From a virus (taxonomy: Duplodnaviria; Caudoviricetes), in IMG/VR virus record IMGVR_UViG_2891407665_000023, positions 916 through 64,915 of that record: 64,000 bases of DNA. One strand, written 5' to 3'. Both the position numbers and the translations under genes were made by a program. This document shows, one piece after another, positions 1 through 64,000 of this stretch (position 1 is its first letter; each line of letters starts with the position of its first letter). Under the pieces are notes generated by a model. That model did no database searches, was not told the DNA's origin, and worked only from the letters and a program-made list of their open reading frames with translations.

Positions 1-264
1 TCATTTTATTCCAGCTTTATCCATCCATCACAACCGCGAAACTTGACTGTGAGAGAAGCTGCAAGAATTCAAACTTTTCCAGACAACTTTGTGTTTATGG
101 GGAAGAAAACCACATTGAGCAAGAAACTTTTAGCAAAAAAAGGAATTTATGAAGAACTGCATTTGGATCAATTTAATCAGGTAGGCAATGCTGTTCCGCC
201 ACTGATGGCACATCATCTGGCGGAGATATGTAAATACCTGTTAACGGAGGGGAAAAAGAAATGA
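1..264 (+). CDS. DNA (cytosine-5)-methyltransferase M1, 5'-truncated by window edge
   Basis: Frame open from base 1 (SFYSSFIHPSQPRNLTVREAARIQTFPD...NQVGNAVPP): C5-MTase motifs IX and X; ATGA overlap with next gene. Confidence 0.9.
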   Translation, partial: SFYSSFIHPSQPRNLTVREAARIQTFPDNFVFMGKKTTLSKKLLAKKGIYEELHLDQFNQVGNAVPPLMAHHLAEICKYLLTEGKKK

Positions 265-1415
265 CCTCATTGGATATTTTTTCAGGTGCCGGTGGAATGA
301 CGCTTGGGTTTAAACTTGCTGGCATAAAATCTATAGGAGCAATTGAAATTGATAGATTTGCTGCAGAAACATTTAAATTCAACTTTCCCGAAATTCCGCT
401 ATATGCCAGGGATGTTTACTCATTTTCAGACGAAGAGATACAGGACTTATTTTCTGGAGTTGATATTATTGCTGGCGGTCCCCCATGCCAAGGGTTCTCT
501 GTAGCAGGACCTACACAATATGGAATTATAGATAAGCGCAATACACTCATAATGGAGTTCTTTAGATTTATTAAAGTGCTCCGACCGAAATTCTGCGTGT
601 TAGAAAATGTAAAAGGCATTTTGAGTGGGAAAATGAATTCTTCTCAAAAAGCGATGAATGTTTATATAGAAGCCCTATCTAATATAGGATATATAAGCAA
701 AGTTTATGTGTTGCAGGCGGCTGACTTTGGCGTTCCGCAGTTTAGAGAAAGAGTTGTCGTTATTTCAGTGCAAAATGAAACATTACTTCCTGAGAATATC
801 GTTGGGGATTATATGGGAGAGGAAAACTGGATAAAGGTTGAGGAGGTTTTTGGTGACCTTCCCGAAATTCATGCGGGAGAAGGCGTCAATGAGTTTGTCC
901 CCTATCCATGCGAGCCTAAAAGCGCATATCAGGAATATTTGCGAATTGGCTCCAAAGGAGTGGCAAATCATGTAGCGATGAAACATACTCAGCGTTTGAT
1001 AGAGCGTTTTGCAAGTATCCCACAAGGGGGTAGCCTTTTGGATGCTCCGTCTGAACTTGGACAACGTCAAAGAAATGGCAATGAACTTGATGTAAAGAAA
1101 CGGTATAAAACAAATAATCAAAGGCTTCACCCTAATAGAGTGAGTTTTATTGTTACTGCTTCATTTCAATCAACTTTTGTCCATCCGTATTTAAACAGAA
1201 ACCTAACTGCTCGGGAAGGTGCAAGACTACAAAGTTTCCCAGATTATTTTGTTTTCTGTGGTCCTAGAACCCTTATGAGTAAATCTCTTCTCATAAGAGA
1301 AAACCGACTCGATGAGATTGGATTGTCACAATACAATCAGATTGGTAATGCGGTTCCGCCTCGAATGGCAGAGGGAATAGCAAAAGCCATAATGCGAAAG
1401 GAGGAGCAAGAGTGA
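261..1415 (+). CDS. DNA (cytosine-5)-methyltransferase M2
   Basis: Motifs FSGAGG (I), GGPPCQGFS (IV), ENVKG (VI), QFRERV (VIII), QIGNAVPP (X). Confidence 0.95.
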   Translation: MTSLDIFSGAGGMTLGFKLAGIKSIGAIEIDRFAAETFKFNFPEIPLYARDVYSFSDEEIQDLFSGVDIIAGGPPCQGFSVAGPTQYGIIDKRNTLIMEFFRFIKVLRPKFCVLENVKGILSGKMNSSQKAMNVYIEALSNIGYISKVYVLQAADFGVPQFRERVVVISVQNETLLPENIVGDYMGEENWIKVEEVFGDLPEIHAGEGVNEFVPYPCEPKSAYQEYLRIGSKGVANHVAMKHTQRLIERFASIPQGGSLLDAPSELGQRQRNGNELDVKKRYKTNNQRLHPNRVSFIVTASFQSTFVHPYLNRNLTAREGARLQSFPDYFVFCGPRTLMSKSLLIRENRLDEIGLSQYNQIGNAVPPRMAEGIAKAIMRKEEQE

Positions 1416-2284
1416 ATTACGATGAGATGATAACTACAGTCAACGACCTAAATATTACTCAAGGGTTACCAAGAGAAGCCGTTCCGCATGGGAACAATCT
1501 CGTCCATCAGTTTAGAAAGCGGCAAATTGATCGGATGGATATGTACGAAGAGATACTTGCACTGTATTTGGACATAAGGCAAATTCCATTTGAGGAAACA
1601 GATGTCGCTTCTTATATTGGATTGATAGTTGAGAGAGTAAATCAGTACATGGACTATTTTTGGCCTCCGGCAAATAATCCTTTCTCACATCAAGCTGATT
1701 TTACATCAAGTATTATTCCTGAAATGCTGTGTCTTATATTTAATCATGTTATTCAATCCACAGGGCTAAATTTGGAGGTATCAGCTCAGAAAGACCTTAC
1801 TATAGAGTGTATTTTTGATATAGTTGGTGGCGGTGAAATGCGATTCAAAAACAAACGAGTCGATGTAGCTGTAGTAGAACCTTGTAAACTTTCGTTGAAT
1901 GAACAGACGACAGAATTTCCTATTCCTTTGCTTGCAATAGAGTGCAAAACAAATCTGGATAAAAATATGTTGTCAGGTATAGAACACTCTGTTGCAGAGA
2001 TGAAAAAAACTTTTCCGAATTGCCAATATTTCGTAATTACCGAATGTTCTGATTTTAATGTCAAAAAGTCGAATTATGCCTCATCTGGAATTGATGAGAT
2101 ATACATACTCCGAAAACAAAAACGAGGAGTTATTAGAAGGGCTCCTGATTTGAGAAATCCAATAGATGTTTCACTAATTTGTGAGATAACCGAAGCCTTG
2201 ATTGATAACATCAACGCTGTTTGCTCTATTAATGACGATTTGTTGACACGTATGCAAAATGGAAAGTTGATAGGGAGGATTTGA
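1412..2284 (+). CDS. Bpu10I-family restriction endonuclease subunit 1
   Basis: VDVAV...LAIECKTNLDKNML PD-(D/E)xK signature typical of Bpu10I/BbvCI subunits; GTGA overlap with MTase. Confidence 0.75.
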   Translation: MNYDEMITTVNDLNITQGLPREAVPHGNNLVHQFRKRQIDRMDMYEEILALYLDIRQIPFEETDVASYIGLIVERVNQYMDYFWPPANNPFSHQADFTSSIIPEMLCLIFNHVIQSTGLNLEVSAQKDLTIECIFDIVGGGEMRFKNKRVDVAVVEPCKLSLNEQTTEFPIPLLAIECKTNLDKNMLSGIEHSVAEMKKTFPNCQYFVITECSDFNVKKSNYASSGIDEIYILRKQKRGVIRRAPDLRNPIDVSLICEITEALIDNINAVCSINDDLLTRMQNGKLIGRI

Positions 2285-3150
2285 ATATGGAGATTATCGA
2301 CAACAAACATATTCACGGGAAAAATTTACGAGATTATACGGGCAAGCAAAAAGGGAATAAGCGAAATATATTCAATGGATTGATGCAGGCATATGAGCAC
2401 TATCGTAATACCGTGGATGCCATTGATTCATTGGAGGAAGATGGAATTGATAGCTTCGTTGATGCGCTTAACGAATATAGAAAAATAGCAGTTCCAGTAT
2501 TTGACTCTCTGGATAATAATGGTCAGGTTGCACTGGGCTACACCATCATGGAGGAGTTTTTTTATCTTCTTTTTCAGAAGAAAGTTGATATGATGAATAT
2601 TGAACATGAGAACCTTTTTGTCGGAAAAGGAAATTCTTATGTAAGTCTAAGTTTTACACCGAGTTCATTTTCGGAATTGTTTAACAGACCGAATGCTTAT
2701 ATTCATACAAAAGATCAAGATTTTGTTTTAGGTGCAAATGTTGAGATACAGGTTACGGCTGATGGTGAGATAGGAACGACAACTACGGTTATTCCGGCAG
2801 TTGCAATCGAATGTAAAACATATCTGGAAAGAAATATGCTGGATGCTTGTGCAGCAACCGCAAGCAGACTAAAAGCAGCGATGCCTTATTGTATTTATAT
2901 TGTAGCTGCTGAGTATATGAAAATGTCTGATGCGGCTCCTGAATTGACTGACATTGACGAAGTATATATTCTTTGCAGGGCCAAAAACGCTGATCGAGAA
3001 AGACGAAAAAGAGAAAATTTAGCACCATTTGATATAAATACCGATTTAATCGTGGATTTGTATAATCGCGTTAGTAGGCACTTGAATGCAATATGGTGGC
3101 AGCCAGAAAATGCAGTTGAAAACGGAAAGATTATTAACAGGCCAAACTAA
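2281..3150 (+). CDS. Bpu10I-family restriction endonuclease subunit 2
   Basis: DQDFVLG...VAIECKTYLERNML; paralogous to the previous ORF (shared IDEV/IYIL segment). Confidence 0.75.
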   Translation: MNMEIIDNKHIHGKNLRDYTGKQKGNKRNIFNGLMQAYEHYRNTVDAIDSLEEDGIDSFVDALNEYRKIAVPVFDSLDNNGQVALGYTIMEEFFYLLFQKKVDMMNIEHENLFVGKGNSYVSLSFTPSSFSELFNRPNAYIHTKDQDFVLGANVEIQVTADGEIGTTTTVIPAVAIECKTYLERNMLDACAATASRLKAAMPYCIYIVAAEYMKMSDAAPELTDIDEVYILCRAKNADRERRKRENLAPFDINTDLIVDLYNRVSRHLNAIWWQPENAVENGKIINRPN

Positions 3151-3170
3151 TCTTTGAGGGAGGACAACAA

Positions 3171-5054
3171 ATGCCAGATACCCGCTCGTTTACCGAATAT
3201 GTTTCAAACATTTTCAGCAATCAGTTCTGGGCTGCGGCAGAAGAATATCTACAGCAAAATTGGGACTCAGATGATTATGATTTTTACAAACTGCATAGAC
3301 CCGGCGAACCGGAAATTGACGATGTGAAGGTGGAACATGTCTGGGTTTTCGACAGACCTGGCATGCGTATTCAGTTTGATGTGGCGGTGTCCTTGAACCT
3401 TATTATTCCAGAGGCAGACCATCATTACGATGATTACGAGGAGAAAACAATCTGGCTGATGCTCCGCTGTGAGGGCGACCTCGACAAGGAACTTGAAGAC
3501 ACGACCATCTTTGAGATTTCCGCTTATAACGGTAAGAACCGGGATAAAAAGCCATTAGATGATTCCCTTGTGCCGGTATTCGGCAATGAGCAGTTGGACG
3601 AGATTGCGGAGGATTTTCTCCGCCGACATTACAAAAAAGCGCTTTTAGAGCCTTGCTGGGTTGATCCTGTTGAACTTGCAAACACTATGAATCTGACAGT
3701 GAGGTACGAAAACATCACGAGAGATGGTTCGATTTTTGGCCGCAGTTTTTTCTATGATTGCGAAACAGAACTTTACGATGCGGAGTCTGACAACATGTAT
3801 AAGGTTATGATTCCTAAAAAAACAATTCTGGTAGATAGAAGAGCTGCATTTTTGATGGTGCTTGGTGCCGTTAATAATACGATTGTTCATGAATGCGTGC
3901 ATTGGGATAAGCATAAGAAAGCCTTTGCACTGGCAAGGCTATATGATAAGGAACTGTCGAATATCGGATGCCGTGTTGTCGGTGGTATCGCTGGAAACAA
4001 GAGAGATGCTGTTGAATGGATGGAATGGCAGGCTAATGCACTGGCTCCACGGATCCAGATGCCATTGGCCATGTTTAAAAAGAAGGCCGACCAACTTGTC
4101 AGCAAATACCGCAGAGAGATGAAAGCCTATGATATGATTGATATTATAGAGCCTATTATTGACGGATTGGTTCTTGCCTTTGGGGTATCAAGGCTTGCTG
4201 CGAAGATACGGATGTTGGATGCAGGGCATGATGAGGCTTCCGGAGCATTTATCTATGTTGATGATCATTATGTAAAACCCCATAAAGCACCAAAGGGATA
4301 CCTTGACAGCAATAAGACATTTTCTATTTCCGTTCGTGATGCCATTGTTGAATCTAAATTCAATCCAGAACTGGTAGCAATCCTGGCGGATAACGAATAT
4401 GTTTTTGTCGACTCTCATTTTGTCCTAAACACTTCGCTTTACCTGGAAACGGACGAATACGGGAATATGGCACTCACCCATTATGCCAGAAATCATATGG
4501 ATGAATGCTGTCTGGTATTTGAACTTAAAATCAAGACATCTGTAACGGAACATTACCATACGGAGTGTTTCCTTAATAGGGATAAGTCATCTGATATTAC
4601 GTTTGAGGCGCATTATTCTGAAAAGAATAAGACTGCGAAAAATCAAGTACAGATGATAAAGGAGTACAATGCCGATGTATTGTCAATTGCAAAAAAACTT
4701 CCTATGAATTTTTCAGGTTCGTTGGATGCGCTTATAGGATGGGCAGAAATGACTGAGGAAGAATTAGCTGAAGCTGCAGATATGAGTGAAAAAACGATTC
4801 AACGTTTACGGAACACAGAGCCGGATAATGTAACGATTGAAACGGTAATGCAGTTGTGTATTGGGATGAAGTTACCGCCGGTATTGAGTTCTTGTTTGTT
4901 AAAAGCATCTGGGAAGAGTTTCATGATGACAGAACAGCATATCATGTATCAGTTTTTGCTAAACTCTTGCTATCATATGTCGATTTACGATTGTAATGAA
5001 ATGTTAACGGCTCAAGGATTGAAACCTTTAGGACGTCAGAATAGGGTTTCATAA
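3171..5054 (+). CDS. ImmA/IrrE-family metalloprotease fused to C-terminal XRE HTH
   Basis: HExxH (TIVHECVHW), EWQANALAPRIQMP, C-terminal MTEEELAEAADMSEKTIQRLRN HTH. Confidence 0.85.
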   Translation: MPDTRSFTEYVSNIFSNQFWAAAEEYLQQNWDSDDYDFYKLHRPGEPEIDDVKVEHVWVFDRPGMRIQFDVAVSLNLIIPEADHHYDDYEEKTIWLMLRCEGDLDKELEDTTIFEISAYNGKNRDKKPLDDSLVPVFGNEQLDEIAEDFLRRHYKKALLEPCWVDPVELANTMNLTVRYENITRDGSIFGRSFFYDCETELYDAESDNMYKVMIPKKTILVDRRAAFLMVLGAVNNTIVHECVHWDKHKKAFALARLYDKELSNIGCRVVGGIAGNKRDAVEWMEWQANALAPRIQMPLAMFKKKADQLVSKYRREMKAYDMIDIIEPIIDGLVLAFGVSRLAAKIRMLDAGHDEASGAFIYVDDHYVKPHKAPKGYLDSNKTFSISVRDAIVESKFNPELVAILADNEYVFVDSHFVLNTSLYLETDEYGNMALTHYARNHMDECCLVFELKIKTSVTEHYHTECFLNRDKSSDITFEAHYSEKNKTAKNQVQMIKEYNADVLSIAKKLPMNFSGSLDALIGWAEMTEEELAEAADMSEKTIQRLRNTEPDNVTIETVMQLCIGMKLPPVLSSCLLKASGKSFMMTEQHIMYQFLLNSCYHMSIYDCNEMLTAQGLKPLGRQNRVS

Positions 5055-5080
5055 TATTTTTAAAATATTTTTTCTTGTAG

Positions 5081-5099
5081 CCGGACATCCCATGTCCGG
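5081..5099. promoter_or_regulatory. Palindromic operator-like site CCGGACAT-N3-ATGTCCGG
   Basis: Perfect 8-bp inverted repeat; core GGACAT-N3-ATGTCC repeated at 7015-7029. Confidence 0.6.
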
Positions 5100-5124
5100 T
5101 TATGTTTCTATAGAGAGGTGCGAG

Positions 5125-6894
5125 ATGGGAAAATTTGATGTTGATAAGAAATATACTGAAGGTTGTTCTGTTTCATGGCACTCTTTATATATGGATTTGG
5201 TTTATGAGTTCGAAAATTCACATCCTGGTAAATTCATTGATGAGGATACGATTAGGGATAAATTTACTAATAAGGATGGATCGGGATTGGTGGACAAATT
5301 GAAATCAGTGTTGGGTTTTGACATATGTGGTATTGCCGGAACTGATGTTGCAGAACGATTCGATATGTTCAAAATTCTAAAACTGTTGTATTACATTGAA
5401 AAGTATGGAGACCCCAAATCAAAGGCTGTTTCTGATGATTATAGGATTCAAATTACGGATATTTTGGCAAAACCTCGCCTTTCAAATATATCAAGTGAGT
5501 ATACTCCGCATAGTGTATATGGGGAATGTTTTGGAGAATTGTATTCGAATATTAGAAAGATGGCAAGTGATGCAGAAGAACGAGAACATCGATTGGAACA
5601 GATAAATGGATATTGGGAGTATATTACAGACAAGGTTTTTGATTATGTTATCAATGATAGATCCTTGGAGCAGCCGGAGGAAGCTCTTAAGGAATTAGAG
5701 AGAATAAATCGATTTTTGAGGGAAAAGGTGTTGGATAAACTTAAAAACCACGATGTTATTCATTTGTCTCAACCAGAAAAGGTTATGCCCGCCTTCTTTA
5801 ACCTTTTGGCGTGCCATAGGTTATTATGCAATGAGCATGATAGAATTCGTATTAACTATGAAATATGCCTTACTCCCTCTCCAGATGCTGAGTATGTTGA
5901 ACATTTCAAAAAATATGAAAAGTGCGAAGCAAAATGGGAATTTTTATCCTTAATCGGAGAGCGTTTACAAGATAAGAACAAGGATCCCGGTGCGGAACTT
6001 GTGTTATATTTTATAGCCTACGGTAAAAACATTGATGATGACGATATCAAACATTACTTGTATGCTGTAGATAAATCGAAAATTGTGGCCTCATGGATAG
6101 AAAAATATAAAGGCGCTGATTTTAGTAAGGGTATTCCTTTAGATATGCTTGTAATAATTATGCAGGAACTCATCGACAACAAAAAGAATGGTGATAAGAT
6201 TTCAAACGATTATTTTGGCTATAACAACAAATATCGTTCTTTAATGACAGCGGTAAAGAATCCTGAAAAAGCAGATGCGGTTGTGTTACAAGCGTGGATA
6301 AAAAAGTTAGAAAATCGCACAGCTATTAATTTTGGGGCATTTGATTTGATTCAGAAGAAACGTGAGATTGAAACAACAATCTATGGAATAAAGAGCATTA
6401 TCTATTCATACAGAAATCTGGATGACCTGGAATTTGTAAATTCAGCTATATGCCATTTTGCAGCCCGCACTATAATGAGTAGAGACTTAGCAATGAGTAT
6501 AGGTTATCGTTTTGCCGAAAAAGTGGTTTATAATTTAAAGGGCAAAGCAAAAAGAATGATAAATTTTCATATGTGGCCTGAAGGTGTCAATGTGTTAGAT
6601 ATGTTCCGAGAATTTCTTGTAGATAGAAGAGATATTGAGGATTGTATTGCAGAAGAGATTGCAAGACAGATTAATGAATTTTATGAAAAGGATGATGATG
6701 TTATCGGTAGAGGCATGAGAGTTGATTTTGAAGTGTATGTTAGCGAGAAATACTGCAGGGACTTTTTGTTAATATATTTCGTTGACAAAAGTACTGATAC
6801 ACTAACCTATCAACAGTTCTATGAAGTTTGTCCAGATGCCGATGCCGAAAGAATGAAATCCTTGGGATTGGAGCAATTTGTTAAAACGGAATAA
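5125..6894 (+). CDS. Hypothetical protein (~589 aa, AT-rich)
   Basis: Long ORF; GAGGTG RBS before ATG 5125; no motif recognised. Confidence 0.85.
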   Translation: MGKFDVDKKYTEGCSVSWHSLYMDLVYEFENSHPGKFIDEDTIRDKFTNKDGSGLVDKLKSVLGFDICGIAGTDVAERFDMFKILKLLYYIEKYGDPKSKAVSDDYRIQITDILAKPRLSNISSEYTPHSVYGECFGELYSNIRKMASDAEEREHRLEQINGYWEYITDKVFDYVINDRSLEQPEEALKELERINRFLREKVLDKLKNHDVIHLSQPEKVMPAFFNLLACHRLLCNEHDRIRINYEICLTPSPDAEYVEHFKKYEKCEAKWEFLSLIGERLQDKNKDPGAELVLYFIAYGKNIDDDDIKHYLYAVDKSKIVASWIEKYKGADFSKGIPLDMLVIIMQELIDNKKNGDKISNDYFGYNNKYRSLMTAVKNPEKADAVVLQAWIKKLENRTAINFGAFDLIQKKREIETTIYGIKSIIYSYRNLDDLEFVNSAICHFAARTIMSRDLAMSIGYRFAEKVVYNLKGKAKRMINFHMWPEGVNVLDMFREFLVDRRDIEDCIAEEIARQINEFYEKDDDVIGRGMRVDFEVYVSEKYCRDFLLIYFVDKSTDTLTYQQFYEVCPDADAERMKSLGLEQFVKTE

Positions 6895-6947
6895 AGTTTT
6901 TAAGACGGGTTACTCAATGTAAGGGCAACCTCTAATAAACTAAAATA

Positions 6948-6993
6948 GAGTCATGAACGGCGGAAAAATCCGTTGTTCGTGGCTCTTTTTTTT
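6948..6993 (+). terminator. Intrinsic terminator
   Basis: GAGTCATGAACGGCGGA-AAAA-TCCGTTGTTCGTGGCTC stem followed by T8. Confidence 0.85.
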
Positions 6994-7014
6994 GTTGTTG
7001 TGAAGCTGAAAGCA

Positions 7015-7029
7015 GGACATCACATGTCC
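7015..7029. promoter_or_regulatory. Second GGACAT-N3-ATGTCC operator-like palindrome
   Basis: Same core as 5083-5097; upstream of a TACAAT -10-like hexamer at 7053-7058. Confidence 0.6.
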
Positions 7030-7103
7030 GAGTGATTTGAAATCAATTCAGCTACAATAAAATCACGAACAACAGAGGCTGTTCAAATAAAATTAATCTC
7101 AAT

Positions 7104-7301
7104 TGTCCGAGATGGCCATCAGGACGATGGGATGCATAGAGAGTTCAGGCAGCGGTGATAAAGACCGCTCCGGAAACGAAGATGCACCCACCGTTAGATT
7201 TCTGCGTCCATTTTCGGATTTTCAGGAGTCTGTGGACATCTTCACCACAGGCTCTTTCTGCGTTCCATCGTTCGTGGTCGAGGACGGAAAGGAACGCAGA
7301 C
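7104..7301 (+). ncRNA. Candidate structured leader / cis-regulatory RNA
   Basis: Several stems (7123-7137 with 7181-7195; 7151-7155 with 7164-7169; 7226-7235 with 7245-7254; 7257-7266 with 7291-7300, which covers the RBS). Confidence 0.5.
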
Positions 7302-7829
7302 ATGAAACTGAAGATTCGTTATGAGAACGAGTACCAGACAATTACGCTGGACGCAGAAACAACGGAGGAACTGTGGGTATCCCTCTCACTTGAAGGCGAG
7401 GGATTATCGCAGGATGAGCGAGAAAAGCTGATCCAGGAGGAATGGGAGAAGCAGTTCAATCGTCCTGATTATAACTGCTGGCATAAATTTTGGCGGCATC
7501 ACGGAGAGTCCAAGACGAAGCCGGGCGATGAAGAGGATGAGGTTGATACCTCCGAGCCGCTGATGGATGAAGTGGCGGATGATTGTATTTTCAGAAAGGA
7601 CGAGCTTGGTCGTGAAGAACGTGAAAGCTACGAGGCAGTCTGTCAGTTTGTCAGAGAAGCCTGTGGCAAGAAGGCTGACTGGGCAGAGATGTTCATTGCC
7701 ATCCGTATCGAGGGTGTAAGCATTAACGATTATGCCCACCAGATTGGAGCCGATTCGAGCAACATCAGTCACAAGTTAGAACGTGCGGCAAAGAAAATCA
7801 AAAAGTTTATGCAGAACCGTCAGATTTAA
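7302..7829 (+). CDS. Phage sigma70 region-4-like HTH protein (putative early activator)
   Basis: GGAAAGGA RBS before ATG 7302; C-terminal SINDYAHQIGADSSNISHKLERAAKKIKK HTH; no clear sigma region 2. Confidence 0.7.
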   Translation: MKLKIRYENEYQTITLDAETTEELWVSLSLEGEGLSQDEREKLIQEEWEKQFNRPDYNCWHKFWRHHGESKTKPGDEEDEVDTSEPLMDEVADDCIFRKDELGREERESYEAVCQFVREACGKKADWAEMFIAIRIEGVSINDYAHQIGADSSNISHKLERAAKKIKKFMQNRQI

Positions 7830-7856
7830 ATGTCTGCCGGGGCTACCTCTTAGAGG
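7815..7856 (+). promoter_or_regulatory. Bipartite motif copy 1 (AACCGTCAGATT-N14-GGCTACC-N3-TAGAGG)
   Basis: Same motif and spacing at 37748 and 42284. Confidence 0.7.
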
Positions 7857-7894
7857 CTCAACCTCGGCAAATTTTTTATAAGGAGGCAGTTGAT

Positions 7895-8257
7895 ATGTCA
7901 AATAAACCGAAAAACCGGACATACAGACCGCTTGTCTATATCTGCAGCCCGCTGTCTGGTGATATACCCAGCAATACGGAGAGAGCAAGACAGTTTTGTA
8001 AATTCGCCCTGGAAAAAGGGCAGATCCCGCTGGCACCGCACCTTATGTTTCCGCTTTTCATGAATGACGATGATCCAGCCGAGCGTGAGCTTGCAATGTT
8101 CATGGACGTGATCCTTCTTGGGAAATGCGACGAACTTTGGGTGTTTGGAGACCGTATTTCAGAAGGTATGGCTGTTGAGATAGAAATTGCAAAGAAGCGC
8201 AGACAGCCGATCCGTTATTTTAGCAGCAACTTGGAGGAGGTGTCCGAGCATGAGTGA
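7895..8257 (+). CDS. DUF4406-like / nucleoside deoxyribosyltransferase-like phage protein
   Basis: VYICSPLSGD...PLAPHL...CDELWVFG...SEGMAVEI. Confidence 0.75.
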   Translation: MSNKPKNRTYRPLVYICSPLSGDIPSNTERARQFCKFALEKGQIPLAPHLMFPLFMNDDDPAERELAMFMDVILLGKCDELWVFGDRISEGMAVEIEIAKKRRQPIRYFSSNLEEVSEHE

Positions 8258-8873
8258 GATTAAAGCAATCCAAACGGAATATAAAGGATACCTCTTTCGA
8301 TCCAGACTGGAAGCAAGATGGGCTGTGTTCTTTGATGCGTGTGGTGTGGACTGGGAGTATGAGCCTGAAGGTTACGACTTGGGTAATGGACTTTACTATC
8401 TGCCGGATTTTCTGCTTCACGGCGTAACTGTAAATCATGGGTATTTTGAAAAGAACTGCGATATCTACGTTGAAGTTAAGGGTCAGATGAACGATGTCGA
8501 TGGGGAAAAGATAAACCGTTTCTATGCAGCAGGATATCCGGAGAATAACGGATGGGGTGTTTCGCAGACAGCGGTTTTGGTAGTTGGAAATATTCCCGCT
8601 GGTGATAGTATGGACGAGATATTGGACTGCCTGCAGACCGCAGCCTATCGTGACCATCATAACTGGCCAAACTTTTATAACTTCGAGACGGTCGATGGCG
8701 ATTATTTTGGGGCATATCCCGGTGTAGACAAACATGGTGTTTTTAATCTGTTCGGCGATGACTGCAACTATCTTTGGAGTATGAACGCGGCAGCAACGGA
8801 ACATGCCTATCGCTTAGCAAGGCAGGCAAGGTTTGAACATGGTGAGACTCCCAAGGTAAGGAGGTTCAGATAA
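8250..8873 (+). CDS. Putative PD-(D/E)xK nuclease
   Basis: FRSRLEARWAVFFD...YEPEG...YLPDF...YVEVKG; GGAGG RBS before ATG 8250. Confidence 0.65.
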   Translation: MSEIKAIQTEYKGYLFRSRLEARWAVFFDACGVDWEYEPEGYDLGNGLYYLPDFLLHGVTVNHGYFEKNCDIYVEVKGQMNDVDGEKINRFYAAGYPENNGWGVSQTAVLVVGNIPAGDSMDEILDCLQTAAYRDHHNWPNFYNFETVDGDYFGAYPGVDKHGVFNLFGDDCNYLWSMNAAATEHAYRLARQARFEHGETPKVRRFR

Positions 8874-11221
8874 TGCGGGATTTGGTAATAGCCTACGGGA
8901 ATAACCGCCAGGCAAAGAAATGGGTCAATAAGACCACGAAATATACAGATTTAAAAGAGCGTCTCAAAGTTACGATCCGCACAACAGAGTCGGCTGAAGA
9001 ATACGCAAAAATGAGTAAAGCCCAGAGGGATGCTGCCAAAGACCACGGTGGTTTTGTCGGCGGCATCTTGGTCGGCGGCCGCAGAAAGGTAGATACGGTT
9101 GAGTCCCGTTCCATGATTGCGCTGGACGGGGACCGTATTGATACTGCATTCCTTGATAACTATGAAAGAAATGCTCCCTATACATCTTTCCTTTATACAA
9201 CACACAGTCATACAGCGGATAACCCGAGGGTACGCCTGATCTTTCCGCTCACAAGGAATATCACGGCAGAGGAGTTCGTGGCAGTGTCCCGATATCTGGC
9301 GCAAATGCTTGGTATCGACTATTTTGATGAATGCTCCTATCAGCCCAATCAGCTGATGTACTGGCCGTCCTCTCCTCAGAACGGCGTATTTGTATATAAG
9401 GAAGTGGAGAAGGACTGGCTCGATCCGGACGATATCCTGTCGGCGCACCCAGAGTGGACGGACCCAACAAGACTGCCAACATCCTCCCGTGAAAGCAAAG
9501 CCAACCAGATTTCACAGCAGAAGGTCCAGGACCCGCTTGAAAAGGAAGGTACAGTCGGGCTCTTCAACAGGGTCTTCTTCCCTGTTTCAAAAGCCTTGGA
9601 TAATTTTCTTTCGGATGTCTATGAGCCAACTGACAACGAGAACCGCTATCACCTGATTGAGTCGAGCAGTATGGCGGGCGTGGAGATCAAGGATGACAAG
9701 TTCGTGTATTCCCACCACGCGAAAGACCCGGCGTACCTCAGACTCTGCAATGCCTTTGATATCGTCCGTATCCATAAATTCAGCGACATGGATGACAAGG
9801 CGTCCTTTCAGGCAATGTGCGATTTTGCCATGCAGGTGGATGATGTGAGACTCCTTGCAGCGAATGAACGCCTTGCCGGAGCTGAGGCAGATTTTACTGC
9901 CATCGGGGATGATGACTGGAAGAAACGCCTCAAGTTCCAGCCGAGGACGAGTCTTCTGGAAAACAGTGTCTATAACTTGAATCTCATTCTTGCCAATGAT
10001 CCTGATTTCCAGAACTTTGCCTATAACGAGATGGCAAACCGCATCCAGGTGACAGGACCGTTGCCCTGGGATCGGCCGAAGGGCAACGCTTTCTGGCGGG
10101 ATGCGGATACGGCACAGCTGAAGTCTGTGATCGATATCCGCTATCTGCCGTTCTCCAGCCGGAACCACGATGTGGCATTTACCAAGACCGCCGATGACAG
10201 GCATTTCCATCCTATCCGCGATTACCTAGACAGTCTTCCCGTGTGGGACGGCATTGAACGGGTGGAGGATCTGTTTATCCGGTATCTGAAAGCGGATGAC
10301 ACTGAATATGTGCGCACGGTCACACGGAAGACCTTTGCTGCGGCGATAGCACGTGTCTATGTCCCCGGCACGAAGTTTGACTGCGTTCCCGTGCTGGACG
10401 GCGACCAGGGTATCGGAAAAAGCACCATCGTAAAGGACCTGGTCACGCCGGATTATTACTCCGAAACACTGTCCCTTACCGACATGGATGACAAATCCGG
10501 CGCAGAGAAGCTGCAGGGTTTCTGGGTGGTGGAGATTGGGGAGCTTGCCGGGATGAAGAAGGCAGACATTGAGAAGGTCAAGGCATTCCTGTCCACTTCG
10601 GATGACAAATACCGTCCCTCTTATGGCAAGGTGGTGGAATCGCATCCGAGACAGTGCATCATCATCGCTACAGTCAACGGTGAGAGAGGGTATCTGCGTG
10701 ACATCACGGGCAACCGCCGCTTTTGGATCATCAAGGTGCATCAGAAAAAGCAGAAGAAGACCTGGGATTTCGATGAACAGTTCCGGCAGCAGTTCTGGGC
10801 GGAGGCAAAGGAGATCTGGAAGTCCGGCGAAAAGCTGTATCTGGAGGGAGACATTCTCGAAGAAGCAGAAGAAGCGCAGCGCGGGGCTATGGAGACGGAC
10901 GAGCGCGTCGGCATGATCGAGGAATACTTAAATACCGATCTGCCGGACGACTGGGTGGAAATGGATCTTTTTGCCCGCAGGAACTTCCTCACGGGTACGG
11001 AGTTTGGCAGACCGGAGCATGACGGGAAAGCCATCCGTACCGAGGTCAGCAATGCGGAGATATGGTGCGAGTGCTTCGGAAAGAGCCTGCAGGAGCTGAA
11101 GCCTTCCGACAGCTATGGGATTGCGGCGATGATGGCGCAGATTCCAGGCTGGGAGCGGACTGCTGTGATCCGGCGTCAGCCCATATACGGCAGGCAGCGG
11201 CTTTACCAGAAAATCATGTAA
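8873..11221 (+). CDS. Virulence-associated E (VirE/VapE) primase-helicase
   Basis: N-terminal primase-like region; Walker A GDQGIGKST; SF3-like VVEIGEL; RDITGNRRFW. Confidence 0.9.
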   Translation: MRDLVIAYGNNRQAKKWVNKTTKYTDLKERLKVTIRTTESAEEYAKMSKAQRDAAKDHGGFVGGILVGGRRKVDTVESRSMIALDGDRIDTAFLDNYERNAPYTSFLYTTHSHTADNPRVRLIFPLTRNITAEEFVAVSRYLAQMLGIDYFDECSYQPNQLMYWPSSPQNGVFVYKEVEKDWLDPDDILSAHPEWTDPTRLPTSSRESKANQISQQKVQDPLEKEGTVGLFNRVFFPVSKALDNFLSDVYEPTDNENRYHLIESSSMAGVEIKDDKFVYSHHAKDPAYLRLCNAFDIVRIHKFSDMDDKASFQAMCDFAMQVDDVRLLAANERLAGAEADFTAIGDDDWKKRLKFQPRTSLLENSVYNLNLILANDPDFQNFAYNEMANRIQVTGPLPWDRPKGNAFWRDADTAQLKSVIDIRYLPFSSRNHDVAFTKTADDRHFHPIRDYLDSLPVWDGIERVEDLFIRYLKADDTEYVRTVTRKTFAAAIARVYVPGTKFDCVPVLDGDQGIGKSTIVKDLVTPDYYSETLSLTDMDDKSGAEKLQGFWVVEIGELAGMKKADIEKVKAFLSTSDDKYRPSYGKVVESHPRQCIIIATVNGERGYLRDITGNRRFWIIKVHQKKQKKTWDFDEQFRQQFWAEAKEIWKSGEKLYLEGDILEEAEEAQRGAMETDERVGMIEEYLNTDLPDDWVEMDLFARRNFLTGTEFGRPEHDGKAIRTEVSNAEIWCECFGKSLQELKPSDSYGIAAMMAQIPGWERTAVIRRQPIYGRQRLYQKIM

Positions 11222-11356
11222 GCGAGACACACACAACACAACTGTTTCCCTTATATTCAAAACGCTTTTTATAAGGGTCAGTAATGAAAACCTGTGAGCG
11301 CGCACCCGCGATAGTAAATATAAGGGGGCAGTTGTGATTTTGTGTTCCTGTGTCGC
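11222..11356. repeat. Long imperfect inverted repeat (candidate replication origin)
   Basis: Arms 11222-11257 and 11317-11356 share CACAACTG and CCCTTATATT in inverted orientation. Confidence 0.55.
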
Positions 11357-11368
11357 ATGGAGGCAAAT

Positions 11369-11650
11369 ATGAACGAAAAACAGATTGAACGAAAACTTGT
11401 GGAGGCAGTAAGGTGTGCAGGCGGTCTTGCGCCGAAGTTCGTAAGTCCCGGTTTTGATGGCGTGCCGGATCGCCTGATTCTCCTCCCTTCCGGGCGCATG
11501 GCGTTTGCGGAATTGAAGAGCTCCGGCAAAAGGATGCGTCCCCTGCAGGTCAGGAGGAAAAAGCAGTTGGAGAGTCTCGGCTTCCGGGTTTACTGCATAG
11601 ACGGGACGGAACAGATTGGAGGTGTCATTGATGAGATACGAGGCACATGA
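11369..11650 (+). CDS. VRR-NUC domain protein
   Basis: GVPDRLILL...FAELKSSG...RPLQ; GGAGG RBS. Confidence 0.9.
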   Translation: MNEKQIERKLVEAVRCAGGLAPKFVSPGFDGVPDRLILLPSGRMAFAELKSSGKRMRPLQVRRKKQLESLGFRVYCIDGTEQIGGVIDEIRGT

Positions 11651-12983
11651 TTATCAGAAGTACGCCACCGACTTCATCCTGACGCATCCGATAGCGGCTG
11701 TGTTTCTGGAGATGGGGCTTGGTAAGAGCGTTATCACGCTGACGGCGCTGTTTGATCTCATCTTGGATCAGTTCCTTATCCGAAAAGTACTGGTAATCGC
11801 GCCGCTGCGAGTGGCGAGGGATACCTGGCCTTTGGAAATAAGGAAATGGGACCACCTGTCGGGGCTGACCTATTCCGTGGTGGTCGGAAATGAGTCAGAG
11901 CGGAGGACGGCACTGATGTGGACAGCGGATATTTACATCATCAACCGGGAAAACGTGGACTGGCTGATCACAAAAAGCGGCATTCCCTTTGACTTTGACA
12001 TGGTCGTGATTGATGAGCTGTCATCCTTCAAATCCCATCAGGCAAAAAGGTTCAAGAGCCTCTTAAAAGCCAGACCGTCCGTAAAGAGGATCGTAGGACT
12101 TACAGGAACACCGAGCAGTAATGGGCTGATGGATTTATGGGCGGAGTTTCGGCTCCTTGACCTGGGACAACGGCTCGGAAGATACATCTCCCATTACCGA
12201 GCAGCCTATTTTATGCCGGACAAGCGGAACGCCGAGGTCATCTTCAATTACAAGCCTCTGCCGGGTGCGGAGGATGCAATCTACCAGAAGATATCCGACG
12301 TCACCATTTCCATGAAGTCCTGCGATTACCTGAAACTGCCGGAATGCGTGACCAACGAAGTGCCAGTCGTCATGAATGATAAGGAAATTGCGGTGTATGA
12401 CCGGTTCCGGGAAGACATGGTGACAAAGATCAAGGATAAGGAGATAGATGCTGCCAACGCAGCAGTGCTTTCCGGCAAACTCCTGCAGATGGCAAACGGT
12501 GCGGTCTATGACGAGGAGAAAGTCAGCTGCCATATACACGACCGCAAGCTGGACGCCCTGGAAGACCTAATCGAAGGCGCAAACGGTAAACCCGTGCTGA
12601 TCGCCTACTGGTATCAGCATGATGCCGAGCGTATCAGAGCAAGGTTCCCAGTTAGGGAGATCAAAACATCCCAGGATATCGAAGATTGGAATGCGGGAAA
12701 AATTTCTGTAGCAATCATCCATCCGGCATCGGCGGGGCATGGTCTGAACTTGCAGGCAGGCGGTTCCACGCTTATATGGTTCGGGCTTACATGGAGCCTG
12801 GAACTGTATCAGCAGACGAACGCAAGACTCCACCGGCAGGGACAGAAGGACACAGTCATAATCTACCATATCATCGCAAAAGGCACGATTGACGAGGATG
12901 TCATGAAGGCGCTGCGGAAGAAAGAGAAGACCCAGGATGCACTGATCAATGCGGTCAGGGCTAACCTGGAGGTGGGGCGATGA
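11631..12983 (+). CDS. SNF2-family (DEAD/DEAH-like) helicase
   Basis: EMGLGKS, VVIDELS, LTGTP, GHGLNLQ, QTNARLHRQGQ. Confidence 0.92.
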   Translation: MRYEAHDYQKYATDFILTHPIAAVFLEMGLGKSVITLTALFDLILDQFLIRKVLVIAPLRVARDTWPLEIRKWDHLSGLTYSVVVGNESERRTALMWTADIYIINRENVDWLITKSGIPFDFDMVVIDELSSFKSHQAKRFKSLLKARPSVKRIVGLTGTPSSNGLMDLWAEFRLLDLGQRLGRYISHYRAAYFMPDKRNAEVIFNYKPLPGAEDAIYQKISDVTISMKSCDYLKLPECVTNEVPVVMNDKEIAVYDRFREDMVTKIKDKEIDAANAAVLSGKLLQMANGAVYDEEKVSCHIHDRKLDALEDLIEGANGKPVLIAYWYQHDAERIRARFPVREIKTSQDIEDWNAGKISVAIIHPASAGHGLNLQAGGSTLIWFGLTWSLELYQQTNARLHRQGQKDTVIIYHIIAKGTIDEDVMKALRKKEKTQDALINAVRANLEVGR

Positions 12984-13192
12984 CCGTTCATTATGAAAAT
13001 CTCGCCCAAGCGGTGATCCTGCAGGCAGTGAAAGACTACCGCACGGCGAGGAAGGAACTGAAATATCACCCGAAGAACAAAGACACGAAGCTCATGATAG
13101 AGGATTGTGAGAGGTTCTTTCGTTCCGACTGGTTCGGAGTGTTGACATCAGTCGATGGACAGATGCTCCTAATAAGATTACAGGAGGAATAA
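12980..13192 (+). CDS. Conserved phage hypothetical protein
   Basis: YENLAQAVILQAVKDYR...ERFFRSDWF; overlaps the helicase stop. Confidence 0.75.
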   Translation: MTVHYENLAQAVILQAVKDYRTARKELKYHPKNKDTKLMIEDCERFFRSDWFGVLTSVDGQMLLIRLQEE

Positions 13193-13197
13193 CTATC

Positions 13198-13623
13198 ATG
13201 ACAGCAAAGGAATATTTACGGCAGGCATACCGCCTGGATCAAAAAATAAGCAGTGATCTGGAGGAGGTGGCATCGCTTCGAGAAATGGCCATAAGTGTAT
13301 CCTCTCCACAGCTGGCTGAGCGGGTACAGACTTCAGGAAATACAGATGCGCCGTTTGTGCGGGCATTGGAAAAGATTATGAATCTTGAGGAACGGATTAA
13401 TAAGGAAATTGATCTTTTGATGGAGCTTAAGAAAGAGATTCGGACGGTCATTACGACGGTTGAGGATACAGATGAACGCATGGTTCTTAAATACCGTTAC
13501 GTTCATAACTATACCTGGGAGCAGATTGGTAATGTGCTTCATGCCGATGCGAGAACGGTACGCAGATGGCATGGGAAGGCTCTGCAGCATGTGATTTTGC
13601 CTGATAATTCCATTACGATATGA
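13198..13623 (+). CDS. ArpU/RinA-like late transcriptional activator (DUF1492-type)
   Basis: MTAKEYLRQAYRLDQKI...LKYRYVHNYTWEQIGNVLHADARTVRRWHGKAL; position just before the packaging genes. Confidence 0.8.
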   Translation: MTAKEYLRQAYRLDQKISSDLEEVASLREMAISVSSPQLAERVQTSGNTDAPFVRALEKIMNLEERINKEIDLLMELKKEIRTVITTVEDTDERMVLKYRYVHNYTWEQIGNVLHADARTVRRWHGKALQHVILPDNSITI

Positions 13624-13637
13624 AATGCGCCCTAAAT

Positions 13638-13677
13638 GTCCAGGTTTGTCCTAAGACGTCCATGTGTACATTATGAT
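13638..13677 (+). promoter_or_regulatory. Late promoter: GTCC x3 at 10-bp period plus TATGAT -10
   Basis: GTCC at 13638, 13648 and 13658; TATGAT at 13672-13677. Confidence 0.6.
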
Positions 13678-13708
13678 ATAGTAAAATTAGCAAAGATAAA
13701 ATGAGTTG

Positions 13709-13739
13709 AGCCTCATGGAAGCAATTCCGTGGGGCTTTT
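13709..13739 (+). terminator. Terminator-like hairpin
   Basis: AGCCTCATGGAA-GCAA-TTCCGTGGGGCT then short T run. Confidence 0.55.
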
Positions 13740-13767
13740 CTCATGCCCGGAAAGCGAGGTGATTTGT

Positions 13768-14133
13768 ATGCCGAGGAAACCACGGCGCGGATGCGCTTAC
13801 AGCGGCTGCCCAAGGCTGGCTGTCGAGGGCGGTCAGTACTGCGAGGAGCATCAAAAGCTTACCGTGCAGCAGTACAACAAATACACACGCAGTCCCGACA
13901 CGAACAAGAAGTACGGCCGAGCCTGGAAGAGAATCCGCGACCGCTATGCTGCGGCGCATCCCCTGTGTGAGCGCTGCCTTAAGGAAGGACGGCTGACTCC
14001 CGTGGAGGAGGTACACCATATCCTCCCCATTTCTCAAGGCGGCGATCATCATGAGAGCAACCTCATGTCATTGTGCCAGTCCTGCCACACCAAAATGCAT
14101 CTTGAGATTGGTGACAGGCAGATCCGCAGCTAA
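13768..14133 (+). CDS. HNH endonuclease (terminase-associated)
   Basis: HPLCERC...EEVHHILP...NLMSLCQSCHTKMH. Confidence 0.92.
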   Translation: MPRKPRRGCAYSGCPRLAVEGGQYCEEHQKLTVQQYNKYTRSPDTNKKYGRAWKRIRDRYAAAHPLCERCLKEGRLTPVEEVHHILPISQGGDHHESNLMSLCQSCHTKMHLEIGDRQIRS

Positions 14134-14324
14134 CCGGGAGGGGCAGGTCAAATCTCTGCATAAGGGTTCTCCGGAGAACGGCGTGGGGTCACACGCATAA
14201 AAACCGGAAATCAAACGGGGGATTGCCCGCCCGGAGATTTCCGCAAAATAAAGGCTTCCGGGGTACTGCAGTGTTTGATTTCCGCAACATTTTTCAAAAA
14301 AATCAAAGAAACGGGGTGGAAACA

Positions 14325-14858
14325 GTGGCAAAAGACGGCAGCGGGCGTGGCGGCGCAAGGCCGGGGGCGGGGCGTAAGCCCAAGGCGCTCATAGAAAAGA
14401 TCAGCGAGGGGAAGACGGCAGAGGTGCTGATGGAGCCTGCCGAACTGGAGGGCGTGGACGTTCCGCCCGTGAAGGATTTCCTGAAATCCCCGCAGAAGAG
14501 CGGGCGGGAGCTGGTGGCGGAGGAAGTGTACAACGAAACATACGCCTGGCTGAAGGCGAGGGGCTGTGAAAAGCTGGTCACCGTGCAGATGGTGGAGCAG
14601 TATGCCATGAGCGTGTCCCGGTGGATTCAGTGCGAGGAGATTGTATCTTCCACTGGATTCCTTGCGAAGCACCCGACCACAGGGGCCGCCATCGCTTCCC
14701 CCTACGTCACCATGAGCCAGTCCTACATGAAGCAGACTAATTACTGCTGGATGCAGATCTACCAGATTGTGAAGGAGAACTGCTCAGTGGAGTTTTCGGG
14801 GAACACGCCCCAGGATGACGTGATGGAGCGGCTGCTCCGTGCAAGGAAAGGGATATAG
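14325..14858 (+). CDS. terS: Terminase small subunit (P27 family)
   Basis: GTG start; RGGARPGAGRK; AKHPTTGAAIASPYV; follows the HNH gene. Confidence 0.85.
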   Translation: MAKDGSGRGGARPGAGRKPKALIEKISEGKTAEVLMEPAELEGVDVPPVKDFLKSPQKSGRELVAEEVYNETYAWLKARGCEKLVTVQMVEQYAMSVSRWIQCEEIVSSTGFLAKHPTTGAAIASPYVTMSQSYMKQTNYCWMQIYQIVKENCSVEFSGNTPQDDVMERLLRARKGI

Positions 14859-14891
14859 GATTATTTGAAAACAGTTTTTTCTGTAAAAGTC

Positions 14892-14919
14892 TTGATAATT
14901 ATCCTGTAGGTGCTATAAT
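14892..14919 (+). promoter_or_regulatory. sigmaA-type promoter of the nucleotidyltransferase moron
   Basis: TTGATA-N16-TATAAT with TG extension (TGC TATAAT). Confidence 0.75.
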
Positions 14920-14991
14920 GTAATGATTTAGCAGATCAATGCTGAATGGAAGGCTTGGGAATAAATGAAAAACACAAAGGAGAGTTAAACC

Positions 14992-15663
14992 ATGCAGCAC
15001 GATTTTCATTTTATTTCTAAGAAAGATCCAAAAGTAAAAAAGGCATATGAGGATATCCAAAATATGCTCAAAGAAGTCCAGAACTTGGTCGGGGAGAAGT
15101 TTACATTCAGATTTGATGTGGTGGGCAGCTATAAGCGGAACATGATCACCTACGATGCCAAATCAAATGTAGGATATGACTTTGATTTCAATATTGAGGT
15201 CAATGATGGGAATGAAAAGTACACGCCAAAACAGCTAAAGGATATTCTTCGGAACGCAATAGGCGCTGTTTGTGTGAAATACGGATATGATTATCCGGAG
15301 GATTCCACGCGTGTCCTGACGATTAAGAAGAAAAACAGGAAAGAATCACGCATCCTCCATAGCTGTGATTTCGCAATCGTAAATAACTATATTGACGATG
15401 AGGGATATGAGTGCCAGGAATATATCCACTTTGACAAGCCACATAGGAACTACACATGGTGCGAACAGCCAGATGGATATTATATGCTGCCGGAAAAGAT
15501 CGATTGGATTAAGGAGAATGGATTATGGGATGAAGAGATGAAGGGAGTATACATTGAAAAGAAAAATAAGAACGATAATCCGGATATGCATTCGAGAGCC
15601 ATTTTTGCTATGACTGTTCATGAGATATGCCAGAAGTTCGGGTTTTATGAAGATGAAAAATAA
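14992..15663 (+). CDS. Pol-beta-superfamily nucleotidyltransferase (cGAS/DncV/SMODS-like), moron
   Basis: hGS motif VVGSYKR, DxD in YDFDFNI, third Asp in SCDFAIV; AT-rich relative to flanks; AAGGAG RBS. Confidence 0.7.
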   Translation: MQHDFHFISKKDPKVKKAYEDIQNMLKEVQNLVGEKFTFRFDVVGSYKRNMITYDAKSNVGYDFDFNIEVNDGNEKYTPKQLKDILRNAIGAVCVKYGYDYPEDSTRVLTIKKKNRKESRILHSCDFAIVNNYIDDEGYECQEYIHFDKPHRNYTWCEQPDGYYMLPEKIDWIKENGLWDEEMKGVYIEKKNKNDNPDMHSRAIFAMTVHEICQKFGFYEDEK

Positions 15664-15688
15664 ATAAGGATATAGCAGTTAAACCAAT

Positions 15689-15718
15689 GCCGTTCAGCAG
15701 AAATGTTGGGCGGCTTTT
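15689..15718 (+). terminator. Intrinsic terminator of moron
   Basis: GCCGTTCAGCA-GAAA-TGTTGGGCGGC-TTTT. Confidence 0.75.
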
Positions 15719-15744
15719 CTATGCAAATTTTTTCGGAGGTGGAA

Positions 15745-16995
15745 ATGAAAACCACGACAGATATGCAGCTTGTTTCTATTGACAGGCTTGTACCTTATGT
15801 GAATAATGCACGGACGCACTCGCCGGAGCAGCTCACCAAGCTCCGCTCATCCCTGCGGGAGTTTGGCTTCATCAACCCGGTCATCATCGACCGGGACTTC
15901 AATGTCATTGCGGGGCATGGCAGGATCATGGCGGCGAAGGAGGAAGGGATCACAGAAGTCCCATGTGTGTTTGTGGACTATCTGACGGAGGCGCAGAAGA
16001 AAGCCTACATCCTTGCGGACAACCGCATGGCATTAGACGCGGGATGGGATGAGGAGCTGCTCCGCATTGAGATCGAATCCCTGCAGGGTGCGGATTTTGA
16101 TGTATCCCTTACGGGCTTTGGTGAGGATGAGATCGCAGACCTTTTTGCCGGGGACAGGGAGAAGGATGTGAAGGATGATGACTTTGATCTTTCCGCAGCC
16201 TTGGAGAAGGCGGCGTTCGTGGAGCGGGGCGACATCTGGACGGTGGGCAGGCACAGGCTGATGTGCGGGGATGCCACCAGTGCGGAGGACGTAGAGGCGC
16301 TCATGGACGGGAAAAAGGCAAACCTCATCGTGACAGACCCGCCGTATAATGTCGCATTCAAGAGCGGCAGCGGGCTTTCCATCCAGAACGACAGCATGGA
16401 AAACGGGGAGTTCTACACTTTTCTGTACAATTCCTTCCAGAACATGGCGGCGCATCTGGAGAAGGGCGGCGCGGCGTATGTGTTCCATGCGGACACGGAG
16501 GGGCTGAATTTCAGGAAAGCCTTTGTGGATGCGGGGTTCCACTTGGCGGGTGTGTGTATCTGGGTGAAGAATTCCCTGGTGCTTGGGCGCTCGGATTATC
16601 AGTGGCAGCATGAACCGGTGCTTTACGGCTTTCTGAAAAACGGCAAGCACCCATGGTATTCCGACCGGAAGCAGACTACTATCTGGAATTATGACAAGCC
16701 GAAGCGGAACAAGAACCACCCGACATCCAAGCCGTTGGATCTGCTTGGCTATCCCATCTGCAATTCCTCCCAGGAGAACGCCATCGTTCTGGATACTTTC
16801 GGCGGCAGCGGCTCCACGATGATGGCATGCGAGCAGACAAACCGCATCTGTTGCATGATGGAGTTGGATGAAAAGTATGCATCCGTCATCCTGCGGAGGT
16901 ATGTGGAGGATACCGGGGATTTGGAAAACGTGTATGTGAAGCGGAGCGGGGAGAAGATCCCATACTCTGTTTTGGTGAAGGAAGTACAAGCATAA
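15745..16995 (+). CDS. ParB/Srx-N-terminal + N6/N4 DNA methyltransferase
   Basis: IAGHGR ParB motif; DPPY catalytic motif; VLDTFGGSGST SAM motif (beta class order). Confidence 0.92.
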   Translation: MKTTTDMQLVSIDRLVPYVNNARTHSPEQLTKLRSSLREFGFINPVIIDRDFNVIAGHGRIMAAKEEGITEVPCVFVDYLTEAQKKAYILADNRMALDAGWDEELLRIEIESLQGADFDVSLTGFGEDEIADLFAGDREKDVKDDDFDLSAALEKAAFVERGDIWTVGRHRLMCGDATSAEDVEALMDGKKANLIVTDPPYNVAFKSGSGLSIQNDSMENGEFYTFLYNSFQNMAAHLEKGGAAYVFHADTEGLNFRKAFVDAGFHLAGVCIWVKNSLVLGRSDYQWQHEPVLYGFLKNGKHPWYSDRKQTTIWNYDKPKRNKNHPTSKPLDLLGYPICNSSQENAIVLDTFGGSGSTMMACEQTNRICCMMELDEKYASVILRRYVEDTGDLENVYVKRSGEKIPYSVLVKEVQA

Positions 16996-17095
16996 TGGAT
17001 ATTTATGCACAATGTGAGGGAACGGGATCGCGCTCCCGAACGCGTATTTCATGTTTGCGGGCATTGTGTACTACGCCCAGTTCCCGGACTTTTTA

Positions 17096-17153
17096 TTGTG
17101 ACATTTTTCCTACGGTTTTCCTTGCTATTTTTACCAGTTTGAGTGATTAATGT
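17096..17153 (+). promoter_or_regulatory. Cassette promoter module copy A
   Basis: TTGTGAC-N18-CTTGCTATT-N11-GAGTGATTAATGT; left operator arm degenerate. Confidence 0.65.
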
Positions 17154-17181
17154 AGTACCGCAAAAAAGGAGGGCAAACAGC

Positions 17182-18033
17182 ATGGAAAAAAGATACAACG
17201 TGACAGGGGAACGCAGGAAAGAGGTGGTTGAGGTGATTTCCGGGATTGTCGGGATGAAGGCGGTCTACATGAGGATGCCGACCTGCGCATATGCCATCAG
17301 CAACTTTACAGTCAGCAGGGAAGGAACGCTGGCCTGGGATGAACGCAGCAGTGGGGAACTGGTGGAAAAAGTCCTGGCAGGGCTGGCACAGGCAGGTTTC
17401 ACGGCAGAGCCGGAAGAGACCGCAGAGGCGCAGGCAGAGCCGGAGGATTCCACAGAAGAAGCGGCAGAGCCGCAGGAAAACGCAGAGGCGGAGGAAGCGG
17501 CTGCAGACGCGCCGGAACCGGAAGAATCCGCAGAGGAACCGGCCATGGATACGCCGGAGGTGGCAGGCGGGGAAACCGCCCGGGCAGAACTGCAGGAGGG
17601 CATCGGGCTTACGGTGTCGCTGCCGAGGGAGTCTTTCACGGACGCCGCCCTGGAGAACCTGCAGAAGCTGGTGGACGCCAAGGCCGCCCTGATCAAAAAA
17701 GCGCTGGCGGTGGAGAGCCTCCCGGTGGAGGCGGATGCGGAGGAGGTCTCCTTCCCCTGGTTTGCGGACGGGCAGGACGGGGATGCGGCGAAGGCATACA
17801 CGCACTTCATCACCGCCCTCTGCGACATGGCGCGGAAGCAGAAGCGCGTCACGGCGAAGGAACGGCCGGCGGACAACGAGAAATACGCCTTCCGGTGCTT
17901 CCTGCTCCGGCTCGGATTTATCGGGGAGGAATACAAAAACGAGAGGAAGGTCCTGCTGAAGAACCTCTCCGGCAACGGCAGCTTCAAGAGCGGGGCAAGG
18001 AAGGGGCCGGCAGACGATGGTATTTCCGAGTAA
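17182..18033 (+). CDS. Phage 'virulence-related' hypothetical protein with acidic linker
   Basis: AGGAGG RBS; C-terminal NEKYAFRCFLLRLGFIG...RKVLLKNLSG family signature; Glu/Ala-rich middle. Confidence 0.75.
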   Translation: MEKRYNVTGERRKEVVEVISGIVGMKAVYMRMPTCAYAISNFTVSREGTLAWDERSSGELVEKVLAGLAQAGFTAEPEETAEAQAEPEDSTEEAAEPQENAEAEEAAADAPEPEESAEEPAMDTPEVAGGETARAELQEGIGLTVSLPRESFTDAALENLQKLVDAKAALIKKALAVESLPVEADAEEVSFPWFADGQDGDAAKAYTHFITALCDMARKQKRVTAKERPADNEKYAFRCFLLRLGFIGEEYKNERKVLLKNLSGNGSFKSGARKGPADDGISE

Positions 18034-18235
18034 AGAGATCGTGGAGCGCGTCCGCAGGGAGTACCCTGCGGGGACGCGGGTGGCTCTGGTCAGGATGGAA
18101 GACTGCCAGGCCCCACCGATTGGGACGGAGGGCGTGGTGGAAGGGGTGGACGACACGGCTTCTTTGATGGTCCGCTGGAGCAACGGCTCCCACCTCCATG
18201 TGATCTACGGTGAGGACGAAGTCCGCAAGATATAG
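18017..18235 (+). CDS. DUF4314-like protein
   Basis: YPAGTRVALVRMED...PPIGTEGVV..VDD...VRWSNGS.L.VIYGED. Confidence 0.8.
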   Translation: MVFPSKEIVERVRREYPAGTRVALVRMEDCQAPPIGTEGVVEGVDDTASLMVRWSNGSHLHVIYGEDEVRKI

Positions 18236-18253
18236 TGGGAGAAACCCATAAAC

Positions 18254-18333
18254 TACACAAAATACGGCATCAAACCTTGTGTACTTTATACCCGTAATTG
18301 ACTTGCTATTATCCCCTTTTAGAGCGAATATGT
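18254..18333 (+). promoter_or_regulatory. Cassette promoter module copy B
   Basis: TACACAA-N16-TTGTGTA-N18-CTTGCTATT-N11-GAGCGAATATGT. Confidence 0.75.
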
Positions 18334-18379
18334 GTACTACCGAAAGGGAAAACAAAAAAACAAAACGGAGGTACACACC

Positions 18380-18748
18380 ATGACGAGGATCGAACTTTTT
18401 GAGAAGGCCATCGCAGAGAAAGCAGCAAGCCTTAAGGAATGGGGGATCAACCCGACACTGTTCTGGGCATACCGCAACAGCATCACGGCAGGCAACGACA
18501 GGATAGACTTCGGCGAGACCATCTGGGACAGCGAGGTCGGGGAGATCACGGAAACGCTGAAGGAGAACGGCATCACCGAGTTCACCATCAGCAGCACCTT
18601 TTCCAGCCTGATCCCGACGCTTGCGGAATTTGCAAAGTACGGCTTCCAGATGGCGGGGCTGACCGAAGTGAAGGCGAACTACACGGACTTCCAGACCCAG
18701 GAGCGGGCGGTTATTCCGGCGATCCGGATGGCGACGGAAGAAGCGTAA
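18380..18748 (+). CDS. Small phage hypothetical protein (DUF7698-like)
   Basis: GGAGG RBS; GINPTLFWAYRNS...FTISSTFS. Confidence 0.75.
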   Translation: MTRIELFEKAIAEKAASLKEWGINPTLFWAYRNSITAGNDRIDFGETIWDSEVGEITETLKENGITEFTISSTFSSLIPTLAEFAKYGFQMAGLTEVKANYTDFQTQERAVIPAIRMATEEA

Positions 18749-18858
18749 GGCACGGGGCGGCCTGCCGGGAAGGAAAACCGGCAGGCCAGAAGCCCCGGAA
18801 AAACGGGAAGGCAAAAAATACATCCGCAGGGCAGTGCGGGGCGAAGGAGGATTTTTTT

Positions 18859-19179
18859 ATGGCAGGGATGAAATGGTATAAAGTATGGCTGGTGGTTCCG
18901 GGGACGGACGGGGATGCGGAAAACGGCCCCTGTGAGCCGGAATGGTGGAACGACATGGAGCAGGCCCCCGATGGGGAAACGGCAGTCCGTCAGGCCAACG
19001 AAAAGGCCCGGAGGCAGTGGGAGGAGCCGAACCAGTATGAGCCTGGGGTGGAGGCGCCGTCGGACAGGGAGATGGGGCAGGAATGCCCGGTCTGCACCGG
19101 GGCGGCGGAAGTCACCGACGAGGAATACGCGGAGTGGAAAAGAGAGATGGAAGAGCCGGTGGAGCTTCCGTTCCAATAG
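18859..19179 (+). CDS. Small acidic hypothetical protein
   Basis: AAGGAGG RBS before ATG 18859; MAGMKWYKVWL... Confidence 0.7.
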   Translation: MAGMKWYKVWLVVPGTDGDAENGPCEPEWWNDMEQAPDGETAVRQANEKARRQWEEPNQYEPGVEAPSDREMGQECPVCTGAAEVTDEEYAEWKREMEEPVELPFQ

Positions 19180-19240
19180 CATCCAGGCGGGTTTTCCGCA
19201 GGGCAACCGGGCCGGAAGGCTCTTTTGCCCGTGGCAGATA

Positions 19241-19320
19241 TACACAGTTTCCCCAGCAGATATTTGTGTACGTTATGCTCCGGATTTGCTTGCAATTATC
19301 GGCATTTAGAGCGAATATGT
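19241..19320 (+). promoter_or_regulatory. Cassette promoter module copy C
   Basis: TACACAG-N16-TTGTGTA-N18-CTTGCAATT-N11-GAGCGAATATGT. Confidence 0.75.
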
Positions 19321-19368
19321 GTACTACCGAAAGGGAAAACAAAAAAAAGAAAACGGAGGACACAGACC

Positions 19369-19644
19369 ATGAAGATCAACGATGCAATGAGAACCTACAG
19401 ACTGCCGAACCCCACCACGCCGGAAGATTTGGAGTGCAGATGGAGCAAGCTGCTGACCTTTGGCGACAGGGTGGTCATCGCCGGGTACTTTTTCAACGGC
19501 CCGAACAAGCCCTGCTACTTCGGGGCGGTTTACGAATTCCTGGGCGACGACCATACATGCGAAGGAGACATCGGACTCCGGGCGGCAAGCGGAGTCGAGT
19601 TCGAGGATGACGGACACGCAATCGCCTGGGCGATGCAGCAGTAA
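19369..19644 (+). CDS. Small hypothetical protein
   Basis: GGAGG RBS; MKINDAMRTYRLPNPTTPEDLECRW... Confidence 0.75.
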   Translation: MKINDAMRTYRLPNPTTPEDLECRWSKLLTFGDRVVIAGYFFNGPNKPCYFGAVYEFLGDDHTCEGDIGLRAASGVEFEDDGHAIAWAMQQ

Positions 19645-19757
19645 ACGAAAAACGGAGCATTACAAGAACGGAGCCGGAAGGCTCTGCATCTTGTACTGAT
19701 AGATTGGGCTTGCCGCTGGCAGGCCATTTTTGATGCCATCTTCCGGAGGTGATGCCG

Positions 19758-21365
19758 ATGGCAATGCGGAAACTGAAAAAATACAGGCCGACGAAGTTCA
19801 AGGCGAAGGACAGCCGCTATGATAAGGATGCCGCCGATTTTGCCGTGATGTTCATCGAGAGCCTCTGCCACACCAAGGGGACATGGGCGGGGAAGCCCTT
19901 TGAGCTGATCGACTGGCAGGAGCAGATCATCCGGGACATTTTCGGCACCCTGAAACCGAACGGCTACCGGCAGTTCAACACGGCCTATGTGGAGATCCCG
20001 AAGAAGCAGGGGAAGTCGGAGCTTGCCGCCGCCGTGGCGCTGCTTCTGACCTGCGGGGACGGGGAGGAACGCGCCGAGGTGTACGGGTGCGCCGCCGACC
20101 GGCAGCAGGCCACCATCGTTTTTGATGTTGCCGCTGATATGGTGCGGATGTGTCCCGCCCTTTCCAAGCGGGTGAAGATACTCGCCTCGCAGAAGCGGAT
20201 CATATACACGCCCACCAATTCCTTCTACCAGGTGCTTTCGGCAGAAGCGTATTCCAAGCACGGCTTCAACATCCACGGCGTGGTGTTCGACGAGCTGCAC
20301 ACGCAGCCGAACCGGAAGCTGTTTGACGTCATGACTAAGGGCTCCGGGGACGCCAGGATGCAGCCGCTGTATTTCCTCATCACCACAGCGGGGACGGACA
20401 CCCATTCCATCTGCTACGAGACGCACCAGAAGGCGAAGGACATCCTGGAGGGAAGGAAGATCGACCCGACCTTCTATCCCGTCATCTACGGCGCGGATGA
20501 GGCGGACGACTGGACGGACCCGAAGGTTTGGAAGAAGGCGAACCCCTCGCTGAACATCACGGTGGGGATTGACAAGGTGGAGGCCGCCTGCGAGTCGGCA
20601 AAGCAGAACCCCGGCGAGGAGAACAGCTTCCGGCAGCTCCGCCTGAACCAGTGGGTGAAACAGGCGGTGCGGTGGATGCCCATGGACCGGTGGGACGCCT
20701 GCGCCTTCCCCGTTTCCGAGGACGGCCTGGAAGGGCGCGTCTGCTACGGCGGGCTGGACTTGTCCTCCACCACGGACATCACGGCGTTCGTGCTGGTGTT
20801 CCCGCCGTTAGATGAGGAGGACAAATACTGCATCCTGCCGTACTTCTGGGTGCCGGAACAAACGCTGGAGCTGCGTGTGAGGCGCGACCATGTTCCCTAC
20901 GATGTGTGGGAGCGGCAGGGGAAGCTGATGACCACGGAGGGGAACGTGGTGCATTATGGCTATATCGAAAAGTTCATCGAGCGGCTTGGGGAGCGGTTCA
21001 ACATCCGGGAGATCGCCTTCGACCGGTGGGGCGCGGTGCAGATGGTGCAGAACCTGGAGGGCATGGGCTTCACGGTGGTCCCGTTCGGGCAGGGCTTCAA
21101 GGATATGTCCCCGCCGACTAAGGAGCTGATGAAGCTGGTGCTGGAGCAGATGGTTGCCCATGGCGGGCATCCGGTCCTTCGGTGGATGATGGACAACATC
21201 TTCATCCGCACCGACCCGGCGGGGAACATCAAAGCGGACAAGGAAAAGTCCACGGAGAAGATTGACGGGGCGGTGGCCGCCATCATGGGGCTTGACCGGG
21301 CGATCCGCTGCGGGAACGTCTCCTCGGAAAGCGTCTACGACACCCGCGGGCTCCTCATCCTGTAG
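19758..21365 (+). CDS. terL: Terminase large subunit
   Basis: PKKQGKSEL Walker A; VVFDELH Walker B; GGLDLSSTTD; EKIDGAVA. Confidence 0.95.
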   Translation: MAMRKLKKYRPTKFKAKDSRYDKDAADFAVMFIESLCHTKGTWAGKPFELIDWQEQIIRDIFGTLKPNGYRQFNTAYVEIPKKQGKSELAAAVALLLTCGDGEERAEVYGCAADRQQATIVFDVAADMVRMCPALSKRVKILASQKRIIYTPTNSFYQVLSAEAYSKHGFNIHGVVFDELHTQPNRKLFDVMTKGSGDARMQPLYFLITTAGTDTHSICYETHQKAKDILEGRKIDPTFYPVIYGADEADDWTDPKVWKKANPSLNITVGIDKVEAACESAKQNPGEENSFRQLRLNQWVKQAVRWMPMDRWDACAFPVSEDGLEGRVCYGGLDLSSTTDITAFVLVFPPLDEEDKYCILPYFWVPEQTLELRVRRDHVPYDVWERQGKLMTTEGNVVHYGYIEKFIERLGERFNIREIAFDRWGAVQMVQNLEGMGFTVVPFGQGFKDMSPPTKELMKLVLEQMVAHGGHPVLRWMMDNIFIRTDPAGNIKADKEKSTEKIDGAVAAIMGLDRAIRCGNVSSESVYDTRGLLIL

Positions 21366-21373
21366 CGGTAAAA

Positions 21374-21453
21374 TGTACAAATCCCGCCGTGGATGTTTGT
21401 GCATGATACGGCTGTATTCTGCTTGCTATTCTGCGGCTTCAGAGCGAATATGT
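21374..21453 (+). promoter_or_regulatory. Cassette promoter module copy D
   Basis: TGTACAA-N16-TTGTGCA-N18-CTTGCTATT-N11-GAGCGAATATGT. Confidence 0.75.
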
Positions 21454-21500
21454 CACTTACCGGGAGGGCATCCCGGAAAACAGGAAACGGAGGTACTGTG

Positions 21501-21665
21501 ATGAGGGCATACGGAGAGATGGAGCAGCACGGGAAATACACGCTGGAGGATTTCGGCGGCTGGTCGAGGAACCATACCAAAGCGGCGTCCATCCGCAGGT
21601 GGAAGCGGCCGCTGAAAAAGAGGGCGAGGCAGGTGTGCCGAGCCGCGCTGAGACGGCTGGTCTGA
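21501..21665 (+). CDS. Small basic hypothetical protein (54 aa)
   Basis: GGAGG RBS; MRAYGEMEQHGK...RRWKRPLKKRARQ. Confidence 0.6.
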   Translation: MRAYGEMEQHGKYTLEDFGGWSRNHTKAASIRRWKRPLKKRARQVCRAALRRLV

Positions 21666-21686
21666 GCGGCTTTCCGGGGCATAATT

Positions 21687-21766
21687 TACACAAAAACTGC
21701 CCCGGATGTTTGTGTAAATTATGCCAGTAATTGACTTGCTATCCTGGGCATTCAGAGCGAATATGT
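21687..21766 (+). promoter_or_regulatory. Cassette promoter module copy E
   Basis: TACACAA-N16-TTGTGTA-N18-CTTGCTATC-N11-GAGCGAATATGT. Confidence 0.75.
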
Positions 21767-21808
21767 GTACTACCGAAAGGCAAATTAAAAAAAACGGAGG
21801 TAGCGCAC

Positions 21809-21994
21809 ATGAAAGTACACGAATTTATGGAGAAACACGGGATCGGCGAGTCAAGGGTGAGGATTTTTGACGCGGAGCTTGGGAAAGAGATATGCGGGAT
21901 TTTCGAGACGGGGCTCTATTACGACTGCGAAGTGTCCGGGGCATACCCGGCGGGCAGGAACACGGTTTTAGAGGTCGCATCAGTAAACGGCTAA
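21809..21994 (+). CDS. Small hypothetical protein (61 aa)
   Basis: GGAGG RBS; MKVHEFMEKHG...; followed by a GC-rich hairpin at ~22008-22033. Confidence 0.65.
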   Translation: MKVHEFMEKHGIGESRVRIFDAELGKEICGIFETGLYYDCEVSGAYPAGRNTVLEVASVNG

Positions 21995-22067
21995 GACAGG
22001 AAGGCACGGGGGCGCTGCTTCGGCGGCGCCTTCCTGCTGTCCGTTTTTGGAAAGGAGCGTGGTTTTT

Positions 22068-23414
22068 ATGGGATTATTCAGCGGCTTGTTCCGGGCGAGG
22101 GATGCTCCCCAGAACAGGACGTCGGGGAGCGCCTACAGCTTTTTCCTTGGGAACAGCACCAGCGGGAAAAGGGTGAACGAGCGCACCTCCATGCAGATGA
22201 CGGCGGTGTACTCCTGCGTCCGGATTCTTTCCGAGGCGGTGGCGGGGCTGCCGCTTCACTTTTATAGATACACGGACAATGGCGGGAAGGAGAAAGCAGC
22301 GGACCATCCGCTGTATTTTCTGCTCCATGACGAACCGAACCCGGAGATGACTTCCTTCGTATTCCGGGAGACGCTGATGACGCACCTGCTCCTTTGGGGG
22401 AACGCCTACTCGCAGATCATCCGAAATGGCAAGGGCGAGGTCATCGGGCTGTACCCGCTGATGCCGGACCGGATGGGCGTGGAGCGGGACTCCAAAGGGC
22501 AGCTCTATTACGAATACACGGTCAGCATGGAGGACGCGCCCACGGTGAAGGGCAGCACGGTGATCCTGCCGCCCACGGAGGTGCTGCACATCCCCGGCCT
22601 TGGCTTTGACGGGCTGGTGGGCTATTCCCCCATTGCCATGGCAAAGAACGCCATCGGCATGGCGATAGCCTGCGAGGAGTACGGGGCGAAGTTCTTCGCC
22701 AACGGCGCACAGCCGAGCGGCGTGCTGGAGCATCCGGGGACCATCAAAGACCCAAGCCGTGTGCGTGAGAGCTGGCAGTCTACCTTCGGCGGCAGCCACA
22801 ACGCTAACAAGGTGGCCGTTTTGGAGGAGGGGATGAAATACACTCCGATCTCCATCTCGCCAGAACAGGCGCAGTTTCTGGAAACGAGGAAGTTCCAGAT
22901 TAATGAAATCGCACGGATATTCCGTGTGCCTCCCCACATGGTGGGCGACCTGGAAAAGAGCAGCTTCTCCAACATCGAGCAGCAGAGCCTTGAGTTCGTG
23001 AAATACACCCTGGACCCGTGGGTGTCGAGGTGGGAGCAGTCCATGGCGCGTTCGCTGCTGACGGCAGAGGAGAAAAAGAAATATTTTGTGAAGTTCAACG
23101 TGGACGGCCTGCTCCGGGGCGATTACCAGAGCCGCATGAACGGGTACGCCGTGGGGCGGCAGAACGGGTGGATGTCGGCAAACGACATCCGGGAGCTTGA
23201 GAACCTTGACCGCATCCCGGAGGATGTGGGCGGCGACCTGTACCTCATCAACGGGAACATGATGCCGCTTTCCATGTCCGGGGCGGCATATCAAAAAGGG
23301 AAGGAGGAACCCAATGAAGACGAAGAAGTTCTGGAACTGGAAGAAAGTGAAAAACCAGGAAACGGGGGCGGAAGAGCGCATCCTGGAACTGAGCGGCACC
23401 ATCGCGGAAGATAG
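22068..23414 (+). CDS. Portal protein (HK97 family)
   Basis: AVYSCVRILSE; GNAY; IARIFRVPPHM; position after terL. Confidence 0.95.
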   Translation: MGLFSGLFRARDAPQNRTSGSAYSFFLGNSTSGKRVNERTSMQMTAVYSCVRILSEAVAGLPLHFYRYTDNGGKEKAADHPLYFLLHDEPNPEMTSFVFRETLMTHLLLWGNAYSQIIRNGKGEVIGLYPLMPDRMGVERDSKGQLYYEYTVSMEDAPTVKGSTVILPPTEVLHIPGLGFDGLVGYSPIAMAKNAIGMAIACEEYGAKFFANGAQPSGVLEHPGTIKDPSRVRESWQSTFGGSHNANKVAVLEEGMKYTPISISPEQAQFLETRKFQINEIARIFRVPPHMVGDLEKSSFSNIEQQSLEFVKYTLDPWVSRWEQSMARSLLTAEEKKKYFVKFNVDGLLRGDYQSRMNGYAVGRQNGWMSANDIRELENLDRIPEDVGGDLYLINGNMMPLSMSGAAYQKGKEEPNEDEEVLELEESEKPGNGGGRAHPGTERHHRGR

Positions 23415-24144
23415 CTGGTTTGACGATGACGTCACGCCGCAGCTTTTCAAGGATGAGCTGAATGCCGGGAGCGGTGACATTACCGTGTGGATCAACTCGC
23501 CAGGTGGCGACTGCGTGGCGGCGGCACAGATCTATAACATGCTCTCAAACTACAAAGGAAAAGTCACAGTAAAGATAGACGGCATCGCCGCAAGCGCCGC
23601 CAGTGTGATCGCCATGGCGGGCGACACCGTCCTGGTATCCCCCGTTTCCATGCTTATGATCCACAACCCTGCCACCATGGCCTGGGGCGACCATGCCGAG
23701 ATGCAGAAGGCCATGGATATGCTCTCCGAGGTGAAGGAATCCATCATCAACGCCTATGTGCTGAAGACCGGGCTTTCCCGGCCGAAGCTGTCGCACCTGA
23801 TGGATGCGGAGACCTGGATGGACGCGAACAAGGCGGTGGAGCTTGGCTTTGCGGATGACATCATGGCACGGGCAAAAACAGGGCCGGGGGAAGATGGCGA
23901 GGGGGATACGGACGGGGAAGAAAAGAAATCCCCTTCTGCCCACAGCTCCATGCTGTTCTCCCGCAGGGCGGCGGACAATGCCCTGCTGAACAAGGTCATT
24001 GCCAAATACGGGGAGAAAAAGCCAAAGCCGGGCATCGGGGAGCAGGCGAAGATTCCCGCGTCAGGGGAGAAGACTGCACCGGAAACAGAAACCGGCCGTT
24101 CCGTGGACGCACTCATGGAGCGGCTTAATTTATTAAAGCGATGA
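23314..24144 (+). CDS. ClpP-like head maturation protease
   Basis: WINSPGGD, AASAASVIAMAG, MIHNP, ETWM. Confidence 0.93.
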   Translation: MKTKKFWNWKKVKNQETGAEERILELSGTIAEDSWFDDDVTPQLFKDELNAGSGDITVWINSPGGDCVAAAQIYNMLSNYKGKVTVKIDGIAASAASVIAMAGDTVLVSPVSMLMIHNPATMAWGDHAEMQKAMDMLSEVKESIINAYVLKTGLSRPKLSHLMDAETWMDANKAVELGFADDIMARAKTGPGEDGEGDTDGEEKKSPSAHSSMLFSRRAADNALLNKVIAKYGEKKPKPGIGEQAKIPASGEKTAPETETGRSVDALMERLNLLKR

Positions 24145-24160
24145 GAAGGAGGATTCCATT

Positions 24161-25381
24161 ATGACGATTCTGGAACTGCGTGAGAAACGCGCGAAGGCAT
24201 GGGAGGCGGCAAAGGCGTTTTTAGATTCCCACAGGAAGGAGAACGGTGTCCTTTCCGCAGAGGATGACGCCGCATACACGAGGATGGAGCAGGAGATCAC
24301 GGACCTTGGGAAAGAGATCGCAAGGCTGGAGCGGCAGGAGGCTCTTGACGCAGAACTGAACCGCCCGGTCAACAAGCCCCTCACGGGGAAGCCGGGCGGA
24401 AAGGCGGACGCGGACGGCGGGGAGGATAAGGCCGGGCGGGCTTCCGACGACTACCGGAAGAACTTCTGGAATGTGATGCGCTCCAAGGTTCCGATGCCCG
24501 CGGTCACCAACGCCCTGCAGGTCGGCACGGACTCCGAGGGCGGCTACCTGGTGCCGGATGAGTATGAGAGGACGCTGGTGGAGGCTCTGGAGGAGGAGAA
24601 CATCTTCCGCCAGATGGCGAAGGTCATCAAGACCTCCAGCGGCGACAGGAAGATCCCGGTGGTGGCTTCCAAAGGCACGGCGTCCTGGATTGACGAGGAG
24701 GGCGCAATCCCGGAGAGCGACGACGCATTTGGGCAGGTCTCCATCGGGGCGTATAAGCTGGGGACGATGATCAAGGTCTCCGAGGAGCTGTTAAACGACA
24801 GCGTCTTTGACCTGCAGTCCTATATCTCCCGCGAGTTTGCCCGCAGGATCGGGGCGAGGGAAGAGGAGGCGTTCTTCAATGGGGACGGCAAGGGCAAGCC
24901 GTTAGGGGTGCTTGCGGCCGCAGGAGGCGCGGAAACGGGCGCGACCGCGGCATCCGCCACGGCCGTGACGGCAGATGAGCTGATGGATTTATTCTATTCG
25001 CTGAAAGCCCCGTACCGCAGGAAGTCCGTGTGGGTGTTAAATGATTCCACCATCAAGGCCATCCGGAAGCTGAAGGACAATAACGGGCAGTACCTGTGGC
25101 AGCCGTCCCTGACAGCCGGGACGCCGGACATGATCTTAGGCCGCCCCATCAAGACCTCGGCGTATATGCCGGCCATGGCCGCGGGCGCAAAGACCATCGC
25201 TTTCGGTGATTTCAGCTACTATTGGATTGCTGACAGGCAGGGGCGTTCTTTCAAGCGCCTGAATGAGCTGTTCGCGGCGACCGGGCAGGTGGGCTTCCTA
25301 GCCACGCAGCGTGTGGACGGCAAGCTGATCCTTGCGGAAGCGGTGAAGGTGCTGGCGCAGAAAGCGGCATCCGGCTCATAA
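24161..25381 (+). CDS. Major capsid protein (HK97 fold)
   Basis: GGYLVPDEY; ELLNDSVFDL; FGDFSYYWIADR; RVDGKL. Confidence 0.95.
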   Translation: MTILELREKRAKAWEAAKAFLDSHRKENGVLSAEDDAAYTRMEQEITDLGKEIARLERQEALDAELNRPVNKPLTGKPGGKADADGGEDKAGRASDDYRKNFWNVMRSKVPMPAVTNALQVGTDSEGGYLVPDEYERTLVEALEEENIFRQMAKVIKTSSGDRKIPVVASKGTASWIDEEGAIPESDDAFGQVSIGAYKLGTMIKVSEELLNDSVFDLQSYISREFARRIGAREEEAFFNGDGKGKPLGVLAAAGGAETGATAASATAVTADELMDLFYSLKAPYRRKSVWVLNDSTIKAIRKLKDNNGQYLWQPSLTAGTPDMILGRPIKTSAYMPAMAAGAKTIAFGDFSYYWIADRQGRSFKRLNELFAATGQVGFLATQRVDGKLILAEAVKVLAQKAASGS

Positions 25382-25414
25382 AAAATACAGATTTTGATGG
25401 AAGGCGGTGGCGGC

Positions 25415-25690
25415 ATGGTGGTGACGCTTAACGAGATGAAGAACTACCTCCGTGTGGACTATGACGAGGACGACGCCCTGATTGAAAGCATCATCGGGGC
25501 GTCGGAACGCCTCTGCATGGACGTGGCGCGGATGGATTCACTGGAAGAGTTTTCTGCCGTGGAGAACGCAAAAATCTCCGTGCTGTATGCGGCGGCCTAC
25601 CTCTACGAACACCGGGAGGAGGCCGACCACCGCGCCCTCACGCTCACCCTGCGGGCATTGCTCTTTGGGGCAAGGAAGGAGGCGTTCTGA
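25415..25690 (+). CDS. Head-tail connector (gp6-like)
   Basis: LNEMKNYLRVDYDEDDALIE...YLYEHRE. Confidence 0.88.
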   Translation: MVVTLNEMKNYLRVDYDEDDALIESIIGASERLCMDVARMDSLEEFSAVENAKISVLYAAAYLYEHREEADHRALTLTLRALLFGARKEAF

Positions 25691-26031
25691 TGGATGTGGC
25701 GGCAATGAACGTGCGGATCATGTTCCAGAAAAATGAGGCGGTGTCCGACAGCATCGGAAACCACACAAACACATGGGTGGATTACTATTCCTGCCATGCC
25801 ACAGTCAGCGATTCCCTGGGGAAGTCCTCTGTGGAATCCGAGGCGGCGGGGCAGACCGTGGCGCACCCGGACATCAGCTTCACGGTGCGCTTCTGCCAAA
25901 AGGTGAAAGTCGTGGAAACCACGGGATTCCGTATCTTATGGGACGGCGGCATCTATGACATTTTGAAGGTGGACCATCTGAACAATAAAAAACGGGCATT
26001 GAAATTCAAATGTGAGAAAGCGGGGCGGTGA
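25690..26031 (+). CDS. Head-tail adaptor / head closure protein
   Basis: RIMFQ...FTVRF...RILWDGGIYDI; position in head-tail cluster. Confidence 0.85.
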   Translation: MDVAAMNVRIMFQKNEAVSDSIGNHTNTWVDYYSCHATVSDSLGKSSVESEAAGQTVAHPDISFTVRFCQKVKVVETTGFRILWDGGIYDILKVDHLNNKKRALKFKCEKAGR

Positions 26032-26032
26032 A

Positions 26033-26413
26033 ATGTCAGACAGGGTAAGGATTGACCAGCTCGCGGCCGCAGTGATGGAGGGGCTGACGGAGTATGCGGA
26101 CCTTGCGGCGGATGAGCTGAAAAAGGCAGTAAAGAAGGCGGGGAATTCCGTGAAAAAGGATATCCAGGAGGGAGCGCCGAAAGACACGGGCGCCTATGCG
26201 AAAAGCTGGTCTGTGAAGAACGTGAAGGAGACTTCCAACTCCATTGAGCTGGTGGTGCATTCCAGAAACCGCTACCAGCTCTCGCACCTTCTGGAATTCG
26301 GCCACGCCAAGCGCGGCGGCGGGCGCGTCCCCGGAAAGGCGCATATCGCGCCTGCGGAGGAACGGGCAGGGAGGACGCTGGAGCAGGAGATTGAAAAGGC
26401 TTTAAGGGGGTGA
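26033..26413 (+). CDS. HK97 gp10-family neck protein
   Basis: APKDTGAYAKSW...HLLEFGH. Confidence 0.88.
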   Translation: MSDRVRIDQLAAAVMEGLTEYADLAADELKKAVKKAGNSVKKDIQEGAPKDTGAYAKSWSVKNVKETSNSIELVVHSRNRYQLSHLLEFGHAKRGGGRVPGKAHIAPAEERAGRTLEQEIEKALRG

Positions 26414-26420
26414 TGTATTT

Positions 26421-26738
26421 ATGGAAAAACTTGTAAGCATGATCGCAGAGATGGGAATCCCTTTTGCCTATGACCACTTTGCGGAAGGGGAGTCCCCGGA
26501 GCCGCCGTTCCTCTGCTATCTCATTCCGGGGAGCGACAGCTTTGCGGCGGACGGGAAAGTGTACCACAAGGGCGCGAACATCCATGTGGAGATCTACACC
26601 GATAAGAAAGACCCGGCGTTGGAACAGCGGGTGGAGGATGTGCTGGACACGCACGAGGTCTTCTACAACAAATCGGAAACATGGATCAGCAGCGAGCGGC
26701 TTTATGAAGTTCTGTATATTTTTGGATGGGAGGCATGA
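26421..26738 (+). CDS. Tail completion/terminator protein
   Basis: PFAYDHF...FAADGKVY...EIYTDKKD; position before the major tail gene. Confidence 0.75.
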   Translation: MEKLVSMIAEMGIPFAYDHFAEGESPEPPFLCYLIPGSDSFAADGKVYHKGANIHVEIYTDKKDPALEQRVEDVLDTHEVFYNKSETWISSERLYEVLYIFGWEA

Positions 26739-26741
26739 CGG

Positions 26742-27353
26742 ATGCAGAATAAAAAGAACAAAGTGAAATACAACCTGAAAAACACGCATTATGCGATGCT
26801 CACGGTTTCGGAAGACGGGGCGGTGTCCTATGGCACGCCCATCCCGATGCCCGGCTCCGTGTCCATCTCGCTGGACGCCAACGGCGAGCCGGAAAATTTC
26901 TATGCGGACGGGACGGCCTACTATGTCATCAACAACAACATGGGTTATGACGGCGACCTGGAGCTTGCCATGATCCCAGAGTCTTTCCGCAGGGATGCCT
27001 TACGGGAGGAACTGGATGCCAAAGGAGTATTGATTGAGAACGCCTCGGCGGAGCTTGCGGCCTTCGCACTGCTCTTCGAGTTTGACGGCGACCAGCGGCA
27101 TATCCGCCACGTCCTCTACAACTGCTCCGCATCAAGGCCGGGCATCGAGGGCAAGACCAACGAGGAGAGCCGGGAGGTGCAGACCGAGACGCTGACCGTC
27201 AAGGCAACGCCGCTGGCGGACGGCATGGTGAAAGCGAAGACCGGGGATTCCACGGATGAGACGGTCTATAAGGACTGGTACAAGGCAGTGTATATGCCCA
27301 CGGCGGCTGAAAGCGGCGGTGGAGGACAGGGCAGCGGGGAGGAAACGGCATGA
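26742..27353 (+). CDS. Major tail protein (phi13 family)
   Basis: KVKYNLKNTHYA...FYADG...FALLFEFDGD...RHVLYNC. Confidence 0.9.
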   Translation: MQNKKNKVKYNLKNTHYAMLTVSEDGAVSYGTPIPMPGSVSISLDANGEPENFYADGTAYYVINNNMGYDGDLELAMIPESFRRDALREELDAKGVLIENASAELAAFALLFEFDGDQRHIRHVLYNCSASRPGIEGKTNEESREVQTETLTVKATPLADGMVKAKTGDSTDETVYKDWYKAVYMPTAAESGGGGQGSGEETA

Positions 27354-27727
27354 GCATGACAAGGAAGATCGAGATTGACGGGAAAGAGGTGCCGTTCCGT
27401 GCATCGGCGGCGGTGCCGCGCATCTACCGGATCAAATTCCACCGGGACATCTACAAAGATTTGAGTGCGCTGGAAAAGAGCATCGGGAAGGGTGACGAAG
27501 AAAACTCCAACCTGGATTTATTTTCACTGGAGCTGTTCGAGAACATCGCCTTCATCATGGCGAAGCACGCCGACCCTTCCATCCCGGACACGCCGGAGGA
27601 ATGGCTGGACGGCTTCGGCACATTCTCCATCTACCAGGTGCTGCCGCAGCTCATCGAGCTGTGGGGCTTGAACCTGAAGACGGATGTGGAGGCTAAAAAA
27701 AACTTCGTGCAACTGACCGCCCGATGA
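27350..27727 (+). CDS. Tail assembly chaperone (G-like)
   Basis: Between major tail and tape measure genes; ends after slippery A AAA AAC. Confidence 0.8.
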   Translation: MSMTRKIEIDGKEVPFRASAAVPRIYRIKFHRDIYKDLSALEKSIGKGDEENSNLDLFSLELFENIAFIMAKHADPSIPDTPEEWLDGFGTFSIYQVLPQLIELWGLNLKTDVEAKKNFVQLTAR

Positions 27728-27888
27728 CCACGCCGCTGTTCCTGCTGCGGTGTGTGCAGCTCGGCATCTCCATCCGGGATTTAGATCTGCTGACCATCGG
27801 CATGGTCAACGATATGTACGCGGAGAGCAGCAATGACAGCGCCGACTATTCCATCATCGCGGGGCAGGACGAGTTTGATCTGTTTTAG
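27724..27888 (+). CDS. Tail chaperone -1 frameshift extension (T-like)
   Basis: -1 frame open from slippery heptamer 27697-27703 (LRATDRPMTTPLFLLRC...DEFDLF*). Confidence 0.7.
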   Translation: MTTPLFLLRCVQLGISIRDLDLLTIGMVNDMYAESSNDSADYSIIAGQDEFDLF

Positions 27889-27986
27889 GGCAGAAAATGT
27901 GTGTATGGGGGATTGGAGACGATATTCCATCCCTTTTTAACGCCTGGGAATCCGGGCTTTTTTGTGCCGTTAAGGGGGGTGGCGTC

Positions 27987-30923
27987 GTGGCGGCAAACAG
28001 GATAAAAGGGATCACGGTAGAGATTGGCGGCGACACCACGAAGCTCCAGACGGCCCTAAAGGGCGTGAACACGGAGATACGGAACACGCAGTCGCAGCTT
28101 AAGGACGTGGAGAAGCTGCTGAAGCTCGACCCCGGCAACACGGAGCTGATGGCGCAGAAGCACCGGTTACTCGGCCAGGCAGTTTCGGAAACGAAAGAGA
28201 AGCTGGAAACGCTGAAAACGGCGGCGGAGCAGGCGAATGACGCGCTGGCGAGGGGCGAGATTTCCCAGAGCCAGTATGACGCCCTCCAGCGGGAGATCAT
28301 CGAGACGGAAAACAACCTGCGTGACCTGGAGCGGCAGGCGGGGCAGTCCGCCGTGGCCCTGCAGAAGATCGCCGCCACGGGGGAAAAATTAAAGACGGTC
28401 GGCTCCGCCATTGAGGGCGTGGGGCAGAAGCTGATGCCCGTCACTGCGGCGGTGGGTGGGCTTGGTGTAGCCGCCGTGAAGGTGGCTTCCGACTTCGACT
28501 CCGCCATGAGCCAGGTGGCGGCTGTGTCCGGGGCGACAGGCAAAGACCTGGAAGCCCTACGTGACAAGGCCCGTGAGATGGGTTCCAAGACCAAATTCTC
28601 TGCTTCAGAAGCCGCTGAAGCGATGAATTACATGGCCATGGCTGGTTGGAAGACAGGGGATATGCTCTCCGGCATCGAGGGCATCATGAACCTTGCCGCA
28701 GCCTCCGGGGAGGATCTGGCGACCACCTCGGACATCGTGACGGACGCGCTGACCGCCCTGGGGCTTTCGGCGGAGGATTCCGGGCATTTCGCTGACATCC
28801 TTGCGGCGGCAAGCTCGAACGCCAACACGAACGTCAGTATGATGGGGGAGACGTTCAAATACTGTGCGCCCGTGGCCGGCGCGCTCGGCTTTTCCGCAGA
28901 GGACACTGCCGAGGCCATCGGCCTGATGGCGAACGCGGGCATCAAGTCCTCCCAGGCAGGCACGGCCATGCGCTCCATGATGACGAACCTCACCGGGGAA
29001 GTGAAGTTTACCGGGGCTGCCTTCGGGGAGCTGACGGTACAGACCACGAACACGGACGGCAGCATGAGGAGCCTGGGGGACATCCTGGCAGACTGCCGCG
29101 CGGCATTCGCACAGATGTCCGAGTCGGAGAAGGCCGCCAATGCGGAGGCGCTGGTGGGCAAGAACGCCATGTCCGGATTCCTTGCGGTGATGAACGCTGC
29201 TCCGGGGGACATTGAGAAATTAAACAGCGCCATCAACAACTGTGACGGCACGGCGGGGAAGATGGCCGCCACCATGCAGGATAACCTTGCGGGGCAGCTT
29301 ACGATCTTAAAGAGTCAACTTGAGGAGCTTGCCATCTCCATTGGGGAAATCCTGATGCCGTATATCCGGCAGATCGTGGGCTGGATTCAGGGGCTTGTGG
29401 ACTGGCTGAACAGCCTGGATGAAGGCACGAAGAAGATCATTGTCACGGTGGCTCTGGTTGCTGCGGCGCTCGGCCCTGTACTGATCGTCATCGGGAAAGT
29501 GGTCGGGGCAATCGGCACGATCATGACCGTGGTGCCGCAGATAGCTGGGGCAATTTCAAGCGTGATTGCTTTCGTGTCCGGGACGGTGATCCCGGCGATT
29601 TCTGCCGTGGTGGCGGCTATCGGCTGGGTGCCTCTGGCGATTGCGGCGGTGGTGGCAATTCTCGTGGTGCTGTACAACAAATGCGAATGGTTCCGGGAGG
29701 CGGTGAACGCCATCTGGACGCAGATCAAGGAATTTTTTGTTTCTGCGTGGGAAGTCATCTGCTCGTTTTTCACGGAAACGATACCCAATGCCTGGAATTC
29801 CCTGGTGTCGTTCTTCCAGGGCATCCCGGCATGGTGGAGCGGGCTGTGGCAGTCTGTGGGGGATTTTTTCAGCAATATCTGGACGAACATGATGAACAAT
29901 CCGGTGCTTACGGGCATCGTGGACATGATACGTTCCCTGTGGGAGAACCTCTCCACGACCCTGCAGGGCATCTGGAACGGGATAAAGACAGCGGCTTCCG
30001 GGGCATGGGAGCTGATCAAGAACGTGGTGCTTGGGCCGGTGCTTCTGCTGATCGACCTAGTGACGGGGAACTTCACAAAGCTGAAGGAGGACGCCGCCAA
30101 CATCTGGAACAACATCAAGAATGCGGCGTCCAATATCTGGAACGGCATCAAACAGGTGGTCGGCTCACTGGCGCAGGGACTTGCGAACCATGTTTCCATC
30201 CTGTTCAACGGGCTGAAAAACACAATCGCAAATATCTGGACGGCAATCAAAAATACAGCCTCGTCCGTCTGGAACGGGCTGAAAAATCTTGTGTCGTCCA
30301 TCGCGTCCAATCTGAAACAGGCGGCAATAAATGCTTTCAAGGCCATGGTGTCCGGGATACGTTCTGCGCTTTCCTCCCTGGGGAGCGTGGTGCAGTCCGG
30401 GTTCCAGTCCGCCATCAGCTTCATCACCTCGCTGCCGGGGAAAGCCCTGGAATGGGGGAAAGACTTCATCAACGGGATCGCGGACGGCATCCGCAGCGCC
30501 ATCGGCAACGTGGTAAATGCGGTGTCGGACGTGGCGGATAAGATACGCTCCTTCCTGCATTTCTCCGTGCCGGACGAGGGGCCTCTGACAGATTACGAGA
30601 GCTGGATGCCGGACTTCATGTCCGGGCTGGCAAAGGGCATCGAAAAGAGCCGGGGCATGGTGAAGAAGGCCGTGTCCGGGGTGGCGTCCGACCTGATGAT
30701 CCAGCCCCAGGCGGCAGTCCAGGGGATGCAGGGCGGACGGGATTCCTCCGGAGATTCTTCCGTGGGCGAGCTGCTCGGAGGGCTCCGGGAGATGCTTTCC
30801 GGCCTGCAGGAAATGGCGGGCGGCGGAACCATCTGCATCCCCGTATATGTGGGCGGAACGCTGCTGGACGAAGTGGTGGTAGACGCGCAGGCAAGGCAGA
30901 ACTTAAGGTCGGGAGGGAGGTAA
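27987..30923 (+). CDS. Tape measure protein (TP901-type core)
   Basis: GTG start; TKFSASEAAEAMNYMAMAGW; Trp-periodic helical repeats; FLHFSVPDEGPL. Confidence 0.95.
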   Translation: MAANRIKGITVEIGGDTTKLQTALKGVNTEIRNTQSQLKDVEKLLKLDPGNTELMAQKHRLLGQAVSETKEKLETLKTAAEQANDALARGEISQSQYDALQREIIETENNLRDLERQAGQSAVALQKIAATGEKLKTVGSAIEGVGQKLMPVTAAVGGLGVAAVKVASDFDSAMSQVAAVSGATGKDLEALRDKAREMGSKTKFSASEAAEAMNYMAMAGWKTGDMLSGIEGIMNLAAASGEDLATTSDIVTDALTALGLSAEDSGHFADILAAASSNANTNVSMMGETFKYCAPVAGALGFSAEDTAEAIGLMANAGIKSSQAGTAMRSMMTNLTGEVKFTGAAFGELTVQTTNTDGSMRSLGDILADCRAAFAQMSESEKAANAEALVGKNAMSGFLAVMNAAPGDIEKLNSAINNCDGTAGKMAATMQDNLAGQLTILKSQLEELAISIGEILMPYIRQIVGWIQGLVDWLNSLDEGTKKIIVTVALVAAALGPVLIVIGKVVGAIGTIMTVVPQIAGAISSVIAFVSGTVIPAISAVVAAIGWVPLAIAAVVAILVVLYNKCEWFREAVNAIWTQIKEFFVSAWEVICSFFTETIPNAWNSLVSFFQGIPAWWSGLWQSVGDFFSNIWTNMMNNPVLTGIVDMIRSLWENLSTTLQGIWNGIKTAASGAWELIKNVVLGPVLLLIDLVTGNFTKLKEDAANIWNNIKNAASNIWNGIKQVVGSLAQGLANHVSILFNGLKNTIANIWTAIKNTASSVWNGLKNLVSSIASNLKQAAINAFKAMVSGIRSALSSLGSVVQSGFQSAISFITSLPGKALEWGKDFINGIADGIRSAIGNVVNAVSDVADKIRSFLHFSVPDEGPLTDYESWMPDFMSGLAKGIEKSRGMVKKAVSGVASDLMIQPQAAVQGMQGGRDSSGDSSVGELLGGLREMLSGLQEMAGGGTICIPVYVGGTLLDEVVVDAQARQNLRSGGR

Positions 30924-30929
30924 GGCGGC

Positions 30930-31292
30930 ATGGCATATATACAGTATCTGGCAATTGACGGTGTGCCGCTCCCCCTGCCCGATTCCTACGAGGTGCAGAT
31001 GGTGGATGTGGAGGCGGATTCCGGGGGCGAGACGGAGGCCGGGACCACGCAGCGGGACGTGGTGAGGATGGGCGTGGTGTCCATTCCCGCCGCTTTCTCC
31101 GTCTCCCCGAAATGGCTGAAGCTGCTGACGGGGTTTAAACAGAAAGAAAAACTGACTGTGGACTACTTTGACACGGAGACGCTGGAGATAAAGCGAACGG
31201 AGATGTTCATCAGCGGCTATAAGGCAAGCCTTGTGAAAGACACGTCCTATAAGGGGCTTTGGAAGGTGTCGTTTACTCTGAAAGAACTGTAA
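30930..31292 (+). CDS. Distal tail-like protein
   Basis: Position after the tape measure gene; PLPDSYEV...GETEAGT..RDVVR. Confidence 0.6.
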   Translation: MAYIQYLAIDGVPLPLPDSYEVQMVDVEADSGGETEAGTTQRDVVRMGVVSIPAAFSVSPKWLKLLTGFKQKEKLTVDYFDTETLEIKRTEMFISGYKASLVKDTSYKGLWKVSFTLKEL

Positions 31293-31382
31293 AAATCGAG
31301 TGATTTTTGAAGGGGTATGTGATACAATGAAAGGCACAAATCGGTATTTGAAAAAAGTAGAACAAGGGAGTTGAAGATAAAT

Positions 31383-31640
31383 ATGTCAGAATTAACAGCT
31401 ATGATGAATATTGGCAAGGAAATGGAAAAAAAGCTAATATCTGTTGGTATTGAATCTTCCGAGAAATTAATTGAGGTAGGTGCAAAAGGCGTATTTCTTA
31501 AGCTAAAGCAGAAATATCCAAATGTTTGTCTGGTACATTTATATACATTAGAGGGTGCGATTCATAATACAGAATATAACAGACTTTCCGAAGATACAAA
31601 AAAGGAATTGAAAGAATTTAGTGATTTTCTGAAAAAGTAA
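31383..31640 (+). CDS. TfoX/Sxy C-terminal-domain protein (moron)
   Basis: LTAMMNIGKEMEKKLISVGIES...LYTLEGAI HhH-like; AT-rich island inside the tail operon. Confidence 0.75.
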   Translation: MSELTAMMNIGKEMEKKLISVGIESSEKLIEVGAKGVFLKLKQKYPNVCLVHLYTLEGAIHNTEYNRLSEDTKKELKEFSDFLKK

Positions 31641-31717
31641 CAGCAACGTAAATCCCAGTCTGCCAGTAAGCTAAAGAATCATTTCAGATAAAACAACAAT
31701 AAGGTCATTCGTATAAG

Positions 31718-31746
31718 GCATCAGCCATAAAAGGCTGGTGCTTTTT
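31718..31746 (+). terminator. Intrinsic terminator after TfoX moron
   Basis: GCATCAGCC-ATAAAA-GGCTGGTGC-TTTTT. Confidence 0.75.
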
Positions 31747-31767
31747 GCGTGGAGGGGGGTGTTTTCC

Positions 31768-33672
31768 ATGTACCCGGTGAGCGATGCGTTCCTGCAGGCG
31801 GTGCAGGAAAACACACGGAACTACCGCTGGACGGGGCAGATCACGACAAAGGGCGGCGCTGTATACCCGTTTGTTTATGAGGATATCGTGAAAGGGAGCG
31901 GGTACATCGCGGTGCAGTGCTGCGGCAGCGCGGAGATCGAGCTGGGGACGGTGTACGCCGCCGAGATGGGCATCACGCTCTTTTCCCAGATTGACCGCTA
32001 CACGCTGGAAGGGGCGGAGGTGCGGCTTTCCTACCACCTGCGGCTTGCGGACGGCAGTTTTGAGGAAGTGCCGATGGGAATCTTCGAGGTCAGCGAGGCG
32101 AACCGGACGGCGCACTGCCTGGAGCTGAAAGCCTACGACTATATGCTCCGGTTTGAAAAGAGCTTCAACGGCTTTGAGACCGTGGGCACTGCCTGGGCTT
32201 TCCTGGATTTATGCTGCAAAACCTGTGCCGTGGGGCTGGCGCATACACAGGCAGAGATCGAGGCCATGCCCAACGGCACGGAGCTGCTCTCTATCTATCC
32301 GGAGAATGACATTGAGACGTACCGTGACGTGCTGTACTTTGTCGGACAGGTGCTTGGCGGCTTTTTCTGTATCAACCGTGAAGGGAAGCTGGAGCTGCGC
32401 AAATACGGGACACAGCCGGTGATGGAGGTAAAAAGCAGGCACCGGTTCACCAGCAGCTTTTCCGACTTCATCACCCGGTACACGGCGGTCAGCTCCACGA
32501 ACCTGCGCACACAGACGGCGGAGTATTACGCCCTGGAGCCGGACGACGGGCTGACCATGAACCTGGCGGTGAACCCGCTCCTACAGTTCGGGCTGGAGGA
32601 GACGCGGGAGCAGCTATGCCGGAACATACTGGCGGATATCTCCGTGGTCAGTTATGTGCCTTTTGATTCCAGCACCATCGGCAATCCGGCACTTGATCTT
32701 GGGGATGTGCTGACTTTCACGGGAGGGCAGGCGGACGGGAGCCAGATCGCCTGCATTACTTCCTCCAATTGTAAGATCGGTGGGAAACATACCTTAAAGT
32801 GCGTGGGGAAGAACCCAAGGCTGGCGCAGGCAAAATCGAAGAACGATAAGAACATCTCCGGCCTCTTAAACCAGATCGAGGCGGGGAAGATCGGGATACA
32901 CACGTTCACGAATGCCTCCGCCTATACGGTGGCGGAGACCAATGTGCGGATCATCAGCATTGAGTTCGCAGCGAAAGAGGAGACCCATGTGCAGTTTTTC
33001 GGGCAGGTGCTGGTGGATGTGTCCGCAGGGCAGGTGAGCCGTTCTGCCAGTGCGAAAGGAAGCATCGTGATCCCGTTTCCGGCAGGGAACGGCGGGGATA
33101 CCGGAACAGGCACGGATGCCGAAACAGACACCGGGACGGATGCAGGAAACGGCAGCGGCGGCCAGGGGGCAGATACAGAAAGCGTCACGGTGGACGTGGA
33201 GCTTCCGGTCACATGGATGGAGGACGGGAAGGCGGTGGCGTATGTCACATACGAATTCAACGATTCCGAGATCCTCATCCATTACCCGGTGGAGACCTGG
33301 GGGAGCGGGAAGCACATCCTTTCCCTGTACTATCCGATTGACAACCTTGTGCCGAACATCACGAACACCTTCAACGTCCACCTGCGGATGGAGGGCGGCA
33401 CGGCGGCGATTGGCACGGGCGGGTGTATCGCCTCCATCAGCGGCCAGGGCATGGCTGCGGGCGCGGCGTGGGACGGCACCATCACGGTGGAGGAATATGT
33501 GCAGCCGTTCGCGGTCGGGGGCGGCCTGCAGGCAAAGGCGTTCTCCGGGGAGATGGGATTTGAAACAATGGAGCTGGTAAAGAAGTATTATTCGGACAGC
33601 ATCGGGAAGGCGGGCATCGGCGCGTTCGGGAAGCCCGTAGAGCTGCCGCAGGAAGGAGAAAGAACAGGATGA
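31768..33672 (+). CDS. Tail tip / baseplate hub-like protein
   Basis: Position; 634 aa; Gly/Thr/Asp-rich linker. Confidence 0.6.
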   Translation: MYPVSDAFLQAVQENTRNYRWTGQITTKGGAVYPFVYEDIVKGSGYIAVQCCGSAEIELGTVYAAEMGITLFSQIDRYTLEGAEVRLSYHLRLADGSFEEVPMGIFEVSEANRTAHCLELKAYDYMLRFEKSFNGFETVGTAWAFLDLCCKTCAVGLAHTQAEIEAMPNGTELLSIYPENDIETYRDVLYFVGQVLGGFFCINREGKLELRKYGTQPVMEVKSRHRFTSSFSDFITRYTAVSSTNLRTQTAEYYALEPDDGLTMNLAVNPLLQFGLEETREQLCRNILADISVVSYVPFDSSTIGNPALDLGDVLTFTGGQADGSQIACITSSNCKIGGKHTLKCVGKNPRLAQAKSKNDKNISGLLNQIEAGKIGIHTFTNASAYTVAETNVRIISIEFAAKEETHVQFFGQVLVDVSAGQVSRSASAKGSIVIPFPAGNGGDTGTGTDAETDTGTDAGNGSGGQGADTESVTVDVELPVTWMEDGKAVAYVTYEFNDSEILIHYPVETWGSGKHILSLYYPIDNLVPNITNTFNVHLRMEGGTAAIGTGGCIASISGQGMAAGAAWDGTITVEEYVQPFAVGGGLQAKAFSGEMGFETMELVKKYYSDSIGKAGIGAFGKPVELPQEGERTG

Positions 33673-35063
33673 AGTTGAAAGGGACGATGGTACTGAAACT
33701 GACGGATGAAACCACGGGGGAAGTGGAGAGCGTCACGGAGGAGAACATGGTGACGGAGGCGGTGAACGACATTCTGGGCATGAACCCCATGGGCGTGTTT
33801 TACTCAGAAGAGAACCTGGCGGATGTCTTAAGCTGGAATGGGACGCTGCTCCCCATCTGCCCGAACATGGTCGGGGGCATCCTGCTCTTCCCCAAAACGC
33901 TGGAAGAGGATGCGGCGCATATTTACGAGGCATCGGGCAATCTCCCGGTGGCCTATGCCTCCAACAACGTGAACACCACGGCGAACACGGCCAGGGGCAG
34001 CATGAACCAGACGGAGAGCAAGGCTTTGGAGAACGGCTATAAATTTGTGTGGGAGTTCACGCCCAGCCAGGGCAACGGCACCATCGCGGCGGTGGCGCTG
34101 ACCAGCGCCCAGGGCGGGCAGAACGCCTACGGGAGCCTGGTGGGGGACGCCAGCACGTTCCTCAAGATAAAAAAGCTGGACATCGGCGACCTTGGGAAAG
34201 CGAAGCAGGAGGTGCTGTTCGAAGCGGCGGAGGTGGATTTTGAAAAGGACCTGCTGTATTCCATCACCTTTGCGGACTCCAGCGTGCGGATACGGAAAAT
34301 CCGTATCCCCATCTTCACCATCGGGCTGAATGAGAAACTGGACGATTCCACATACACGGTGCTGGAAGACCATGCCGTGCCGACGGAGACTTTCCTGTTC
34401 CTGGGCAGCTACACGAAGTACGGGGAATTCCTGGACGGGAAGGATGGGTACTGGTACGGCTTCTCCAACGAGGGGAATTCCTCTGGGAATGCAAGGATGC
34501 TATGGGTGAAGATATCCAAGGCAGACTATTCCATGACGGAAGGGGAATGGACGCTGTCCAACGCGAAGCTGATGGCCGTGGGGGAGCGGGACATGGAAAA
34601 CACTTATCCGGAAAGAAACTGCCGGTGCTGTATGCGGGGCGGGTATCTGTATGTGCCGGCCTACAACAAGAAGGGCATTTATAAAATAAATGTGGCGAAT
34701 ACGGCGGATGTTACGCTCATTGACTTTGGCTTCACTTCCAAAATGAAGCCGCTGTGTGAATCGGGAACCTGCGAGCTGTACCTGACGCTGGTCGGCGACC
34801 TCATCATCGGCGGGGACTTCCAGGTGACGGCAGACGACACAGTCATCCATACCCAGGGGAGCGCGAGGCTCGGCAGTGCGGCGACGCCGCTGTTCCAGCA
34901 TAAACAGTTCCTGGTGGGGTGGGGAGGCAGCTACGGGAACGAGTACCGCCATATGTACCTGCTGACGCCGTACCTTGCCACCATCAACAACCTTTCCTCG
35001 GCGGTGGTGAAGGACGCCAACAAGACCATGAAGATTACCTACACGCTGACGGAGGAGGCGTGA
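33669..35063 (+). CDS. Tail-associated protein (candidate receptor-binding)
   Basis: Last tail gene before the lysis module; ATGA overlap. Confidence 0.55.
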   Translation: MKLKGTMVLKLTDETTGEVESVTEENMVTEAVNDILGMNPMGVFYSEENLADVLSWNGTLLPICPNMVGGILLFPKTLEEDAAHIYEASGNLPVAYASNNVNTTANTARGSMNQTESKALENGYKFVWEFTPSQGNGTIAAVALTSAQGGQNAYGSLVGDASTFLKIKKLDIGDLGKAKQEVLFEAAEVDFEKDLLYSITFADSSVRIRKIRIPIFTIGLNEKLDDSTYTVLEDHAVPTETFLFLGSYTKYGEFLDGKDGYWYGFSNEGNSSGNARMLWVKISKADYSMTEGEWTLSNAKLMAVGERDMENTYPERNCRCCMRGGYLYVPAYNKKGIYKINVANTADVTLIDFGFTSKMKPLCESGTCELYLTLVGDLIIGGDFQVTADDTVIHTQGSARLGSAATPLFQHKQFLVGWGGSYGNEYRHMYLLTPYLATINNLSSAVVKDANKTMKITYTLTEEA

Positions 35064-35148
35064 CGGACAGCTTTACGGCAGGGGACGGTGCTTCCCCTGC
35101 CGTGATAAAAGGGTGGTGTGTGCCGGGAGTCCCGGCGTGCGGCGTTTC

Positions 35149-35520
35149 TTAGTTCCGGGAGTCCGGTTCAGATGCGGCGTATTTTGTGGACGGTTCCGCG
35201 ACCATGGAGAGGGATGCAGCTTCGGCTTCAATGCCGTGCTTCATCTGCTCAAGCTGCGCAATCCTTTTTTCAAGCTCCGCCTGTGCCTCCTGCTGTTCCT
35301 TTGCCGCCAGTTCCTCGGCTGTGAGGGTGCGGATGCGGATGGAGCCTTCCTCATATTCGACGATGAGCGGGGCTCCGATGGAAAAGCCGAGGGCTTCCAG
35401 CCAGTGCCCTTCCATCTGTATCTTTGGGACTGCAGTGCATGGGCCGGTGCCGCTGTGCAGGACGCCGCCGCTCTGATGGTGGCGGTAGGTGTAAACGACT
35501 TTGATGTTCTTTGTCTTCAT
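35149..35520 (-). CDS. symE: SymE-family type I toxin-like protein
   Basis: VPKIQMEGHWLEALGFSIGAPLIVEYEEGSIRIR signature; AGGAGG RBS on minus strand. Confidence 0.75.
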   Translation of the reverse strand: MKTKNIKVVYTYRHHQSGGVLHSGTGPCTAVPKIQMEGHWLEALGFSIGAPLIVEYEEGSIRIRTLTAEELAAKEQQEAQAELEKRIAQLEQMKHGIEAEAASLSMVAEPSTKYAASEPDSRN

Positions 35521-35594
35521 AAGGTGTCCTCCTTGGGTTTTTATTTTCCCCTGCCGCCTCCCGTTTTTTTTGGCAGGCGGTGCTTCGGGTAGTG

Positions 35595-35675
35595 TTATTA
35601 ATCACTCTGAAGCCGTGAAATAGCAAGGAAAACAGGGGCATAAATGTGACAAAGATTCTGACAGAAGTTTGTGTA
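35595..35675 (-). promoter_or_regulatory. Cassette promoter module copy F (drives symE-like gene)
   Basis: On minus strand: TACACAA-N16-TTGTCAC-N18-CTTGCTATT-N11-GAGTGATTAAT. Confidence 0.7.
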
Positions 35676-35770
35676 AACGACACAATCGGATATTTCACGG
35701 AAACAGGCGGATGCCCACTGCGGACAGCCGCTTTATTCATACAAAAATTTTAGAAACGGAGGGTTTCAAC

Positions 35771-36190
35771 ATGAAGGAATTCTGGAACACGATCCAACTT
35801 ATTTTCACTGCCATCGGGGGATGGCTCGGCTGGTTCCTCGGCGGCTGTGACGGCCTGCTGTACGCTCTTGTCGCATTTGTCGCAGTGGACTATGCCACGG
35901 GGGTGATGTGCGCCGTGGCGGACAAGAATCTGTCCAGCGAGGTGGGCTTCCGGGGCATTGCGAAGAAGGTATTGATCTTCCTGCTGGTGGGGATCGCCAA
36001 CATCCTCGATGTGCAGGTCATCGGCACGGGGAGCGTCCTGCGGACAGCCATCATCTTTTTCTACATCTCCAATGAGGGCGTGAGCCTCCTGGAGAACGCC
36101 GGACGCCTGGGGCTGCCCATCCCGGAAAAGCTGAAGGACATCCTGGCGCAACTCCATGAGAAAGCGGAGAACGGGAAGGGGGACGAATAA
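35771..36190 (+). CDS. Holin (phage holin family 4/toxin secretion-phage lysis)
   Basis: GGWLGWFLGGCDG...DYATG...SNEGVSLLENAGRLGLPIP. Confidence 0.92.
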   Translation: MKEFWNTIQLIFTAIGGWLGWFLGGCDGLLYALVAFVAVDYATGVMCAVADKNLSSEVGFRGIAKKVLIFLLVGIANILDVQVIGTGSVLRTAIIFFYISNEGVSLLENAGRLGLPIPEKLKDILAQLHEKAENGKGDE

Positions 36191-36192
36191 TC

Positions 36193-37680
36193 ATGAAACT
36201 GGTGGAACGCATCCTGACAAGGAATCCCTGCTACACGGCGGGGAGGAAGATCACGGTGAAGGGGCTGATGCTCCACTCCGTGGGCTGCCCGCAGCCGAAG
36301 GCGTCTGCCTTCATCAATTCATGGAACAGCCCGGCGCATGACAGTTCATGTGTACACGGATTTATTGACGGCAACGACGGCACGGTGTACCAGACATTGC
36401 CGTGGAATCATAGGGGATGGCACTGCGGAAGCGGGAACAAAGGGAGCGGGAACAATACCCATATCGGGGTGGAGATGTGCGAGCCTGCGTGTATCAGATA
36501 CACGGCAGGCTCCAACTTTACCTGTTCCGACCTTGCCGCAGCAAAGGCAGTGGCAAAGAGAACCTATGAGGCGGCGGTAGAATTGTTCGCCATGCTGTGT
36601 AAGAAATACAGCCTGGACCCGCTGGCGGATGGCGTGGTCATCAGCCACAGGGAAGGACACAGTCGGGGTATTGCCAGTAGCCACGGCGACCCGGAGCATC
36701 TGTGGGCACAGCTTGGCACGGGGTATACCATGGACGGATTCCGCAGGGCGGTCAAGGCGGCAATGGGCGGCGCATCCTCCGGCACGGACGGATACACGAA
36801 GATCATGGGGAATACCGTAGCAACGGCGGAGCAGATGAAAGCGTATCTGAAAGCGAAGAATCCGGGCGTGGCGCAGTCTGTCCTTGATATGGTTCCGCTG
36901 TATCTCTCCGAGGGTAAGGCAGAGGGAGTGAGGGGCGATATTGCCTTTGCACAGTCCTGCCTTGAGACGGGAAACTTCACTTTTTCTGCCTCTGCGGTCA
37001 CGCTTTCCCAAAACAATTTCTGCGGCATGGGCGTGACGGCAAATGGGATGAAGGGGAATTCCTTTGACACGCCGCAGTTCGGCATCCGGGCGCAGGTGCA
37101 GCATTTGAAAGCCTACGCCTCCACGGATGCGCTGAAAAACGCCTGCATCGACCCGCGTTTCAAGTATGTCACGAGGGGCTGTGCGGAATATGTGGAGTGG
37201 CTTGGACAGAAAGAAAATCCGGATGGGAAAGGATGGGCGGCGGGAGCCGGTTATGGAGAGAAAATCCTCTCCATCCTGAAAGGCATCCTCGGCACGGCAG
37301 GCGGCACACTAAAGCCTGCAGAAGCCTGGTACCGCGTCCGAAAGTCGTGGGCGGACGCTTCTTCGCAGAAAGGGGCGTTCAAGTCGCTGGAGAACGCAAA
37401 AAAGTGTGTGGACGAAAATCCGGGGCATTCCGTGTTCGATGAATCAGGAAAGGTGGTGTACATCAAAGCGGCGGCATTCCAGCCGTACCTTGTGCGGGTG
37501 TCCATCCCCGACCTGAACATCCGGGAAGCGCCTGGGACGGATAAGCCTAAGACCGGGAAGGTGACTGGTGTGGGTGTATTTACCATTATAGAGGAGGCGG
37601 ATGGGAAAGGCGCATCCCGGTGGGGGCTGCTGAAATCCAATGCAGGATGGATCTCACTTGACTATGTAGCCAGAATTTAA
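36193..37680 (+). CDS. Endolysin: amidase_2 + glucosaminidase-like + SH3b-like binding domain
   Basis: LMLHSVG...IGVEMCE; AFAQSCLETG...NNFCGMG; LNIREAPG...GWISLDY. Confidence 0.88.
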   Translation: MKLVERILTRNPCYTAGRKITVKGLMLHSVGCPQPKASAFINSWNSPAHDSSCVHGFIDGNDGTVYQTLPWNHRGWHCGSGNKGSGNNTHIGVEMCEPACIRYTAGSNFTCSDLAAAKAVAKRTYEAAVELFAMLCKKYSLDPLADGVVISHREGHSRGIASSHGDPEHLWAQLGTGYTMDGFRRAVKAAMGGASSGTDGYTKIMGNTVATAEQMKAYLKAKNPGVAQSVLDMVPLYLSEGKAEGVRGDIAFAQSCLETGNFTFSASAVTLSQNNFCGMGVTANGMKGNSFDTPQFGIRAQVQHLKAYASTDALKNACIDPRFKYVTRGCAEYVEWLGQKENPDGKGWAAGAGYGEKILSILKGILGTAGGTLKPAEAWYRVRKSWADASSQKGAFKSLENAKKCVDENPGHSVFDESGKVVYIKAAAFQPYLVRVSIPDLNIREAPGTDKPKTGKVTGVGVFTIIEEADGKGASRWGLLKSNAGWISLDYVARI

Positions 37681-37696
37681 TATTGATTTCTTTATG

Positions 37697-37733
37697 GCCT
37701 GTGGGTATCTTTTGGTACTTACAGGCTTTTTTT
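37697..37733 (+). terminator. Intrinsic terminator ending late operon
   Basis: GCCTGTGGGTATC-TTTT-GGTACTTACAGGC-T7. Confidence 0.8.
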
Positions 37734-37747
37734 AATTTTTCCCAAAA

Positions 37748-37789
37748 AACCGTCAGATTCTTTTCTCTCCCAAGGCTACCCGATAGAGG
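37748..37789 (+). promoter_or_regulatory. Bipartite motif copy 2
   Basis: AACCGTCAGATT-N14-GGCTACC-CGA-TAGAGG. Confidence 0.7.
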
Positions 37790-37823
37790 GCAGGATGACA
37801 AGCCCTCGGAAAGGAGCAAAGCC

Positions 37824-46558: not shown

Positions 46559-47989
46559 ATGGCATTGATAGTTTGCCCTGAGTGCAAAGTAAAAATCAGT
46601 AAATATGCGGAAAGCTGTCCTCATTGCGGCTGCCCTATGAAGGTGATCGTAAGGCTTATTGCCGAGCAGGAGAAGTCGGCTATTACCACGGAACAGTCAG
46701 ATTTTACAGAAGTTGCCACAACAGAGAAAAACCTATGCTTACAATGTGGAAAAGAGGTTGCACAGGCACCAGGAAGAAAAAAGAAGAAATTTTGCAGCGA
46801 TGCATGCAGGAGTAAGTGGTGGGCGGCCCATCCAGAACAGATTAGACACAAATCCAATCGGACAATAAACTGCGCTTTTTGTGGTAAAGCATTTCAGGTT
46901 CATGGTGGGCAGAAACATAAATACTGTTCGCACAACTGCTATATTAAGGATAGGTTTTCTGAAAAGAAAGCAGATGTGTCGGCAGAAAAAGCATATGCCG
47001 ATTCCGGCACTTTTGAAAATATGAAAGGCCCAAAATCACCATCCGCGGATAGGAATGTTAAGAAAAAACATCCGAAAAAAGATGCAGTAGTATCAAGCAG
47101 TAGTGCAGTATTATCACTAGAGGATTCAAATACAGATATTGTTGAAAATTTAGCAGCACCAACTGCTCTTACCAGTAGTAGCAGCAAGACTACGGATAGT
47201 TCCGGTTATTTCACAGAGGAAGAGTTTAAAGTAATCCTGAATTACGGAATGACAATCCATTTAATGAAAAAAATGCTCGTGGAAGGCATTATAGATATGG
47301 ATGAGTATCTGCAAATGGAAAAACTGTTCCAGGAGAAATATAAGAGCCCTTATGCCCATCTTATGTTTGAAAAGCGCCGGGAGGAGTTGGATAAAATGGC
47401 AGGCCCTCCTATTAAAGCTGAGGTAAAGACCCTTGCGCAACGGACGGGAATTCCGTTTGGCAGGGATGACTGCTGGCGTTTCGGGTTTGGAGACGGCGGT
47501 GAAAAATATGAAGGCGAATATGCTGAATCTGATGTTCTCTTTCAGTTTCAGGCAAGACAACTGATAGGTGACTTTGGAAAAGACGGAGGCAGAGGGGTTA
47601 CTGTTTTACGAAGTGGGGAGGTGTTAGAGGAGCATTTGCTTGTGGCGTTCCTTTACCCTGATAGGGTGAAACGGTTTTACATTTCGCAGGAAGCTGTTGC
47701 TGAAATTGAGTCATACCTCCAGGAGAAAAAACTAACGATTCTCAAGCTTCCTGAAAATGTTATGAATGGGAATTATGAGGGAGAACATGATTGGGTGAGG
47801 TTTGGATCTAAGTGCATCACTGGTTTTCAAATTACTCGTTCTGATCCCAACCAGGTCAAAATGAAAGATGCCGTTTATTATACACGATATGCAGAGAATA
47901 TGGAAACAGAAAATAACATCATCGATATGTATGAAGATATAAGGAAAATGCTTGTATATGCAGGAGTTGACATCCTGCCTAAGAAGTAG
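46559..47989 (+). CDS. Multi-zinc-finger protein with internal SHOCT-like segment
   Basis: CPEC..CPHC; CLQC..FCSDAC; CAFC..YCSHNC; NYGMTIHLMKKMLVEGIIDMDEY. Confidence 0.75.
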   Translation: MALIVCPECKVKISKYAESCPHCGCPMKVIVRLIAEQEKSAITTEQSDFTEVATTEKNLCLQCGKEVAQAPGRKKKKFCSDACRSKWWAAHPEQIRHKSNRTINCAFCGKAFQVHGGQKHKYCSHNCYIKDRFSEKKADVSAEKAYADSGTFENMKGPKSPSADRNVKKKHPKKDAVVSSSSAVLSLEDSNTDIVENLAAPTALTSSSSKTTDSSGYFTEEEFKVILNYGMTIHLMKKMLVEGIIDMDEYLQMEKLFQEKYKSPYAHLMFEKRREELDKMAGPPIKAEVKTLAQRTGIPFGRDDCWRFGFGDGGEKYEGEYAESDVLFQFQARQLIGDFGKDGGRGVTVLRSGEVLEEHLLVAFLYPDRVKRFYISQEAVAEIESYLQEKKLTILKLPENVMNGNYEGEHDWVRFGSKCITGFQITRSDPNQVKMKDAVYYTRYAENMETENNIIDMYEDIRKMLVYAGVDILPKK

Positions 47990-48060
47990 CTTATGATATC
48001 AATATTCCGGATTGATTCATACAAATATGTTTTAAATAGATCAATGTAAGGATACAAGAG

Positions 48061-48147
48061 ATGAAAGCAATAGATACAGAATTTGCCAAATTTCTGGGCG
48101 TAGAAACACAGTTTTTTGTTCCAATTTATCAGATGTCAGGCAAATAG
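48061..48147 (+). pseudogene. 5' remnant of a DUF262/GmrSD gene (28 codons)
   Basis: MKAIDTEFAKFLGVETQFFVPIYQ then premature stop; resembles the DUF262 N-terminal F.IP.YQR motif. Confidence 0.55.
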
Positions 48148-48165
48148 AAAAGGAAGTGTAACCAT

Positions 48166-49881
48166 ATGAATAGCGAAATCAAACTCGATACAAAGCTGGT
48201 CGGGGATATAAAGGGAGACTTCTATATTCCATCATATCAGCGTGGATATCGTTGGGGTGAGACGGAAGTAGTTCGTTTACTCGATGATATTTATTCTACT
48301 GAGGGCAAAAGGAATTATTGTCTTCAGCCAGTTGTAGTAAGAAAAAATAGTGATAGGTATGAGCTAATCGATGGACAGCAGCGTCTAACAACGATTTATC
48401 TTATCTATCGCTTTATGAATGAAGAAAGCTTCGGCTTCATTGATGAGCCAAGGTTTACTCTTTCCTATGAAACTAGAGAGAAATCAGAGGATTTTTTAAA
48501 ATCAATCGATGAGTCCCGCAAAGAGGAGAATATTGATTTCTGGTTTCTTTGTGTAGCCTATGAAAGCATTAAGAAATGGTTCTCCGAAAGAGATAGAAAA
48601 TCGACACTCACAAACGTAAACAAGTACTTTGATGAAATTGTAAAAATCATCTGGTATGAAGTTGGTGAGTCTGAGGATGCCATTGGCTTATTTACCCGAC
48701 TAAACATCGGTAAGATTCCGCTTACAAACGCTGAACTTGTAAAGGCTATGTTCCTCAGCAAAGATACCGATGAAGATGTTGATAAGGAAAAGCAGGAAGA
48801 GATATCCCTTCAGTGGGACAACATGGAGAGAGAACTGCATAACAATTCTTTGTGGTATTTCCTGACGAATAAAACGAATGCAGACTACCAGACAAGAATT
48901 GATCTTGTCCTGGATCTTATTTCTGGCAAGTCTGCTAACAACAGAGAGAAGTACTATACCTTCTTCAAATTCGATGAGATACGTCAGACAAAGACACTTG
49001 ATAGTATCTGGCGTAGCATTCAGCAGACATTCTTAGTGTTGAAGGATTGGCACGGAAACCACGAGCTTTACCACAAAATCGGTTATCTTATTGCTTCTGG
49101 CACACTTACTCTGCAGAAGATTTTTGACCTATCAAAGGACAAAACCAAGGATGACTTTAGGGATTCACTTGACGGCTTTATCAGAGACAGCATCAAAATT
49201 AAGGGTAACTATTCGGATTTGAGCTATGAAAAGCCATCGGATCAGAAGAAAATTACAACATTGCTTTTCTTATTTAACGTCGAATCCGTTCGTAGGAATG
49301 GTGAGCATTCACAGTGGTTTCCATTTGATAAGTATAAGTTTGGCAAGGGTGGAAAAGTAACATGGAGCCTTGAGCACATACACGCGCAGCAGTCAGAAGG
49401 TTTAAGAACACAGGAAATGTGGAAAGAGTGGCTTACACTACATATTCCATCTGTAAAATCGGTAAGCGATGATGCTGATGAACTGATTGAACTAATGAAC
49501 AGCGCTATTGCAAAGGATAAGCTTGAGCGTCAGGAATTCGATGCTATCCAGCAAAAGGTGGTTGATCTGTTGTCTGTAAAAGGAAATACAGAATATCTAC
49601 ACTCGATTGCTAACATGGCTTTGCTGAGTTCAACAGACAATGCTGCATTAAATAACTCGACCTTTGATGTAAAGCGAAATGAAATCATTAAGATGGATAA
49701 GGCCGGTCAGTATATTCCCTTCTGTACAAGAATGGTATTTTTGAAGTATTATACTTCATCCGCTGACAACCAGCTTCATTTCTGGAGCCATGCAGATAGA
49801 GTAGCGTATGTGGATGCAATGAATACCACATTGGTAAATTACCTTGAAGATCCAATTATTCTGGAAAAGGAGGAAGAATAA
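48166..49881 (+). CDS. DUF262 + DUF1524(HNH) GmrSD-like protein
   Basis: IPSYQRGYRW; IDGQQRLTT; FTRLNIGKIPL; WSLEHIHAQ; NMALLSSTDN. Confidence 0.9.
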   Translation: MNSEIKLDTKLVGDIKGDFYIPSYQRGYRWGETEVVRLLDDIYSTEGKRNYCLQPVVVRKNSDRYELIDGQQRLTTIYLIYRFMNEESFGFIDEPRFTLSYETREKSEDFLKSIDESRKEENIDFWFLCVAYESIKKWFSERDRKSTLTNVNKYFDEIVKIIWYEVGESEDAIGLFTRLNIGKIPLTNAELVKAMFLSKDTDEDVDKEKQEEISLQWDNMERELHNNSLWYFLTNKTNADYQTRIDLVLDLISGKSANNREKYYTFFKFDEIRQTKTLDSIWRSIQQTFLVLKDWHGNHELYHKIGYLIASGTLTLQKIFDLSKDKTKDDFRDSLDGFIRDSIKIKGNYSDLSYEKPSDQKKITTLLFLFNVESVRRNGEHSQWFPFDKYKFGKGGKVTWSLEHIHAQQSEGLRTQEMWKEWLTLHIPSVKSVSDDADELIELMNSAIAKDKLERQEFDAIQQKVVDLLSVKGNTEYLHSIANMALLSSTDNAALNNSTFDVKRNEIIKMDKAGQYIPFCTRMVFLKYYTSSADNQLHFWSHADRVAYVDAMNTTLVNYLEDPIILEKEEE

Positions 49882-49882
49882 T

Positions 49883-52066
49883 ATGGCTACAACACTTCAC
49901 TCCTTTATTGATATTTTTGATACAACATTTGGAGAAGATCAGGAAGCAGTACAGCTGAAAAAGATCATTATTCCGATCATACAGAGAGACTATGTTCAGG
50001 GTAGAAGAGGTTCTGACGTTATTCGTGTTAGAGGTAGATTTCTTGAGTCTTTATATAAAGCCGTAACAGAGAAGCCGATCACACTTGATTTTGTTTATGG
50101 TGATATCGATGATGAGGGTAATATGACACCGCTTGATGGTCAGCAGCGTCTTACCACTTTATTCTTGCTTCACTGGTATGCTGCTAAGAAGGGCAACATC
50201 CCTGAAGCAGATTATAAGTTTCTGAAGAAATTCAGCTATGAGACAAGATACAGTGCGCGTTACTTCTGTATTGATCTTGTTGATTATAAGCCGGAATTCA
50301 AGCGTGCTATTTCGAAGGAAATTGTGAATCAGGCGTGGTTCCCGCTTGATTGGGAGAATGATCCTACAATCAGTTCTATGCTCGTAATGATTGATGCAAT
50401 CGATAATAAGTTTAGGAATGTATCAAATCTTTGGGGTAAGCTCAAAGAGAAATGTATCACATTCTATTTTCTTCCAATTAAGGATATGGGCCTTACAGAT
50501 GAGCTTTACATTAAGATGAATTCTCGTGGTAAGCCACTGACTTTATTTGAGCATTTTAAGGCAGAGCTTGAGCGAGAAATACGAAGCATGGATGAAAGTC
50601 TAGCTAATCGTATCATGGGCAAGATAGACCGTGATTGGACAGACCTTCTGTGGGAATATCGTAATAACGGTAGCAGTTTTTCTGGCGATAACATTATCGA
50701 CGATGAGTTCCTGCGTTACTTCAAATTCATCTGTGATGTAATTTGCTACCGCCAGGATGAATCACCGCTTGGAAGAAGCAATGATGAGTTTGACCTCTTA
50801 CAGCAGTACTTCTCAGCAAAGTGTCCGGATGCGATTAAGAATATAGAAACAATGGAGAGCTTCCTTGATTGCTGGTGTAACATCCCGGACTATGATTCAC
50901 CAACAGACTTTTTAAAGTCCTTCATGGCAAATAAGCATGAGAATGGAAAGATTCTGGTCGAGTCCAGATTTAACCTAAACATCTTTGAAGATTGCTTACA
51001 TGCATATTCTGATAAGACTGGCCGTATCAGACAGTTTCCATTAAACAGAATCGTGCTTTTATATGCTATTACTACATACCTGCAGAATACTGATAAGGTA
51101 ACGGAAGTGGACTTTAGAAGAAGAATTCGTATTGTAAATAACTTGATTCAGAATTCCGAAGATGAGGTCAGTGACAGAACAGATCGAAACAGAATGCCTG
51201 CTATTTTAGCTGAAGCAGATGCAATCATTCTTACGGGTGCCATTGATGATTCTATTGAGAACAACTTCAATGTAAGTCAGCTCTCAGAAGAAAAAGAGAA
51301 GATTACATTCTTGGAGTCTAATCCTGATATGGCAGATGCCATGTTCGAACTGGAAGATCACTTTTTGCTCAATGGTCAGATCAGCATCGTTGGTCTAGAG
51401 AACCTTACTTATACAAAGAGATTTGAATCACTGTTTAAGTGCAGCCTAGATAAGATAGACTGCGCGATGATGGCAATTGGAGATTATGGCCAGGTAGAGA
51501 GAAACAAGTGGCGTTATCAGTACGGATCAACATATCAGTTTGCATGGAATGAGCTGTTCCATAAGAGTGCGAATTCCGGATTTGATAATACAAAGAGCAT
51601 TCTCATTTCGCTGTTAGCTACAAATGAGGAATTCTCAAATGAGATTCTGAAAAAGATTGCTGACGATTATTTGCAGGAATGTGAGAGCAACAGCCTTTAT
51701 CCGCTGAGATACTATTACATCAAGTACCGCGAATATCGTCCAGGCTCATATGGAAAGATGCAAAACAACGCAGCTGTAACAAATCCATATTTGTTCTCAG
51801 TTATGCAGACAAAAACGCAGATGTCGCAGAATACATATATCCCATTCCTAAAGGTTGCTTCTGATTCACATCTCTCAAGAGATGATATGGGTCAAAGATT
51901 GATCTTTGGTGACGAGCATATAATTTGTACTAACAATTCGTATTTGAGAAGGAAAAATGATGATGATACAATAGTAGATACTATCAGCATTGCCCAGAAC
52001 GACAATGGCATTGATACCGAAGATAGAATCATCGCATTAAAGAATTACATCCAAGCGAATTTCTAA
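49883..52066 (+). CDS. Second DUF262 protein with long uncharacterised C-terminus
   Basis: IPIIQRDYVQG; LDGQQRLTT; YIKMNSRGKPLT; no clear HNH. Confidence 0.88.
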   Translation: MATTLHSFIDIFDTTFGEDQEAVQLKKIIIPIIQRDYVQGRRGSDVIRVRGRFLESLYKAVTEKPITLDFVYGDIDDEGNMTPLDGQQRLTTLFLLHWYAAKKGNIPEADYKFLKKFSYETRYSARYFCIDLVDYKPEFKRAISKEIVNQAWFPLDWENDPTISSMLVMIDAIDNKFRNVSNLWGKLKEKCITFYFLPIKDMGLTDELYIKMNSRGKPLTLFEHFKAELEREIRSMDESLANRIMGKIDRDWTDLLWEYRNNGSSFSGDNIIDDEFLRYFKFICDVICYRQDESPLGRSNDEFDLLQQYFSAKCPDAIKNIETMESFLDCWCNIPDYDSPTDFLKSFMANKHENGKILVESRFNLNIFEDCLHAYSDKTGRIRQFPLNRIVLLYAITTYLQNTDKVTEVDFRRRIRIVNNLIQNSEDEVSDRTDRNRMPAILAEADAIILTGAIDDSIENNFNVSQLSEEKEKITFLESNPDMADAMFELEDHFLLNGQISIVGLENLTYTKRFESLFKCSLDKIDCAMMAIGDYGQVERNKWRYQYGSTYQFAWNELFHKSANSGFDNTKSILISLLATNEEFSNEILKKIADDYLQECESNSLYPLRYYYIKYREYRPGSYGKMQNNAAVTNPYLFSVMQTKTQMSQNTYIPFLKVASDSHLSRDDMGQRLIFGDEHIICTNNSYLRRKNDDDTIVDTISIAQNDNGIDTEDRIIALKNYIQANF

Positions 52067-52090
52067 TTGATATGATTAAGGATCGTGCCA

Positions 52091-52523
52091 ATGAGTAATT
52101 CAGATAATCCGAGAAATGGTGCCATGTTTCAAGGCCAGGTTAGAGATTGGTTTCACAAGCAATATGGACCTGGGTTTGAGCTTGAGACGAAGATACCAAT
52201 TGGCGATCCGGCAAAGAAGCATCGATATTGTTAATTTGGATAAGAAGATAGCCATCGAGTGCAAGAGGTACACTTGGACTGAAACAGGAAATGTACCAAG
52301 CACGAAGATAGGATTTACAAACGAGGCTGCTTTTTATCTTTCGTTCTTGCCGGATAGCTATGAGAAGTACATAGTCATGCTGCGTTCTCATCACGAGAAA
52401 AGAAACGAGAGTCTTGCCGAATATTATTCCCGATCAAATATGCATTTGATCGGGAAAACTAAAGTGGCCGAGTATGATCCGGAATGTGATGAACTGCGTA
52501 TTATTAGCGCAGATAACGAGTAG
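52091..52523 (+). pseudogene. Frameshifted PD-(D/E)xK nuclease-like gene
   Basis: Frame from ATG 52091 (MSNSDNPRNG...GDPAKKH) stops at 52232-52234; the next frame continues DIVNLDKKIAIECKRY; shift at ~52220. Confidence 0.65.
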
Positions 52524-52546
52524 ACCTGTTTAGTAGGAGATGTACT

Positions 52547-52945
52547 ATGGATATGTTTCCGCATACAGGTGACATCCATAATGGTGTCTCGGGGCATGTG
52601 GAGACGGTTGTAATGCTTTCCCACAAAAAACCTGACAGCGTAATCAACGTAAAAGTCGAGTTTGGCGAGGGTGAGGGAAAAGTGCCGCTTGATAATATTG
52701 CCAAGAGAGCCGAAGCGTACAAACCGAAAGAGCGAGTTACATATAAGATGATTAAGGAATACATAGAAGCGAAGTATGGCTTCAAAGTACATACCGCATA
52801 TATCGCAGAGGTTAAAAGGGAGTTAGGATTGCCGATGTATGATGCCCCTAATGCGGTAGAGGAATTGAAACAGCCGAGGAAGCATCCGACGGCGGAGAAA
52901 GCGGAAGCGATAAAGGAGGCTTTGAAACACTTTGAGGTTATTTAA
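52547..52945 (+). pseudogene. rlmD: 3' fragment of 23S rRNA m5U methyltransferase gene with element-type C-terminal extension (att junction)
   Basis: DMFPHT...HVETVV motif X of the RlmD/TrmA family, interrupted by 8 extra codons; no N-terminal domains. Confidence 0.8.
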
Positions 52946-52952
52946 AACCGTG

Positions 52953-52989
52953 AGCGTATCATTAGAAATAGTGGTACGCTTATTTTTTT
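52953..52989 (+). terminator. Intrinsic terminator
   Basis: AGCGTATCATTA-GAAA-TAGTGGTACGCT then T-tract. Confidence 0.75.
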
Positions 52990-53004
52990 CGCTCATTTGC
53001 ATCT

Positions 53005-53033
53005 TTGAACATTCTGCCATTCGTCTATATAAT
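53005..53033 (+). promoter_or_regulatory. sigmaA-type promoter
   Basis: TTGAAC-N17-TATAAT. Confidence 0.65.
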
Positions 53034-53059
53034 GAAATCAAAAAAGGTTGGTGTTGATT

Positions 53060-53257
53060 ATGAGAGAAAAGAAAAATCATTTGTATGTGGATAGTGGGGA
53101 ACGAAGTATTTTGCTGCATAGCCTTGTGGAACTGAAAAATCAGCTCATACAGCAGGGCAGATATACGGACTGCGTTGACGAACTTATTTTTAAGGTTATC
53201 CATGCACCTATAAAAAAATTAAGAGTAGAACTGGCAGGGGGAAGTGATGTGCGATAA
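53060..53257 (+). CDS. Small hypothetical protein
   Basis: MREKKNHLYVDSGERSILLHSLVELKN...; downstream of a promoter. Confidence 0.7.
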   Translation: MREKKNHLYVDSGERSILLHSLVELKNQLIQQGRYTDCVDELIFKVIHAPIKKLRVELAGGSDVR

Positions 53258-53582
53258 GGAATTTAAAGAACTGGTGAAGATAGCAGTAGAAAAATTAAAA
53301 GACGAATCCGTATTGAAACTGTTACAGGCTGACGCCAGTTATCAAAAAGACAGTAAGGATGAGGGATATGCGGAGGATGCCTTTAACCAGCTTGATTTGA
53401 CGGAGGAACAAAGGGAAGTTTGCCAACGTCTTATAGATTGCAGGGAAAAGCAGGATTTTGAGTACGGCACTCATGCGTATATTGCAGGACTGATGGATGC
53501 GTTTCATATTATGGCGGTATTGTTCCCAGAAAAATGGGATACAGAGAGAATAATGAAAGCCTTATCATGTAAGAGCAGATAA
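53244..53582 (+). CDS. Hypothetical protein
   Basis: Overlaps the previous ORF; helical, YIAGLMDA motif. Confidence 0.7.
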   Translation: MMCDKEFKELVKIAVEKLKDESVLKLLQADASYQKDSKDEGYAEDAFNQLDLTEEQREVCQRLIDCREKQDFEYGTHAYIAGLMDAFHIMAVLFPEKWDTERIMKALSCKSR

Positions 53583-53732
53583 GGCAGAGAATAAAACAGA
53601 ATAGACTTTTACATAGCCGATTGGTGTAGTTTAGCAAATAAAACAGCCAGTCGGCTTTTTTTATTGCCATAAATCCTTTACATAGCCACCTTGACAAAGT
53701 GGCTAAATCTATGCGAAAGGAGGACGCACCCT

Positions 53733-54560
53733 ATGTCAAATTGCAAAGTAATCGCTTTAACAAACCAGAAAGGCGGTGTTGGAAAGACCACCACGGCGGT
53801 CAATCTGGGCGTGGCTCTGGCACAGCAGGGCAAAAAGGTACTGCTGATTGATGCCGATGCACAGGCAAATTTAACCATGTCGCTCGGTTACAGCCGACCA
53901 GACGACTTGCCCGATACGCTCTCGACTATCATGCAGGACATTATTGACGACAAACCCGTCGATGTTTCCAGAAGCATCCTGCACCATGACGAGGGCGTTG
54001 ACCTGCTCCCGTCCAACATTGAGCTGTCGGGGCTGGAAGTAAGGCTGATTAACGCCATAAGCCGTGAAAGCGTACTGAAAACCTGCATCAATGAAGTAAA
54101 AAAGAATTACGACACGGTTCTCGTGGATTGTATGCCGAGCTTGGGTATGCTGACCATCAATGCGCTTGCGGCTGCTGACAGCGTGGTTATCCCGACACAG
54201 CCCCATTATCTTTCCGCCAAAGGCTTAGAGCTGTTGCTTCGCTCCGTATCAAAAGTCAAACGGCAAATCAACCCGCACCTGCGGATTGACGGCATCCTTA
54301 TGACGATGGTAATGCCACGCACGAACATCTCTAAGGAAATTACGGCAACGGTTAAGAGTGCCTATGGGCAGAGAATCAAGGTATTTGACACTCAGATACC
54401 CCACTCCATCCGTGCCGTGGAAGCCACAGCAGAGGGAAAGAGCATTTTTGCCTACCACAAAGGCGGCAAGGTAGCCGCAGCTTACGAGCAGTTCGGAAAG
54501 GAGGTGGCGGAGCTTGGCGAGAAACAGAGAAAGCAAAATCGAGCTGACCGCATACGATGA
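53733..54560 (+). CDS. parA: ParA/Soj ATPase
   Basis: NQKGGVGKTTT; IDADAQAN; DCMPSLG; AGGAGG RBS. Confidence 0.95.
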   Translation: MSNCKVIALTNQKGGVGKTTTAVNLGVALAQQGKKVLLIDADAQANLTMSLGYSRPDDLPDTLSTIMQDIIDDKPVDVSRSILHHDEGVDLLPSNIELSGLEVRLINAISRESVLKTCINEVKKNYDTVLVDCMPSLGMLTINALAAADSVVIPTQPHYLSAKGLELLLRSVSKVKRQINPHLRIDGILMTMVMPRTNISKEITATVKSAYGQRIKVFDTQIPHSIRAVEATAEGKSIFAYHKGGKVAAAYEQFGKEVAELGEKQRKQNRADRIR

Positions 54561-55461
54561 CCTCTTTGAAACGGACGAGAGCCGTGCGGAAGCGAATCTA
54601 AGCAGGATAAGGGAAATCCCGATTGCGGAGATTGACGAGTTCCCAGACCACCCGTTCAAGGTCTTAATGGACGAGGACATGGAGCAGCTTGTGGACAGCG
54701 TAAGGCGGAGCGGCGTAATGACCCCTGCCACAGTCCGCCAAAAGGAGGACGGGCGGTATGAGCTTATCAGCGGTCACAGGAGGAAAAAGGCTTGCGAGCT
54801 TGCAGGGCTTGAAACGCTCAAATGCGAGGTCAAGGAGCTGACCCGTGACGAAGCGATTATTGTCATGGTTGAGAGCAATCTCCAAAGGACTACTATCTTG
54901 CCGAGTGAGAAAGCCTTTGCGTATAAGATGCGGCTTGAAGCTATGAAGCGACAGGCAGGCAGACCCACAAAAGATAATTATTCCCCAGTGGGTAATAATT
55001 TTGGATTTGCTACTTCAAGTGATGAACTTGCTGAGAAAGTCGGGGAAAGTAAAAATCAGATTTTCCGCTATATCCGTCTGACCGAGCTTGTACCCGAAAT
55101 CCTGCAAATGGTTGATGAACGCCAGATTGCTTTCCGCCCTGCGGTGGAAATCTCCTATCTGTCCGAGGAACAGCAATACACCCTGCTTGAAGCAATGGGC
55201 TACAATGATGCCACGCCCTCTCTTGCACAGGCTATCAAGATGAAAAAGTTCATGCAGGAGGGAAAACTCACGGATGAGGTTATCCAGAGCATCATGCAGG
55301 AGGAAAAGCCGAACCAGAAAGAGAAGCCCGCCTTTAAGGACGAGCGGATAACCAAGCTCATACCGAAATCCATCCCCAGAGGGCAGGAAACGGATTTTGT
55401 CGTAAAGGCGTTGGAGTTTTACAACCGCCATCTGCAAAGGCAGCGGGGGCAGGAAAGATAA
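54514..55461 (+). CDS. parB: ParB/RepB/Spo0J partition protein
   Basis: YELISGHRR; ESNLQR; HTH; TTG start after GGAGG. Confidence 0.93.
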   Translation: MARNRESKIELTAYDDLFETDESRAEANLSRIREIPIAEIDEFPDHPFKVLMDEDMEQLVDSVRRSGVMTPATVRQKEDGRYELISGHRRKKACELAGLETLKCEVKELTRDEAIIVMVESNLQRTTILPSEKAFAYKMRLEAMKRQAGRPTKDNYSPVGNNFGFATSSDELAEKVGESKNQIFRYIRLTELVPEILQMVDERQIAFRPAVEISYLSEEQQYTLLEAMGYNDATPSLAQAIKMKKFMQEGKLTDEVIQSIMQEEKPNQKEKPAFKDERITKLIPKSIPRGQETDFVVKALEFYNRHLQRQRGQER

Positions 55462-55752
55462 CCGCACACTTGGGGAGAAGTCCGCCCTTTGGGGGATAGC
55501 AAATTTTTTTGAATTTCCCCCTCTCCACACCTCTCCCCCTAGATACTGCCAGTAACTATCCGAGAAAAGAAATATGCGTAGGCAACGAGCCAATCGGACG
55601 TGCTTGCACGGACATTTGGCGACTGCCACGACAGCCGAATGACTTGTGCATTGTCATGAGTTATTCGGCGTAAAGGCTGTCCAGAGGGGCAGCTTTTTCT
55701 GTCAGCAAATCAATGAGCAACTATCAACATGAGAACGAACAGGAGGTAATGA

Positions 55753-58700
55753 ATGAAGATTCGTAAATTATTCAAAAGGGCTGCGGCGTTTGCCCTTGTT
55801 GCGGTCACGGCACTGTCTGCCGTCCCTGCCACGACAGCGTTTGCGGCGGGCGACATCGGCACGATTAGCTTTACCCACACCTATGACGGTGCAGGGAACG
55901 CAATCAGATATAATTCCAGTGCCAACATTGGCGGTCATACCGCAGGAGGGACAGGCGAATACAAATACCGTATGTATGTGGACGGGGAAACGGCGTTCTG
56001 CCTTCAGCCAGGCGTGCCGCTGAAAACGGGGAACACATTGGCAAAGGCTTCTTCCAACGCTTGGAACGCCCTCTCCGCAGACCAGAAAAAGGCGGTGGGG
56101 CTTGCCCTGCTCTACGGCTATCAGGGCAACAGCGGGAATTTATCTGGGAGCGATGACGAGAAATGGCTTGCCACCCAGACCCTTGTATGGGAGTTTGTTA
56201 CGGGATGCCGCAACGCCACAAGCCCGTACAGCCAGACAAGCACGACCGTTTACAGCCTGCACTTTGGCTCTAACTATGCCAACAGCGGGGCGAGGGCGGC
56301 TTACGACCAGATTGTGTCGCTGATGACAAGGCACAGCACGATTCCAAGCTTCATGTCGGCGGGCAAGAAAGACATCACAAAGGAGCTTGCCTATAAGGAC
56401 GGGAAGTACAGTCTGACATTGACGGATAAGAATAATGCTCTTTCCGAGTATTCCTTTACCAGTTCCGACAGCAATGTGAAAGTTTCCAAATCTGGGAACA
56501 AGCTCACCATCACGTCAAAAAAGGCGATTGACGGCAAGGCGAGGATTACGGCAACGAGGAACAACACGCCAACGGTCAGCAGCGGGGCGATGATGATTGC
56601 TTACGGCGACCCCAACTTGCAGGACGTCATTACGGGCGTGGAAAACGTAGATACCATGATGGCATATATCAACGTGGAAACCCCGACAGGAACAGTAGCT
56701 TTAAAGAAAACTTCTGAGGACGGCGTTGTTGTGGGGATTTCCTTTACCATCAAAGGTGACGGCTTCAATAAGACTGTAAAAACCGACAAGAATGGAAATA
56801 TCACAGTGGAGGGCTTATTCCCTGGCACTTATACCGTTACCGAGCAGTCCATTGACCGCTATGAGCCGCAGAAAACCCAGACCGTGACGATTATCGGAGG
56901 GAAAACCTCTACGGTCACATTCAGCAATACTTTAAAACGTGGCAGTCTGGAAGTTGTAAAAACATCCGAGGATAATCTTGTGGAGGGCGTGAAGTTCCAC
57001 CTTTACGGAACATCATTGAGCGGCTTGGCTATTGATGAATATGCCATAACCGATAAGAACGGATTGGCAAAGTTTGAGAACGTCCTTATCAGCGGCAGCA
57101 CGCCTTATACTCTTGAGGAAGTGGATACGGCAGTCCGCTACGTTGTGCCTGCATCCCAGACAGCCCCGATTGAGTGGAAAAAGGTCACAAACCGCAGCTT
57201 CCACAACATTTTGAAGAAGTTCAATGTCACGGTATTAAAGACCGACGTGGAAACAGGAAAGAAGCCGCAGGGCGACGCTTCCCTTGCAGGTGCGGTTTAC
57301 GGCATCTATAAAGGGGAGGAACTGGTTGACACTTACACCACCGATGAAAACGGGCAGTTCACAACGAAATATTATATCTGCGGCGATGACTGGAGCATCC
57401 GTGAGATTACCCCGTCCGAGGGCTATCTTCTGGACACCACAATCCACCATGTAGGTGTAGAGCCGCAGCTTTACACCGTGGAATATAATTCTGCAAAGAA
57501 TGACGTAAACGAGCAGGTCATTAAGGGAAATATCGCTATCATCAAGCATACCGATAACGGCGAAACCCAGATTGAAACGCCAGAGGAGGGGGCTGTTTTT
57601 GAGGTATATTTAAAATCCGCAGGCAGCTTTGATGCGGCGGAGGAAACGGAACGTGACACGCTCATTTGTGATGAGAACGGATTTGCCCAGACAAAGGATA
57701 TGCCATACGGCATCTATACGGTTCACCAGACCTCTGGATGGGATGGGCGTGAGCTGATGAAAGACTTTGACGTGTTCATCTGCAAGGACAGCCAGACTTA
57801 CCGCTACCTTATCAACAACGCCAACTTTGAGAGCTATATCAAGATTGTGAAAAAGGATATAGAAACAGGCAGGGTTATCCCGTATGCGGGCGCAGGCTTC
57901 CAGATTTACGACCCAGAGGGAAACCTTGTAACAATGAAATTCACTTATCCCGAAGTGACGGAGATTGACACGTTCTACACCACGGCGGACGGCGGGCTTA
58001 TCACGCCGCAGACCTTAGAATACGGCAAGGGCTATTCGCTTGTGGAAGTGCAAGCCCCATACGGCTATGTTCTGGATTCCGAGCCAGTTTATTTTGACGT
58101 GGGGCAGGAAAACTCCGAGGAGGAAAGCGGAATCACTATTGTCAAGGTAGAACGCTCCAACGTGGCACAGAAAGGCAAGATTACAGTATCCAAGTCTGGG
58201 GAGGTATTCAGCAGGGTATCGGGAAACAAGGGGCTGTACCAGCCGATTTTTGCCGTGGATAATTTAGAGGGTGCAGTTTACGAGATTACCGCAGCCGAGG
58301 ACATTATTACAACGGACGGAACGGTCAGAGCCGAGAAAGGCGAGGTCGTGGATACGCTTACCACAGGGGAAGATGGCACGGCGGAAAGCAAAGAGCTTTA
58401 TCTCGGAAAGTATGGGGTAAAGGAAGTGACCGCCCCGTATGGCATGGTATTAAACGATGAAATCCATGCGGTTGAGCTTGTGTATGCGGGGCAGGAAATC
58501 GAAGTGACGGAAACAGGCACGGAGTTTTACAACGAGCGTCAGCGTGTAGAAATTGATTTAAACAAGAGCCTTGAGGTTGATGAAGCATACGGCGTGGGCA
58601 GCAACGGCGAAATCAAAGACGTTACGTTCGGTCTGTATGCCGCCGAGGAGCTGACCGCCGCCGACGGCTCTGTTATCCCTGTCGATGGATTGATTGAAGT

Positions 58701-59901
58701 TATTTTCCTTGACGAGAACGGTCACGGAAAGGCAGTCAGCGACCTGCCGATAGGCAGCTATTATGTGCAGGAAATATCAACAAATGTCGCTTACCTTGTC
58801 AGCGACGAGAAGTACCCTGTTGATTTTGAGTACGCAGGGCAGGAAACAGCCGTCGTGAATATCACGGCAAACGAGGGAGAAGCCATTGAAAACGAACTGA
58901 TTTACGGCTCTGTCAGCGGCAAAAAGTCCAACGAGGATGGCGAGGATTTAGGCGGTGCGTTCATCGGCATCTTTCAGACGGGGACAACAGAATATACAAA
59001 GGAAAATGCGATTGCCACTGCCACATCCGAGGATGACGGCAGTTTTTCTTTTGATAAAGTTCCGTATGGCATATGGATAATCCGTGAAATCGAAAGCCCG
59101 AAAGGATATGTACTCTCCGAGGAAGAAATCAGCGTGACAATCAGCGAGGTTGATGAAGTTGTGGAGATAGAGCTTGTCAACTACTTTATTATGGGCAACA
59201 TCGCTCTGACGAAAGTAGACAAGGACTACCCAGACAACAAGCTCACAGGTGCGGTATTTGAGGTTTACGCTGATACGGACGGCGACGGGAAATTGAATAA
59301 AAAGGATGAACTGCTCGGCGAGATGGGAGAGGTAGAAAAAGGCGTTTACCAGATGAACGACCTCAGATACGGCAAGTACCTTGTCAGTGAGAAAACCGCC
59401 CCGACAGGCTTTGTTCTGGACGAGAATGTTTATCCCGTATCCATTGAGGAAAACGGCAAGACCTACAACGTGGAGAATGAAGCGGGCAAAGGATTTTTAA
59501 ATGAAGCACAGAAAGGAAGCCTTAAAATCGTCAAGACTTCCTCTGACGGAAAAGTGGAGGGATTCTCTTTCCGTGTCATCGGCAAAGATTACGACCAGAC
59601 ATTCAAGACGGACAAGAACGGCGAAATCGTAGTTGACGGCTTGCGTATCGGCGAGTACACCGTGTCCGAGGTCAGCGACAAGGCATCCTCTGGCTATATC
59701 CTGCCCGCCGACCAGAAAGTGACCATTAAGACAGATGAAACAGCAACCGTAACCATGCACAACGAACTGCGTGACACCCCGAAAACAGGCGACGATTTTA
59801 ATCTCGGCTTGTGGGTGAGCCTTGCGGCGGCATTTACAGCCGGTGCGGGAATCTTCGGGTTTGCAGGCTGCCAGTGCGGAAGAAAGAAAAAGGAGGACTA
59901 A
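55753..59901 (+). CDS. Sortase-anchored adhesin with thioester domain and SpaA/Cna-B repeats
   Basis: Signal peptide; AFCLQPG and ATQTLVWE (TED Cys/Gln motifs); repeated LxEVxAPxGY; TPKTG + TM + basic tail. Confidence 0.88.
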   Translation: MKIRKLFKRAAAFALVAVTALSAVPATTAFAAGDIGTISFTHTYDGAGNAIRYNSSANIGGHTAGGTGEYKYRMYVDGETAFCLQPGVPLKTGNTLAKASSNAWNALSADQKKAVGLALLYGYQGNSGNLSGSDDEKWLATQTLVWEFVTGCRNATSPYSQTSTTVYSLHFGSNYANSGARAAYDQIVSLMTRHSTIPSFMSAGKKDITKELAYKDGKYSLTLTDKNNALSEYSFTSSDSNVKVSKSGNKLTITSKKAIDGKARITATRNNTPTVSSGAMMIAYGDPNLQDVITGVENVDTMMAYINVETPTGTVALKKTSEDGVVVGISFTIKGDGFNKTVKTDKNGNITVEGLFPGTYTVTEQSIDRYEPQKTQTVTIIGGKTSTVTFSNTLKRGSLEVVKTSEDNLVEGVKFHLYGTSLSGLAIDEYAITDKNGLAKFENVLISGSTPYTLEEVDTAVRYVVPASQTAPIEWKKVTNRSFHNILKKFNVTVLKTDVETGKKPQGDASLAGAVYGIYKGEELVDTYTTDENGQFTTKYYICGDDWSIREITPSEGYLLDTTIHHVGVEPQLYTVEYNSAKNDVNEQVIKGNIAIIKHTDNGETQIETPEEGAVFEVYLKSAGSFDAAEETERDTLICDENGFAQTKDMPYGIYTVHQTSGWDGRELMKDFDVFICKDSQTYRYLINNANFESYIKIVKKDIETGRVIPYAGAGFQIYDPEGNLVTMKFTYPEVTEIDTFYTTADGGLITPQTLEYGKGYSLVEVQAPYGYVLDSEPVYFDVGQENSEEESGITIVKVERSNVAQKGKITVSKSGEVFSRVSGNKGLYQPIFAVDNLEGAVYEITAAEDIITTDGTVRAEKGEVVDTLTTGEDGTAESKELYLGKYGVKEVTAPYGMVLNDEIHAVELVYAGQEIEVTETGTEFYNERQRVEIDLNKSLEVDEAYGVGSNGEIKDVTFGLYAAEELTAADGSVIPVDGLIEVIFLDENGHGKAVSDLPIGSYYVQEISTNVAYLVSDEKYPVDFEYAGQETAVVNITANEGEAIENELIYGSVSGKKSNEDGEDLGGAFIGIFQTGTTEYTKENAIATATSEDDGSFSFDKVPYGIWIIREIESPKGYVLSEEEISVTISEVDEVVEIELVNYFIMGNIALTKVDKDYPDNKLTGAVFEVYADTDGDGKLNKKDELLGEMGEVEKGVYQMNDLRYGKYLVSEKTAPTGFVLDENVYPVSIEENGKTYNVENEAGKGFLNEAQKGSLKIVKTSSDGKVEGFSFRVIGKDYDQTFKTDKNGEIVVDGLRIGEYTVSEVSDKASSGYILPADQKVTIKTDETATVTMHNELRDTPKTGDDFNLGLWVSLAAAFTAGAGIFGFAGCQCGRKKKED

Positions 59902-59906
59902 GCAGG

Positions 59907-59996
59907 ATGAGGGGAAAGACAATCATTGCAGCCATTCTTGCCGTATTCATGGTAAGTGCGGCGGTATGGCTGAAAATCCGTAACAGGAAGAAATAA
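59907..59996 (+). CDS. Small membrane peptide (29 aa)
   Basis: AGGAGG upstream; MRGKTIIAAILAVFMVSAAVWLKIRNRKK. Confidence 0.5.
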   Translation: MRGKTIIAAILAVFMVSAAVWLKIRNRKK

Positions 59997-60097
59997 ATTA
60001 AGACAGATTGATGTGGATTGGGGTGGTTGAAAAATACCGCTCTCTTTCCATTTATAAAGGATGTTTGTGCAAAGAAACACACGGAACGGAGGAATTT

Positions 60098-60403
60098 ATG
60101 GACAGTCTGAAAACCATTGAGGGCAAAGTCAGAGCCGTCCTGCAAGAGAATGAGGACGCCAGAAACGACGACATGGTGCTGTACCTTGCCCTCTGCAACC
60201 TTTATCTGAAAGATGCGGGAAATATGCCGCTTGCCCAGATACTTTTGAACCATAAGGAGCTTGGCTTGCCGAGCTTTGAGAGCGTGGGCAGGACACGCCG
60301 CAAATTGCAGGAGAAATGCCCAGAACTTTTAGGGAGTGTGCGGATGCAGAAAATCAGAGCCAAAGGGGAAAAGGCATACCGCAGATATGCCAAAGAATCT
60401 TGA
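60098..60403 (+). CDS. Hypothetical ICE protein
   Basis: GGAGG RBS; ARNDDMVLY...PSFESVGRTRRKLQ. Confidence 0.8.
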   Translation: MDSLKTIEGKVRAVLQENEDARNDDMVLYLALCNLYLKDAGNMPLAQILLNHKELGLPSFESVGRTRRKLQEKCPELLGSVRMQKIRAKGEKAYRRYAKES

Positions 60404-60438
60404 AGTGAGTAAAAAATTGAAAGAGAGGAGGAACGCCT

Positions 60439-60714
60439 ATGGACGGTGAAACACGCTCCAATCAGGGCTATGAAATCATAGAGAGTTGCACAATCGGGAA
60501 CACGGAGCTTGTCATCGGGCATCACCCGAAAGCCCCGAACCCGTATGTATGCTGGTACTGCAAGGGCGGCGACAACTATTACTGGGGCTGTTACTGCAAT
60601 ACCCTTGAAGCGGCGAGGGAGAAGCTGAACGAACGCTACCAGTCAGAGTGCCAGATGCCATACAATCAACAGCCAGATAAAAAAGTGAAGCAGCACGATG
60701 GGCGTGAGCGGTAG
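60439..60714 (+). CDS. Hypothetical ICE protein
   Basis: GGAGG RBS; ends KKVKQHDGRER. Confidence 0.75.
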   Translation: MDGETRSNQGYEIIESCTIGNTELVIGHHPKAPNPYVCWYCKGGDNYYWGCYCNTLEAAREKLNERYQSECQMPYNQQPDKKVKQHDGRER

Positions 60715-60715
60715 C

Positions 60716-60874
60716 ATGAGCAGCAATGAAAACCATAAGAAATATGACTGCACGACCTGTCCTTATCCCCGATATAAGGACAGCCGTACTATTTTCTGCG
60801 ATGTCTGCATCCAAAAGATTTTAGATGAGCAGAGGGAGAAAAAGCAAAGAAAGGAGAACCCCGATGGAGAATGA
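60716..60874 (+). CDS. Small Cys-rich protein (CxxC...CxxC)
   Basis: MSSNENHKKYDCTTCPYP...FCDVCIQK; fills the gap between neighbouring genes. Confidence 0.5.
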   Translation: MSSNENHKKYDCTTCPYPRYKDSRTIFCDVCIQKILDEQREKKQRKENPDGE

Positions 60875-61469
60875 AGAAAAACGGATGATTAGCTCCTATG
60901 AGGTCACGCAGAGCATCCACATCGGAAAAAAGGAAGTCGTGTTCGGCATAGATGAGAAAGAGGAATACCCGTATCTTGTCTGCTGCTGCACTTACGAAAA
61001 CCCGCTGTCCGCAGAATGGGTAACGGATGCGGTCGGCTCTGACGACTATCTGGAAGCCATGCAGATGTTTACCGACAGGGTGCAGGAACAGATAGAAAGT
61101 GTAAGAGTCGAGCAGGAACAGTTCAAGTTTGACATGACCCCGTTTACCATAGACGACTGCATCCCAGACGACAAATGCGGCAGCATTGTGGGAAAGGTCG
61201 TTGTCATCAATGCCGAGGTCAACCGCCATGAGTACAGGCATTCTGCCTACCAGCTTGTACTGGCGGACGGCGGTCACGGTGCGTTGGGCGGCAGAGGGCA
61301 GGCGGTGTTCGGCACTTCCCTTGCGGACGGAAAGCACGCCCGATGGGAACGGTGCGACGTGCTTGGGGAAATCAAGCCAGAGAAGATGCCCGTCTGGGCA
61401 AAAGAAGCCCTCGCAAAAATCCAATCGCAGGAAAAGGCGAAGAAATCAAAGAGCAGGGAGGAACGCTGA
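60864..61469 (+). CDS. Hypothetical ICE protein
   Basis: AAGGAG RBS; ends KAKKSKSREER. Confidence 0.8.
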   Translation: MENEEKRMISSYEVTQSIHIGKKEVVFGIDEKEEYPYLVCCCTYENPLSAEWVTDAVGSDDYLEAMQMFTDRVQEQIESVRVEQEQFKFDMTPFTIDDCIPDDKCGSIVGKVVVINAEVNRHEYRHSAYQLVLADGGHGALGGRGQAVFGTSLADGKHARWERCDVLGEIKPEKMPVWAKEALAKIQSQEKAKKSKSREER

Positions 61470-62167
61470 TGGAGGTACGGGCTTTAACGCAATCCGAACA
61501 GAAATACACCTACGCCCAGAGTATGCAGCTTGAGGGGCAGACGGGATGCATTGGGCATCTCCGTGGGGACTTTGGCGACTCTGGGAACGAGTTTCATACC
61601 GATTGGTCTGATACGAGGGAACAGTGGAAAACCGATGAATTTAAGTCGGGGCTTGACGATGTAATCAATGCCCTGCGTGAAGATAAGGGGCTTCTGCACA
61701 GCCGCCGTGATATGTCGTCGGCTGCAAGGCAATCCCCTGATGCCGCCTTTATGGGGAACTACTGTACTGAGTACGGTTTCCGTGTGGACATCGACAAGCA
61801 CGCTTTCCTGCTCCGCTGCAACCCCACAAAGGGCGATTACAATTTTTACTGCTACTGCTATGTGAAAGAATGGCTCGACAGGCATATATCCAGAGCAGAA
61901 CAGGGAATCCGCTTTATTGACCCCCATTACAAAGAGCTGTTCCGCATCCCAGACGGCGGGAAAATCATTATCACTTATGATTGGGGAGAAAAGGCGGAAA
62001 AAAGCTGCCGTTTCATTGACGAATACCATACCGAGGTGGGCAGCAACCTCTACCACATCTGCGAGTTTGCCGAGCGTATGGAAAGGAACGGGCATAGCTG
62101 CGAACCGAAGCCGCAAGAGCCGCCGTCCGCACAGAAAGCCCCGAAGCACAAAGACCATGAGCGATAG
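61469..62167 (+). CDS. Hypothetical ICE protein
   Basis: TGATG coupling; ends KAPKHKDHER. Confidence 0.8.
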   Translation: MEVRALTQSEQKYTYAQSMQLEGQTGCIGHLRGDFGDSGNEFHTDWSDTREQWKTDEFKSGLDDVINALREDKGLLHSRRDMSSAARQSPDAAFMGNYCTEYGFRVDIDKHAFLLRCNPTKGDYNFYCYCYVKEWLDRHISRAEQGIRFIDPHYKELFRIPDGGKIIITYDWGEKAEKSCRFIDEYHTEVGSNLYHICEFAERMERNGHSCEPKPQEPPSAQKAPKHKDHER

Positions 62168-62179
62168 GAGGTATGGGAT

Positions 62180-62386
62180 ATGGCAGTCAACCAGAAAGCC
62201 GTTAAGGTTCTAAATAAGATATTTGAAGCGGGCTTTACCGAAGAAAAAGCTATCGCCGCCATGACGATGGACGACATTCTCTCCATGCAGGGAATCACGG
62301 TGGCGGACATCACGCTCATCAACGAGCTGCAAAAAAGCATCAAGGGGAACAGGGTCATCTCATTTCTGGGAGGTGGCACGGAGTGA
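62180..62386 (+). CDS. Hypothetical ICE protein
   Basis: GGAGG RBS; MAVNQKAVKVLNKIFEAGF. Confidence 0.75.
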   Translation: MAVNQKAVKVLNKIFEAGFTEEKAIAAMTMDDILSMQGITVADITLINELQKSIKGNRVISFLGGGTE

Positions 62387-62607
62387 ACGCAGCAAGGCAG
62401 GTCTGCATGACGGACAGCAAAGGCAGGACGCTTTTTTCTGTCCCCGATGGCGACATCATCCGTATGTTTTATGGGAACGGGGAGGATTATTTTGCCGTCT
62501 GCCGCTATCTGGACGAAACCCATGCAGAGATTGACGGCGTAAGGTGTGCCGTTCGGGAGTTTGCACAGAGGATGGAACAAAACAGAATCAGCTATGCCCC
62601 TGCTTAA
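62383..62607 (+). CDS. Hypothetical ICE protein
   Basis: GTGA overlap with the previous gene. Confidence 0.7.
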   Translation: MNAARQVCMTDSKGRTLFSVPDGDIIRMFYGNGEDYFAVCRYLDETHAEIDGVRCAVREFAQRMEQNRISYAPA

Positions 62608-62678
62608 AGGCGGGGCATGGACAACAGGAGGATTGATATTTTTATGGAACAGACTGTTTTATCGGGCGGTGATAGGGA

Positions 62679-63137
62679 TTGAGTACCGAGCTTATCAACC
62701 GTATCACAGTAAAGAAAGACGGCGTGTATGTATCTTCCCACAGCTCGAATGACACCTCTCCCTACCATTCATGGAGGTGCAAGGGCTTGTCGGAAATCTA
62801 TGCCGCCGAGGGGCAGAAAGGGCTTGACCGTGAGGTCATCCGTATGCTCTATGAGTATGCCGAGCTTCGTGGTTCGCATAAGAGCCTTGAACGCTACCGC
62901 TACGCAAAGGACGCCCCTGCCGCCCGTGCCATCTATCAGAAATATATGGATAAAATAGACGATTGCTATGGGCAGATGGACGAAGCTGACCAGAAAAGCG
63001 TCTGGTACAAGCCCACGGAAAAGGCAAAGGAATACCGAGCCTATGAGCGGGACATGAGGGAAAAGATGTATTCCGAAATCGCTGAGAGGTGCGGGGAATA
63101 TGATAAGAAGCAGAAAAATAAAGATTTGGAACGATAA
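62679..63137 (+). CDS. Hypothetical ICE protein
   Basis: TTG start; ends KKQKNKDLER. Confidence 0.75.
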   Translation: MSTELINRITVKKDGVYVSSHSSNDTSPYHSWRCKGLSEIYAAEGQKGLDREVIRMLYEYAELRGSHKSLERYRYAKDAPAARAIYQKYMDKIDDCYGQMDEADQKSVWYKPTEKAKEYRAYERDMREKMYSEIAERCGEYDKKQKNKDLER

Positions 63138-63151
63138 GGAGGTGTGAGCCT

Positions 63152-64000
63152 ATGGCTGCAAAGTACCAGCTTATCACGGAGCTGTACCGCCGCACGGGGA
63201 GGGACGTCACGAGAAACCCGCAGGCTTGGCAGGGCTTTTTATCCTCTGCCTGCCGCAATTACAAGTGCCGCTTTGACAAGCAGCTCTTAATCTACGCCCA
63301 ACGTCCCGACGCTACGGCAGTCGCCGAGATTGGCACATGGAACAGGCTTTTTAAAAGGTGGGTAAATAAGGACAGCAAGGGCATAGCGGTCTTTGACCCG
63401 AAAGGACACAGGAACACGCTGAAATATTATTTTGACGTTTCCGACACCCATGAGGGCTATTATGGCAGCCGACCCGTCCCGATATGGCAGATGGATAAGC
63501 GGTACGAGCAGCCTGTCATGGAACGGCTTGCGGGCAGGTTCGGCGGCACGGAGGGCGGCGACTTTGCCACCTTTTTAATGGGAACGGCGGAGAACGCCGT
63601 GGAGGACAATTTACCCGATTACCTCTCACAGCTAAAGGACTGCATGAAAGACAGCTTTTTGGAGGAGCTGGACGACTATAATATAGAAGTGATTTACAGA
63701 CGGCTTGCCGCAAACAGCGTCGCTTATATGCTGTTGAGCCGCTGCGGACTGGATGCGGACGGGTATTTTGAGCGTGAGGATTTTGCGGAGATTATAAATT
63801 TTAACACGCCCCAGACATTGAACGCCATCGGCATCGCCACAAGTGACATTTCCGAGATGGCGTTAAGGGAAATCTCTGCGGCAGTCCGAAATGTGCAAAT
63901 CGAAGCAAAATGTCAGAACCGCACATTTGCAAGGGACACTATAAGCCAGTATGATAAAGGCAGGAAACAACCCGAAAGTCCAGCTAAGAAATGTCAATAG
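63152..64000 (+). CDS. ArdC-like ssDNA-binding N-terminal domain protein (possibly truncated large helicase/methylase)
   Basis: WQGFLSSACRNYK..F..QLLIYAQRPDATAV..IGTWN; stop codon at the last base of the window. Confidence 0.65.
   Translation: MAAKYQLITELYRRTGRDVTRNPQAWQGFLSSACRNYKCRFDKQLLIYAQRPDATAVAEIGTWNRLFKRWVNKDSKGIAVFDPKGHRNTLKYYFDVSDTHEGYYGSRPVPIWQMDKRYEQPVMERLAGRFGGTEGGDFATFLMGTAENAVEDNLPDYLSQLKDCMKDSFLEELDDYNIEVIYRRLAANSVAYMLLSRCGLDADGYFEREDFAEIINFNTPQTLNAIGIATSDISEMALREISAAVRNVQIEAKCQNRTFARDTISQYDKGRKQPESPAKKCQ

Follow-up and report, generated by a model that had tools for sequence, protein, structure and literature searches.

The leader that precedes the first gene of the early/replication operon in the window (the whole analysed stretch of 64,000 nucleotides, from a virus record of 64,915 bases) belongs to a large and widespread RNA family that is absent from Rfam, and we consider that it probably acts in cis as a riboswitch-like, two-state RNA switch governing the translation of that gene, a reading to which we give a probability of roughly 70%. 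Across the family, the leader displays helices that covary, that exclude one another and that are nearly equal in stability, and it is tightly linked to the gene that it precedes.

Sequence reading and folding place the leader at about positions 7,096-7,301, with an extra hairpin on its 5' side at 7,067-7,085. An earlier note on this DNA, whose coordinates and strings were all found in place when checked against the letters of the window, had described a structured leader here, and this is borne out: its helices covary and RNA from 7,000 to 7,370 folds at -133.5 kcal/mol, far below the -94.1 ± 5.0 kcal/mol of dinucleotide shuffles (z = -7.83). A terminator scan showed that the upstream transcription unit is closed by a strong terminator at 6,947-6,986. 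It is followed by a strand-symmetric palindrome, GGACAT-N3-ATGTCC (7,015-7,029), a motif with two matches in the window where 0.15 are expected (the second copy lies at 5,083-5,097), which, given its sequence and its place 5' of the leader promoter, is a candidate for the operator of that promoter. A consensus scan with spacers of 16-18 nt returned no leader promoter, and reading of the sequence suggested a possible one on the + strand at 7,037-7,063 (TTGAAA, a 15-nt spacer and TAAAAT). The 5' hairpin, P0 (7,067-7,085, + strand), which is followed by an A-rich linker, is conserved in structure with a clade-specific sequence, and G-U pairs of the + strand are seen in it in relatives such as L003 and L131. 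Transcription of the leader would run on the + strand from a start at about 7,067-7,100 through to the start codon at 7,302. The one true RNA run that was compared with the window, in the form of contigs, has none that covers any of 7,064-7,594.

That start codon (ATG, 7,302) opens a + strand gene (7,302-7,829) for a 175-aa protein with a sigma-70-region-4-like HTH, the first gene of the early/replication operon. Its product was assigned to phrog_11138 (1.3e-23) and has no Pfam match of its own; since 12 of the 13 aligned family proteins match Pfam Sigma70_r4_2, the label "sigma-like" that had been given to this activator is fair. On the 5' side of the leader lie genes for a 627-aa HTH protein and a 600-aa protein, while the sigma-like gene is followed by genes for a DUF7768 protein, a nuclease-like protein, a VapE-type primase and a SNF2 helicase and by a second sigma-like gene. 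From this gene content on both sides, we conclude that the leader stands at the head of the early/replication operon in a temperate phage.

A blastn comparison with phage genomes showed that positions 7,086-7,293 are about 75% identical to unannotated intergenic DNA in three phages, Erysipelothrix phage phi1605, Streptococcus phage Javan630 and Ruminococcus phage NatCom_38182 (Ca. Heliusvirales), and that the leader abuts a hypothetical gene of 150-190 aa each time. Using a 15-nt invariant stretch, 118 IMG/VR loci were recovered, 79 of them with the whole leader. To avoid selecting on the RNA itself, species-representative genomes were also searched with an alignment of the downstream protein (a search with the single protein of this locus found one close relative only), and the leader, ending at the start codon, was present in 76 of the 80 genome loci selected in this way; of the four loci without it, one is cut off by the end of its contig and two others are preceded by another, short leader in which the ribosome site is nonetheless hidden. 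The family is found in prophages of Clostridia, Bacilli, Erysipelotrichia and Negativicutes, where it sits directly 5' of small sigma-70-region-4-like genes, with hosts among Lachnospiraceae, Oscillospiraceae, Erysipelothrix, Alkalibacterium, Bacillus relatives and Clostridium and, for the Negativicutes, Megasphaera, Veillonella, Negativicoccus and Selenomonas, and several clades keep the same architecture with a very different sequence. A covariance model, R1, found one leader copy per host genome in four genomes (no second copy was found in the window or in four host genomes) and matched 8 further genomes among 150 drawn at random, evenly, from Clostridia; all five of the matches that were inspected stand directly 5' of a sigma-r4-like ORF of 162-177 aa.

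The Rfam search that the earlier note had proposed came back empty for the leader, C4 and riboswitch classes included: cmscan with Rfam 15 left it unmatched at E ≤ 10 on positions 6,000-9,000 and at E ≤ 1 on six divergent relatives. Literature searches on Heliusvirales, on phage structured RNAs and on C4 returned no description of this leader. The leader has no similarity to any Rfam riboswitch, and the gene downstream is a regulator, not a metabolic gene.

The structure of the family was analyzed on two alignments: A4, which was made from sequence only and has 58 non-redundant leaders, and a model-based one of 89 distinct sequences, which was fitted to the structure containing the long-range helix A:C and leaves helices C:D, P5 and Pa outside the fit. 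All the following elements are on the + strand. The Pa hairpin (7,105-7,125; 7,105-7,108 with 7,122-7,125, around a 13-nt loop) is paired in 87-93% of cases. Segment A (7,122-7,137), which is purine-rich and Shine-Dalgarno-like, has either segment B or segment C as its partner. The P2 hairpin (7,144-7,175) is about 78-80% paired, with compensatory changes at nearly every pair, and is followed by segment B (7,178-7,194), whose positions 7,178-7,184 pair with the P4 loop (pseudoknot PK1) and whose positions 7,182-7,194 pair with A. Beyond the box 1 region (7,198-7,225), which has a conserved AUUUU stretch and may form a weak local hairpin (P3), comes the 10-bp P4 hairpin (7,226-7,254), with a loop (7,236-7,244) that pairs with B and a U-rich tract on its 3' side; this hairpin, which the earlier note had seen in the window, is kept with compensatory changes across the 58-89 distinct homologues (86-88% paired, compensatory at 8 of 10 pairs). 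The pyrimidine-rich, anti-Shine-Dalgarno-like segment C (7,257-7,273) includes box 2 (7,255-7,266) and pairs either with A, which leaves the Shine-Dalgarno free, or with segment D (7,282-7,301), which shuts it, since D holds both the Shine-Dalgarno AAAGGA (7,288-7,293) and the stretch at 7,291-7,300 to which 7,257-7,266 is exactly complementary. P5 (7,268-7,287), the inner hairpin of this sequestering structure, is 77-79% paired with four compensatory pairs.

The 15-bp helix A:C (7,122-7,136 with 7,259-7,273) came out of RNAalifold on the first alignment and, like PK1 and the palindrome in the Pa loop, is absent from the earlier note. It is 87% paired on A4, with 10 of 15 pairs compensatory and one column pair split evenly between CG (21) and UA (21), and 90.8% paired on the model-based alignment, with compensatory changes at 12 of 15 pairs. 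In the latter alignment, 467 compensatory cells were counted against 150 ± 13 in shuffles, a significance that kinship among the sequences inflates and that slide controls and alignment-free tests offset only partly; when the partners were slid, pairing dropped to about 40%. The helices that were not fitted (C:D, P5 and Pa) are 76% paired overall, again against about 40% when slid, and show double changes such as CG24/UA23 and AU28/GC21. C:D itself has five to eight compensatory pairs, so that the pairing of box 2 with the Shine-Dalgarno region, which the earlier note had seen in the window, is conserved and covaries across 58-89 distinct homologues. PK1 (7,178-7,184 with 7,237-7,243) is 80-82% paired and compensatory at six of its seven pairs, with entirely different sequences in some clades, and its score was reached by none of 500 shuffles. 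B is so highly conserved that A:B offers little covariation. In their compensatory changes, A:C, P2, P4 and PK1 all exceed the shuffle and slide controls by a clear margin, as would be expected from the covarying, conserved and structured core of a riboswitch. The minimum-energy fold of the window also pairs segment A with a conserved ATCTCA stretch, a pairing that is not conserved in the family (z = -1.03).

The same columns tell which strand is read and at which level. Many of the paired columns hold G-U pairs (one reads GC46/GU30/AU11), which settles that the RNA strand is the + strand. Palindromes in the Pa loop and at 7,015-7,029, together with a location at the head of a replication module, would also suit an element that works as DNA, for example an array of operators, an origin or a nick site, but the abundant G-U pairs at covarying columns would turn into C-A mismatches if the element were read on the opposite strand or formed a DNA cruciform, the 3' end of the leader keeps a fixed distance from the Shine-Dalgarno and the start codon, and model R1 scores the reverse strand at no more than 27 bits, against 64-206 bits for all true matches except the divergent L171 (43.5 bits). 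We thus consider a DNA-level element extremely improbable.

An alignment-free test, in which the duplex energy of pairs of segments in each leader (n = 58) was compared with that of shuffled partners, gave a consistent picture. A:C had a median energy of -24.0 kcal/mol (z = -4.81, with z below -2 in 100% of the leaders), A:B -17.2 kcal/mol (z = -3.23; 74%), C:D -19.6 kcal/mol (z = -3.46; 74%) and B with the P4 loop -11.1 kcal/mol (z = -3.53; 86%), while none of five control segment pairs was significant. The leader is thus built around a relay of four pairings, P4 loop:B, B:A, A:C and C:D, of which adjacent ones are mutually exclusive, and, since adjacent helices share a strand, two global states result. 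Forcing either A:C or C:D gave folds separated by a median of only 2.45 kcal/mol; the A:C fold is the more stable in 24 of the 58 leaders, and in the window the two are at -87.6 (A:C) and -88.3 (C:D). As in a riboswitch whose expression platform excludes its core, C pairs with either A or D, both helices covary and their energies are nearly equal.

In the shut state of the model (state Y), local hairpins would stand in a row, with Pa, A:B closing P2, P4, and C:D with P5, and the Shine-Dalgarno would be buried in C:D. In the open state (state X), the RNA would take up a compact, pseudoknotted fold, in which P2, the box 1 region and P4 meet in a junction closed by the 15-bp A:C helix, B is paired with the P4 loop and the Shine-Dalgarno is single-stranded; formation of A:C would then free the ribosome site. 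The equilibrium would be set by an effector, which may be a small molecule, a protein or the concentration of the RNA itself, acting through a palindrome in the Pa loop, and the output would be translation initiation, possibly together with termination at P4. The earlier proposal that the leader can sequester the ribosome-binding site of the activator is thus sound, but not as a simple lock, because box 2 has a rival and stronger covarying partner in A (7,122-7,136), which argues for a two-state switch instead.

By its fold, the leader can be likened to translational ON riboswitches such as the add adenine riboswitch, where the 3' strand of the helix closing a conserved, pseudoknotted multi-helix core likewise doubles as the anti-Shine-Dalgarno strand, where formation of the core frees the ribosome site that an alternative hairpin hides, and where the states are close in energy. 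It differs from add by its 15-bp closing helix, which is unusually long for a riboswitch P1, and by the extra layers of A:B competition, the Pa palindrome and P0. Alternative structures of the lambda cIII mRNA and the rpoS leader, which is opened by DsrA, RprA or ArcZ, are other cases where the balance between an occluding and an exposing fold sets the translation of a regulator. The leader would share with them this equilibrium and an upstream, purine-rich anti-sequestor strand, and the lambda gene also bears on the choice between lysis and lysogeny. Unlike in these two systems, the anti-sequestor of the leader is built in cis and is itself sequestered by a further segment, and the leader is much larger and conserved across four classes of Bacillota phage hosts.

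Given the U-rich tract behind P4, control may be partly or mainly transcriptional. In such an attenuator, P4 and its U-rich tail would form an intrinsic terminator and B, paired with the P4 loop and 5' arm, an antiterminator, so that transcription would yield the full-length mRNA in one case and a short RNA (about 170-190 nt) in the other, with sequestration of the Shine-Dalgarno as a second lock. Termination is a common mode of action of Firmicute riboswitches, the P4 stem has -13 to -20 kcal/mol in most members, at least five U are found among the eight nucleotides after P4 in 41 of the 58 leaders, and the covarying pairing of B with the P4 loop could act as an antiterminator. In the window, however, the tail has just four U of eight and P4 was passed over by the terminator scan. 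The U-rich tract is needed for pairing with the A-rich parts of A and D as well, and the 9-nt loop owes its conservation to PK1, an atypical trait for a terminator. We regard such an attenuator as rather unlikely.

The comparison drawn in the earlier note was with the C4 RNA of P1/P7 and the CI RNA of P4, that is, with an immunity RNA in which the whole leader, or a processed fragment of it, would work like an antisense RNA through two boxes, one directed at the ribosome-binding site and the other at the coding sequence, and confers superinfection immunity. In this comparison, much depends on box 1 (7,199-7,209, + strand), which in the window is the exact complement of 7,349-7,359 (+ strand, within codons for D-A-E), with an 11/11 match, -20.5 kcal/mol and a z-score of -4.0 against codon-shuffled coding sequences. 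In the family, this complementarity is not conserved: the median z is 0.05, with z below -2 in only 5 of 57 leaders and at scattered positions. In close relatives, box 1 has changed without any compensating change in the target, which is fixed by the L-D-A-E codons, and in relatives with other codons at the target, box 1 is unchanged. Since box 1 and its target vary independently, the pairing is either lineage-specific or fortuitous. The near identity of boxes 1 and 2 is likewise real in the window and lineage-specific beyond it (family z = -0.28 for box 1 with the Shine-Dalgarno region), and box 1 gave no significant duplex with either the Shine-Dalgarno region or segment A across the 58 leaders. 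Box 1 is thus kept for a reason other than pairing with the coding sequence, and it may serve as a junction strand of the core. Folds of single sequences draw it as the 5' strand of the small P3 hairpin with an AUUUU loop, for which the covariation analysis gave 56% pairing and z = -1.34. Pairing of box 1 with the palindromic Pa loop was also considered and, judged by eye, does not follow the type of palindrome.

Other features of the leader do recall these immunity RNAs. In P4 CI, seqA and seqC are both complementary to seqB, and in the leader the two like segments A and D are both complementary to C. An antirepressor gene comes after the sigma-like gene in Javan630 and phi1605, and the palindromic Pa loop suggests an RNA-RNA contact in trans. 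As for C4 and CI, a phage-encoded RNA heads the operon that it would control, and a short complementary segment, here box 2 with its covarying pairing to the Shine-Dalgarno region, occludes the ribosome-binding site. C4 itself is a stable RNA of about 77 nt that is cut from a leader by RNase P and that carries its complementary segments in presented loops (PMC5320573), whereas the leader has about 200 nt and its box 2 forms one strand of a helix whichever state is adopted. Of the two complementarities that presented segments would offer to two mRNA sites, that of box 2 with the Shine-Dalgarno is kept in the family and that of box 1 with the coding sequence is not; all the partners lie in cis on one leader, which explains every pairing, the Rfam C4 model does not match positions 6,000-9,000 even at E ≤ 10, and the hosts are Bacillota instead of the Proteobacteria that host C4 and CI. 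Membership of the C4/CI family fails on the Rfam search and on the second box-target pair, and a C4/CI-like immunity RNA appears very unlikely, C4 and CI being better seen as a fair functional analogy in topology than as members of the same family.

Another possibility is that the effector is the sigma-like product itself, or another phage or host protein, which would bind the folded leader and favor its shut state. The near-invariable co-occurrence of the leader with a gene for a protein with a shared C-terminal HTH would agree with such autoregulation, as would a conserved purine-rich internal loop between A:B and P2. Sigma-region-4-like domains are known for contacts with DNA and RNA polymerase and not for RNA binding, however, and near-identical leaders precede proteins whose N-terminal halves form at least five unrelated types. 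We find an autoregulatory leader unlikely. A leader peptide was also considered and set aside, as an ATG is found in the Pa region of only 27 of the 58 leaders and is followed there by ORFs whose length, at 8-67 codons, is not conserved.

A further clue to what might shift the cis-acting switch lies in the 13-nt loop of Pa, which in the window contains a 10-nt palindrome (7,111-7,120, + strand). A perfect palindrome of 6-10 nt is present in all 26 distinct Pa loops, against 3.2 expected from shuffles, with eight different cores (TGGCCA, TGCGCA, GGCGCC, AGCGCT, GCGCGC, GACGTC, TAGCTA and, among the new model matches, TTGCAA), so that self-complementarity of the loop is kept through paired changes, as it would be in a kissing loop. 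The palindromes of 8-10 nt could alternatively form a short extension of the stem; the inner four bases are always self-complementary, which is more than a mere stem extension would need. A dimeric protein binding to DNA or RNA is another alternative, for which the DNA operator of the downstream protein is an unlikely candidate, since one and the same recognition helix occurs with different palindromes (L001 and L003).

A kissing-loop homodimer is then, judging from the loops themselves, the simplest reading of the palindrome at the level of RNA. The HIV-1 dimerization initiation site is a precedent, with a GC-rich, purine-flanked palindrome of 6 nt in a hairpin loop, of which the variants are all self-complementary. 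Natural homo-oligomers of RNA are the subject of a review (PMC12990946). The leader resembles the HIV-1 site by such a GC-rich, purine-flanked palindrome in a hairpin loop, whose variants remain self-complementary, and differs from it in being a bacterial phage mRNA leader where the hairpin carrying the palindrome competes with a regulatory helix. Indeed, Pa competes with the outer 4 bp of A:C, so that dimerization would favor the shut state. A switch responding to concentration or to self, which may coexist with the two-state switch proposed above, can tentatively be imagined on this basis: kissing dimers between Pa loops would stabilize Pa and the shut state, and a high dose of the transcript, or a resident copy with the same palindrome, would lower the synthesis of the activator. 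Two related prophages in one genome (L123 and L128) share the same palindrome, so that we make no claim on immunity specificity, and variability at the center of the palindrome is nothing out of the ordinary (entropy 1.0, the mean being 0.74); with these points against it, such self-recognition is a possibility that we hold as clearly less likely than the switch itself.

With comparable caution, the leader could be imagined to represent a new class of regulatory RNAs in phages, tuned to a signal that no known riboswitch reads, be it a metabolite or factor of the host or the phage's own kind and dose. A host metabolite or factor would then bind the pseudoknotted four-helix core; alternatively, homotypic kissing of the palindromes would let a prophage family count or recognize its own transcripts and so gate the master early activator. 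If this were true, an RNA-only sensor of infection multiplicity or of kin would be present in roughly 5% of Clostridia species genomes and would also have spread among phage lineages of the gut, Ca. Heliusvirales being one example.

Little is known of how the commitment to lytic growth is made by temperate phages whose Bacillota hosts live in the gut or in association with animals. The leader is an RNA at the entry point of this process, before the first early gene, and is conserved over four bacterial classes and in Ca. Heliusvirales, an abundant order of gut phages. Being large, pseudoknotted and strongly covarying and having no Rfam family, it is a well-defined candidate for a new class of riboswitches or riboregulators. 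Model R1 could serve to annotate the leader, and with it the point where the early operon begins, across thousands of uncultivated prophages, and cultured lysogens are at hand in Streptococcus uberis C8329, Erysipelothrix rhusiopathiae ZJ, [Clostridium] clostridioforme AGR2157, Megasphaera sueciensis TMW 2.2488 and Veillonella montpellierensis DSM 17217.

The leader is a folded RNA of about 200 nt that precedes the sigma-70-region-4-like gene (7302-7829). Contigs from mouse-gut metagenomes (runs X4 and X12) match only the stretch of the window that spans the leader's first hairpin, Pa, and the adjoining segment A (7105-7140), and then diverge into a different member of the leader family, which indicates that several leader variants coexist in one community. 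A Lachnospiraceae isolate genome carries two related elements (L123 and L128), whose leaders are near-identical (191 of 198 positions) and share the same palindrome in the Pa loop.

The leader and its gene were also detected on contigs of metagenome-assembled genomes labeled as Candidatus Micrarchaeota archaeon (L138) and Prevotella sp. (L195), the former being identical in sequence to the Erysipelothrix type. These host labels likely result from the mis-binning of prophage contigs. Three other genomes encode a homologous protein without the leader (L152, L153 and L168): in L153 and L168, a shorter upstream region is still able to pair with the ribosome-binding site, while no such pairing was found in the upstream region of L152.

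Elements from Streptococcus, Erysipelothrix, Megasphaera and Veillonella carry, 5' of the leader, a conserved ORF of 43-47 amino acids and two further conserved hairpins (about 3900-3990 in the Streptococcus element L001 and about 3610-3700 in the Erysipelothrix element L002; also in L157 and L172). In one of these hairpins the loop, roughly 20 nt long, is conserved as well. Since these features lie before the leader, the transcript may begin farther upstream in such elements.

In the window, the palindrome GGACAT-N3-ATGTCC occurs twice and nowhere else, against 0.15 occurrences expected: once upstream of a 600-aa gene (5083-5097) and once about 40 nt upstream of the leader's 5' hairpin (7015-7029). 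Both copies are likely operators for the phage repressor. The minimum-energy fold also predicts an additional long hairpin at 7000-7066, between the terminator (6947-6986) and the leader, which overlaps the candidate operator and the candidate promoter.

Elsewhere in the window, a second small sigma-70-region-4/DUF1492 protein (13198-13623; phrog_36, transcriptional regulator) is probably a late activator, and a search with the leader covariance model returned no leader copy upstream of its gene. Finally, a C-5 cytosine methylase gene (261-1415) is followed by two ORFs of ~290 aa each. The first of these ORFs carries a Bpu10I restriction-endonuclease domain, and the region (261-3150) looks like a phage-borne restriction-modification system.

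Follow-up and report, generated by a model that had tools for sequence, protein, structure and literature searches.

The 64,000 nucleotides of viral DNA analysed here (positions 916 to 64,915 of IMG/VR record IMGVR_UViG_2891407665_000023, in the following called the window) come from a temperate phage of mouse-gut Lachnospiraceae. Among its packaging genes lies a small gene encoding a nucleotidyltransferase (NTase) related to cGAS, and the question is what such an enzyme does at a locus that encodes no effector for it. To our knowledge, the bacterial relatives of cGAS, the CD-NTases, have been explained so far only as one component of operons that pair a sensor with an effector. The features of the locus are compiled in Table 1.

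Table 1. Features of the NTase locus (positions in the window).
Feature	Position	Strand	Basis
HNH	13729-14133		
terS (terminase small subunit), left flank	14223..14858	+	Pfam Terminase_4
Inserted cassette, about 934 bp, replacing the junction of terS stop and methylase start	14852..15785	+	empty-site comparison, skipping contigs, GC trough
Sigma-A-type promoter, TTGATA-16 nt-TGcTATAAT (extended -10)	14892..14919	+	sequence scan
Conserved 41-nt 5' leader RNA motif	14923..14963	+	covariance model R1, covariation, pattern scan
uORF of seven codons (MKNTKES*) that overlaps the Shine-Dalgarno sequence of the NTase gene	14965..14988	+	read from sequence
223-aa miniature cGAS/DncV-like nucleotidyltransferase	14992..15663	+	ORF, motifs, structure model
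Intrinsic-terminator-like hairpin and T-tract, cassette 3' end	15689..15720	+	scan
ParB_N and N6/N4 DNA methylase, right flank	15745..16995	+	Pfam; longest ORF from 15703
TerL	19749-21365		

An insertion between terS and a methylase gene

As originally predicted, an AT-rich ORF of 223 aa is located between terS and the methylase gene, both flanks being named by Pfam. The GC content drops to 0.35-0.41 over positions 14850-15750, compared to about 0.55-0.60 in the flanking DNA. In about 24 sister phages the terS stop codon is followed after 6 nt by the methylase ATG without any cassette, and metagenome contigs in runs X15 and X20 join position 14851 to 15786 or 15796, thereby skipping 934-944 nt. 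Since the terS/methylase junction is empty in most sister phages, the cassette is an insertion. The terS gene of the window is 85-95% identical to those of sister phages, cassette-bearing as well as cassette-free. The same slot is occupied in phages by divergent NTase alleles (26-84% identity) that have been swapped for one another. Further low-GC defence islets on the same element comprise a Bpu10I-like R-M system and two GmrSD genes.

The right border depends on where the methylase gene starts. Judged from the sequence, the true start is most likely the ATG at 15745 rather than 15703. This ATG is preceded by the ribosome binding site GGAGGTGG, and the protein start MKTTTDMQLV aligns with MGKTTTEMQLV in the empty-site phages. 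Furthermore, the methylases of these phages align with the long ORF only from residue 15-16 onwards. With the start at 15745, the terminator-like hairpin is intergenic and lies outside the methylase gene.

Within the cassette, a promoter, a conserved folded leader, the NTase ORF and a terminator follow one another in this order. The promoter-like site matches the consensus at 11 of 12 positions and carries the TG in front of the -10 box, and relatives have TTGACA/TATAAT-type boxes at equal distance from the leader. The hairpin at 15689-15714 comprises 11 pairs followed by TTTTCT; equivalent ...CGGTTTTTTCATGC terminators are found 3' of the NTase genes in both phage lineages. By itself, the scan for promoters and terminators is barely over chance (5 sites found, 3.5 expected); the conserved position of promoter, leader and terminator in the relatives makes these elements credible. 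The near-consensus extended -10 promoter and the terminator of the original prediction thus hold. Metatranscriptome contigs cover the cassette at 14822-15894 (X15), 15434-15894 (X16) and 15528-15738 (X17). The remainder of the phage is covered about as deeply in the same libraries, and lysogen-specific transcription is therefore neither claimed nor denied.

These data support the view that the NTase gene was inserted as a moron and comes with a promoter and a terminator of its own. This part of the original prediction stood. What it did not capture is that the cassette is neither phage- nor packaging-specific: it is carried by phages, conjugative elements and transposon-like elements as well as at chromosomal sites of many Clostridia.

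A miniature relative of the CD-NTases

The triad expected for a Pol-beta NTase is present, with the motifs VVGS (G45-S46), YDFDF (D63, D65) and CDF (D126). Of 299 full-length relatives, 288 have kept the GS pair as well as all three acidic residues, so the catalytic aspartates have not been lost in homologues. In addition, K191, S201 and Y187 are near-invariant among the relatives, and Y154 and W156 are conserved, too. Comparison of the coding sequences shows strong purifying selection on the gene (dN/dS about 0.06, range 0.05-0.09, at dS above 1).

The AlphaFold2 model of the protein (pLDDT 95.4, pTM 0.88) bears out the predicted cGAS/DncV-like fold. The best 50 Foldseek matches were all CD-NTases (CdnB 2.9e-7). 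In the VIA-wide search, CdnG (Z 12.9, rmsd 3.9, 197 aligned residues) and CdnB (Z 12.7) were matched, with tailing enzymes of the TUTase/PAP type slightly lower (Z 10-11). The best 50 of the pdb_via search were all CD-NTases or cGAS, with CdnG at Z 13.6 (rmsd 3.9, 189 aligned residues). Sequence profiles gave fainter signals. With the Pfam SMODS/DncV models (PF18144 / PF21654) the query scored 14.9 bits, below the gathering score of 24.9, and SMODS was touched by 3 of 62 family members (best E 3.4e-4). The PADLOC CBASS cyclase model PDLC00795 matched 9 of the 62 members at a sub-threshold type of level (best 8.4e-8; query 1.8e-4), and almost no PADLOC models other than those for CBASS cyclases were matched by the family. 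The nearest named clusters in the ESM-Atlas are SMODS/DncV-like (score 0.86, to be taken as a lead only). Searches of PHROGs and of PDB sequences with the NTase were uninformative, a SMODS family search of the provirus gave no match, and the sole match in BFVD was an uncharacterised giant-virus protein.

The C-terminal lobe, described as minimal in the original prediction, stops 40-110 residues short of that of canonical enzymes, according to the chain ranges of the alignments, which end at residue 206 of 290 in CdnB, 230 of 272 in CdnE, 269 of 335 in CdnG and 317 of about 385 in DncV. Given the short C-lobe and the Pfam score below the cut-off, the mini-NTase may use another substrate and make another product than CD-NTases do. 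In a tandem-fused relative (P0130), modelled as a stand-in for a dimer, both halves folded (pLDDT 87.7), but with a pTM of 0.52 and a disordered linker the model does not define their packing. Tandem fusions in which the N-terminal copy is degenerate hint at dimerisation of the enzyme. Taken together, model and active site place the protein, miniature but intact, in the cGAS/DncV-like (CD-NTase/SMODS-related) nucleotidyltransferase superfamily.

The short C-lobe, the missing effector and the frameshifted copies that exist could suggest a decayed CBASS remnant or a domesticated non-enzymatic fold. This reading is very improbable and already largely refuted by conservation: besides the retained catalytic residues and the low dN/dS, the family, when clustered at 90% identity, falls into more than 1,600 groups with a constant length of about 220 aa, and each copy possesses its own conserved promoter, leader and terminator.

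The structural matches bear on a further possibility. Structures of TUTases, PAP and GLD-2 match the whole model (Z 9-11), as might be expected from a single-protein toxin of abortive infection that adds nucleotides onto tRNA, RNA 3' ends or protein in a MenT/AbiEii- or TUTase-like manner and is restrained by the leader RNA instead of a protein antitoxin. However, tailing enzymes and MenT do not figure among the best 50 matches in Foldseek and pdb_via. We consider such a toxin improbable, also in view of the leader and the neighbourhoods described below.

The leader RNA and the spread of the cassette

A conserved structured leader, a near-constant companion of the NTase, had been missed in the original prediction. 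It consists of a 5'-proximal hairpin P1 at about 14926-14950 (AUUUAGC/GCUGAAU) and, after it, an invariant UGG-NN-GG-NNU-GGG tail. The leader of the window is found by covariance model R1 with 50.2 bits (E 6e-12) as the sole strong match in the window. In the alignment 94.3% of the cells are paired and 4 of 7 pairs exhibit compensatory changes, and 0 of 500 shuffles were as good. RNAalifold on 60 leaders supported hairpin P1 alone, and the fold of the single sequence was no better than that of shuffles (z -1.3). A scan of 14500-16000 with the covariance models of Rfam 15 yielded no match to the leader, only a chance miRNA (24.5 bits, gathering score 90).

In the species genomes, 113 of 120 matches to the leader pattern precede genes of the mini-NTase family; counted among genuine copies, 113 of 115 lie directly upstream of such a gene. 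This coupling between the NTase family and a conserved 41-nt leader absent from Rfam is the new observation of our study. An earlier pattern that did not include the -10 box gave 119 matches, 9 of them genuine and all 9 upstream of NTases, the rest being mainly a coding coincidence in Dcm methylases (FDLAAEWMGW).

The NTase Shine-Dalgarno sequence AAGGAGAG is located at about 14977-14984. The short uORF in front of the gene is confined to the leader subgroup of the window; similar uORFs occur in L262, L241 and L001 and are absent from most leaders. A conserved leader peptide was rejected, since the AUG within AAAUGG is missing in L025 and L033 and the seven-codon uORF is restricted to the subgroup. 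A G-quadruplex including the Shine-Dalgarno sequence was set aside as well, because two tiers at most could form and the last loop would span up to about 40 nt.

The family is widespread: at least 113 species genomes contain members, and gut Clostridia of mice, humans and ruminants carry the cassette frequently. Schaedlerella arabinosiphila DSM 106076 possesses a cassette with 94% identity, and the phage itself is present in isolates related to L280 and L241. Within the host family its presence is patchy (12 of 301 genomes, about 4% of species, with 1-3 copies per genome). One-slot allele replacement, frameshifted copies and patchy presence are a behaviour known as that of conflict genes.

The absence of an adjacent effector had been part of the original prediction, and it applies to the family at large. 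No CBASS Cap effector is encoded in the window, and neither a universal neighbour nor a frequent partner was detected in about 157 loci (50 viral or metagenomic, 107 from species genomes), so that homologues are not always paired with an effector or antitoxin. A Zn-ribbon/TM protein follows the NTase in only 8 of the 107 species-genome loci; this protein and small Asn/His-rich proteins with NPNN repeats would be the first candidates for a receptor in trans. McrB-like, Abi_2, DUF3800 and RelB/ParE genes adjoin the NTase at some loci, ABC-F and other resistance-like genes at others. The NTase is located directly upstream of a ParB-methylase of anti-restriction type in 24-27 of the 50 viral loci and in 12 of the 107 genomes. 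The two do not form an obligatory pair, since the NTase is missing from most phages whose methylase is 90-96% identical, and about half of the NTases are without the methylase. In conjugative elements of 7 species the NTase lies within the T4SS operon, between PrgI and a VirB4-like ATPase, so that a placement in the ArdA slot of the leading region was likewise rejected. The association with defence genes is loose, NTases being found inside T4SS operons and beside anti-restriction methylases, too.

For the toxin considered above, the tightly conserved 5' leader would suggest that expression needs restraint, frameshifted alleles would fit a costly gene, and Abi_2, RelB/ParE and DUF3800 genes are neighbours at some loci. 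Against this, no antitoxin gene was found across the roughly 157 loci, the consensus fold of the leader contains no helix sequestering the Shine-Dalgarno sequence, and a near-consensus promoter of constitutive appearance would be surprising for a strong toxin.

Mobility of a solitary cassette with its own promoter, its frequency in gut Clostridia and the ABC-F and resistance-like neighbours would equally suit a nucleotidylyltransferase acting on a small molecule such as an antibiotic or xenobiotic, i.e. a resistance-type cassette with an inducible leader as in erm or cat attenuators. Known ANT and Lnu enzymes are similarly small two-lobed NTases. Nevertheless, NCBIfam, which includes the NCBI resistance models, gave 0 families for the NTase even at E 10, ANT, Lnu and KNTase are absent from the best 50 of every structural search, the sequence signal leads to CBASS cyclases only, and the leaders are without a conserved peptide. 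We regard this explanation as quite improbable.

Proposed function and comparison with known systems

The gene very probably encodes an active NTase of CD-NTase ancestry, carried in a mobile, leader-controlled cassette without a partner. Overall, the best explanation in our opinion, for which we see about an even chance, is a solitary synthase of a nucleotide or oligonucleotide that is controlled by an RNA leader and serves in defence. For its role taken separately, defence-type nucleotide synthesis is a tentative assignment, somewhat under an even chance. The GS/DxD/D site together with K191, S201 and Y187 of the C-lobe would condense NTPs into a nucleotide product, possibly a cyclic or linear di- or oligonucleotide. 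The leader RNA might gate expression or translation as a small riboswitch or factor-binding element. The product would need no effector encoded in cis and would act directly or on a target encoded elsewhere. Like other morons, the cassette may benefit the lysogen or carrier cell by defending it against other mobile elements.

Alternatively it might be that the nucleotide serves counter-defence by jamming or pre-empting signalling immunity of the host, e.g. as the inhibitory 'all-clear' nucleotide of Panoptes/mCpol or Hailong-kind guard systems or as a competing ligand for the receptors of CBASS or type III CRISPR. Immune systems with inhibitory signalling have been reported (10.1101/2025.03.28.646047, PMC12657230), which counts for this reading. 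The NTase is present on phages and conjugative elements alike, its neighbours include T4SS genes and the anti-restriction-type methylase, a strong promoter of host type would permit expression at once on entry, and an enzyme without effector suits a pure producer of a signal. However, the adjacency to the methylase is explained by a shared insertion slot together with recombination, and in conjugative elements the gene belongs to the T4SS operon and not to an anti-defence cluster of the leading region. Moreover, one would sooner expect a regulatory leader of its own and a moron layout closed by a terminator in cargo that benefits the host. We therefore hold counter-defence to be unlikely.

A bolder scheme would be a two-part RNA-enzyme conflict module: the leader would be a new small riboswitch or factor-sensing element, specialised for cGAS-like synthases and gating an effector-less mini CD-NTase, whose product would hit a conserved target of the host or of mobile elements. 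This scheme seems rather unlikely to us at present; if it is true, both a solitary CD-NTase signalling system and a class of RNA regulators tied to this enzyme superfamily would be firsts of their kind.

In literature searches we found neither a published description of the mini-NTase family nor a precedent for an effector-less CD-NTase. The family is very large and has no encoded effector. Its proteins fall short of the smallest characterised enzymes by a third, and as a plug-in expression unit the gene passes between gut phages, conjugative elements and chromosomes. The cassette may stand for a novel use of cGAS-type enzymes in conflicts among microbes. If the NTase is active, this would mean a new output logic for these enzymes, with the product as the weapon or a receptor in trans, or else a nucleotide-signal countermeasure of mobile elements. 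The leader is a candidate for a new class of regulatory RNA in Clostridia, and with one 223-aa protein and one 41-nt RNA the system is compact and easily testable.

Among known systems, mCpol of Panoptes is encoded beside its membrane effector. It is a conceptual analogue, a stripped-down synthase of a nucleotide signal in the conflict between phage and bacterium (10.1101/2025.03.28.646047, PMC12657230). Its fold is that of the Cas10 palm domain, whereas the mini-NTase has a Pol-beta/CD-NTase fold and no partner as neighbour. MenT/AbiEii, HEPN-MNT and HalB of Hailong are likewise small NTases of the Pol-beta superfamily in defence, but they belong to two-gene systems with an antitoxin, HEPN or HalA partner, none of which was found in the window or the surveyed loci. 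MenT/AbiEii (DUF1814/MNT) and HalB are absent among the matches listed in the structural searches, DUF1814/MNT also among those in Pfam, and a distant similarity is still possible.

TUT1, TUT7, GLD-2, Cid1 and PAP share the combination of a Pol-beta NTase lobe and a helical lobe, matching over residues 4-223. These eukaryotic RNA-tailing enzymes possess extra domains, rank under all CD-NTases and give no sequence-profile signal. Animal cGAS, cGLRs and OAS (Mab21 superfamily) share their class of fold with the mini-NTase (cGAS Z about 11.5, OAS2 Z 10.2); they are about twice the size, act through known receptors (STING, RNase L) and carry nucleic-acid-binding activation surfaces that are absent here.

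The closest relatives are the CD-NTases of CBASS (CdnG, CdnB, CdnE, CdnD, DncV), which exhibit the same two-lobed fold with an N-terminal spine helix and a GS...DxD...D site. No other structures match as well (Z 12-13.6, about 190 aligned residues), and the matches to CBASS cyclase HMMs are weak but specific. With about 270-400 aa they exceed the 223 aa of the mini-NTase, which is shorter by the end of the C-lobe. In CBASS a Cap effector (TM, patatin, nuclease, TIR or SAVED) adjoins the cyclase, whereas no Cap effector or regulator is adjacent in the surveyed loci. Instead, the mini-NTase has a promoter and a terminator to itself as well as a leader RNA dedicated to it, and it travels as a hopping single-gene cassette.

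The cassette between terS and the methylase gene

The gene of the nucleotidyltransferase (NTase) lies in a GC trough of 0.35-0.41, compared with about 0.55-0.60 in the flanks. Reading frame, GC content and Pfam neighbours agree with the original prediction of a low-GC gene for a 223-aa protein between terS and a methylase. The gene order according to Pfam is VapE-like primase, SNF2 helicase, sigma-r4/DUF1492 protein, HNH endonuclease, terS, NTase, ParB_N plus N6/N4 methylase and TerL. The promoter and terminator likewise claimed for the gene were found by a consensus scan which alone performs near chance level, and the arrangement of promoter, leader and terminator recurs in relatives of the cassette. 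Judged from the sequence, the true methylase start is probably the ATG at 15745 (ribosome-binding site GGAGGTGG), which would make the terminator hairpin intergenic; in alignments with sister phages, the long methylase ORF is matched from residue 15-16 onwards.

The source record is an IMG/VR provirus of 64,915 bp. Two loci from mouse-gut Lachnospiraceae/Clostridia genomes are 94.6% (L280, over 11778-16612) and 92.4% (L241, over 9869-17151) identical to the window. At its edge the provirus record has a type II restriction-modification system in a low-GC islet (261-3150), and a second low-GC block extends over about 46000-53800.

Features of the NTase region, the other low-GC islets and related loci (positions in the window unless a locus is named)
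Feature	Position	Strand	Basis or remark
C-5 cytosine methylase (Dcm)	261-1415		
Bpu10I-like restriction endonuclease subunits, two	1412-2284; 2281-3150		
terS	14223-14858	+	Pfam
Promoter TTGATA-16-TATAAT, TG upstream of -10	14892-14919	+	consensus scan, 11/12 positions
NTase ORF, 223 aa	14992-15663	+	ORF translation
Terminator-like hairpin, 11 pairs and T-tract	15689-15714	+	consensus scan
TerL	19749-21365		Pfam
SHOCT-domain protein	46559-47989		
GmrSD genes, two	48166-49881; 49844-52066		type IV restriction
ParA-like ATPase	53691-54560		
Frameshifted NTase copies (184 + 68 aa)	L066 1748-2438; L074 2334-3024; L075		phage flanks >90% identical to window

In 51 phage loci anchored on terS, the site was empty in about 24 (terS stop, 6 nt, methylase ATG) and held a small ORF of 166-178 nt in about 13. 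An intact NTase was present in only three loci (L090, L067 and L060, with 84, 73 and 26% identity to the query, respectively), and a frameshifted L060-type allele occupied the same slot in L066, L074 and L075. The remaining loci contained a radical-SAM-like gene or a 260-aa gene. Metagenome contigs of two runs join 14851 to 15786/15796, corresponding to the empty site. Since filled sites with very different NTase alleles have similar flanks 5' of the promoter and 3' of the terminator, the alignments suggest that the cassette was inserted once, long ago, and that alleles were later exchanged via its conserved ends. Divergence is greater in the NTase than in its flanks (83% amino-acid identity compared with 92-93% for the methylase).

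The terS-TerL region is a cargo hot spot (L002 9304-11002; L004 10316-10600; L098-L101; L095). Cargo replacing or accompanying the NTase comprises Amidoligase_2 with GGACT, Nmad4, a radical-SAM-like 300-aa protein (CxxxCxxC) and a 260-aa protein. The cultured strain Schaedlerella arabinosiphila DSM 106076 (L298, about 4338-5185) carries a 94%-identical cassette together with a 49-nt remnant of the terS 3' end in a non-phage context, adjoined by an AAA ATPase and an integrase-like gene.

Neighbours of the NTase in phages and species genomes

The ParB-methylase was the next gene downstream in 24-27 of 50 viral or metagenomic loci. Among these is a second phage lineage, with a methylase of only 41% identity, in which the cassette follows TerL and the cargo HTH-DUF3990, RelB/ParE and metallophosphatase. 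Further viral and metagenomic contexts were unrelated, including DUF3800-NTase-Abi_2, serine recombinases, a trypsin-like protease, EVE-McrB-like ATPases, integrases and tail genes. In a second survey of 107 species genomes reached via the leader, the ParB-methylase was found downstream in 12, a VirB4-like ATPase downstream in seven and PrgI upstream in seven, the latter two placing the cassette within a T4SS operon. Conjugative-element loci with the cassette between a PrgI-family gene and a VirB4-like ATPase include L282, L223, L276 and L317. A Zn-ribbon/TM protein (220-231 aa) starts at most 15 nt from the NTase stop in eight genomes (L340, L233 and six others), and a small Asn/His-rich NPNN-repeat protein overlaps the stop codon in three. 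Proteins of 46-72 aa with repeated sNQhNPNN motifs, starting 4 nt before the NTase stop (L230, L286, L300, L027, L024), are possible minor partners.

No general downstream partner emerged among the 107 genomes. As the viral and metagenomic loci gave no general neighbour either, the stand-alone status of the NTase is well supported. The survey thus bears out the claim that no effector is adjacent, and pairing with an effector or antitoxin is not a constant feature of the homologues. A counter-defence role of such a solitary enzyme, as decoy or supplier of a signal, seems unlikely to us. The family occurs in 12 of 301 species genomes of the host family, with one to three copies each.

The leader RNA

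NTases of only 26-84% identity share one leader layout in every context: a sigma-A promoter, about 5 nt, GAUUU(A/G)G, a variable inner stem and loop, C(U/C)(A/G)AAUGG-NN-GG-N(U/A)UGGG, an A-rich spacer, GGAG and AUG. In 30 distinct leaders the 7-bp hairpin was paired in 94.3% of cells, with compensatory double changes at four of seven pairs and frequent G-U wobbles. None of 500 shuffles was as good, and slid registers dropped to 28-46% pairing. The covariance model had a single match in the window (14923-14963, 50.2 bits, E 6e-12) and none in the empty-site phages; Rfam 15 gave no match.

The leader pattern including the -10 box occurred at least 120 times in species genomes. An NTase-family ORF follows 113 of the 120 matches listed; four of the others are chance matches lacking a -35 box or stem, one is cut by a contig end and two are genuine exceptions. 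At one of these (L328 5916-7243), the gene behind a leader of 28.3 bits encodes an SMODS-like NTase of 435 aa (Pfam SMODS, E 1.6e-5), after which a 72-aa Asn/His-rich NPNN-repeat protein is encoded. In the other (L302 1406-1442, minus strand, Ruminococcoides intestinihominis), the leader scores 44.7 bits and has a proper promoter, and the gene it drives encodes a two-TM protein of 80 aa in place of an NTase.

The invariant GA is probably the transcription start, judged by how far it lies from the -10 box; the hairpin would then be 5'-terminal. The consensus fold backs this hairpin only; a helix burying the Shine-Dalgarno sequence is absent from it. We found no conserved leader peptide. A seven-codon uORF (MKNTKES*, 14965-14988) overlaps the Shine-Dalgarno sequence of the NTase, and its end is 3 nt away from the NTase ATG; it is conserved only in the close relatives L262, L241 and L001. 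The leader may gate NTase expression. It could act as a small riboswitch, bind a protein or the ribosome, stabilise the mRNA or serve the enzyme as an RNA partner. A nucleotidylating toxin restrained by this leader is improbable in our estimation.

Active site, possible role and relation to CD-NTases

The family comprises 1,677 clusters at 90% and 493 representatives at 50% identity, nearly all of 205-235 aa and annotated as hypothetical. In an alignment of 62 sequences D63 and Y187 are invariant, and conservation reaches at least 90% at G45, S46, T53, G61, D65, V108, D126, Y154, W156, K191 and S201. The catalytic aspartates proposed earlier are retained: of 299 full-length members, 288 have an intact GS and all three acidic residues. 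With a dN/dS of 0.05-0.09 (against orthologues with dS above 1), the sequences reveal an intact, selected CD-NTase-like active site, and the protein is probably an active enzyme; that it is a remnant appears hardly credible. Three proteins of 426-444 aa (P0130, P0136, P0165) consist of two mini-NTase domains fused in tandem. The third catalytic Asp is replaced by Asn in the N-terminal copy (P0136 also lacks part of the DxD there), and only the C-terminal copy is intact. Such fusions hint that the working unit is a dimer; the AF2 model of a fusion (pTM 0.52) does not fix the domain packing.

At the sequence level the cassette proves to be mobile, solitary and coupled to the leader. The NTase might condense NTPs to a nucleotide product acting without an effector in cis. 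We tentatively favour a defence-type moron role, at somewhat less than an even chance, based on the layout with promoter and terminator, allele turnover and decay, the patchy distribution, the other low-GC defence islets of the element and defence-type neighbours in some relatives.

The query matched Pfam DncV-like_NTFase with E 0.054 and the PADLOC CBASS cyclase PDLC00809 with E 1.8e-4; NCBIfam gave no match, and PHROGs and PDB sequence searches only noise. Nearly all PADLOC matches of the 62 members were cyclase models (PDLC00795 in nine, best 8.4e-8), and Pfam SMODS touched only three, each under its cut-off. With the AlphaFold model (pLDDT 95.4, pTM 0.88), the best 50 Foldseek matches were all CD-NTases (CdnB 2.9e-7, CdnE, DwCdnB, DncV, CdnD, CdnC), in line with the predicted cGAS/DncV-like fold. 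A Foldseek-independent search ranked CdnG (Z 12.9, rmsd 3.9, 197 aligned), CdnB (12.7), DncV and CdnE (11.7) before TUTases, OAS, cGLRs and PAP (Z 9-11), and in the pdb_via search (CdnG, Z 13.6) the best 50 were all CD-NTase/cGAS. Next to these matches, a small-molecule or antibiotic transferase appears very improbable.

A literature search found no paper on this family or on an effector-less CD-NTase. Canonical CD-NTases have 40-110 further residues beyond the point where the aligned model stops, as expected from the minimal C-terminal lobe noted before. By its Pfam scores the query also fails formal membership of the family. From the structural matches, the CBASS cyclase hits and the shortened aligned ranges, the modelled NTase is a miniature, distant relative of CD-NTases. 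For a CD-NTase-like enzyme, its architecture, its genomic logic and the RNA motif associated with it are new.
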